Below, piece by piece: positions 1-32,000 of a stretch of DNA of 32,000 nucleotides. The notes below the pieces were generated by a model. That model did no database searches. It was not told the origin of the DNA and worked only from the letters and a program-made list of their open reading frames with translations. The stretch spans positions 810,001-842,000 of the forward strand of contig OW818653.1 of assembly GCA_942492995.1 (NCBI GenBank). Reading direction: 5' to 3'. Position 1 is the stretch's first letter. The number at the start of each line of letters is the position of its first letter. The translations under genes and the position numbers were made by a program. The DNA comes from an uncultured Erysipelotrichaceae bacterium (lineage in GTDB: Bacteria; Bacillota_I; Bacilli_A; Erysipelotrichales; Erysipelotrichaceae).

Positions 1-861
1 TTCCCGGTTACCGATCGTGCAGAGGATGTAGTAAGAGTTCTAGAAAAAGAGCTACATGCACAAGGTGTTCAGATTAACTACAAAACAAGAGTCAAAAAGA
101 TTGATACGCAACATCGTAAGTTGATTACGGATCAAGGTGAGATTATTTTCGATTATTTGATACTTGCGATGGGTGGTAGTACTTACCCACAAACAGGTTC
201 AGACTTCGAAGGTTTCGATTTGATTGCGTCATTAGGTCATACAGTTACAGAACTTAAACCAGCAGAAGTCCCATTGGTGAGTAATGCGGCGATTATTCAG
301 TCCAAGGAGTTACAAGGATTATCGTTTAAAGATGTATTAATCACGACTTTTGTGGATGATAAAAAGATTATTCAAGTAAAGAATGATTTATTGTTTACAC
401 ATTTTGGATTATCTGGCCCAGGTGCTTTACAAACAAGTAGTTATTTAACCGATGCGTTTAAGGATGATCATAAAGTACATTTACTTATCGATTTCTTACC
501 TGATATTCGTTTAGATGATTTACAAGTTCAAATAAAAGAACCAGAAACAGTATTACAAACACATGGTATCCCTAAGCGTTTTATTCAAGTGATAAAACTT
601 CATTACCCGACGATTGACTTATATACATTAATCAAACGTTTCCCATTAGAATTACATGGAACTCGAGGTTATAATGCGGCATTTGTGACGTGCGGTGGCG
701 TTAATCTAAAAGAGATAGATCCTAAGACATTACGTTCTAAACTTTATCCTTGGTTATCGATTTGTGGGGAGTCTTTGGATGTGAATTCATTGACTGGTGG
801 ATTTAATATGACAGTAGCTTTCTCTACTGGTTATACAGCTGGAATGAATATTGATAATTAA
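1..861 (+). CDS. NAD(P)/FAD-dependent oxidoreductase, HI0933/BaiN-like flavoprotein (5' end outside window)
   Basis: Frame 1 is open from nt 1 (FPVTDRAEDVVRVLEKEL...), so the listed TTG at 121 is internal. C-terminal motifs THFGLSGPG and GGFN...A..TG are typical of the HI0933 family. TAA stop is followed by a hairpin. Confidence 0.75.
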   Translation, partial: FPVTDRAEDVVRVLEKELHAQGVQINYKTRVKKIDTQHRKLITDQGEIIFDYLILAMGGSTYPQTGSDFEGFDLIASLGHTVTELKPAEVPLVSNAAIIQSKELQGLSFKDVLITTFVDDKKIIQVKNDLLFTHFGLSGPGALQTSSYLTDAFKDDHKVHLLIDFLPDIRLDDLQVQIKEPETVLQTHGIPKRFIQVIKLHYPTIDLYTLIKRFPLELHGTRGYNAAFVTCGGVNLKEIDPKTLRSKLYPWLSICGESLDVNSLTGGFNMTVAFSTGYTAGMNIDN

Positions 862-863
862 CT

Positions 864-893
864 AATCAACTCAATTGAGTTGATTTTCTTTTT
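864..893 (+). terminator. Rho-independent terminator
   Basis: Stem aatcaactc/gagttgatt with a 4-nt loop, followed by a T-rich run. Confidence 0.6.
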
Positions 894-966
894 AATATTA
901 AAACTATAAACTATTAACGATAAATTAATAAATAAAAGAATATGATGAAGTTAGGAGGAGACTGCC

Positions 967-1914
967 ATGAAATTTAGAAAAATACTAATGATTGTTTTAA
1001 TTGTATTCCTATTCAACGCTTGTTCATCCTTTTCAAATCCTAAAGAAACAAGTACAGATGATAATTATGGTAATACTACTGAAGAAAGTGAAGGAATGAT
1101 CCCATCGTTTACTAATGATGGAATTGATCAAACTAACAAAGATACGACTGGATCACCAAATGAAAAGCTTATCCAAAATATAGGTTTAGAACTAGAGACT
1201 AAAGAATACACAAAAACTGTTAATGATATTGAGGCTTTAGTTAAATTATTAAATGGTTATATACAGAGTTCTTATGTACCTCGACCTCGCAATGATGTGG
1301 AATTTAATAATCTAGAGGCAAATTTAACAGTGATGATTCCAACATCAAGCATAGAAGATTTTATTCTTAAAGCTGGTGCGACTTCGAACATCGTAAATGA
1401 ACGTCGTGAAGTATACAACGTTACCGATGTTTATCGTGATACCGAATCGCGTATTACTACACTGAAAGCTAAAGAAATACGTCTTCTTGAACTACTTCAA
1501 CAATCTGGTTCATTATCCGATTTATTAATGATTGAAACTGAGTTATCAAATACACGTTATGAAATTGAACGTTTAGAATCTTCTATTCAGGACTATGATA
1601 CACGTATTCAATATACACAATTCAACTTAATTATTCGTGAAGTATATGAATTCTCACCTTCTGATCAAGCAAGTTTATGGGAACGAATTGTTGAGGGATT
1701 CTCAAGTAATGCACAAAGTTTTATACGTACACTTGAAACAGGCTTTGTCTATATCGTTACTACCCTTCCATTCTTAATTATTCAATTGTTACTATGGTGT
1801 ACACCATTAATTATCATATTCTTGATTTATCGTAAGTTATCTAAGAAGCATAATTTTAAAAATTGGTTTAACCAAAAAATATCGCCAATTAATAAAGATG
1901 AGAAAAAAGAATAA
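967..1914 (+). CDS. DUF4349-like lipoprotein
   Basis: GGAGGAG RBS. Signal peptide with lipobox LFNAC. Central coiled-coil-like region and a C-terminal TM segment, which is the DUF4349 architecture. Confidence 0.6.
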   Translation: MKFRKILMIVLIVFLFNACSSFSNPKETSTDDNYGNTTEESEGMIPSFTNDGIDQTNKDTTGSPNEKLIQNIGLELETKEYTKTVNDIEALVKLLNGYIQSSYVPRPRNDVEFNNLEANLTVMIPTSSIEDFILKAGATSNIVNERREVYNVTDVYRDTESRITTLKAKEIRLLELLQQSGSLSDLLMIETELSNTRYEIERLESSIQDYDTRIQYTQFNLIIREVYEFSPSDQASLWERIVEGFSSNAQSFIRTLETGFVYIVTTLPFLIIQLLLWCTPLIIIFLIYRKLSKKHNFKNWFNQKISPINKDEKKE

Positions 1915-1956
1915 TTAAGATATTAGTTAATTATGTGCATTTATAATCTATAATCA

Positions 1957-2004
1957 AAAAAGTCTTAACGAAGCAAAACTTTCTGCTTAGGTAAGACTTT
2001 TTTA
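1957..2004. terminator. Bidirectional terminator between convergent genes
   Basis: aaaaagtcttaac...gtaagactttttt: long imperfect hairpin flanked by an A-run and a T-run. Confidence 0.5.
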
Positions 2005-2148
2005 TTGAATTAAATAATTTATGATACTTAAATATAAAAGTAATTATCGATTTAAATATTTTATTGAATACTCATATTTTATCGATTTATATAACGGAAA
2101 GTTCAATTGTTTAATATAAATCGTACGTTTAAATTAAAATGATTTATT

Positions 2149-2544
2149 TTAATCTATATCGATTAAGTTACTTGTGTACTTAATTTTTCCATTCTCAACA
2201 TCTGTATAATATTGATTTTTTTGTTCAATATAGGCTAGACTTTTATCGATTTCATTTCTCGTTTCCAACAGTTTAACTTTCTGTAGTTCTAACATGCTCT
2301 TACGTTTGCTTATGGTTGATGGACCTTGCATAGCTAGATCTAAGTAGACTTTCAATTCTTTGATACCTAAACCACATTTACGTAAACATTGTAGACCTTC
2401 TATCCAAGCTAAATCTCTTTCATTAAACATTCGATAATTATTATGATCGCGCTTTACATTAGGGATAAGACCTTCATTACAATAGAAACGTAGTGTTTCA
2501 TACGGCATTGAATATTTGTCACATACATCTTTCATTGAATACAT
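2149..2544 (-). CDS. MerR-family transcriptional regulator, AdhR/NmlR-like (thiol-based aldehyde/electrophile sensor type)
   Basis: N-terminal MerR HTH (ETLRFYCNEGLIP). WIEGLQCLRKCGLG matches the WIEFIKCMRNAGLS region of B. subtilis AdhR that holds the sensing Cys. AAGGAG RBS lies 7 nt before the ATG. Gene is divergent from the AKR genes. Confidence 0.8.
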   Translation of the reverse strand: MYSMKDVCDKYSMPYETLRFYCNEGLIPNVKRDHNNYRMFNERDLAWIEGLQCLRKCGLGIKELKVYLDLAMQGPSTISKRKSMLELQKVKLLETRNEIDKSLAYIEQKNQYYTDVENGKIKYTSNLIDID

Positions 2545-2555
2545 TTAATTACTCC

Positions 2556-2586
2556 TTGACCTGTAGTTACTACATGGTTGTACAGT
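2556..2586 (+). promoter_or_regulatory. MerR-type promoter/operator (copy 1)
   Basis: TTGACC (-35), a 19-bp spacer containing the palindrome TGTAGTtACTACA, then TACAGT (-10). The 19-bp spacer is the MerR hallmark. Confidence 0.6.
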
Positions 2587-2617
2587 ATTAGTATAATTGA
2601 AAGCGAGTAAAAAGAAA

Positions 2618-3469
2618 ATGGAATATATCAAACTTAATAATGGCGTGATTATGCCACAAATAGGTTTTGGGACAATTGGTCTAACAGATGAGGTAGAAGC
2701 AAATGAAGTAATTCTAAATGCAATAAATGCTGGCTATCGTTTATTTGATACAGCACAAGGTTATGGCAATGAAGCTATCGTGGGTCAAGCCATCAAGAAT
2801 AGCCCTATCCCTCGTGATGAACTCTTTATCACTACTAAACTTTGGTTATCTGATGCGACGTACGAGAGAGCTAAGGTATCCATACAAGGATCATTAGATC
2901 GACTTCAACTAGACTATATTGATTTATTTCTAATACATCATCCTTACAATGATATTTATGGAGCTTATAGAGCACTTACAGAATTCTATAAAACAGGCAA
3001 AATTAGAGCGATTGGGGTAAGCAATCTCTATCCAGATCGTTTGATTGATTTTGTTAAATTTAATGAAATAACACCACAAGTAAATCAAGTTGAGATTCAC
3101 TTACTTCACCAACAAGATAGTGCAATTGAGATAATGAATAAATATTCAGTTCAAGCTCAAGCATGGATGCCTTTAGCAAGAGGACATAAAGCTATTTTTG
3201 AAAATCCTTATGTACAAGGGTTAGCAGCTAAATATCACAAAACCGTTGGACAAATCGCGCTCAGATTCTTAGTTCAAAAAGGTGTCGCATTAGTTATGAA
3301 AACAACAAAAAAAGAGAGAATGATAGAAAACATGGATGTATTTAATTTCATGCTTACAGATGAAGAAATGTTAGAAATTAAGAAATTAGATACGAAGAAT
3401 TCAATTGTCTTTTCTCATAAAGATCCAGCACAAGTAGAACGATTCGCTGCGTGGGAACGCAAATATTAA
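2618..3469 (+). CDS. Aldo/keto reductase (2,5-didehydrogluconate reductase-like)
   Basis: MEYIKLNNG...FDTAQGYGNE...LWLSD...LIHHP: the AKR catalytic D/Y/K/H pattern. I prefer the ATG at 2618 over the TTG at 2597. Confidence 0.9.
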   Translation: MEYIKLNNGVIMPQIGFGTIGLTDEVEANEVILNAINAGYRLFDTAQGYGNEAIVGQAIKNSPIPRDELFITTKLWLSDATYERAKVSIQGSLDRLQLDYIDLFLIHHPYNDIYGAYRALTEFYKTGKIRAIGVSNLYPDRLIDFVKFNEITPQVNQVEIHLLHQQDSAIEIMNKYSVQAQAWMPLARGHKAIFENPYVQGLAAKYHKTVGQIALRFLVQKGVALVMKTTKKERMIENMDVFNFMLTDEEMLEIKKLDTKNSIVFSHKDPAQVERFAAWERKY

Positions 3470-3479
3470 GGAGATAAAA

Positions 3480-4484
3480 ATGGAATATATCAAACTTGGG
3501 AATACAGGATTAGAAGTCTCACGCTTGTGTATAGGGACTATGACTTTTGGTCTACAAACAAATCGTGAGGAAGCATTTAAAATATTAGATGAGGCAAAAG
3601 CTGCGGGTATCAATTTTATCGATACCGCTAATGTCTATCCAATAGGTAGAGCTTCATACAATGAAGCTGGATCGACTGAAGTGATTATTGGTGAATGGTT
3701 ACAAACTCAGAAACGAGAAGATTTTGTGATAGTCAGTAAATGCTTTGGTACGATGGGACCTGATTCAACTGATAAAGGTTTAAGCAGAACAGCAATTTTA
3801 AAAGCTGTGGAAGCCAGTTTAGAAAGACTTCAAACAACTTACATAGATCTTTACTTAGCACATCAGTTTGATGAAAATATCGATTATATGGAAACACTCT
3901 CTGCTTTTAATGAATTGATTCAAAGTGGTAAAGTTAAACATATTGGTATTTCTAATTGGCGTAGTTGGCAAATCATGAAAGCGAACGGATTAGCATTAGC
4001 TAATAAATTAACTCCATATACTGTAATTGAACCACGCTATAATCTACTCTTTAGAATGATAGAAGATGATTTGCTTCCTATGGCAATTGAAGAGAACATG
4101 GCTGTAATTACCTATAATCCCCTCGCTGCTGGATTACTTACGGGTAAATATACAAATAATGAAGAAACAATTGAGGGTACTCGCTTTACCTTGGGTGGTG
4201 CGACAAGTGCTCTATATCAAGAACGTTATTGGCAAAAAGCACAATTTGATGCAGTTGATGCATATCGAGTTTGGTGTGTAGAACAAGGATTGGAAATGAT
4301 ACCAACAGCGATAAAATGGGTTCTTCAACAAAAAGGAATTACCTCTGTCATTATTGGAGCAAGTCGTGTACAACAATTAGCTGATAGTTTAAAGGTAGTT
4401 AATATGCAAGACTTAACACAATCACAACTCAAATGGCTTAATAATCTTTGGTATAGTCTACCAAGAAGAAATGAAAATAGATAA
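3480..4484 (+). CDS. Aldo/keto reductase (long, Tas/YghZ-like type)
   Basis: AAGGAG RBS. MEYIKLGNTGLEVSRLCIGTMTFG...FIDTANVYP...GISNW motifs. Confidence 0.9.
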   Translation: MEYIKLGNTGLEVSRLCIGTMTFGLQTNREEAFKILDEAKAAGINFIDTANVYPIGRASYNEAGSTEVIIGEWLQTQKREDFVIVSKCFGTMGPDSTDKGLSRTAILKAVEASLERLQTTYIDLYLAHQFDENIDYMETLSAFNELIQSGKVKHIGISNWRSWQIMKANGLALANKLTPYTVIEPRYNLLFRMIEDDLLPMAIEENMAVITYNPLAAGLLTGKYTNNEETIEGTRFTLGGATSALYQERYWQKAQFDAVDAYRVWCVEQGLEMIPTAIKWVLQQKGITSVIIGASRVQQLADSLKVVNMQDLTQSQLKWLNNLWYSLPRRNENR

Positions 4485-4487
4485 TGC

Positions 4488-4518
4488 TTGACCTGTAGTT
4501 ACTACAATGATTTAAAAT
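4488..4518 (+). promoter_or_regulatory. MerR-type promoter/operator (copy 2)
   Basis: The same 19 nt as copy 1 (ttgacctgtagttactaca), then TAAAAT as -10 after a 19-bp spacer. Confidence 0.6.
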
Positions 4519-4536
4519 GAAATTAAGGAGGTAAAT

Positions 4537-4896
4537 ATGAATCACATCCACACTTTTTCGCGGCAGTTATGGAAAGCAATACAAGATAGAGATGTTGAAA
4601 GCTTTTTAGAGATGACCTATGACAATGCACGTTTTGTTCATATGGGAATTACATTTACACGTGATCAAGAAGCAGAAGTTATTAAAGAAGGTCGTATCCT
4701 TTATCAGAAAATTGAGTTTGAAACTGAAGATATCCAGAAGATGGACTCAACATGGATTGTATTAAATAAGATTAAGTTAGAAGCAGTTGTTAACGGAAAT
4801 GTTGTCACAAACCCCTTTGTCGTTACAGAAGTATACATTGAAAAAGATGGTGCGCTTCACTGTGCTTCCCTATCATTTACAAAAATTACATACTAA
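4537..4896 (+). CDS. NTF2-like / SnoaL-like (DUF4440-type) small protein
   Basis: AAGGAGG RBS. Size of 119 aa and an alpha+beta cone-like pattern. The family call is weak. Confidence 0.5.
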   Translation: MNHIHTFSRQLWKAIQDRDVESFLEMTYDNARFVHMGITFTRDQEAEVIKEGRILYQKIEFETEDIQKMDSTWIVLNKIKLEAVVNGNVVTNPFVVTEVYIEKDGALHCASLSFTKITY

Positions 4897-5760
<864 letters not shown>

Positions 5761-5772
5761 TATAGATTGACT

Positions 5773-5797
5773 AACCACTCAAACGAGTGGTTTTTTT
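5773..5797 (+). terminator. Rho-independent terminator of the AKR cluster
   Basis: aaccactc-aaac-gagtggtt followed by T7. Confidence 0.75.
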
Positions 5798-5819
5798 ATG
5801 TGTTTTACAAGATATTTAA

Positions 5820-6284
5820 TTACTCACAATAATGTTTAATGATTTCACAAAATTCAATTCTTTTTTTGTAAAATAAACATAATAAACTAGCATAAAAACC
5901 TACTAATATTATTAATTGTTCTTCTAAAAATACTAACTTTAAATTAAACATTATTCCAAGTAAAATTGAAGGCATTTCTATTATTTTCAACCATGCTAGT
6001 GGTGTAAAAATCGTAATTAATATAAATAATATAATCCAAACAAATATATGAATTCTTACTGATTTATAATATAAGATAACTTTTGAATTATGTGCGAAAC
6101 GATATAAAATGACACCAAGTAAGAAAGATAATAAGAATCGATATATAAAATTAATACTATCGTAAGTATACAAACCTGTTGTAATTATTGTTAGTGAACG
6201 AAGAGTAATTAGAATTATTGGATATAAAAACGACAATAGAATAACTTCAAAATGATTCTTTATTAGTATTTGATTGAATTTCAT
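5820..6284 (-). CDS. Hypothetical polytopic membrane protein
   Basis: Long ORF with 4-5 hydrophobic segments. No recognisable family. Confidence 0.5.
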   Translation of the reverse strand: MKFNQILIKNHFEVILLSFLYPIILITLRSLTIITTGLYTYDSINFIYRFLLSFLLGVILYRFAHNSKVILYYKSVRIHIFVWIILFILITIFTPLAWLKIIEMPSILLGIMFNLKLVFLEEQLIILVGFYASLLCLFYKKRIEFCEIIKHYCE

Positions 6285-6358
6285 TTTATCCCCCGATATT
6301 AATAAAATTATATACTAAAATTAACATATTCTTTGTTTATTCAAAAAAGGTTTATGAA

Positions 6359-6853
6359 TTAATGAGCTGAGTTTGTAGCAGCCGCATTTTGTTGGGACAT
6401 CACTGCATCAATTGCTAAAACAACTGCCAAAGCATTTAATTCATCTCTAGGATCAATGATATCAAGCACATAAGTATCACCCCAAGTAAGCCATTCTTTC
6501 TTGATAGAAACAACAACTCTTCCTTGACTAAGAATTTCATAATCATGTGCCCACATATTTCCATTAACTTCCCAGTCTAAACCTAATACAGAATATCGTG
6601 GTTTAAAGAAAGAGAACTCCTTTACGATTTCAGCTACTTGTTGTCCATCAACATTCACAAAAAATCGAGGTAGAAAACTCCATACTTTTTGTTGAAAGTA
6701 TATACGTTCTTCTCGATTTTCATCATATACATGGAGTTTCTTTCCTATCGTAAAAATTTCACCTTCAACGAAGTAACGATCAACTCCTGATTCATCTTTA
6801 ACCGAAAATTTGTCGTTGAACGATAATACTTTTTGTTTAATATATAATTTCAT
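6359..6853 (-). CDS. LURP-one-related / YxjI (tubby C-terminal-like) family protein
   Basis: The start MKLYIKQKVLSFNDKFSVKDESG...YFVEGE and the length are typical of the family. GGTGGGA RBS. Confidence 0.7.
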   Translation of the reverse strand: MKLYIKQKVLSFNDKFSVKDESGVDRYFVEGEIFTIGKKLHVYDENREERIYFQQKVWSFLPRFFVNVDGQQVAEIVKEFSFFKPRYSVLGLDWEVNGNMWAHDYEILSQGRVVVSIKKEWLTWGDTYVLDIIDPRDELNALAVVLAIDAVMSQQNAAATNSAH

Positions 6854-7153
6854 ACTATCCCACCTTTATCTAATATATGTATATTTTACAGTAGTTCTTG
6901 TAATTTTATCTTAAAAAATTATTTAACTATACACAACTCAAACGTCTGATATAATGATTAAATTTAGATTACTAATTAATCTATAGAGATTAAGTGTTTA
7001 TATTCCTCGTTATTTAATCATGAAAATAGAATGCTTGCCTTTGATCACAAACCATTTGTAAATGGAAATCAAATAAATCCATAAGTTTAATAATATAAGA
7101 ATTAATTTTTTCTATTTTTTTGTCATTTTCATATTTACTTATAGAATATTCCA

Positions 7154-7738
7154 TTAACGAGGTATGTAATCAATGATTATCATATCCTCATAAATGAGTA
7201 TTAAGTACAGATATCCACCATCTTTCATTTCGTGATTATAGGTAAAATATCTGAAACAATCACACTTCAGATTAAAAGGAAGAAGTTCTACTTTAGAAAT
7301 CTCATTAACTGTACCATCCTCAAAAAGATTAAGAACAGGCGCAATACCATTAACAACTTCATATTCAACGGAAAGTTTGTCCATTTTTAATTCATTCACA
7401 TAAAAATCTAAATCACTTTGTTCATTGAATTTTAAGATCGAAAAATACTCGAATAATTCTTCTTCATAGCTAGTAATGGTATATTTATCACTTTCTACAT
7501 AAGGAAGATGATATACAACTCTAAAATAATCTGTTGGTGGTTTCTTGTGTACTGGATTCTTCGGCAAATAATAGACAATTACAGCTAATATAAAAATAGC
7601 AATACATGCTAATATTAATTTAAAAATTGTTGTTTTCATAAACAAACTATTTTCCCACTCCCACTTAGAAATAATTCTATCATAAAATAAATGAACGAGA
7701 TTATTAACAGTAAAATTGAGAAACCATAAATATTTCAT
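7154..7738 (-). CDS. Hypothetical membrane-anchored protein
   Basis: Long ORF. The real start may be the ATG at 7639 (MKTTIFKLILACIAIFILAV... signal anchor). Confidence 0.45.
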   Translation of the reverse strand: MKYLWFLNFTVNNLVHLFYDRIISKWEWENSLFMKTTIFKLILACIAIFILAVIVYYLPKNPVHKKPPTDYFRVVYHLPYVESDKYTITSYEEELFEYFSILKFNEQSDLDFYVNELKMDKLSVEYEVVNGIAPVLNLFEDGTVNEISKVELLPFNLKCDCFRYFTYNHEMKDGGYLYLILIYEDMIIIDYIPR

Positions 7739-7811
7739 GTAGTTTAATGAAGTTTTATATCACTTAATAAATAAAAAAACATCAATTTCTTGATGTTTAA
7801 CGAATAAGTTA

Positions 7812-7955
7812 ATGGAGCGGATGATGGGATTTCTATATATCCTTACGTAAAATTTCTTAAAACGCACTATAACTGCATATAAGCTAACATAATTATACAA
7901 GATTGCATAAGAATTTAATATAAAATTGATATTCCGTGACCCAGTTGTGACCCAG
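7812..7955. repeat. att-type repeat: 18-nt copy of the tRNA-Gly 3' end plus a ~125-bp conserved arm ending in GTGACCCAGttGTGACCCAG
   Basis: atggagcggatgatggga (7812-7829) is identical to 18452-18469. The whole 144 bp matches 10161-10304 with about ten mismatches by eye. Confidence 0.85.
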
Positions 7956-8211
7956 CTTATGTTTCACACTTAATTTATAAATTTCGATAAATATCTATAT
8001 ATAAAATTACACTAATCTCAAGTTTAAATACTCAATATACTTTTGTCGGTTAAATATTCATTTTAAATAAAATTCAATCAATCATTGTTGGGATATTTTA
8101 AATGCTTATTATGTGTTCTAAATATTTCTAGGTGTGGTAAATAGGTAGTCGACCTTTTCTATATAAGACATTTTGAGACATTCAATAATTGATGTTTGGT
8201 TGGACGTAATG

Positions 8212-8760
8212 CTATTTCTTATTTTTAACAGCAGTACAAATATACCAATAAACTTCCATGTCATTGATTTCCAAATTATCAACTGTATCGGTCCCCCCTA
8301 GAAATAGTGGTATTTTGTAACCAACGCACTTGTCTTTCTGTAAATCATTTTTATTATTAATTCTCCAATTATTAAAGAATGACGAAGCTAAACAAGCATC
8401 ATGATAAAGTGGGATTTCTTCTTCATGAAAATTCATAAAGTTACATGGGATTTCAAGAACATCTGCTGTTCCTATTTCGAACATCAAAACATTACCCTTT
8501 GTCCTACTTCGAAGATCTAAAGCAAAACAATTACCCAACCAATCATAAGCAAAAGGCTCAAAACAGTTTTCAAAATCTGGATAACCCTCAGTGATAATTC
8601 GTTTCCATTTGTCTATATTTGTATCATCAAAAACTCTATAGACTCCGTTCCCGAATGACATTCCTTGATATTATCTTCTGAAATTTTCCAAATCGTTACT
8701 ATTAGATATTTCACTCTCACTTATTTTAACATCGAAATATTTTTCAAAGTTTATAAACAT
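8212..8760 (-). pseudogene. Tdi1/DUF1851-like immunity-type protein interrupted by an in-frame TAA
   Basis: ATG at 8760 (GGAG RBS upstream) encodes MFINFEKYFDVKISESEISNSNDLENFRR. An in-frame TAA at 8673..8671 follows, then YQG and the listed ORF. FEPFAYDWLGNCFALD...IPLFLGG resembles the T6SS immunity protein Tdi1 C-terminal domain. Confidence 0.55.
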
Positions 8761-8908
8761 TTTTTTACTATCTCCTTATTATATAGTTATTTAACAGATG
8801 TTTTACACTCAAAATTAGTACTATAAGTATTTGATAAACTATAAAATTTAAAAACAAAGTATATGACAAATTATCTTATATTTAGACCAACAAAAATTAC
8901 ATCTATTT

Positions 8909-9343
8909 TTAAGCTTTTAACTGATTACGTACTTCCATTAAAATTATACCTAACATATTTTTACCTGAACCATTGGTTCCACATCCCCAATAATAATCCG
9001 TTGATGTACCTTCTACAATCACTTCATTTTTGGTACTTAGAAGTATATCTTTAATGCTTTCATTTTGAGAAAATTTTTCAAAAACTGCTTTCCTCATTAT
9101 GTCATCTTTAACTTCTTCCCAATCATTTCTTAAAGGTAGACTTTTATCTCTTCCCTTAATAGCTACATCCATTGGATTTTCAAGATGTCTAATAATTTCT
9201 TCAAATTCAGTACCTTCAAATTTTTTCGCTTGAAAATAATGCTCTGATGTCATCCAATATTTCCCTTCAAGTGTAAAACCATAATTCGAGAAATTAGAGA
9301 AGCATCCATACTCTTCATTTACCTTATAGAACTTTATTGCCAT
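8909..9343 (-). CDS. NADAR (DUF1768/YbiA-like) family protein
   Basis: GCFSNFS...W.TSEHYFQA.KF...DYYWGCG...G.N.LG motifs are diagnostic of NADAR. Confidence 0.85.
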   Translation of the reverse strand: MAIKFYKVNEEYGCFSNFSNYGFTLEGKYWMTSEHYFQAKKFEGTEFEEIIRHLENPMDVAIKGRDKSLPLRNDWEEVKDDIMRKAVFEKFSQNESIKDILLSTKNEVIVEGTSTDYYWGCGTNGSGKNMLGIILMEVRNQLKA

Positions 9344-9358
9344 TTACTTTACCATAAT

Positions 9359-9664
9359 CTAGTCTCTTTTAAATATTCTACTTAAATAATTCTCAACATT
9401 TCCAAGTTCTAAGAAGAGAGGTTCAGGGTATCTAGAATGATAGGCTTCTGAATTCATTGATTTATAAATAAAGAATAACTTCCCAGAAAGTTTAATAGGT
9501 ATGTTTTCTTCATCTTTAAGTATCACCAATATCTCATCAAGCAGAAAATAAAGTTTATCAAAATTTGCTCTACTTATCGATTTTGATGTTCTAATTGGCA
9601 CCAATAAGCCAACTATTAATGAATCAATCTCATTACATATCTCATTTAATCTTTGATTTTTCAT
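9359..9664 (-). CDS. Hypothetical small protein (101 aa)
   Basis: GAGGGAGGG RBS lies 8 nt before the ATG at 9664. The longer track ORF (to 9871) has no RBS and a low-complexity N-terminus. Confidence 0.55.
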   Translation of the reverse strand: MKNQRLNEICNEIDSLIVGLLVPIRTSKSISRANFDKLYFLLDEILVILKDEENIPIKLSGKLFFIYKSMNSEAYHSRYPEPLFLELGNVENYLSRIFKRD

Positions 9665-10160
9665 GGTATAACCCTCCCTCGATTTTTCTTGTATACTCTC
9701 AAATATTGATTTCTCTTGTTGCCAAACTAGTATAGGTAAAATTTTTACTTTAACTTCAATTATCCTTGTTATGTATTCAATCTTACTTATAGAAATGCTA
9801 ATCATCAAATCTTTAATATATTCATTACTGATACTTACATTAGCTCTATAGTATACCTTCTTGATAATCATTATTTTAAATTATTAAACTTTTCGCTTAT
9901 TTTCTTACATTTATGAGAGAGGCATGCCTCTACCTTTTAAAATATAAATCCTTATTCTTAAATATCAAATTAACATATACATAATTATATTATAAATACA
10001 TTTTATAAACCTACAATTTATTACACGAATACAATTTAATATGAAGTAAAAACTAATTCGAAGACTACAAATTTGATCTGATAAATTTTATATGAATGTT
10101 TATGAAGTTTTATAAAATTTTACATATAAAAATACCCAATTAAGGGTATTGACATTACAT

Positions 10161-10304
10161 ATGGAGCGGATGATGGGATTTCTAGATACCCTTACGTAAA
10201 ACTTCTTAAAACGCTATATAATTGCATATAAGATAATATAATTATACAAGATTGCATAAGAATTTAACATAAATTTGATATTCCGTGACCCAGTTGTGAC
10301 CCAG
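10161..10304. repeat. att-type repeat (second copy): tRNA-Gly 3'-end 18-mer plus conserved arm
   Basis: See 7812-7955. The GTGACCCAG doublet is at 10285-10304. Confidence 0.85.
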
Positions 10305-10596
10305 CATGCAAATTACAATACTAATATAAATGGCAACCATATCCTACAATGTTTTTCCACTGTATACAGTATAGAGTATTAAATCAAAAACAAGAATTAA
10401 GAATATAAAAGATGCCTAAATCTAAATTATAAAATTTATATTCTCTTATAATCTTACCTGTCAAAGATTCACATCATTTTCTAGATATCCTTTTTAATTG
10501 TTTGACTTTATGTTCCATCATTCAGATTATCACCGTTACTTCGAAATAATTTAAATTAATGATAAGAATTTTATATTTCTTTTAAAATATCATAAT

Positions 10597-10638
10597 AAAA
10601 ACGAGAAAACACTCATTATTTGCATCTTCTCGTTTTTG
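10597..10638 (-). terminator. Terminator after module C (bidirectional hairpin)
   Basis: aaaacgagaa...ttctcgtttt with A/T runs on both sides. Confidence 0.6.
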
Positions 10639-10701
10639 AAATACTACAATATGATTAAAGCACATATTCATAAATCTTGAGAATTCAATTCATTAGAATA
10701 G

Positions 10702-10905
10702 TTATTTTTTATTCTCAGAATGAATTCCAATTAAAACAAACATAATTCCTATTATTGTAAAAGAAATATATGTTAACACACGAGTATAAATATAAAGATT
10801 TTGACCATATAGGAAAATTCCAATTTTATAAACTACTGAACCCATCAATTGTGATAGAAGAATTATCATTATACCAAATAACATTTCAAAGTTTAGCTTT
10901 CTCAT
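10702..10905 (-). CDS. Small two-TM membrane protein (module C partner; immunity-like)
   Basis: AAGAGG RBS. 67 aa with two hydrophobic helices. Confidence 0.6.
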   Translation of the reverse strand: MRKLNFEMLFGIMIILLSQLMGSVVYKIGIFLYGQNLYIYTRVLTYISFTIIGIMFVLIGIHSENKK

Positions 10906-11001
10906 TTTAACCTCTTTTACTATTTAAAAAAATATATAGTTCAAACCTCAGTTTAAAACAAAAAAATTTCTCAAGTATTTAATTAAACAGAAGTTTAGCT
11001 T

Positions 11002-11604
11002 TTAATATTGAGTTTGTATATACTCTTCTCTATAAGCATATTCATAATGATTTGATGTATAACTTGCTGAAAAATTTATTGTAACTGAAGATCCAACTGC
11101 AACATTTACACCACCACCATAAGTAGTAGTTCCGTTATCAAAGAAATCACCATTTACAATAAAAAATATTTTATATGCCGATTCTAAATTTGCATAAACT
11201 GTTCCGCCAAATTGTTTTGACATATTATCATAATTTCTGTCCATAGAAACATTCAAAATTCTAACAATTCCCCAATAACCGCCACCTTCAGATGTTTCAC
11301 AATAAAATCTCATCTGAATTTTGTACAAAGAAGTTATTTCAACCTGTTTTGCAACAGTTCTATATGTAGCCGATAATGCTCCTAAAGCACTTCTTGAAGT
11401 TGGTAGTGGCATTTGTAATTTAGCCTCTTCAATTGATATTCTATTGTCTTTAGCAATTGCTTCAACAACTTGATCATATGTCATTACTTCACTTATTACA
11501 ATGTTTTTATCATTTATATTTATACTACTATTCTTAGCTGAAACCTCTTGTGGTATAAATAGAAACAAACACAATAATACAACTTTGATAAAAATATTTT
11601 TCAT
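11002..11604 (-). CDS. Secreted protein of unknown function (module C cargo)
   Basis: Sec signal peptide ending QEVSA|K. Mature part is Gly/Asn/Tyr/Thr-rich with a single Cys. AAAGGTGA RBS. Confidence 0.7.
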   Translation of the reverse strand: MKNIFIKVVLLCLFLFIPQEVSAKNSSININDKNIVISEVMTYDQVVEAIAKDNRISIEEAKLQMPLPTSRSALGALSATYRTVAKQVEITSLYKIQMRFYCETSEGGGYWGIVRILNVSMDRNYDNMSKQFGGTVYANLESAYKIFFIVNGDFFDNGTTTYGGGVNVAVGSSVTINFSASYTSNHYEYAYREEYIQTQY

Positions 11605-11619
11605 TTTATCACCTTTCTT

Positions 11620-11695
11620 TTTTCAATTACCACCTATTTAACTAAATCCAAAGAAATTTATTATATTTAGAACTTACTTAATAAAATAGCCTCAA
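11620..11695 (-). pseudogene. Decayed agrD remnant (module C)
   Basis: Same SD + TTG overlap with the agrB stop as at 15850, but it reads M-R-L-F-Y-stop. Downstream ATTTCTTTGGATT aligns with the FFG ring codons of the intact copy. Confidence 0.5.
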
Positions 11696-12255
11696 TCTTT
11701 TACCCCCTTTCTTCCCATTAATAACAATGCTGAAGTACTTATTAATACATAACTAAGAACTAGATATATTGGATTCTTAAGAAAATATAAAACTAATGTT
11801 AATAACATTAAAACAAATGAAATGATTCTGCTTGTAATTTTGTGAAACGATTTTTTCTCTTTACTCATTTTTTTATTCTTATGTTCAATTGGAGCTAGGA
11901 GAAATATTATCACTATTGACATGATCACAGTTATAAATAAACCTTCATATGAAAACATAATGTTACTTCTGTAATAGATAAAAATTAAATATACTGTTAT
12001 AAATGAAAGATTACATGACAAATATGTCTTTGAATGATATCCTCCAGTACATTGGCGAAGCAGTATGAAACATATAAGAAATACGAGCGAATCAAAAAAT
12101 GTATTCGACAAATAGCCAATTATTAATATCAAACTTATTCCGATTAGAGAAGAAATTAGTAATTCAAAACCGTACTTGTATATTTCAAACTTATCTTGAA
12201 TTACTCCAACTTTTTGTAATCTTAGTGTGATTGTGTTTGTAAGTTCATTTATCAT
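11692..12255 (-). CDS. agrB: AgrB-family accessory gene regulator B (AIP-processing membrane peptidase), paralogue 1
   Basis: Polytopic 187-aa protein. LRQCTGGYHSKTYLSC has His and Cys 7 residues apart, as in S. aureus AgrB H77/C84. Confidence 0.85.
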   Translation of the reverse strand: MINELTNTITLRLQKVGVIQDKFEIYKYGFELLISSLIGISLILIIGYLSNTFFDSLVFLICFILLRQCTGGYHSKTYLSCNLSFITVYLIFIYYRSNIMFSYEGLFITVIMSIVIIFLLAPIEHKNKKMSKEKKSFHKITSRIISFVLMLLTLVLYFLKNPIYLVLSYVLISTSALLLMGRKGVKD

Positions 12256-12285
12256 ATTTCTATATACTTAATTTATCAAAATATA

Positions 12286-12316
12286 TTTAAAAACCAAGTA
12301 CTCTGGTGCACTTGGT
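12286..12316 (-). terminator. Conserved hairpin (terminator/attenuator) between kinase and agrB
   Basis: On the minus strand, CCAAGTGCACCAGAGTACTTGG followed by TTTTTAAAT. It starts at the kinase stop codon. Copies also at 16450-16471 and 18063-18084. Confidence 0.6.
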
Positions 12317-13614
12317 CATATTAGTGGTGTATCTGGTATTTTTAATAACACTTCTGCATTAAATACTTTGCTATTTTCATAAAAATCTATACTACCTTCA
12401 TATTTATTCACTATGCTCTTTATGCTCAAAATTCCATACCCATGATTCTTTTTATTTTCTTTTTGTGATTTAAACCAGAAATTTTTCTCTTTGACAGAAT
12501 CCTTAATTGTATTACTAATTTTTATGAATAGGTATTCGTTAATAATCTTTAATTCAACCTGTAAATGTTTATCATTAGGATCAATATTCTCAATCGCATT
12601 ATCTAGCAGATTCCCTAGACTTATCGCTAGATCTCTATCATCAATATTTATTTTATTATCTATGTTTATAGTTATTTTGGATTTAATGTTTAAAGAATTA
12701 GCTATACTTATTTTTTGATTTAATATTGAATCTATTCCTTGAATACCAGTGAAAATATAATCAGAATTGTTTGTAACCTCATTAACATCTCTAAAAAGTT
12801 GATTTAATTTATCAAATTCTTTATTTATAATATATTGATTAGCTAATACTAGAATATGTTTCGTATCATGTCTAAGCTTTTGTAGTTCGAAGTTCAATGT
12901 TTTTAACTCATTGTAACTTCTTTCCCTTGCATGTAGATCTTGAATAACTTGTTCTTGTTCAAACTTAATTTTTTGATCAAATTGAATTTTTATGAAAATA
13001 TAATATACAAATCCAAACTGTAAAATAGCTGCAATAGTCGCAATTCTAATGGTTTTATAGTCAATTTGATGAGTGAAAATAATCCCATAAAGCAATACTA
13101 TAATGCTGTAACTTAGAATTAAAACAACTAATATTAGAAACCAACTCTTCGAATCAACATTATAAGATAGACTTTTCTGACCTTTTATACAGATATTCAA
13201 TATAATTATTAATATGAGTTTAGATAGAATTATCACTATCCACTTGCCATAAGTAATATTATTCAATAAATAAATTATTTCGACATTCAACAACATTGAG
13301 ATAATAAGCAAACTAATAAAATTCGTAATTGCTATCATTAATATAACAAAGACACTAGAAAAAACGCGTTCCAATTTTGAACTTATTGTTGTATAGCTAG
13401 TATATATGTAAAGAAATAATGAGACTAATAGTGGTGAAATACCATCAAATTCGTAGTAATAATTAGAAACAGACAAAGTGATAAAAATTAGTGTTCCAAA
13501 AAGTATAGTAATACTCAAAGAATTCTTCTTACTTTGTTTATGAAAATAATTAACAAAATAAATTAAGATCAATACTTCTATTACATTAAGAAACAAATTT
13601 AAATACAGTTCCAT
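12316..13614 (-). CDS. agrC: AgrC-like sensor histidine kinase (HPK10-type)
   Basis: N-terminal half is polytopic (about 6-7 TM). H-box KLRHDTKHIL, N-box LGNLLDNAIEN and G-box HGYGILSI. Confidence 0.85.
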   Translation of the reverse strand: MELYLNLFLNVIEVLILIYFVNYFHKQSKKNSLSITILFGTLIFITLSVSNYYYEFDGISPLLVSLFLYIYTSYTTISSKLERVFSSVFVILMIAITNFISLLIISMLLNVEIIYLLNNITYGKWIVIILSKLILIIILNICIKGQKSLSYNVDSKSWFLILVVLILSYSIIVLLYGIIFTHQIDYKTIRIATIAAILQFGFVYYIFIKIQFDQKIKFEQEQVIQDLHARERSYNELKTLNFELQKLRHDTKHILVLANQYIINKEFDKLNQLFRDVNEVTNNSDYIFTGIQGIDSILNQKISIANSLNIKSKITINIDNKINIDDRDLAISLGNLLDNAIENIDPNDKHLQVELKIINEYLFIKISNTIKDSVKEKNFWFKSQKENKKNHGYGILSIKSIVNKYEGSIDFYENSKVFNAEVLLKIPDTPLI

Positions 13615-14315
13615 TAATATTTATTCCTTAAATAGTCAATATACTTACTCTTAACATAATTAAATTTTAATCTTGAAACAGGTAGTTTTAAATTATTATG
13701 ATCAATGTACAATTCATTGTTTTCAATTTTATTAACATACTGTAAGTTTACCAATATAGAGTTATGTATTCTAATTAAACGAGTATCATTAATCTCTTCT
13801 TCAAATTTTGAAATACTTTTTCTATATTTGTATTCTCTATTTTTGTTACACTTTATCACAATGTAGTTCTTCATCTTTTCAATGTAAACTATCTCGGTGA
13901 TTTGCAAACTTATGATTTCATTATTTACTGTAATTAATACAGTCTTACGTTTCTTATTAATATCTTCAAGTAAAAGATCTAACGCTAGAATTAAGTCATT
14001 CGTCAATGCACTTTTTCTAACAAAATAAAAAGGGTTTACTTTAAATGAATTGAAAACTAGATTGTCGTGATTTGTAATAAATATAATATACCCGTCAGGA
14101 TTTAACTTTCTAATTTTCTCTGCTAATTCAATACCGTTCATCACTGGCATATCAATATCTAAAAGGTAAACATCAAAAAAATCTTGAGTAATTTTTAAAT
14201 CTGTTGAAAGTTGAAATATTTCCAAATTTAATTCTTGATCTATTTTTTCTCTGACGATTAAACTAATACAATTAATATCGTTAATGTTATCATCAACAAT
14301 TGCAATACGTAACAT
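13614..14315 (-). CDS. agrA: LytTR-family response regulator (AgrA-like)
   Basis: Receiver domain with DD...LLDIDMP. C-terminal LytTR domain (IVYIE...IRIHNS.LVN). TAATG overlap with the kinase start. Confidence 0.9.
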   Translation of the reverse strand: MLRIAIVDDNINDINCISLIVREKIDQELNLEIFQLSTDLKITQDFFDVYLLDIDMPVMNGIELAEKIRKLNPDGYIIFITNHDNLVFNSFKVNPFYFVRKSALTNDLILALDLLLEDINKKRKTVLITVNNEIISLQITEIVYIEKMKNYIVIKCNKNREYKYRKSISKFEEEINDTRLIRIHNSILVNLQYVNKIENNELYIDHNNLKLPVSRLKFNYVKSKYIDYLRNKY

Positions 14316-14471
14316 AAATCCCCCGATGTCTAAATATTATAGTGAAATTATACCATAACCAATCAAATTAGATATTGATCTAAGGAATTCAAGCAAAAAT
14401 GATATTGTCAGTAAGAAAAATCATAAGTGTTTTTTACGTTATTTTGAGAAGTTTTATAACATTTTGCATAT

Positions 14472-14522
14472 AAAAAACTGAAACTTCAAATATAATATAT
14501 CAATATATCTTTGAAGTTTCAG
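14472..14522 (-). terminator. Rho-independent terminator after module B
   Basis: 13-bp stem ctgaaacttcaaa/tttgaagtttcag, followed by T6 on the minus strand. Confidence 0.8.
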
Positions 14523-14570
14523 AGTAATAAAATCACTTAAATTAAAATTATACTTAATTAGTCAATTGCA

Positions 14571-14879
14571 CTAATCAAAAGTAAACCCAGCAGCTTTTTG
14601 TATCGATTTGATTAATTTGACTGTTTTATCGTAACTAATCCCAATCGAAACATCCAATCCATTATTCGCTTTACTAATTACTTCTAACACAAACTCCTCA
14701 ACATTAATTTGAGATCTCAAGTCCTCTGGGACTTCAATATCATGCTCGATTAACCAATTTTGAACATCATCATATTTTAAATTTAAAGCAACTTCTTTTA
14801 GTTCTTCATTAATATTTTTACATGATGTTAAAAAAAATGAGATAAATAGTATAACCAATATTAAACTTAATTTTTTCAT
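14571..14879 (-). CDS. Small lipoprotein (module B partner; immunity-like)
   Basis: MKKLSLILVILFISFFLTSC lipobox. The track start (TTG 14888) is probably too long. Overlaps or abuts the upstream gene. Confidence 0.65.
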   Translation of the reverse strand: MKKLSLILVILFISFFLTSCKNINEELKEVALNLKYDDVQNWLIEHDIEVPEDLRSQINVEEFVLEVISKANNGLDVSIGISYDKTVKLIKSIQKAAGFTFD

Positions 14880-14880
14880 C

Positions 14881-15681
14881 TTATTCAATAGAACCTCTTA
14901 CTTGCAGAAATCCAACAATATAGTATATAGAACTTGTATATGTTGTACTTGGTGCATAAGTTACACCATTAAATGAACCTTCATTTGTCCAAGTTGTATA
15001 GCCTGGTGATGTAAATTTCCATGTTAATATATTTGTATTCCCAGGTTTATGTCTCCATGTATTTACCGTTATTGCTTTCATAACATGAAAATCTGACATA
15101 CCTTTTCTTATCGCTAATACAATATTTGATCCAGAAATCGTTGTAGGTTTAGTTGTTGTTTTATATGCACTAAAGCCCATTTGTGTTAAATCATTTATTA
15201 CTAAGTCAGCCATTTGAGAAATTGACATATCTATTGAAAATCCCCCACCACTTAAATCCCCAGGAGTAAGCCATTGGGTAGTATTAGATAACCCATAAGA
15301 GTAACAATTATAATTTAGAAATGTATTACTCCAACTTCCATAAACTGTACTATTTACTAAAGTATATGCAGCTAGTTGTATATCATTAGTTTTGTATGAG
15401 TATGCAGTTAAAAGTTCATTATAGAGTTGTTGAGTTGGCAAATAGTTGTAAAAACCTGGTTCACCTCTCTTAGCATGCTCATTAAGTTCTTCCAAGATAG
15501 CATCTCTATTTTCCGAATATTTTATTTCATTAGGAATATCAACTCCTAGCAATTGAATTTCATCAATTATAGGGATTGAATTCTCTATATATGCCTTTAC
15601 TGGAGCAGTAAAAATTGAAATAATAATCATCAGAATTGCAAACAAACTTTTCTTAAAAATATAACTTATAGTTTTTTTCAT
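14881..15681 (-). CDS. Secreted protein of unknown function with possible Cys/His hydrolase motif (module B cargo)
   Basis: ATG at 15681 with AAAGGA RBS. Signal peptide ends PVKA|Y. The only Cys of the mature protein sits in NYNCYSYG, with DFHVMK about 75 residues downstream. Confidence 0.7.
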   Translation of the reverse strand: MKKTISYIFKKSLFAILMIIISIFTAPVKAYIENSIPIIDEIQLLGVDIPNEIKYSENRDAILEELNEHAKRGEPGFYNYLPTQQLYNELLTAYSYKTNDIQLAAYTLVNSTVYGSWSNTFLNYNCYSYGLSNTTQWLTPGDLSGGGFSIDMSISQMADLVINDLTQMGFSAYKTTTKPTTISGSNIVLAIRKGMSDFHVMKAITVNTWRHKPGNTNILTWKFTSPGYTTWTNEGSFNGVTYAPSTTYTSSIYYIVGFLQVRGSIE

Positions 15682-15730
15682 ATTTTTCCTTTCATTTAGC
15701 AATTAATACACACATATTCTATGAAATGAA

Positions 15731-15850
15731 TTAGATTTCTGGTTCTTCAGCTTGATATAAGCCAAAGAATGAAGCGCTTCCTGCATTTATATAAGCTGTT
15801 CTTAATGCAATTAGCGCGAATAATCTATAAATACTATCAATTATCTTCAA
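15731..15850 (-). CDS. agrD: AgrD-like autoinducing-peptide precursor, 39 aa, Cys-less (not in ORF track)
   Basis: AGGAGG SD lies 7 nt before a TTG that overlaps the agrB TGA (gaTTGAag). Translation by hand: MKIIDSIYRLFALIALRTAYINAGSASFFGLYQAEEPEI. It has an amphipathic N-terminal helix and an acidic E-P tail, and sits directly after agrB. Confidence 0.7.
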   Translation of the reverse strand: MKIIDSIYRLFALIALRTAYINAGSASFFGLYQAEEPEI

Positions 15851-16410
15851 TCTTTTACCTCCTTTCTTCCCATTAATAACAATACTGAAGTACTTATTAA
15901 TACATAACTAAGAACTAGATATATTGGATTCTTAAGAAAATATAAAACTAATGTTAATAACATTAAAACAAATGAAATGATTCTACTTGTAAATTTGTGA
16001 AATGACTTTTGTTCTATATTCATTTTTTTATTCTTATGTTCCATTGGCGCAAGGATAAATATTATCACTATTGACGTAATCACAATTATAAATAACTCTT
16101 CATATGAAAATGCTATATAATTTCTGTAATAGATAAGAATTAAATATACTGTTATAAACGAAAGATTACATGATAAATAAGTTCTTGAATGATACCCTCC
16201 AGTACATTGGCGAAGTATTATAAAGCAAACAAGAAATACTAGCGAATCAGAAAAAGTATTCGACAATAAGCCTATTATTAATATCAAACTTATTCCGATC
16301 AAAGAAGAAATTAGTAATTCAAAACCGTACTTGTATATTTCAAACTTATCTTGAATTACTCCAACTTTTTGTAATCTTAATGTGATTGTATTTGAAAGTT
16401 CATTTATCAT
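15847..16410 (-). CDS. agrB: AgrB-family protein, paralogue 2
   Basis: About 21 substitutions versus paralogue 1 over 187 aa by eye. H74/C81 motif retained (GGYHSRTYLSC). Confidence 0.85.
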   Translation of the reverse strand: MINELSNTITLRLQKVGVIQDKFEIYKYGFELLISSLIGISLILIIGLLSNTFSDSLVFLVCFIILRQCTGGYHSRTYLSCNLSFITVYLILIYYRNYIAFSYEELFIIVITSIVIIFILAPMEHKNKKMNIEQKSFHKFTSRIISFVLMLLTLVLYFLKNPIYLVLSYVLISTSVLLLMGRKEVKD

Positions 16411-16444
16411 ATTTTCTTTATACTTAATTTATCACAATACATTT

Positions 16445-16540
16445 AAAAACCAAGTGCTCTGGTGCACTTGGTCATATTTCTGGTGTATTTGGTATTTTAA
16501 CAAGAATTTTGAGATTTTTTAAATGAAAATTAAACACTAT
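16445..16540 (-). repeat. Repeat unit: conserved hairpin plus remnant of the kinase 3' end
   Basis: Minus strand AAAATACCAAATACACCAGAAATATGACCAAGTGCACCAGAGCACTTGG aligns with the last codons of the kinase (KIPDTPLI-stop) plus the hairpin at 12293-12360. Confidence 0.7.
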
Positions 16541-16592
16541 TTCAATAGCAACTCATTTAATTATTAAAGCCAATACTATTTTCTTCATGCAC

Positions 16593-16877
16593 TTAGAACT
16601 TCAGTGTTAAAAACAAATACGTAACTATTGCGAGTAAAATACAACTTATATAGCACTTTCCTCTATATTTAGTTGTAGTTGGAATAATTTTCTCAATGCT
16701 ATTAATAAAATTAATAAGAAGTAGAGTACTAATAGATATTACAAAACTCAACTTTGGATAGTCATATAAGGCATAATAAGATTGCGTCAATGTCCATGCC
16801 CAAACAGAAAGAAGTATACCAAGTAAGCAATACAATTTAATTAAAAGTTTTTTTTCCTTCTCCATTAATTTCCTCAC
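16593..16877 (-). CDS. Small three-TM membrane protein (module A partner; immunity-like)
   Basis: GAGGAAA RBS. 94 aa, hydrophobic. Confidence 0.6.
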   Translation of the reverse strand: MRKLMEKEKKLLIKLYCLLGILLSVWAWTLTQSYYALYDYPKLSFVISISTLLLINFINSIEKIIPTTTKYRGKCYISCILLAIVTYLFLTLKF

Positions 16878-17016
16878 AAATTAGTCGTGTTTGCTAATAG
16901 CTTAATTTAAACAACATATAAGTACTTTATAAATATCTAATTTTGTATAGAAGTTATTTCACAATCAATATCTTATGACTATTTGGCTTTTCTTTTAAAT
17001 TATCTCCACAATTATT

Positions 17017-17706
17017 TCATGGCCCACCTGGTGTTGTATTGGTAAAGTCATAGTATTCATATATAGGAGAACCACTATAATCGGCATGAAAATAACCCTT
17101 AGAGACACAGTTCATCCAGTACCAACCAACAAAATATAAATTCCCATTCAAATCCATAGCTAGTTGTTCGTATGTATCTACTTCTGTTTTAAACCATATC
17201 CCACTTCCAGTATAACTCACAAATGTTGCAGAAGAAATAAGTGAAGTTGCAAACGATAACGCTTCAACCCAAGGCATTTTTTTGATTTTTGCGATAATAG
17301 CCAGTGCTAATGATGCTGTACTCATTCCGATCGAAAACCCACCAATATAATGATTAAATGTATTTGTACCAACATATCTATCATAATAGCCATTTGCCAT
17401 TGGCTGAACTAAGCTAGGAGTACTTTCACTTCTTTCAATATAATCCATTTCTCCACTATATTTCTCAATATTACCATTTTTATTCACAATCAGAATATAT
17501 TTATTGTTAGGAAAATATTCTATTCTTGATTTTACTACGACACCTTCTTCGATGTAATTAGCTTCTTCTACAAAAACTTCACCAATTAAGTATCTTTTCT
17601 CATTAAATGTTCTATTCACATTTGAACCAATTTTCATTCCATTTACGGGTTGAATATTTATTATTGTAATCATAGCTATCACAAATAATTTTATAATTTT
17701 ACTCAT
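17017..17706 (-). CDS. Secreted protein of unknown function (module A cargo)
   Basis: AGAGGAAAGGG RBS. Signal peptide ends around PVNG. A central hydrophobic stretch (GFSIGMSTASLALAIIAKI). No family recognised. Confidence 0.65.
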   Translation of the reverse strand: MSKIIKLFVIAMITIINIQPVNGMKIGSNVNRTFNEKRYLIGEVFVEEANYIEEGVVVKSRIEYFPNNKYILIVNKNGNIEKYSGEMDYIERSESTPSLVQPMANGYYDRYVGTNTFNHYIGGFSIGMSTASLALAIIAKIKKMPWVEALSFATSLISSATFVSYTGSGIWFKTEVDTYEQLAMDLNGNLYFVGWYWMNCVSKGYFHADYSGSPIYEYYDFTNTTPGGP

Positions 17707-17758
17707 ATCTTTGAATTCCCTTTCCTCTTTTGATTTTGGATTTTACTATTTCTTATAC

Positions 17759-18023
17759 TTAGTTTTTATTTATCCCAAAGAATTGCACTTTCAAAACTCT
17801 TATTTAAAAAATGCTTAGTAGAAATCTTGTTAATTCCAACATAATTTCTCTCTGTTTTTCATGATAAACTTCTTTCATTCAATGAAATTAAGACTAAAAT
17901 TATCATAAATTTTTTTTGAAACAATAAGTAATACAAAATGTACTTATAAATTTCAAACTTTTCTTTAATTACTCAAATTTCAAGTAATCTTAGTGCTACT
18001 ATATTTGAAAGTTCATTTATCAT
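17759..18023 (-). pseudogene. Decayed agrB (5' fragment with in-frame TGA) plus decayed agrD remnant
   Basis: ATG at 18023 reads MINELSNIVALRLLEI-stop, with TGA where the paralogues have GGA. Homology continues (VIKEKFEIYKY) and then collapses. At 17842..17759 a short frame with an in-frame TAA (17806..17804) retains the TTCTTTGG (FFG) codons. Confidence 0.65.
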
Positions 18024-18054
18024 ATTTTCTCTATACTTAATTTATCAGAATATA

Positions 18055-18150
18055 TTTAAAAACCAAGTACTCTGGTGCACTTGGTTATATTTGTGGTGTA
18101 TTAGGTATTCTTTCAATTATTTCTAGATTTTTTAATGGAATATTTGAACA
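18055..18150 (-). repeat. Repeat unit: conserved hairpin plus remnant of the kinase 3' end (third copy)
   Basis: Minus strand GAATACCTAATACACCACAAATATAACCAAGTGCACCAGAGTACTTGG aligns with the kinase 3' end and hairpin. Confidence 0.7.
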
Positions 18151-18341
18151 TATTTTTATCTTAGATCATTTATTATCTGAACTATAAATATCTTAAGTAA
18201 TAAGAGATTAATTTTATTTTTTTATTTGTAAAAAAATATTGTTTGAGTTTAAGAATACTTTAATTTTGTATAAATGACAATAAAATTATGTTTAAATAAT
18301 AATTCCGAATTGTAACTATGATTATATATTCATATCTAATA

Positions 18342-18369
18342 TGACCCATCCGTGACCCAGCTGGGTCAC
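18342..18369. promoter_or_regulatory. TGACCCA / GTGACCCAG-CTGGGTCAC motif cluster at the tRNA-proximal island end (candidate protein-binding sites)
   Basis: Perfect 18-bp palindrome GTGACCCAGCTGGGTCAC at 18352-18369, preceded by TGACCCA. The same 9-mer occurs as direct doublets at 7936-7955 and 10285-10304. Confidence 0.5.
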
Positions 18370-18452
18370 GTAGATAGAAATTTTATGAAGTTTTATGCAA
18401 TTTTGTGCAATTTTACAACAAAAAAAGCCCTTTTATAGGCTTATGTTACGGA

Positions 18453-18526
18453 TGGAGCGGATGATGGGAATCGAACCCACGTAGTCAGCTTGGAAGGCTG
18501 AAGTTCTACCATTGAACTACATCCGC
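18453..18526 (-). tRNA. tRNA-Gly(UCC)
   Basis: GCGGATGTAGTTCAATGGTAGAAC...CUUCCAA anticodon loop...GGGTTCGATTCCC...CATCCGCTCCA. CCA is encoded. Confidence 0.92.
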
Positions 18527-18537
18527 GGTGGTAAAAT

Positions 18538-18613
18538 TGGTGACCTGTGGGGGACTCGAACCCTCGACCCACTGATTAAAAGTCAGTTGCTCTACCACCT
18601 GAGCTAACAGGTC
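18538..18613 (-). tRNA. tRNA-Lys(UUU)
   Basis: GACCTGTTAGCTCAGGTGGTAGAGC...CUUUUAA loop...TTCGAGT...ACAGGTCACCA. A-C mismatch in the T-stem. Confidence 0.88.
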
Positions 18614-18621
18614 ACAATAAA

Positions 18622-18697
18622 TGGCTGGGGTACCTGGATTCGGACCAGGGAGATGCCAGAGTCAAAGTCTGGTGCCTTACCGCTTGGCTATACCCCA
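18622..18697 (-). tRNA. tRNA-Gln(UUG)
   Basis: TGGGGTATAGCCAAGCGGTAAGGC...CUUUGAC loop...TACCCCAGCCA. The T-loop reads TCCGAAT. Confidence 0.85.
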
Positions 18698-18705
18698 AGA
18701 TTGAA

Positions 18706-18790
18706 TGGTGGGGGGGGACGGATTCGAACCGCCGAACTCGGAGAGAATTGATTTACAGTCAACCGCGTTTAGCCACTTCGCTACCCCCCC
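18706..18790 (-). tRNA. tRNA-Tyr(GUA)
   Basis: GGGGGGGTAGCGAAGTGGCTAAACGC...CUGUAAA loop, long variable arm, GGTTCGAATCC, CCCCCCCACCA. Confidence 0.9.
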
Positions 18791-18820
18791 AGAAAATAAC
18801 TGGGAGCCAACAAAATAAAA

Positions 18821-18896
18821 TGGTGCCGGCTATAGGACTTGAACCCACAACCTACTGATTACAAATCAGTTGCTCTGCCAATTGAGCTAAGCCGGC
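18821..18896 (-). tRNA. tRNA-Thr(UGU)
   Basis: GCCGGCTTAGCTCAATTGGCAGAGC...UUUGUAA loop...GGTTCAAGTCC...GCCGGCACCA. Confidence 0.92.
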
Positions 18897-18922
18897 ACAC
18901 GTAAACTTGAGAAAAAAAAGAA

Positions 18923-18998
18923 TGGTGGAGGCTGAGGGGCTCGAACCCCCGACCCTCTGCTTGTAAGGCAGACGCTCTCCCAGCTGAGCTAAGCCTCC
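18923..18998 (-). tRNA. tRNA-Val(UAC)
   Basis: GGAGGCTTAGCTCAGCTGGGAGAGC...CUUACAA loop...GGTTCGAGCCC...GCCTCCACCA. Confidence 0.92.
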
Positions 18999-19021
18999 AC
19001 GCTGTGCTCAAGTGCCTTATA

Positions 19022-19050
19022 AATATAACATATGCGTTTTTTATCGTCAA
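19022..19050 (-). promoter_or_regulatory. Sigma-70-type promoter of the tRNA operon
   Basis: Minus strand TTGACG, 17 nt, TATATT, about 25 nt upstream of tRNA-Val. Confidence 0.65.
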
Positions 19051-19133
19051 TACAAAAATTGGAATTTTCGAAGAAAGTGTTCATTTAATTCAAAGGGCTA
19101 AAGTGATATAATAATCACCATTAGGAGATTGCT

Positions 19134-19553
19134 ATGTTTCGTGTGTATAACTCGTTTGCTTTGAATTCTAAACAAAGATTTGTAAGAGCGTGTCTCTTTG
19201 GTTTTCCGACCGCGATTGGCTTAGGCATTGCGTATGGAATCCTTTCTCGTTTTATGCCAATTACCTTTTCGATTATCTATGTTGGGATCGGATATGTGAT
19301 TGGTTATGTGATCCAAAAGTTTGGTCGAGGGGTTCAACCTAAGTTTTCATATCTTGGTGGAGGGCTTGCTTTATTGTCCTTTATCTTATCGGATATTGTT
19401 CGTTATTTTGGATTAAATCTTGGCTATAATCTATTTAGTCAAATTATTGCGATTATTACACAAGTTTATTTAGGTTCTATTTATGGACTAATTAACTTAG
19501 CGTTTATTGCATGGGGTGTAATTATGGCGTATAACACAGCGAGGATTGTATGA
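19134..19553 (+). CDS. Hypothetical membrane protein (4 TM)
   Basis: AGGAG RBS with a TGATATAAT extended -10 upstream. ATGA overlap with alr. Confidence 0.65.
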   Translation: MFRVYNSFALNSKQRFVRACLFGFPTAIGLGIAYGILSRFMPITFSIIYVGIGYVIGYVIQKFGRGVQPKFSYLGGGLALLSFILSDIVRYFGLNLGYNLFSQIIAIITQVYLGSIYGLINLAFIAWGVIMAYNTARIV

Positions 19554-20677
19554 GACCTTCATTTCGTAGAACGTATGCAGAAATTAATTTAGATGCGCTC
19601 GAACATAATGTTCGAACGTTACATAACTATCATCAGAAGACATTAATAGCGGTTGTTAAGGCAAATGCGTATGGTCATGGGGATATTATGATAGCACGTC
19701 ATTTAGAGAAACTTGGGACACAGATGTGTGCTGTCGCAACTTTGGATGAAGCGGTTAATTTAAGAGAAAATGGAATACAAATGGATATCTTATGTATGGG
19801 TTATGTTGAGGCGATGGATGTACCATTTGCGCTTGAACATAATATCGTATTAACACTAACATCTTTGGATTGGGTTATGTCTTTACGTGAATATCCTGTA
19901 GAGAATGCACGTGTTCATTTAAAGATTGATACGGGGATGAATCGATTAGGGATTAAAGAAAAAGATCAAGTTTTTGAGGCATTAGAGATAGCGGATTCAC
20001 TTGGATTAAAGGTTGAGGGTATCTATACTCACTTTGCGTCAAGTGATGATCCTACAAGTCCACAAACAGCTAAACAATACGCATCTTTCAATACTTTATT
20101 AGAATCTCTCCATCGTGAATTCAAATGGGTTCATAGTGCGAATAGCGGTGCAGTTGTAAACTTCCCTACACCGAATTGTAATGCGGTTAGAATCGGTTTA
20201 TCGATTTATGGATATTCTGACTACGCTGTTGATTTAAAGCCTGTCATGAGGCTTTATGCGAGTCTATTGGATATTAAATCTGTACATAAAGGTGAATCTG
20301 TTGGATATGGAGCGAATTATGTAGCTCAAAAAGATGAATTGATTGGAACGATTAGTATTGGATATGCGGATGGTATCCATCGTGATATTCAAGGATCTCA
20401 TTGTTCAATTGGTACAGTTGATTGTGAATATGTTGGACGTATCTGTATGGATCTCAGTATGATTCGTTTAGATCAGAAATATCCAATTGGTACATGTGTA
20501 GAAATCATTGGTGATCATACAAGTGCTAAGTATATTGCGAAGAAGATGGAAACCATAGTATACGAATTACTACCTCAGTTGAATGGTAGAATTCCAAGAG
20601 TTTATGTTCAAAATAATAAAGAAATCGCGTACATTAATTCGCGTTATCCTTCCCCTATTCCTGTCTATATCAAGTAA
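19550..20677 (+). CDS. alr: Alanine racemase
   Basis: PLP-lysine motif VVKANAYGHG. THFA.SD. C-terminal GYADG and GR.CMD motifs. Confidence 0.93.
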   Translation: MRPSFRRTYAEINLDALEHNVRTLHNYHQKTLIAVVKANAYGHGDIMIARHLEKLGTQMCAVATLDEAVNLRENGIQMDILCMGYVEAMDVPFALEHNIVLTLTSLDWVMSLREYPVENARVHLKIDTGMNRLGIKEKDQVFEALEIADSLGLKVEGIYTHFASSDDPTSPQTAKQYASFNTLLESLHREFKWVHSANSGAVVNFPTPNCNAVRIGLSIYGYSDYAVDLKPVMRLYASLLDIKSVHKGESVGYGANYVAQKDELIGTISIGYADGIHRDIQGSHCSIGTVDCEYVGRICMDLSMIRLDQKYPIGTCVEIIGDHTSAKYIAKKMETIVYELLPQLNGRIPRVYVQNNKEIAYINSRYPSPIPVYIK

Positions 20678-20706
20678 AAAGCTGAACTAAAATTCAGCTT
20701 TTTTAT
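20676..20706. terminator. Bidirectional terminator between alr and the convergent gene
   Basis: aaaaagctgaa-ctaaaa-ttcagctttttt. Confidence 0.75.
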
Positions 20707-21425
20707 TGATTGAAATACACATTTATATTCGCTTTTCGTGCTTGACTCGATAATTGATTACGAGGTATCGCATATCGAACATATTCTTTGATAAAGTAAC
20801 TTCCTAATTGTCTAAACTCAAACGTTACTTGATGATTAATACATTGATTACGGATGGATTCTACCCAAGCATAATCTAAATCACGGGCTAATTTACCAGC
20901 TTCACCACCAACTGTGACTTGTTCAATAGGATACGATAGATAGGGTTCTAGATTAATCGGTCCTATTAATGGTTGGCAGATAATTAAGCGATGTTTAATT
21001 GGAATACGGACTAAATACGATAATCGCAGATCTGCTTGAGTTTGATTCTCAACGGAACATCCAATCATGACATTATCATAACCATCATTCCAATCACTTG
21101 GTAAGACCTGTTCTAAGCGATGAATCCGTTTAGTGAGAAAAAGAAATGTTAAGTCTGATCGCTCTTTCATCATTCTCCAAGCATCACTTCGCCATTCATC
21201 TGCCTCTTCAATAAGAAAATCACTACTGAAACAGACATAGACCAACTGTCCGCTCTTAACAACATATTCCCCTTTCTTATTCTTCCGTATAATACGATCA
21301 AATTGATCGGTTTTCTCAATAAGATTAGTATCTATTCCTTTACGTGTATCAGCCGAATGAATATAACAATTCTTACATCCTTCACTGATTTTATGACAAC
21401 CTCGCCATGGATTCCAAAGTGTCAT
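20703..21425 (-). CDS. DUF5131 / phage Gp37-Gp68 family protein
   Basis: The N-terminal WNPWRGCHKISEGCKNCY motif is characteristic of the family. Confidence 0.8.
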   Translation of the reverse strand: MTLWNPWRGCHKISEGCKNCYIHSADTRKGIDTNLIEKTDQFDRIIRKNKKGEYVVKSGQLVYVCFSSDFLIEEADEWRSDAWRMMKERSDLTFLFLTKRIHRLEQVLPSDWNDGYDNVMIGCSVENQTQADLRLSYLVRIPIKHRLIICQPLIGPINLEPYLSYPIEQVTVGGEAGKLARDLDYAWVESIRNQCINHQVTFEFRQLGSYFIKEYVRYAIPRNQLSSQARKANINVYFNQ

Positions 21426-21427
21426 AT

Positions 21428-21988
21428 TTACACCTGTTTAAAATTAAAATGTTCCACAATGCGCATTGCACATTCTTTCGCACTTATTTTACTATTATCG
21501 ATTTTAATATAATTCTTAAACGGTATTTCCCCTTCATTACTTACTGTACGATATTTCGATGAATCATTGATAACTCGTTGATTAGACGCTTCAATATCTC
21601 GTTTAGAAGCTTTATTCGCTAATCTGTTTTCACTTATATTCCGTTCTAATCGAACATCAAGTGGCGCAACCAATTCAACATAATAAAGCTCTGCCCCTTG
21701 AGCTTCAAATAATTCACTTACTTTCGTAATATAATCCCAATCACTTTGATGATCAAATGCCCACATATAAGTGAATATTAATCCATCATTATTAGATTGT
21801 GCATAGGATTCAAATATGACATCTCTTAACTTAACAATTATATTTGAATCATAATATCCAAACACATCAATCACAAGTTCAATCGCCATATGATTATGAA
21901 ATAATCTTAGTCCTGTTAATTTCATCAATTCTTGTCCAACTGTCATTTTACCAACTGCCGCATCCCCAATTATCGTAACTAATTTCAT
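21428..21988 (-). CDS. P-loop NTPase / AAA-family kinase-like protein
   Basis: Walker A GDAAVGKMT at the N-terminus. Small-kinase size. Confidence 0.65.
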   Translation of the reverse strand: MKLVTIIGDAAVGKMTVGQELMKLTGLRLFHNHMAIELVIDVFGYYDSNIIVKLRDVIFESYAQSNNDGLIFTYMWAFDHQSDWDYITKVSELFEAQGAELYYVELVAPLDVRLERNISENRLANKASKRDIEASNQRVINDSSKYRTVSNEGEIPFKNYIKIDNSKISAKECAMRIVEHFNFKQV

Positions 21989-22052
21989 ACTTACCCCTAT
22001 TTTTAATTATTTTTGATTATCATTATAAACATCGTATACAATAAGCTTAATT

Positions 22053-22592
22053 ATGTTCACACTTCCAAATAGTATTAGTTTAATTCGTATCTTATTAGCG
22101 ATTGGTTTAATTTTTGTTAAACCATTTTCAGCTTTATTCTATTTAGTCTATTCCCTTGGAGGAATAAGTGATTTTCTGGATGGTTATCTTGCGCGAAAGT
22201 ATAAACTTGTAAGTGATTTAGGCGCATTATTGGATAGTATTGCGGACTTAGTATTCATACTTATTATCCTTTTAATTTGTTTAAATTATTTCACCTGGTC
22301 ACTTTGGATGGTGTATTGGATAATCGGTATAACACTAATTCGTTTTGTGTCAATTGGTGTAGGTTATTATCGATATAAGACATTGAGTACGTTACATACA
22401 ATGATGAATAAATTAAGCGGATTCACGTTATTCATATTCCCGATATTCTATCTATTTATTCCTTTTTATGTACTTATAATTATCATTTGTAGCGTAACAT
22501 CACTCTCCGCAATCGAAGAATTACTGATAAATATTATCTCTAAACAATTGAATCGCAACATCCCTTCCATTCTTTCTATAAACGATCAATAA
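22053..22592 (+). CDS. CDP-alcohol phosphatidyltransferase family protein
   Basis: DFLDGYLAR...G..LDS.AD motif (D-G-x2-A-R-x8-G-x3-D-x3-D). Polytopic. Confidence 0.85.
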   Translation: MFTLPNSISLIRILLAIGLIFVKPFSALFYLVYSLGGISDFLDGYLARKYKLVSDLGALLDSIADLVFILIILLICLNYFTWSLWMVYWIIGITLIRFVSIGVGYYRYKTLSTLHTMMNKLSGFTLFIFPIFYLFIPFYVLIIIICSVTSLSAIEELLINIISKQLNRNIPSILSINDQ

Positions 22593-23454
22593 ATCGTTCT
22601 GTGAGTAACAACTCATCGTTAATATCAAATGTACCCAATTGTATTGAAGGCTTAGTCTTACCATGGAAATCACTTCCAATGGTCATGATTAAGTCTCTTT
22701 CTTTCGCAAGATTATAATAATGTGCTGTTATTTCAGGTGTGTGATAACTACTATATACTTCGACCCCAATAACACCTTTATCAATTATCGTATTGAATAA
22801 TTCGACATTCGTCTTAATGTTATTTCCAGGATGAGCTATTATCGCAAAACCATGCGCATCGTTTATCATTTTTACAATTTCATCCAATGTTCTAAAATGA
22901 ATTGGACTGTACGCTACTTTACCTTGCGCACAATAATCCCAATAGAAATTTACATAGGGATTATCACTGCGTGTACCACCTTCTCGATACACAAATAGAT
23001 GTTCATTCGCATCATTGCGATGATCATGTAGTGCAACTTCCGCAATCATTTCACCTGTTATAACGCCATTAATCGCAATCTTATCCAACTCATTCTCTTC
23101 TAAGATAATTCCTATCTCACGTATCTTTTGGATCATTATTTTTGAAGATACTTGTTCCTGCGCAATGATCTCTTCCTCATAAATATGAAACGCTGGATCT
23201 TCTGGATTTATTCCATACCCTAATACATGTAAGTTAACGCCGTTGATATGACAATCAAGTTCTACAGCAGGAATTAATCGTATACAGAGTTTATCTGCGA
23301 TGGGTTTAGCATATGCATATGCTTTGGTTGAGTTGTGATCCGCTATCGCAAATACATCAAGTCCAGCATCATAACACATTTGCGTTAATATCTCTGGTGA
23401 GTATGTCCCATCATTGCTCATACTGGTATGCATATGTAAGTCAATTTTGTTCAT
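22576..23454 (-). CDS. PHP-domain metal-dependent phosphoesterase
   Basis: N-terminal DLHMHTSMSNDG, plus internal HP and C-terminal GSDFHG motifs. Confidence 0.85.
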   Translation of the reverse strand: MNKIDLHMHTSMSNDGTYSPEILTQMCYDAGLDVFAIADHNSTKAYAYAKPIADKLCIRLIPAVELDCHINGVNLHVLGYGINPEDPAFHIYEEEIIAQEQVSSKIMIQKIREIGIILEENELDKIAINGVITGEMIAEVALHDHRNDANEHLFVYREGGTRSDNPYVNFYWDYCAQGKVAYSPIHFRTLDEIVKMINDAHGFAIIAHPGNNIKTNVELFNTIIDKGVIGVEVYSSYHTPEITAHYYNLAKERDLIMTIGSDFHGKTKPSIQLGTFDINDELLLTERFIDRL

Positions 23455-23529
23455 ATTTGATTATCCTTTTTACTTTAATTCATTTACCCTATTTTACTCT
23501 ATATCAAACAATATAAAATAAAAAGAATC

Positions 23530-23958
23530 CTATTGTGGATTCTTCTCTATGAATAAATCGAGTGTTTGTTTTAGTTGTATGGCTTGTTTAATGTCAATAT
23601 TTAAACATTGAACAATCTTCATTGGAATATCTTTTGCGTCTTCTTTTAACGTTAATCCTTTATCCGTTAACTCAATGGATATCATTCTTTCATCTGTTGT
23701 TTGTCTAACTCTTCTTAACAAGCCTTGTGTTTCAAGTTTCTTGATTAGTGGCGTTAGTGTTCCAGAATCAAGCATCAATCGCTCACCTAATTCCTTTACA
23801 CTTATCTTATCTTTTTCCCAGAGTACGAGTAAACAGATGTACTGCGTATACGTAATGTTTAATGGTTCTAGAAATGGTTTATATTTACGTACAATCGAAC
23901 GTGCTCCTGTATAAAGTGAGAAGCACAATTGATTCTCTAACTTTAAAGGATCGTGCAT
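23530..23958 (-). CDS. ohrR: MarR-family regulator, OhrR-like
   Basis: The N-terminus LENQLCFSLY carries the conserved sensing Cys of OhrR. Winged HTH. Operator-like palindrome upstream of the operon. Confidence 0.8.
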   Translation of the reverse strand: MHDPLKLENQLCFSLYTGARSIVRKYKPFLEPLNITYTQYICLLVLWEKDKISVKELGERLMLDSGTLTPLIKKLETQGLLRRVRQTTDERMISIELTDKGLTLKEDAKDIPMKIVQCLNIDIKQAIQLKQTLDLFIEKNPQ

Positions 23959-23961
23959 GAT

Positions 23962-24495
23962 TTAAAGTGCCTTTTCAATGTAGGATGATAGATCTTCTGG
24001 TTTAAAGGTTGGCGCAAAACGTGCAATAACATTACCATTACGATCAACTAAGAACTTCGTGAAATTCCATTTAACACTATCGCCAGTAAATGTTTGTTTA
24101 AGTTCATTTAATACTTTCTTAAACCCATTAGCTTTTTCATCTTCATGTTCATGTGGTGCTTCAGTACGAAGATATTTGAATAGAGGATCCGCATCATCAC
24201 CATTCACATTTACTTTAGCGAATGTTTGAAATGTTGTCCCAAATTTCATCTGACAGAATGAAGCTAGTTCTTCATCGGTTCCAGATGCTTGGTTCATGAA
24301 CTGATTACAAGGAAAATCAAGAATTTCTAACCCTTTATCTTTGTATTGTTTATATAAATTTTCTAGTCCTTCGTATTGAGGTGTAAATCCACACCCACTT
24401 GCGGTATTTACAACCAATAACACTTTTCCTTCATAATCCTTTAATGACACATCATTCTTTTTAATATCTTTTACACTATATTGATATAGACTCAT
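23962..24495 (-). CDS. Glutathione peroxidase family protein
   Basis: GGAGGAA RBS before the ATG at 24495. VVNTASGCGFTPQY active-site motif and WNFTKFLV motif. Confidence 0.9.
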   Translation of the reverse strand: MSLYQYSVKDIKKNDVSLKDYEGKVLLVVNTASGCGFTPQYEGLENLYKQYKDKGLEILDFPCNQFMNQASGTDEELASFCQMKFGTTFQTFAKVNVNGDDADPLFKYLRTEAPHEHEDEKANGFKKVLNELKQTFTGDSVKWNFTKFLVDRNGNVIARFAPTFKPEDLSSYIEKAL

Positions 24496-24511
24496 ATGTT
24501 CCTCCGTTATA

Positions 24512-24529
24512 TAGATTGTATACAATCTA
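24512..24529. promoter_or_regulatory. OhrR-type operator (perfect 18-bp palindrome)
   Basis: TAGATTGTATACAATCTA contains the TACAAT/ATTGTA half-sites known for OhrR boxes. It lies just downstream of the TTGACT...TACTAT promoter on the minus strand. Confidence 0.6.
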
Positions 24530-24584
24530 ATAGTATCATATTTATTTATACAGTCAATCTATTTAAGTAGATTAAACAAAAGTC

Positions 24585-25016
24585 CTATGCGCTAGGACTT
24601 TGTAGGTATTTATTCGAATAGTATTGCATAACGGATTTACGAGTAATAATGCCCATGAACATACCCCGATCATCCACTACTGGTACAAAATTCTGATCCA
24701 TTACTTGATTGAGAACTTGTTCGAGTTTTGCGTCTATTTTTATCGGTGTATTCCATGTGATACGAATAATATCGTGTATTGTGTAATCTTCTTGAGCTTC
24801 TATGTTATATTCACCTTTTTGAAGTAAATGCCATAAGAAGTCTCCTTCACTAACGGTCCCAATGTATTCACCATGTTGGTTTAGGACTGGCATTGCGGTA
24901 TACCCATAATGTTTCATTTTCTCTAGGCATTGACGTATCGTAAACTCTTCGGTTAAAGTCGATATTTTTGATTTAGGCGTTAGTAAAAATACAATACTCT
25001 GCTCTACTTTATCCAT
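24585..25016 (-). CDS. CBS-pair domain protein
   Basis: Two CBS repeats (AMPVLNQHGEYIGTVSEGDF; FVPVVDDRGMFMGIITRKSV). The ATG at 25016 has an AAAGG RBS; the track start at 25034 has none. Confidence 0.8.
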   Translation of the reverse strand: MDKVEQSIVFLLTPKSKISTLTEEFTIRQCLEKMKHYGYTAMPVLNQHGEYIGTVSEGDFLWHLLQKGEYNIEAQEDYTIHDIIRITWNTPIKIDAKLEQVLNQVMDQNFVPVVDDRGMFMGIITRKSVMQYYSNKYLQSPSA

Positions 25017-25218
25017 TATTTTTATACCTTTCATTCAATTGAACACTCTGTTCTTTTAAATACATTTTTGTTTATCTTCTTTTTAATTTTCAAAATAACT
25101 ACATTTCCATTTTACACGATTAAGTACGATGAATGTTCAATTTTAATGAGTATCACAGAACTTTCATCAATCAATAAAAAAGATATCACGATCGTTATCT
25201 GTGATACCTTTGATATCT

Positions 25219-25842
25219 TTACTTCCAGGAAGTGATTGTTTCTACGGGTAGACGTAAGGATGAATATCCCGTTTCTAGCGCTTTTCCTATTGATACAATT
25301 AATACAGATACATAACGATTAGAATCTAAACCAAATGTTTCCGCAAGATTCTCTTCGTAATATCCTCCGATCGGATTTGTATCATATCCATAAGATCGCG
25401 CAACTAACATCAACTGCATCGTCATTAAGCTACTATCTACTTTCACAATATCATTCATCTTCTCACGACTAAGTGATTTATATAATGGCACAATAGTATT
25501 AACTTGTTTATCCCTTACTTCACGCGGCATATGACCATCTTTTACGGCTTGGTCATAAATCGTCTCCGCATAACGATAACACTCCATATCCCCAAATATG
25601 AGGATCATAGCGGATGATGTGTCATTCTGTTTGGTGTTGAAACGCATAAAAGGTCTAAGCTTTTCTTTACCCTCTTCTGACTCCACTATCACAAAACGCC
25701 ACGGTTGTAAGTTAACCGATGATGGAGCTCGTGTCGCATCACGTAAAATTGAACTCATTTCTTCTTTTGAGATTTTTACACTTGGATCGTATTCACGGAT
25801 TGACCGTCTTTCTAATACAATCGACTTAAAATCATTTGTCAT
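25219..25842 (-). CDS. Nitroreductase family protein
   Basis: RRSIREY...APSS.N.QPWRF signature. Confidence 0.88.
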   Translation of the reverse strand: MTNDFKSIVLERRSIREYDPSVKISKEEMSSILRDATRAPSSVNLQPWRFVIVESEEGKEKLRPFMRFNTKQNDTSSAMILIFGDMECYRYAETIYDQAVKDGHMPREVRDKQVNTIVPLYKSLSREKMNDIVKVDSSLMTMQLMLVARSYGYDTNPIGGYYEENLAETFGLDSNRYVSVLIVSIGKALETGYSSLRLPVETITSWK

Positions 25843-25949
25843 TCTATTCCTCTTTTTCTAATCATTTTCAAGTCTATTATAAGTGCGATGCCATTTGATT
25901 CAATGAATATGACCAATAAAAAAGCTTCACCTATGCGAAGCTAATTGTT

Positions 25950-26474
25950 TTATCTTAAATCTATCCAGTAAATCTGTTCCATAACCCCTTCTTCATTCAC
26001 AAATTCACGTTCTAATTTACCACCATTCTTCATGATACTTTTTGCGGACCCAATATTATCTTTATCGCAGCTCATCATAACGCGATCGATGTTTAATTCT
26101 CGACACTTGTTTAGTGCTAAACGTATCATTTCCGTCGCATATCCTTTACGTCTTTCACTCGGTCGTACACCATCCCCAATATGTCCACCAGCTTTTAGTA
26201 GTTCTTCATTGAGTGTATGACGAATATTCACTGCCCCAACGATTTTATCACTTGATGATTGATATACAAAATACGTCGTATTACGTACAAATCCTTCACG
26301 TATTGGACCATTTACTTCTTGGTCAAACTCATAGATATATTCATCAAAGTTATGATAATCAATTCGTCGTATGGCATATGGAACGATTCTTTCTCCCGTA
26401 CTTGACCATTCATTCATCATATCTATGATTTGTCGCTTATATTCCATACTTGGTCTAATTAATTCTAGTTGCAT
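25950..26474 (-). CDS. GNAT-family N-acetyltransferase
   Basis: The RRKGYATEM..LAL motif-A region. The ATG at 26474 has an AAAGGA RBS. Confidence 0.8.
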   Translation of the reverse strand: MQLELIRPSMEYKRQIIDMMNEWSSTGERIVPYAIRRIDYHNFDEYIYEFDQEVNGPIREGFVRNTTYFVYQSSSDKIVGAVNIRHTLNEELLKAGGHIGDGVRPSERRKGYATEMIRLALNKCRELNIDRVMMSCDKDNIGSAKSIMKNGGKLEREFVNEEGVMEQIYWIDLR

Positions 26475-26518
26475 TGATCCAAATCCTTTCATCTATCTGT
26501 AACATTACAAATGTTTTA

Positions 26519-26875
26519 TTATTTCATTCTCTTAATTCTTTTGATCGCTAATGAATAGATATTATCTCTTCTACCACCTGCAATAAATTGAATAACTTCA
26601 TTTATACTTGAATCGATCTCAATTCTTTCAATATATATTTTCAACTCATTATCATTGAGTATCTTAAATATAAGTCTTATCCCAAATCCTCTATGTTTCG
26701 ACTTATAATAACCTAGCAATTCACCACTCAACGGTTTAAACTTCTGCTTTATCACTTCAATTGAGTTATGTTCATCTTCCAAATACGAAATGATTGCCTT
26801 GGCCCATTGTTTTTCTCTACCATCAAACGCACTGAAGTCTTTTTGTACAAGACTACTTATTTCTACCTTTCGCAT
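26519..26875 (-). CDS. RelE/ParE-family type II toxin
   Basis: KPLSGELLGYYKSKHRGFGIRLIFKI pattern. It lies immediately downstream of an antitoxin gene (TAATATG junction). Confidence 0.65.
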   Translation of the reverse strand: MRKVEISSLVQKDFSAFDGREKQWAKAIISYLEDEHNSIEVIKQKFKPLSGELLGYYKSKHRGFGIRLIFKILNDNELKIYIERIEIDSSINEVIQFIAGGRRDNIYSLAIKRIKRMK

Positions 26876-26876
26876 A

Positions 26877-27206
26877 TTATTGATTTAGTAAATCATCGAT
26901 GGATATATCTTCGAATTCACCTAAATCTACATCTTTAAATACAACTTCACTTGATATAAACTCCGCTTCATTCTTTCTATTCTCATACTTCAAAACAGCT
27001 AATTCATCTTCGTAATCCTCAAGCAATTCCATTAATCCTTCAAATAGTTCAGGATTCATGATAATTAGATCAGCTTTCCCGTTAACCGTTATTTCCACAG
27101 GTTTACGACTAGCTCTTACTATTCTAGCCATCTCTGTATATCTACGACGTACATCTGTTGAGGAGACCTTATCTAATCCATTATTTTTTTCTAAAATAGT
27201 TGTCAT
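26877..27206 (-). CDS. Phd/YefM-type antitoxin
   Basis: The N-terminus (VSSTDVRRRYTEMARIV...PVEITVNGKADLIIMNPELFEGL) is typical of Phd/YefM. Acidic C-terminal tail. Confidence 0.7.
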   Translation of the reverse strand: MTTILEKNNGLDKVSSTDVRRRYTEMARIVRASRKPVEITVNGKADLIIMNPELFEGLMELLEDYEDELAVLKYENRKNEAEFISSEVVFKDVDLGEFEDISIDDLLNQ

Positions 27207-27231
27207 ATTATCTGTCTCGCTTTCTGGCTCG

Positions 27232-27260
27232 ATTGTATCACAATTGATTTATGTCGTCAA
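27232..27260 (-). promoter_or_regulatory. Promoter of the TA operon with overlapping inverted repeat
   Basis: Minus strand TTGACG, 17 nt, TACAAT. The palindrome ATTGTatcACAAT (27233-27245) overlaps the -10. Confidence 0.55.
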
Positions 27261-27422
27261 AAGATTGCATATTATTTTGCGCATTATTTTGTGTATTATA
27301 AAATACATTTAAATGAATAAAAATTAATCAATTCAGTTTTAGAAATTCTAATATAACTAAATATGATTAATTCAGAAATTTTTAATGATTTTCAATACAG
27401 TTTAATACTTAAACGTTTTTTT

Positions 27423-27911
27423 CTATTCAATAGGTATATAAATATCCGTATAACTCTTATCTTTGAACTTCTTCGGTGGTTCTGTTATATACATTTCAAA
27501 TGGAAAAGAATCACGTGGTTTCTCACTTCCAACAAACAACCAGTTTTGATACATGTACTTCCAAGCCTCACCATATTCACTTGGTGATAAATGAAAGTGA
27601 CCAACACCAAATTTACCATTAATTACCATTGATGTAATATCATCGGTTTCTATGAATTTAGCGTCATTTGGCACAGTCATTGCGACACTTGTGCGTAAGT
27701 TCTTTTCATCTGTAATAAATGGATTATCATGATAGATTGTTAGTACTTTTGTTTGACCTTCAACAATCAATTTATTATCTTGCGCAAACTTAAAGATCTG
27801 ATTGAATAAGCGACGACTATTCTTTCTAAACTCAATGTAAGTACCTCTAAAGCGTATATAGATTACTTTTACATCCTTTAATTCTTCAATCGTTATATTA
27901 GGGATTTCCAT
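27423..27911 (-). CDS. GyrI-like small-molecule-binding domain protein
   Basis: V.YIRFRG.Y and later repeat features of the GyrI-like/SbmC fold. Own AGGAGGA RBS. Confidence 0.7.
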   Translation of the reverse strand: MEIPNITIEELKDVKVIYIRFRGTYIEFRKNSRRLFNQIFKFAQDNKLIVEGQTKVLTIYHDNPFITDEKNLRTSVAMTVPNDAKFIETDDITSMVINGKFGVGHFHLSPSEYGEAWKYMYQNWLFVGSEKPRDSFPFEMYITEPPKKFKDKSYTDIYIPIE

Positions 27912-27948
27912 ATCATATCCTCCTATACTCAGTTTAGTTAACTGAAAT

Positions 27949-28290
27949 TTATTTGGCTTGTATATTCTTGCTTAATCGAAATGCACTCGGATTCATTCCA
28001 TAATGTTTATTAAATGCTTTATTGTATGAACTTGCATCACAATAACCATATCGATATGCAATCTCAGTAATAGAAATCTTTGTGTTCACAACCAGATAAA
28101 TACCTGATCTTTCCATCTTTATACGGGTTATGAATTGAGTTATCGTTTCGGAAGACTGTTCTTTAAAGATACGATGAAAATGATATTTAGATAATCCAAC
28201 ATTAAACGCAATTTCATCTAGTGTTATTTTCTTATCTAAATTATTTTCGATATAATCTTCTGCCTTGTTTATAAGTGTATGATAGTTCAT
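27949..28290 (-). CDS. AraC-family HTH-only transcriptional regulator
   Basis: Two HTH units (LSKYHFHRIFK; IAYRYGY.D.SSYNKAFNKHYG..PS.FR). Only 113 aa. Confidence 0.8.
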   Translation of the reverse strand: MNYHTLINKAEDYIENNLDKKITLDEIAFNVGLSKYHFHRIFKEQSSETITQFITRIKMERSGIYLVVNTKISITEIAYRYGYCDASSYNKAFNKHYGMNPSAFRLSKNIQAK

Positions 28291-28342
28291 TGTTTTACTA
28301 TTTCTATCTATTATTTAATTTTTTAACCATATGTTTCTTGAA

Positions 28343-28822
28343 TTACAAAGTTTCTATTTTTTTATTAATCGTTTTAATATAAATCCCTTCTTCATCACCA
28401 AATCGATCTTTAATAAAATGATCTATTTCATAAAATTCACTTATTCTTTTTGTATCGAAAACACCATAATCAAAATTCTTATTCAATTTTTGTGGAGATC
28501 CAAATTTTTCAGTTAGCCAAATTTCTTTTCTGTTAAATGAATCGACAATTTTATCTTTTATATTCAAAGGCATACTATGTATCATTATTGAATCAAGTCT
28601 ATTATCGAATTCATCAAAATAAATATGTAACACTACTCTTTCGTACTTGTTTATCCAACTTTCACCGTGAATAACAGCTCTTTTATCATCTATTAATGTG
28701 CATCGATATCCTTTATCTAGAAGATACTTTTTTGCATCATTTAAGTCCCATAAAAATTCAATTCTAATATTTGGTCTGTATAACTCTAGATATTTGATTG
28801 TCAAAATAAATTTTCCTTTCAA
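28343..28822 (-). CDS. Hypothetical protein (159 aa)
   Basis: Long ORF that overlaps the upstream gene by 4 nt. No family recognised. Confidence 0.5.
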   Translation of the reverse strand: MKGKFILTIKYLELYRPNIRIEFLWDLNDAKKYLLDKGYRCTLIDDKRAVIHGESWINKYERVVLHIYFDEFDNRLDSIMIHSMPLNIKDKIVDSFNRKEIWLTEKFGSPQKLNKNFDYGVFDTKRISEFYEIDHFIKDRFGDEEGIYIKTINKKIETL

Positions 28823-29217
28823 TTAATTCGTTTGATTCTCTCAATTAATTTACAAATATATTCAGATAATTCTATTCTTTTTGAAGAATCTGAAACAACA
28901 AAACTTATTAATTTATAATCTTCATCATACAACATTGAAAATTTCGACCCATTAAAATTGCATTCAAAATGAATGCTCCATATATAAAGTTGACCGATTT
29001 TGTTATTTAAAAGCTTATATTGTTCAAATAAATCAAGAAAGAAAACTAATTCAGGAGATACTAATACTTTTGTATCATTTTCTACTGTAATTGATATTAA
29101 ATTTCCTTCTGACAAGTTCTCAAAGTATTTATTTGGAACATATTCATTGATTGGAAATAGTAACTCAAAAACAACTGGTTCCCCTTTTACATTATCAGAG
29201 TATTTTATTGTTATCAT
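28819..29217 (-). CDS. Hypothetical protein (132 aa)
   Basis: Long ORF with an AGGAGTAG RBS-like sequence upstream. No family recognised. Confidence 0.5.
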   Translation of the reverse strand: MITIKYSDNVKGEPVVFELLFPINEYVPNKYFENLSEGNLISITVENDTKVLVSPELVFFLDLFEQYKLLNNKIGQLYIWSIHFECNFNGSKFSMLYDEDYKLISFVVSDSSKRIELSEYICKLIERIKRIN

Positions 29218-29276
29218 TTTTACTACTCCTTTAATTATTCATAACAATTATTCATTATAAAGAACTATAAATAATT

Positions 29277-30155
29277 TCATTTTAAACTTCTATCGTAGAA
29301 TGGTTCAACATTATTGACAAATCTTTCATTTGAATCATTATACATAATCATGTCCAAAAACATATTTCCTAAATACGGTTTTGCAATATCAATAATCGAT
29401 TTAAAAACAAAATCTCTATCGTTTTTTGAATCTATTACTAGCAGTAAACTTGATTCATTATTTTTAGTCATTAGTCTTAACCAAACTCTGTCAATAATGT
29501 AATTTTTAGATAAATAATCTTTTATTGCATTTACCATTTCAGATGGATAGTTCTTCGGTTCACCTAAAAATACTTGTGTAGCTTCTTTGACCACTTGCGT
29601 TGAGTAACCTTTTTCGATTGATTCTTTCTTATTCTTAATAAAATTAATTTGATCAATCATAATTACATGATTCTCACCAAAAGGGTTTATAACAACTCCA
29701 ACATATTTGTTTCCATTACTTACAATTGAATGCACATCATCAAATCCCATAATAAGTGTTTTGGGGGATGTAACTTCTTTCCATTTATAAACTTCATTCC
29801 AATCAGTAAATATCGGTAAATAATTCTGATTATCTTTAGAGGTTAAAGAAAAAAAAGTCATGACACTACTTTGCTGAAATGTTGACGTTCCATCTCCATT
29901 ATCTGTTGGATTAATTGAAAATTTTACAATAGTTAAAAACTTTGCTTTCATAGCAACTTCTTCATAAACATTGCTAAGTGTTGTATTATTACCATTCAAT
30001 TTAAATTCTTTCAATAACTCAACTAATTTTGGATTTTCAACTGGTTTGTTTATATCAAAATCTATTCCATTACTTTCATTTTTATCTTCATGAATAGTCT
30101 TTTGTAAATTATCAATTGAATTTTTGGATTTAAAAATGTTTTTAAAGAAACTCAT
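29277..30155 (-). CDS. SseB-family protein
   Basis: LPIFTDWNEVYKW and the two-domain length resemble SseB N/C domains. Confidence 0.55.
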   Translation of the reverse strand: MSFFKNIFKSKNSIDNLQKTIHEDKNESNGIDFDINKPVENPKLVELLKEFKLNGNNTTLSNVYEEVAMKAKFLTIVKFSINPTDNGDGTSTFQQSSVMTFFSLTSKDNQNYLPIFTDWNEVYKWKEVTSPKTLIMGFDDVHSIVSNGNKYVGVVINPFGENHVIMIDQINFIKNKKESIEKGYSTQVVKEATQVFLGEPKNYPSEMVNAIKDYLSKNYIIDRVWLRLMTKNNESSLLLVIDSKNDRDFVFKSIIDIAKPYLGNMFLDMIMYNDSNERFVNNVEPFYDRSLK

Positions 30156-30277
30156 TATTGTACCTCTTTAATTAGTTATCTATTTCATACTAACTGTTTT
30201 GATGTTAACTCTCAATACTAAAAATAAACAAGGCATAGAAAAGCTTCTATTGAAATACATAGAAGCTTTTTTAATGA

Positions 30278-30760
30278 TTAAATACTGGAGTATTCTACAA
30301 TACAAGCAGTTTCACCTTTTTTTACTTTACGGTTAGGAGTCATTCCTAAATCCATAATATTTATGACTCTACTTGTTAGAACACATATTACAACAGGATC
30401 AAATCCATTCTTAATGATTTTCTTAAAATCCACTTCTACAACAGGACTTCCCATTTTTATAAATGTATTTTTCTCTACTAAGAGATTAAAGCCATCTCCA
30501 TTTAATGTAACAGTATCAATCCCTATATGTACAAGAAACTCAAGACCATCATCGTTTCGAATACCAAATGCATGTTTAGTTGGTGAAATCATCGTCACAA
30601 TACCATCAATTGGTGAATGTACTGTGTTCGATGTAGGATGAATCGCGAACCCATCTCCGATTATCTTTTGAGAAAACATATCATCATTAACTTGGGTGAT
30701 ATCAATTAATTGACCATCGCAACATGCTAAGACTTCTGTTTTAATTACTTTATTATTCAT
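30278..30760 (-). CDS. PTS EIIA component (glucose family)
   Basis: GDGFAI.P...V.SPIDG....PTKHAFGI....G.E.L.HIGIDTV with the phospho-His motif. Confidence 0.9.
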   Translation of the reverse strand: MNNKVIKTEVLACCDGQLIDITQVNDDMFSQKIIGDGFAIHPTSNTVHSPIDGIVTMISPTKHAFGIRNDDGLEFLVHIGIDTVTLNGDGFNLLVEKNTFIKMGSPVVEVDFKKIIKNGFDPVVICVLTSRVINIMDLGMTPNRKVKKGETACIVEYSSI

Positions 30761-30771
30761 ACAACCCTACA

Positions 30772-32000
30772 TTAATTCGTTTCGTTATTTTTTAGGTAGA
30801 TTTCCATATTCTCATCCTTTACACCTAATACGTTTGTAAAGAATGCGGCTGCTAGAACTGCCACTGCATAGCCTAATAAATATGCAAGAGGTTTAGTATT
30901 AACCAATGCGCCTAATAATCCAGATACATTCAATGCGATTGCGCCTTGGCCTGGGAATAAGCCTAAGACAAATCCACCACATGCACCACCAAGATTAGCC
31001 GCAATAAATGGACGCCATAGAGGAATTGAAACCCCATAAATCATCGGTTCAGAAATACCAAGTAATTGTGTAGGAATATTTCCATAGACTGTGTTACGTA
31101 GTTTCTTGTATTTTGGACCACGGTATTTAATTAATACACCAAGCGCAACCCCTGCTAAACCAGCACCTGCAAGAGATAAGAATCCTTGAAGTGATGTATA
31201 ACCAACTTCTTGTAATAGAGTTGTTTGAATCGGTGTAACGATATGATGTATACCTAATGCGACAAGTGGTAAGAATGTACCAGAAATGATCGCACCACCA
31301 ACTGCACCTGCATTATAAACTAACCATGTTACGACGCCTGCTAAACCATTGGAGATAATACCACTGATTGGTTGAATCACAAAGAGTAAAGCTAAGCCTG
31401 TTATTGTAATAGAGAGTAAAGCTGGGAAGTGTACTTGTAAGAATCCAGGAATAACTTTCTTGAATCTCTTTTCTAGATAAGCCACTAAGAAACCACCAAC
31501 TAGTGCAGCTAATGTTCCGCCCATACCACTTCTAAAGCTTAAATTCGCAAAGCCCATGGATACACCATTAAGTGATCCAACATTGATTACGATTGCCCCA
31601 ATCGCCATCCCTAAGAATGGACTACCGCCAATCGTTTTTGCGGCTTAAGACGCAACTGCGATATTCATGATTGAGAAGAATGAGAATGCGATAACACTAA
31701 GGGCTGCCATAAATAATGATCCACCATCTGCGATTGGTGCAGGATTAAATAGACTTACGCCAAAGTATAAATAGATATACTGGAAGATACGCATAATCCC
31801 AAAGATTAAACCTGTACCGGCAAGTGCTGGAATCATTGGTGTAAAGACTTGGGAGATTGTGGTAAATATTTCACTACGATTCTTTTTCTTTTCGTTGAAT
31901 TCTTCTACTTTATTAAGCGTACTATGTTTTTTACCATCCGCTTCAATCATCTTTTGAACTGCTTCTCTGACAAATTCCGCGTTGCCAGGTCCGACGATGA
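30772..32000 (-). pseudogene. PTS EIIBC permease (glucose/beta-glucoside superfamily) with in-frame TAA; 5' end outside window
   Basis: The frame is continuous from nt 32000 (IVGPGNAEFVREAVQKMIEADG...) through NIAVAS, a TAA at 31647..31645, then AAKTIGGSPFLGMAIGAIV... GISEP..YG motif present. Confidence 0.7.

Follow-up and report, generated by a model that had tools for sequence, protein, structure and literature searches.

A composite, integrase-less island at tRNA-Gly with an agr-type system and three putative pheromone-responsive units, each followed by a distinct cargo pair

The 32-kb window, that is, the whole stretch of DNA that was analysed, contains a composite, integrase-less genomic island at the 3' end of a tRNA-Gly gene (18469-10161). 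We propose that this island carries one agr-type circuit distributed over three repeat-driven units, each of which would deliver its own effector and protector cargo, and we give this explanation as a whole a probability of roughly 0.55. All features discussed below lie on the minus strand.

An earlier note on this DNA had described a triplicated scaffold between 18.1 and 10.7 kb, and self-BLASTN bore this out. Positions 11681-12342 match 15836-16498 with 90.6% identity over 663 nt, a match that spans agrB, a hairpin and ~30 nt of the kinase end; 12154-12343 match 17923-18112 with 85.9% identity over 191 nt; and 16309-16542 match 17923-18155 with 83.8% identity over 235 nt. With E-values of 1e-57 to 0, the three-fold repeat is real and lies far above chance, although the copies share 84-91% identity and are thus not near-identical, as had been claimed. 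The inventory of this region comprises 2 intact agrB genes, 1 intact agrD gene, 1 LytTR regulator and 1 AgrC-like kinase.

The assignment to an agr-type system was upheld by protein models, which all four component families pass. The AgrA-like response regulator (13614..14315) has a receiver and a LytTR domain (LytTR 1.1e-16), and the AgrC-like histidine kinase (12316..13614) combines at least six N-terminal hydrophobic segments with the H-box LRHDTKHIL and an HATPase_c_5 domain (2.7e-19). The two intact agrB copies each encode 187 aa and match Pfam AgrB (PF04647): copy B (15847..16410; 6e-36), in which His74 and Cys81 are invariant, and copy C (11692..12255; 3e-37), the product of which is identical to P0003. 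The sole intact agrD, in unit B (15731..15850; 39 aa), scores 30.9 bits with TIGR04223 (cutoff 19). Its product includes NAGSASFFGLYQAEEPEI and has no cysteine; from a comparison of AgrD sequences, the signal is therefore probably a serine lactone with the ring SFFGL. Signs of decay accompany these genes in several places. Unit A retains a ~100-nt 5' stub of agrB (17923..18023) with an in-frame stop after 16 codons, its homology ending at 17923, so that the decayed agrB described there stands; the decayed agrD placed in the same unit is statistically undetectable (local alignment score 23, mean of shuffled sequences 25). In unit C, the decayed agrD could be confirmed as five remaining codons (11695-11678; TTG AGG CTA TTT TAT TAA), and homology to unit B stops within this stub, at 11681. 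In L001-L006, agrB is a frameshifted pseudogene, and the predicted ring serine of AgrD is replaced by leucine.

The conserved stretch previously taken for a kinase remnant and a hairpin is a block of 77 nt, in which a LytTR-type direct repeat overlaps a terminator hairpin. Units A and B share only ~30 nt with the real kinase 3' end, and this match coincides with the first half of the direct-repeat operator, so the loss of a kinase from these units cannot be demonstrated. The repeat, TRCAYCA-N14-TRCAYCA, occurs exactly once per scaffold copy (chance expectation for the window, 0.16 matches), and a stricter form finds the same three sites alone, with the caveat that the motif was derived from these very sequences and that independent support comes from distant relatives only. 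In unit A (18061..18101) it reads ATACACCA-N13-GTGCACCA at 18101-18073 and overlaps a hairpin at 18086-18061 with a 10-bp stem and a U-run (-13.3 kcal/mol, z -4.2). Unit B (16448..16488) has TACACCAGA-N12-TGCACCAGA (8/9), likewise overlapping its hairpin at 16473-16448 (-15.7 kcal/mol, z -5.6), and in unit C (12292..12332) the repeat at 12332-12304 overlaps a hairpin at 12317-12292 (-13.7 kcal/mol, z -4.35), which itself overlaps the kinase stop codon. Over the stretch that begins with the first repeat and runs to the start codon, all six copies compared, including those with a decayed or deleted agrB, are 87-94% identical, against only 18-68% in the 60 nt upstream. The repeat was also found in the L001-L006 scaffolds and in three of the four L090 scaffolds, the L090 copy 3' of the kinase departing from it by one base. 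In the interval from kinase to agrB, L007, L008 and L009, with AgrB proteins of only 35-43% identity, have a perfect ATTACATCA-N12-ATTACATCA, after which come a hairpin and T-run. Paired direct repeats upstream of P2 and P3 are known binding sites of AgrA (PMC4227749). We read the 77-nt element as a pheromone-responsive promoter; the wiring that the earlier note had suggested gains support from a LytTR-type repeat that is present in every scaffold copy and absent elsewhere in the island.

A reading that we consider quite improbable takes the element for a terminator and the repeat for a coincidence, with agrB, agrD and cargo transcribed by partial read-through from promoters further upstream, so that cargo levels would track the upstream genes. 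Each hairpin, with its 10-bp stem and U-run, is indeed typical of a terminator, no strong -35/-10 pair lies downstream, and promoter-like matches are not commoner than in shuffled sequences (62 versus 69.5). Against the promoter reading stands that the best -10 candidate, TGATAAATT, would leave agrB a leader of only ~8 nt and a weak ribosome-binding site. The terminator reading is at odds with the repeat of LytTR geometry that distant relatives, their hairpin sequence being unrelated, have at this position, and with conservation that runs ~45 nt past the hairpin to the start codon.

In the circuit that we favour, AgrD of unit B would be processed by AgrB of unit B or C, probably to the serine-lactone peptide with the ring SFFGL, which the AgrC-like kinase would sense, activating the LytTR regulator. 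The likely target is the 77-nt element, one per unit: two 9-bp direct-repeat halves 12 bp apart, the second of them within the intrinsic-terminator hairpin, and then a conserved leader that reaches the agrB start codon. Transcription coming from upstream would end at the hairpin, and pheromone-dependent transcription would be started by the direct repeat, making each unit an insulated, quorum-controlled transcription unit. Unit A would thus express cargo A and its partner; unit B agrB, agrD, cargo B and the lipoprotein, supplying positive feedback; and unit C agrB, cargo C and its partner. The regulator gene itself has no such repeat upstream, which gives no indication that kinase and regulator control their own expression.

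As had been claimed, each scaffold copy is followed by a distinct same-strand pair of a signal-peptide protein and a small membrane protein or lipoprotein; signal peptides, lipobox and transmembrane segments are legible straight from the translations. Cargo A (17017..17706; 229 aa) has an internal Gly/Ala/Ser-rich hydrophobic segment and belongs to a rare family of 3 clusters; in L090 it is split. Its 94-aa partner (16593..16877) has three hydrophobic segments, and in L097 a weak homologue of this partner sits 3' of a cargo A homologue. Cargo B (14881..15702; 266-273 aa) has the invariant residues N-C … D-x-H … H-K-P and a marginal match to DUF7689. Its partner is a 102-105-aa lipoprotein (14571..14888; lipobox LTSC), and the cargo B homologues in L093 and L095 are followed by a homologous partner, in two copies in L093; a terminator-like inverted repeat with a T-run (14478..14522) closes unit B. 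Cargo C (11002..11604; 200 aa) represents a large uncharacterised family and gives a confident beta-rich structure model, which matched no solved structure. Its partner (10702..10905) is a 67-aa protein with two transmembrane segments, found at 33% identity in L096. Pairwise comparison of the cargo proteins shows no similarity, in agreement with the claim that the pairs are mutually unrelated. Each pair recurs elsewhere as two conserved neighbouring genes with no agr alongside, which makes the association with agr facultative. The cargoes are autonomous modules of a Sec-exported protein of uncharacterised family and a small membrane-anchored partner. Comparison of the cargo proteins with known toxin, bacteriocin and immunity families gave no match, and fold searches gave no significant one. 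Of the proposal of quorum-controlled effector/protector pairs, the conserved pairing is supported; as to function, the cargoes would most plausibly be secreted effectors, antagonistic or hydrolytic, each accompanied by a protein for self-protection.

The quorum wiring may also be right and the cargoes nevertheless be public goods or surface factors, such as exo-hydrolases with a membrane-anchored inhibitor or maturation factor. We regard this as possible, if doubtful. It would parallel gelE-sprE under fsr, and the genes behind agrD encode a Peptidase_S8 protein in L008 and a Peptidase_C1-dockerin protein in L007; in cargo B, invariant Cys and His residues go together with weak fold matches enriched in papain-like peptidases, and cargo C homologues adjoin Rap-Phr or HTH-TPR regulators. 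More typical of competition loci, though not decisive, are the close coupling to a small membrane protein or lipoprotein, the partner duplication in L093, the fast turnover of cargo between strains and the nearby orphan immunity-like genes (Tdi1/SUKH, NADAR).

The integration target is tRNA-Gly(UCC) (18453..18526; ARAGORN, Rfam), the final gene of a Val-Thr-Tyr-Gln-Lys-Gly tRNA array. Its 18-nt end occurs three times, each time with conserved left and right arms. Core copy 1 (18452..18469; TCCCATCATCCGCTCCAT, direct repeat D10) is the tRNA 3' end itself and is followed by the left arm (18340..18451), which consists of the tRNA terminator, four phased AAAAYTKCA repeats and a GTGACCCAGCTGGGTCAC-N3-TGGGTCA motif. 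At the other end, the right arm (10179..10310; CTGGGTCAC-AA-CTGGGTCAC and ~110 nt) precedes core copy 2 (10161..10178, D10), where the agr island ends. A second accreted mini-island (7812..10160), which encodes a 170-aa protein, a NADAR protein and a Tdi1/SUKH-like immunity protein, terminates in a right arm and core copy 3 (7829-7812). L090, L001-L003 and L098 have the same att architecture, with the left arm trailing every core copy. Within the agr island, positions 14430..14476 are a fossil left arm of the regulator-kinase island (D6; 29 nt at 93%) that has lost its core; L098 retains a degenerate core 48 nt upstream of the homologous boundary. In comparison with L090, identity is 97-99.8% for units A and B, 86-95% for the regulator-kinase part and ~81% for the chromosomal backbone, and the break between the first two falls at this fossil arm. 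Judging from sequence comparison, the island is assembled from at least two accreted islands: related agr-type mini-islands would have accreted in tandem, their internal att sites having since decayed, with units A and B as one source part and the regulator-kinase island with unit C as the other. Cargo does vary behind a constant scaffold, with seven cargo sets in four related genomes, which carry other pairs at this site. A dedicated recombination-driven swapping system found no backing, as no such machinery, integrase or recombinase was found in the 32-kb window; three ordinary processes account for the variation: att-flanked mini-islands accreting site-specifically at tRNA-Gly, deletions, and homologous exchange at the scaffold.

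Accretion could also have left little more than debris, with units A and B as dead leftovers of older agr islands stacked at tRNA-Gly, nothing relevant beyond unit C's regulator, kinase and agrB, the cargoes unrelated passengers under regulation of their own and the scaffold now functionless. The truncated agrB of unit A, the lost agrD of unit C, the disrupted cargo A of L090, the agrB pseudogene of L001-L006, the cargo modules that exist without agr and the decayed internal att sites would all fit, yet we consider this unlikely: the non-coding 77-nt block is 87-94% conserved, against ~80% for the adjoining decayed agrB, and is kept even where agrB is deleted; with the sole intact agrD in unit B, unit C alone has no complete circuit; and 97-99.8% identity in units A and B, against 81% in the backbone, points to recent transfer or selection and not to neutral decay.

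Among known systems, fsrABDC of Enterococcus faecalis resembles the island in its LytTR regulator, AgrB-like and AgrD-like proteins and AgrC-like kinase, and in having the regulator gene first. The fsr signal peptide is a lactone, not a thiolactone, and a serine lactone is predicted for the island. In both, genes for secreted proteins directly adjoin the locus: gelE-sprE adjoin fsr and are controlled by it (PMC3667150, PMC3299793), a classical precedent for adjacent cargo, and in the island such control is proposed. The island differs in its order (regulator, kinase, agrB, agrD), in having the putative responsive element and agrB(D) three times with a distinct cargo per copy, in its uncharacterised cargo families paired with small membrane proteins, and in being att-flanked at a tRNA gene. 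An order with regulator and kinase first has precedents too: distant AgrB relatives have regulator, kinase, agrB, agrD and secreted protein, and agr2 of Clostridioides difficile (agrACDB) places regulator and kinase before the peptide-processing genes (PMC3754575). In agr2, the B and D genes are ordered differently, the locus is single-copy, no cargo follows directly after agrD and cassette-like repetition is not known to have been described.

In pln of Lactobacillus plantarum, an HPK10-type kinase/LytTR regulator pair acts on direct-repeat promoters of bacteriocin and immunity operons. Likewise, one such pair in Streptococcus pneumoniae blp drives several direct-repeat-promoter operons with strain-variable bacteriocin and immunity genes (PMC6422914 and a 2022 bioRxiv preprint). 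The predicted control of several operons by one pair through conserved direct repeats, and the variable output, are shared with the island. However, blp and pln signal through linear double-glycine pheromones, which ABC transporters export, and not through AgrB/AgrD, their products are small peptide bacteriocins and not 200-270-aa Sec-dependent proteins, and the island duplicates parts of the signal system together with the promoter. Finally, the island resembles cis-mobilizable elements (CIMEs, defined in PMC5704250) and their tandem accretion in its segments between att repeats from a tRNA 3' end, in having no integration or transfer genes and in stacking elements in tandem; it differs in the very small size of its elements (2-8 kb), the mobility of which is putative, and in its payload of a quorum-sensing circuit and secreted-protein modules. 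What appears new is one agr-type circuit with a putative responsive promoter in three copies, each heading a distinct uncharacterised cargo pair, on a tRNA-Gly island.

The genes of the island region are all on the minus strand. Upstream of them is a tRNA array (Val-Thr-Tyr-Gln-Lys-Gly), with tRNA-Gly (18453-18526) as its last gene. Self-BLASTN of the window showed that the three-fold repeat of the scaffold, the block of hairpin and agrB (intact or decayed) at the head of units A, B and C, is real: the unit C copy matches that of unit B over 663 nt (11681-12342 versus 15836-16498, 90.6% identical) and that of unit A over 191 nt (12154-12343 versus 17923-18112, 85.9%), and units B and A share 235 nt (16309-16542 versus 17923-18155, 83.8%). 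The earlier note had called these copies near-identical, which at 84-91% identity overstates the case. Its decayed agrB in unit A was recovered as a stub of ~100 nt with an early stop, and the decayed agrD proposed for unit C stands in part, as five codons are kept. The decayed agrD of unit A was dropped, its local alignment being no better than that of shuffled sequence, as were the supposed kinase remnants of units A and B, which have ~30 nt in common with the true kinase end and no more, so that lost kinases are not demonstrable.

Family models for AgrB, AgrD, LytTR and the kinase all matched (Pfam; TIGR04223), as expected from the initial agr-type assignment. Both AgrB genes match PF04647 (11692-12255 at 3e-37; 15847-16410 at 6e-36), and their putative catalytic residues H74 and C81, invariant in 11 homologues, are separated by seven residues, as are H77 and C84 in Staphylococcus aureus. 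The regulator (13614-14315) matches Response_reg (4.3e-12) and LytTR (1.1e-16) in Pfam, and the kinase (12316-13614) matches HATPase_c_5 (Pfam, 2.7e-19), carries the H-box LRHDTKHIL and has at least six N-terminal hydrophobic segments, as a polytopic HPK10-type kinase. Against the equivalog models for AgrC and AgrA of S. aureus, the two score far below the cutoffs and so are not orthologues of the staphylococcal proteins. The 39-aa agrD (15731-15850; TIGR04223, 30.9 bits against a cutoff of 19) overlaps the stop codon of agrB. The gene order is regulator, kinase, agrB, agrD rather than agrBDCA. Neither unit B nor unit C encodes a whole circuit, since the sole intact agrD belongs to unit B and the sole kinase and regulator to unit C; only the two together make it complete. 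An RNAIII-type effector was rejected, as no Rfam family besides tRNA scored above threshold in the window.

To describe the head of each scaffold, we searched for 9-mers recurring after 11-13 nt, which in unit B gave the direct repeat TACACCAGA-N12-TGCACCAGA. The more general motif TRCAYCA-N14-TRCAYCA occurs once per scaffold in all three, against a chance expectation of 0.16 in the window with one mismatch allowed, and a stricter form of the motif finds those three sites and no others in the window. Neither form gave a site upstream of the regulator gene, and a repeat operator at that position was discarded. The second half-site falls within the hairpin, in its 5' arm and loop. The hairpin consists of a 10-bp stem followed by U5 (-13.3 to -15.7 kcal/mol, z-scores of -4.2 to -5.6) and in unit C overlaps the stop codon of the kinase. 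The same 9+12+9 geometry is found at all scaffolds and in distant relatives: in three contigs whose AgrB proteins are only 35-43% identical to those of the window (L007, L008 and L009), kinase and agrB are separated by a perfect ATTACATCA-N12-ATTACATCA. There, the repeat is followed by a T-run and a hairpin unrelated to that of the window, in DNA that cannot be aligned to it, and these repeats are independent support for the predicted operator. For AgrA, binding sites are known to consist of paired direct repeats (PMC4227749).

Among six copies from three genomes, identity is 87-94% over the 77 nt that run from the first half-site to the start codon of agrB; the six include that of unit A, where agrB has decayed (~80%), and one in a related genome (L090) from which agrB has been deleted. 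The 60 nt upstream of this block are only 18-68% identical. Based on the repeat geometry, the repeats of the distant relatives and the conservation of the 77 nt, we infer that the scaffold head would combine a terminator with a pheromone-responsive promoter. The hairpin would insulate each unit from upstream transcription, and the direct repeat is predicted to recruit the LytTR regulator. The best -10 candidate downstream, TGATAAATT, implies a very short leader; consensus promoter scans were uninformative because the DNA is so AT-rich. The wiring of each agr unit to its downstream genes, as originally proposed, is supported by the architecture.

The locus is bounded by att sites. The att core comprises the last 18 nt of tRNA-Gly, TCCCATCATCCGCTCCAT, with copies at 18469, 10178-10161 and 7829-7812. 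A left arm, made up of a terminator, phased A-tract repeats and GTGACCCAGCTGGGTCAC-N3-TGGGTCA, comes after each core, and each internal core is preceded by a right arm of CTGGGTCAC-AA-CTGGGTCAC plus ~110 nt, an architecture common to the related loci L090, L001-L003 and L098. Three cores with arms mean that the window holds a tandem array of islands, of which the agr island (18469-10161, minus strand) is the first, followed by a second mini-island at 10160-7812. The G+C content is 23-30% between 5.8 and 18.4 kb, against 31-43% over most of the flanking DNA. The ORFs tested across the 32 kb contain no domain of an integrase, recombinase or relaxase. With att sites on both sides and no integrase, the agr locus corresponds to what is defined as cis-mobilizable elements, here accreted at tRNA-Gly (PMC5704250). 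The suggestion that the array is a dedicated system for swapping cargo is not supported. An integron-like cassette array was rejected, given the lack of an integrase and a hairpin that heads each unit and so lies at the wrong end; unlike attC, it overlaps an operator-like repeat, has a U-run and is not at the cassette 3' end.

Several further elements were observed in the arms and around the agr island. The phased A-tract repeats (AAAAYTKCAY, period ~10 nt) follow the first terminator of each island, at 18379-18425, 14430-14476 and 10086-10132, and the tRNA-proximal copy contains a promoter-like TTGCAC-N18-TAAAAT; these repeats could be sites for an integrase or a bending protein, or an inward-reading promoter. 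Pairs of the motifs TGGGTCAC and GTGACCCA, at 18342-18368, 10285-10306 and 7935-7956 in the window, are present in every island arm of the window, L090, L001, L097 (a contig with a cargo homologue) and L098, and are candidate arm-type binding sites for a tyrosine integrase. The mini-island (7812-10178 including both cores) encodes a 170-aa protein, a NADAR-domain protein (8909-9343) and a Tdi1/SUKH-like immunity protein (8212-8661); with no toxin gene among them, these genes have the look of a small reservoir of orphan immunity or antidote functions. The low G+C content persists past the last core, over 5820-7738, a stretch that encodes a LURP-one-related (LOR) protein (6359-6853), a polytopic membrane protein of 154 aa and a 194-aa protein in which one segment is hydrophobic; possibly this is what is left of an earlier island that has decayed completely. 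The stretch 2149-5760, encoding a MerR-family regulator followed by three aldo/keto reductases and a DUF4440 protein, is backbone with no relation to the island. On the opposite side of the tRNA array lies a second low-GC stretch (26500-30200, 25-29%), with several ORFs without a family match, a GyrI-like/Cass2 effector-binding protein (27423-27911) and an SseB-family protein (29277-30155).

The window belongs to a Bacilli-like genome of low G+C content. A scan of genome contigs with AgrB yielded no relative, one with the alanine racemase gave nothing above 40% identity, and exact matches to the alanine racemase and to the kinase were not on record; scans of metagenome contigs with an AgrB profile and with the hairpin DNA pattern were both without matches. 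Three related genomes (metagenomes or MAGs) have the same chromosomal backbone and tRNA-Gly site: L090/L091 and L098, whose backbones are each ~81% identical to the window, and L001-L006, with an alanine racemase 63% identical to that of the window. In L090, an extra island sits at the tRNA, with scaffold, agrB, agrD and two paralogous secreted proteins (213 and 210 aa); it is followed by an att core and then by units A and B, the regulator and the kinase of the window. In L098, a decayed agrB precedes genes for a secreted protein of 208 aa and a zinc-ribbon membrane protein of 263 aa. A right arm and a degenerate core come next, and then regulator, kinase, repeat, agrB and an intact agrD, with a secreted protein of 142 aa and three membrane proteins, all polytopic, behind them. 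This layout shows that regulator, kinase, operator, agrB, agrD and cargo form an att-flanked island by themselves, and that 14430-14476 in the window is the fossil left arm of such a regulator-kinase island. In line with this position, identity between the window and L090 breaks at 14476, with 97-99.8% over units A and B and 86-95% over the regulator-kinase part. The high identity of units A and B, in a genome with an 81% backbone, is indirect evidence that a helper integrase may excise or mobilise them. The locus is therefore a composite of at least two islands with different histories, in which units A and B were exchanged recently.

Relative to L098, agrB, agrD and the 142-aa gene are deleted after the kinase of L090, so that the operator and leader, which are kept, run straight into the genes that follow; a cargo swap at this position was rejected, as the deletion explains the layout. 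In L001-L006, the scaffold is followed by a frameshifted agrB, agrD, IS fragments, a 192-aa hydrophobic secreted protein and a 51-aa membrane protein. In all, seven different cargo sets lie behind homologous scaffolds in four genomes, which bears out the expectation that cargo varies at the tRNA-Gly locus while the scaffold is kept. Insertion sequences were seen inside the related islands (an IS1595-family transposase at 15386-16387 of L090; IS30-like fragments at 6926-7204 and 8791-9180 of L001), and are a further source of rearrangement.

As had been judged by eye, the three cargo pairs of the window are mutually unrelated, with no detectable similarity. Their sizes are 229 and 94 aa (A), 266-273 and 105 aa (B) and 200 and 67 aa (C). 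All three cargo translations start with typical signal peptides, and their partners are a three-segment membrane protein (A), a lipoprotein with the lipobox LTSC (B) and a two-segment membrane protein (C). Neither cargo nor partners scored above threshold in Pfam, NCBIfam or PHROGs, and none belongs to a known toxin, bacteriocin or immunity family; profile searches of the cargo against PDB sequences were empty or insignificant. Across the 12 homologue clusters of cargo B, N-C, D-x-H and H-K-P residues are invariant; DUF7689 matches were marginal (4 of the 12 members), and a literature search on DUF7689 found nothing. Its structure model (pLDDT 78) gave sub-threshold fold matches that include several papain-like peptidases, which is no more than suggestive. 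Cargo C belongs to a family of 417 clusters, and its confident model (pLDDT 90.5) consists of long beta-strands, with no PDB match below E 0.1 in Foldseek. Cargo A is a rare family of three clusters.

Outside the island, the pairs stay together. Homologues of cargo B that lack agr are 43-52% identical to it, and behind each come one or two genes homologous to the lipoprotein partner; one such homologue lies right at tRNA-Gly in another genome. Cargo C homologues are always followed by a small two-TM protein and repeatedly neighbour regulators of peptide signalling; one lies beside an HTH/TPR protein (contig L096) and one beside a Rap phosphatase and a Phr-like peptide on a Bacillus cereus plasmid (NZ_CP085502, 3842-4780; L100). 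The cargo A homologue in L097 (48% identical) precedes a weakly similar membrane protein within an att-flanked array, beside another pair also present in L090 and L098. Given that the adjacency of exported protein and small partner is kept in unrelated contexts for pairs A, B and C, the pairs are autonomous, conserved two-gene modules. That they come in pairs, that partners are duplicated, that turnover is fast and that orphan immunity-like genes lie nearby would fit secreted effectors with self-protection partners. Quorum-controlled public goods, for example an exo-hydrolase with its inhibitor, are a plausible if less probable alternative, because distant relatives place secreted peptidases behind agrD.

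For the pheromone, the intact AgrD proteins of the window, L090 and L098 have NAGSASFFGLYQ(A/P)EEPEI in common and contain no cysteine, so the residue that forms a thiolactone ring is absent; a serine lies five residues before YQAEEP. In AgrD processing, the position of the ring is set relative to the acidic-proline motif, and serine-containing autoinducing peptides are lactones. By analogy, the position of this serine relative to the motif suggests that the ring is probably a serine lactone, SFFGL. Distant relatives have GTASYN(V/I)FHQPKEP. The peptide-coding part is invariant across the intact copies (window 15731-15850, L090 4752-4871, L098 14991-15110); in L001-L006, the serine of the predicted ring is replaced by leucine, and agrB is broken in the same locus. 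With kinase sensor domains 87-93% identical between genomes, there is no sign of pherotype divergence.

In a bolder and less likely reading, the 77-nt operator/terminator, alone or together with agrBD, would act as a portable adaptor to the quorum circuit, carried in front of novel effector/protector modules by tiny integrase-less, att-flanked islands, which stack at tRNA-Gly; an incoming island would be plugged automatically into the resident kinase-regulator circuit, and could even supply a missing pheromone gene. We put the probability of this at roughly 0.3. If true, it would amount to a horizontally exchangeable, plug-and-play quorum regulon whose effectors are new protein families. Should the regulatory reading of the scaffold head hold, an agr circuit could be split across accreted mobile islands, and an autoinduced promoter could be multiplied to recruit interchangeable outputs. 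Quorum-controlled secreted proteins of uncultured low-GC Firmicutes could then be located simply by sequence, through the direct repeat and hairpin at tRNA-Gly, and three or more uncharacterised families of secreted proteins, each with its own partner, would become candidates for new antagonistic or hydrolytic activities.

In the literature searched, there was no description of an AgrB/AgrD circuit whose responsive element is multiplied ahead of interchangeable cargo and spread over exchanged mini-islands. What appears new is the combination, for which we did not find a precedent: a responsive element, with or without agrBD, multiplied and distributed with its circuit over accreted mini-islands that are exchanged between genomes. 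The individual features have parallels. Cis-mobilizable elements are known to pile up in tandem at tRNA genes as islands that lack an integrase (PMC5704250), and the window has the same structure. The regulator-first order, flagged at the outset as unusual, is borne out here, but is known from Clostridioides difficile agr2, where the regulator also comes first (PMC3754575). Similarly, cargo is indeed present beside agr, but is precedented by fsr with gelE-sprE, in which secreted cargo adjoins an agr-like locus (PMC3667150, PMC3299793). In blp, several direct-repeat promoters drive a strain-variable region of bacteriocin and immunity genes (PMC6422914); if the regulatory reading is correct, the array would be a cyclic-peptide analogue of the variable bacteriocin regions of blp and pln.

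Follow-up and report, generated by a model that had tools for sequence, protein, structure and literature searches.

The agrD gene and its coupling to agrB2

The 39-codon ORF at 15731–15850 on the minus strand of the window (the whole 32,000-nt stretch of DNA that was analysed) very probably serves an agr-type quorum-sensing locus as its sole functional agrD, and would be translated by coupling to agrB2 through a strong Shine–Dalgarno sequence and a 4-nt overlap. The ORF list and the sequence give the product as MKIIDSIYRLFALIALRTAYINAGSASFFGLYQAEEPEI, with the TTG start read as Met; the coordinates include the stop codon, and the minus strand at this ORF reads, 5′–3′, ...GGAAGAAAGGAGGTAAAAGATTGAAGATAATT... 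The agrD TTG (15850–15848) runs into the agrB2 stop codon TGA (15849–15847), so that the junction reads gaTTGAag. The Shine–Dalgarno sequence, AGGAGG at 15858–15863 on the minus strand, lies inside the 3′ end of agrB2 with a 7-nt spacer to the TTG, and is kept among relatives as AGGAGG or AGGGGG. The first-pass annotation had placed the ORF, its start codon, the overlap with the agrB2 stop and the AGGAGG just as we find them, and had left out the strand. The ORF has no internal start codon and lies in DNA of 30.5% G+C.

An AgrD HMM search, which had been proposed as a check, bore out the reading of the peptide as an AgrD-like precursor. The peptide scored 30.9 bits against NCBIfam TIGR04223, for which the curated cut-off is 19 (E = 2.1e-7), with residues 6–38 aligned on profile positions 2–34 of 38. 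The NCBIfam name of this family is 'AgrD family cyclic lactone autoinducer peptide'. The match survives correction for the roughly 580 stop-to-stop segments of at least 25 aa in the window. No Pfam family was matched at E up to 10, including Pfam AgrD, which is of the staphylococcal type. The ORF is also the sole match in the window to the motif [CS]x4-6[YHFW][QE][PA]xxP, and it lies directly 3′ of agrB2 on the same strand, the site expected for an agrD; the same agrB-then-agrD layout is found at at least 28 related loci, and the gene is conserved in the metagenome contigs L046–L050. We rejected the idea of a spurious ORF in view of the HMM score, the position, the coupling to agrB2 and the purifying selection described below. 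From these sequence data we conclude that this is a genuine gene under selection, an ordinary further member of a known AgrD family, whose Ser ring already has an experimentally confirmed precedent. The earlier label of the gene as unannotated reflects a size cut-off, and standard pipelines find such genes, as does published genome mining with PF04647 and TIGR04223, in which about 30,000 AgrDs were collected (PMC12180512). What stands of that label is that an exact look-up in a 15-billion-protein collection did not return this peptide.

A serine ring position conserved among related AgrDs

The precursor can be divided into three parts, all on the minus strand. From the translation and the family logo, the leader is M1–A26 (MKIIDSIYRLFALIALRTAYINAGSA; 15773–15850) and ends in G-S-A before the ring Ser. 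The core is S27-F-F-G-L31 (15758–15772), a predicted five-residue macrolactone with the bond between the S27 side-chain oxygen and the L31 carboxyl, placed by the family alignment and the C. thermocellum register. The tail, Y32–I39 (YQAEEPEI; 15734–15757), has a charge of −3 and by the family logo is predicted to serve AgrB recognition and to be removed. Translation of the whole ORF confirms that the peptide contains no cysteine. The leader had also been called amphipathic, which the numbers favour weakly: the hydrophobic moment reaches a maximum of 0.49 over residues 1–18, a value reached by 136 of 2000 shuffles (p about 0.07).

To place the ring, related AgrDs were compared at the position five before the [Y/H][Q/E]P..P tail. 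Ser occupies this position in 37 of 40 related AgrDs and Cys in three; the relatives were chosen by a pattern demanding C or S at −5, which introduces no bias between Ser and Cys but does fix the register. The anchored logo was built from 37 peptides (34 Ser and 3 Cys at position 0), to which the HMM added three further Ser-type peptides. Around the ring Ser, Ala is found at −1 in 25 peptides and Gly at −3 in 26, and on the tail side +5 is Y, H or F, +6 is Q or E and +10 is Pro in 37/37. Position +7 is Pro in 36/37, the window agrD being the one with Ala; in this peptide the [Y/H][Q/E]-P-x-x-P motif is thus represented by Y32, Q33 and P37. The position of S25 (−2) is variable, with Ser in just 16/37 and T, A, F, M or K otherwise. 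An unanchored MAFFT alignment gave the same picture: P37 does not vary, S27 and P34 hardly do, and the three Cys-type relatives carry their Cys in the S27 column. TIGR04223 is matched by 32/34 aligned relatives. Seven more small peptides came from a profile search against 1.84 billion representative proteins; all are of the form A-S-x4-[Y/H]-Q-P-x-E-P, with L, S, A or T at the position of S25. The ring SFFGL and the cut before YQAEEPEI, as proposed in the first-pass annotation, are supported by these alignments, with S27 conserved and S25 variable, and by the register of C. thermocellum AgrD.

The ring chemistry had further been described as rare and unusual, and here our data disagree. An AgrB-alignment scan of species-representative genomes gave 39 loci in Ruminococcus, Acutalibacteraceae, Lachnospiraceae and other Clostridia, with AgrBs 26–38% identical to that of the window. 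An AgrD could be identified just after agrB in 31 of them, and 28 of these have Ser and three have Cys, in every case five residues ahead of [Y/H/F][Q/E]P..P; the remaining eight had no AgrD in the flanks examined, some of them lying at contig ends, and were left out of the Ser/Cys count. By sequence, then, Ser is the rule as predicted ring nucleophile within this AgrB clade. In a few of the related loci L007–L045 the ring also ends in Cys (SGFGC, SPRFC and SSGLC), and these might use an alternative or bicyclic chemistry.

Partner genes and layout of the agr locus

The locus holds an AgrC-like kinase, a LytTR regulator, two intact agrB genes, one dead agrB fragment and a single agrD, all on the minus strand. 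Reading down that strand from 18.1 kb, the order is tRNAs, the dead agrB fragment, a 229-aa secreted protein gene, a 94-aa membrane protein gene, a hairpin, agrB2 and agrD; there follow genes for a 273-aa and a 105-aa protein, a terminator hairpin, the LytTR regulator, the kinase, agrB1, an agrD remnant and a gene for a 200-aa secreted protein, down to 11.0 kb.

By sequence, agrB2 (15847–16410) encodes an intact AgrB peptidase/cyclase (PF04647, E = 6e-36) with five hydrophobic segments. Its paralogue agrB1 (11692–12255), directly after the kinase gene, is likewise intact, and its product is 89% identical to AgrB2 and identical to P0004, from an NCBI contig. An alignment of 20 AgrBs, both window copies included, shows no variation at H74 and C81. 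The AgrA-like response regulator (13614–14315) has receiver and LytTR domains (PF00072 and PF04397). The AgrC-like sensor histidine kinase (12316–13614) matches PF14501 HATPase_c_5 (E = 2.7e-19) and has six hydrophobic segments within its first 210 residues; its match to the staphylococcal AgrC equivalog of NCBIfam is weak (26.5 bits, far under the cut-off of 500). Behind agrB1, agrD has been lost, and a remnant of its start is left at 11678–11695 (TTG AGG CTA TTT TAT TAA, that is, MRLFY and a stop). A dead third copy at 17935–18129, recognised from the direct-repeat families D2–D4 and a three-copy alignment, consists of an agrB 5′ fragment and a shared upstream block; the fragment has an ATG at 18023 and a stop after 16 codons.

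The transcription signals ahead of agrB2 and agrD count against the functional reading, since a terminator-like hairpin lies before agrB2 and no convincing promoter was found. The hairpin ACCAAGTGCACCAGAGCACTTGGT, followed by T5 (16449–16472, minus strand), is 38 nt upstream of the agrB2 ATG; its duplication also took in the final ~45 nt of the kinase gene. A promoter scan returned 54 sites against 61.8 expected from shuffles, none of them convincing between the hairpin and the agrB2 ATG. An extended −10-like TGtTAAAAT sits directly before the hairpin, in sequence derived from the kinase 3′ end (both within 16449–16523, minus strand). The two elements could form a new promoter with a leader terminator or attenuator, or could just be a leftover terminator. 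Neither agrB1 nor agrB2 has a clear Shine–Dalgarno sequence.

Two genes at 14571–15702 lie between agrD and the regulator gene and encode a 273-aa secreted protein (probably 266 aa, with a weak, sub-threshold match to DUF7689) and a 105-aa lipoprotein. They may be co-transcribed with agrD, as there is no terminator between them and it; an AT-rich terminator hairpin with a T-run follows the two genes at 14472–14522 on the minus strand. In all, five genes for secreted, lipoprotein or membrane proteins stand amid the agr genes (11002–11604, 14571–15702 and 16593–17706, minus strand; 200, 105, 273, 94 and 229 aa). None of these five proteins has a significant relative in Pfam, NCBIfam or the PDB, and the genes at the interleaved positions differ between relatives. 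The interleaved genes may be agr-controlled cargo. A six-tRNA cluster (Gly, Lys, Gln, Tyr, Thr and Val; 18453–18998, minus strand) borders the duplicated agr region, and elsewhere in the window three aldo/keto reductase paralogues lie close together on the plus strand (2597–3469, 3480–4484 and 4909–5760).

Proposed maturation and the form of the signal

What the sequence shows is the gene with its coupling signals, its place in the family, a conserved Ser and tail motif, purifying selection and the full set of partners. The chemical steps, the place of the N-terminal cut and the regulon are inferred, and by analogy with established agr biochemistry a pathway can be proposed as follows. The hydrophobic leader would bring the 39-aa precursor to the membrane, where AgrB2, through its conserved His74 and Cys81, would cut L31|Y32 and free the acidic tail. 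The L31 acyl-enzyme would then be resolved by the side-chain hydroxyl of S27, giving the five-residue macrolactone S-F-F-G-L. The leader would be removed last, most likely right after the conserved G-S-A (a guess from the motif), to leave a tail-free cyclic pentapeptide. This peptide would be sensed by the AgrC-like kinase (12316–13614), with the LytTR regulator (13614–14315) passing the signal on. Cyclic SFFGL has a predicted monoisotopic mass of 551.274 ([M+H]+ 552.2817; linear form 570.2922), and the N-extended cyclic forms are predicted at 623.319, 710.351 and 767.372.

The N-terminal end of the signal admits other readings. The peptide may keep an exocyclic tail (A-SFFGL, SA-SFFGL or GSA-SFFGL) and act as a stable tailed lactone as in staphylococci, which we consider doubtful but worth keeping in view. 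Most characterised AIPs have 2–4 exocyclic residues (PMC8251862), and some relatives have Pro, Lys, Phe or Gln at −1, so that a signal-peptidase-I site does not fit there and a signal-peptidase-like cut before the Ser is incompatible with those sequences. Against a tail, the closest characterised relative, that of C. thermocellum, is tail-free (PMC5322536), and the small residues G24 (−3) and A26 (−1) of the window peptide fit a cut before S27.

Removal of the leader right up to S27 would leave a free alpha-amine beside the ester and allow an O-to-N acyl shift, and the mature signal could then be the isobaric homodetic cyclo(SFFGL) and not the lactone. Tail-free thiolactone AIPs of clostridia and Listeria do rearrange to homodetic cyclopeptides (PMC8251862, PMC11297923). 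Of a synthetic tail-free lactone version of the Listeria AIP, 48% had undergone the O-to-N shift and 36% had been hydrolysed by 22 h at 37°C and pH 7 (PMC11297923), and according to Molloy et al. what becomes of Ser-lactones that lack a tail, the H. thermocellum one among them, 'remains to be clarified' (PMC8251862). The Ala at −1 and Gly at −3 conserved ahead of the ring Ser also agree with such a cut. However, the shift takes hours where thiolactones take minutes (PMC11297923), so that over the time in which signalling takes place the lactone would be the main form; the C. thermocellum product coincided with a synthetic lactone standard in both retention time and fragmentation (PMC5322536); and the N-terminal cut before S27 on which the rearrangement depends is itself presumed. 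We therefore regard cyclo(SFFGL) as an improbable mature signal.

Returning to the tail-free lactone, we put forward, tentatively and as a possibility that may well prove wrong, that a large clostridial agr clade, hardly characterised so far, signals by default with tail-free Ser-lactone pentapeptides, that the reason is the stability of these peptides, and that lactone SFFGL is the form active here. If this is true, a tail-free oxo-ester would last for hours, while a tail-free thiolactone would turn into an inactive or different homodetic peptide within minutes, and the swap of Ser for Cys would set the lifetime of the signal. Lactone SFFGL would then be the active signal at this locus, and cyclo(SFFGL) a product of slow decay or a second signal.

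Duplication, reciprocal loss of agrD and selection

Three copies exist of a unit in which the 3′-terminal ~45 nt of the kinase gene are joined to the hairpin and agrB, and they share an upstream block of ~100 nt. As the repeated unit spans the kinase end as well as the hairpin and agrB, the copies arose by duplication of the agrC–agrB junction. The fate of the copies differs between lineages. L046–L049 still have a full agrD after the kinase-side agrB, and the other copy in the same samples (L051–L054; the two sets share ENA samples ERZ9284048, ERZ9284071 and ERZ9284146) is decayed: in L051–L060 agrB carries a 25-bp insertion and agrD a 1-bp deletion that shifts the frame, which makes the L051–L054 copy a double pseudogene. 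The window shows the reverse arrangement, in which the kinase-side copy has lost agrD and the other copy retains it. Other relatives are broken at or near the same place. L061, a metagenome contig, has the same agrD-loss junction as agrB1 of the window, in L062 six codons of agrD are joined to a membrane ORF of unrelated sequence, and agrB is truncated at its 3′ end in L063 and L064. The agrB/agrD boundary appears to be a recombination hot spot, and the locus shows agr modules duplicating and then losing agrD reciprocally in different lineages.

Exactly one intact agrD was found in each lineage examined, and every intact copy has the same core, SFFGL, indicating that no divergence into specificity groups has taken place. 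The intact orthologues, all on metagenome contigs, are those of L050, with an AgrB 89% identical to that of the window, and of L046–L049 (84% identical). Apart from A34P, their core and tail are those of the window gene, so that SASFFGLYQ.EEPEI is kept, and they differ from it by 5–12 synonymous and 2–3 non-synonymous changes (pN/pS 0.07–0.11). The codon concerned (15749–15751, minus strand) is GCT in the window and CCA in the closest intact orthologues. Among the 40 related AgrDs compared, +7 is Pro in 39, Thr in one and Ala in none, and Ala in place of Pro could impair processing by AgrB. The gene may be intact in sequence and yet a silent or crippled relic in a decaying locus, its product blocked by P34A or by the upstream hairpin. 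The region is plainly in flux, with a dead agrB fragment, an agrB that lacks agrD and decayed or rearranged copies in relatives, and hairpin plus T5 do stand ahead of agrB2. On the other side, the ORF, its Shine–Dalgarno sequence, the coupling to an intact agrB2, the kinase and the regulator are all intact, each lineage examined retains one agrD with the same core, and pN/pS is about 0.1. We consider this explanation quite improbable and retain the reading of a functional agrD.

With the closest database homologue, one of the refuting outcomes named in the first-pass annotation seemed at first to have come true. A word-indexed homologue search gave a single match, P0001 (...AGSALFFGLYQPEEPEI), which has Leu at 27 and keeps S25. 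The profile search described above and the state of the neighbouring agrB led us to reject this peptide as a sign either of an unconserved S27 or of a seven-residue ring closed by S25. DNA alignment showed that the S27L copies (L001–L006) all lie behind an agrB with a 34-bp frame-breaking deletion; loss of S27 was seen only in dead loci, which argues for its importance rather than against it. A seven-residue lactone S-A-S-F-F-G-L closed by S25, for which one could cite P0001 and the existence of larger lactones (the GBAP ring has nine residues), is very improbable given the variability at −2, the pseudogene beside P0001 and the retention of S27 at all intact loci.

Comparison with known agr-type systems

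These results leave the current understanding of the agr mechanism unchanged. They add a further predicted autoinducer of the Ser-lactone type, with SFFGL as its core and all its partner genes in the locus, in a field where only a handful of lactone AIPs have been chemically characterised. The more useful by-product is the frequency: Ser in 28/31 loci with an identifiable AgrD in the sampled AgrB clade, compared with the 'rare cases' as which a paper on clostridial AIPs describes lactone AIPs (PMC8251862). The first-pass annotation had likewise treated Ser-lactones as rare, naming the Staphylococcus intermedius group as their source, but they are known too from C. thermocellum and, as GBAP, from E. 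faecalis, and the family name itself speaks of a cyclic lactone.

The general plan of the locus is that of S. aureus agrBDCA, with the same four functions: an AgrB protease/cyclase, AgrD, a polytopic HPK10-type kinase and a LytTR regulator. Unlike in S. aureus, the gene order is agrB2-agrD-(two exoprotein genes)-agrA-agrC-agrB1, there are two intact agrB genes and one fragment, and the nucleophile is Ser. Among the staphylococci that use Ser, the AIP of S. intermedius has a four-residue exocyclic tail. The S. intermedius/pseudintermedius AIP, as described in the citations of Ji et al. (2005), is an AgrB-made Ser-lactone nonapeptide with a five-residue ring, in which it resembles our prediction. 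Its precursor is a staphylococcal-type AgrD, whereas the tail of the window peptide is of the clostridial [Y/H]QP..P kind, and Pfam AgrD does not match it. FsrD/GBAP of E. faecalis is likewise a Ser-lactone that depends on an AgrB homologue and on sensing of the AgrC/AgrA type, as in the window locus; GBAP is an 11-mer with a nine-residue ring, in contrast to the five residues predicted here. The cAIP of Ruminiclostridium cellulolyticum and the AIP of Listeria monocytogenes are clostridial-type or tail-free pentamers, AgrB-made from precursors with a similar tail (PMC8251862, PMC11297923). They use Cys, and their thiolactone undergoes a rapid S-to-N rearrangement, whereas the ester of Ser rearranges far more slowly (PMC11297923).

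The closest likeness is to the AgrD of C. thermocellum (Clostridium, Hungateiclostridium or Acetivibrio), Clo1313_2818. For this peptide, Verbeke et al. (2017) predicted a leader cut at A24|S25 (PMC5322536). The product is a pentapeptide lactone in which the S25 hydroxyl is esterified with the F29 carboxyl, with Y30 after the ring and a conserved P35, and the cyclic product was confirmed in supernatants by targeted LC–MS/MS against a synthetic standard (PMC5322536). The two precursors share the Ser nucleophile, the five-residue ring and an Ala right before the Ser, and by the published positions they are in the same register: Y30 and P35 there correspond to Y32 and P37 here, with the Pro ten residues after the Ser. 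The cores differ in sequence. The C. thermocellum gene is an orphan, away from agrB, agrC and agrA, whereas the window agrD is coupled to agrB2 and accompanied by a kinase and a regulator, which would make it the cleaner model if the organism can be cultured.
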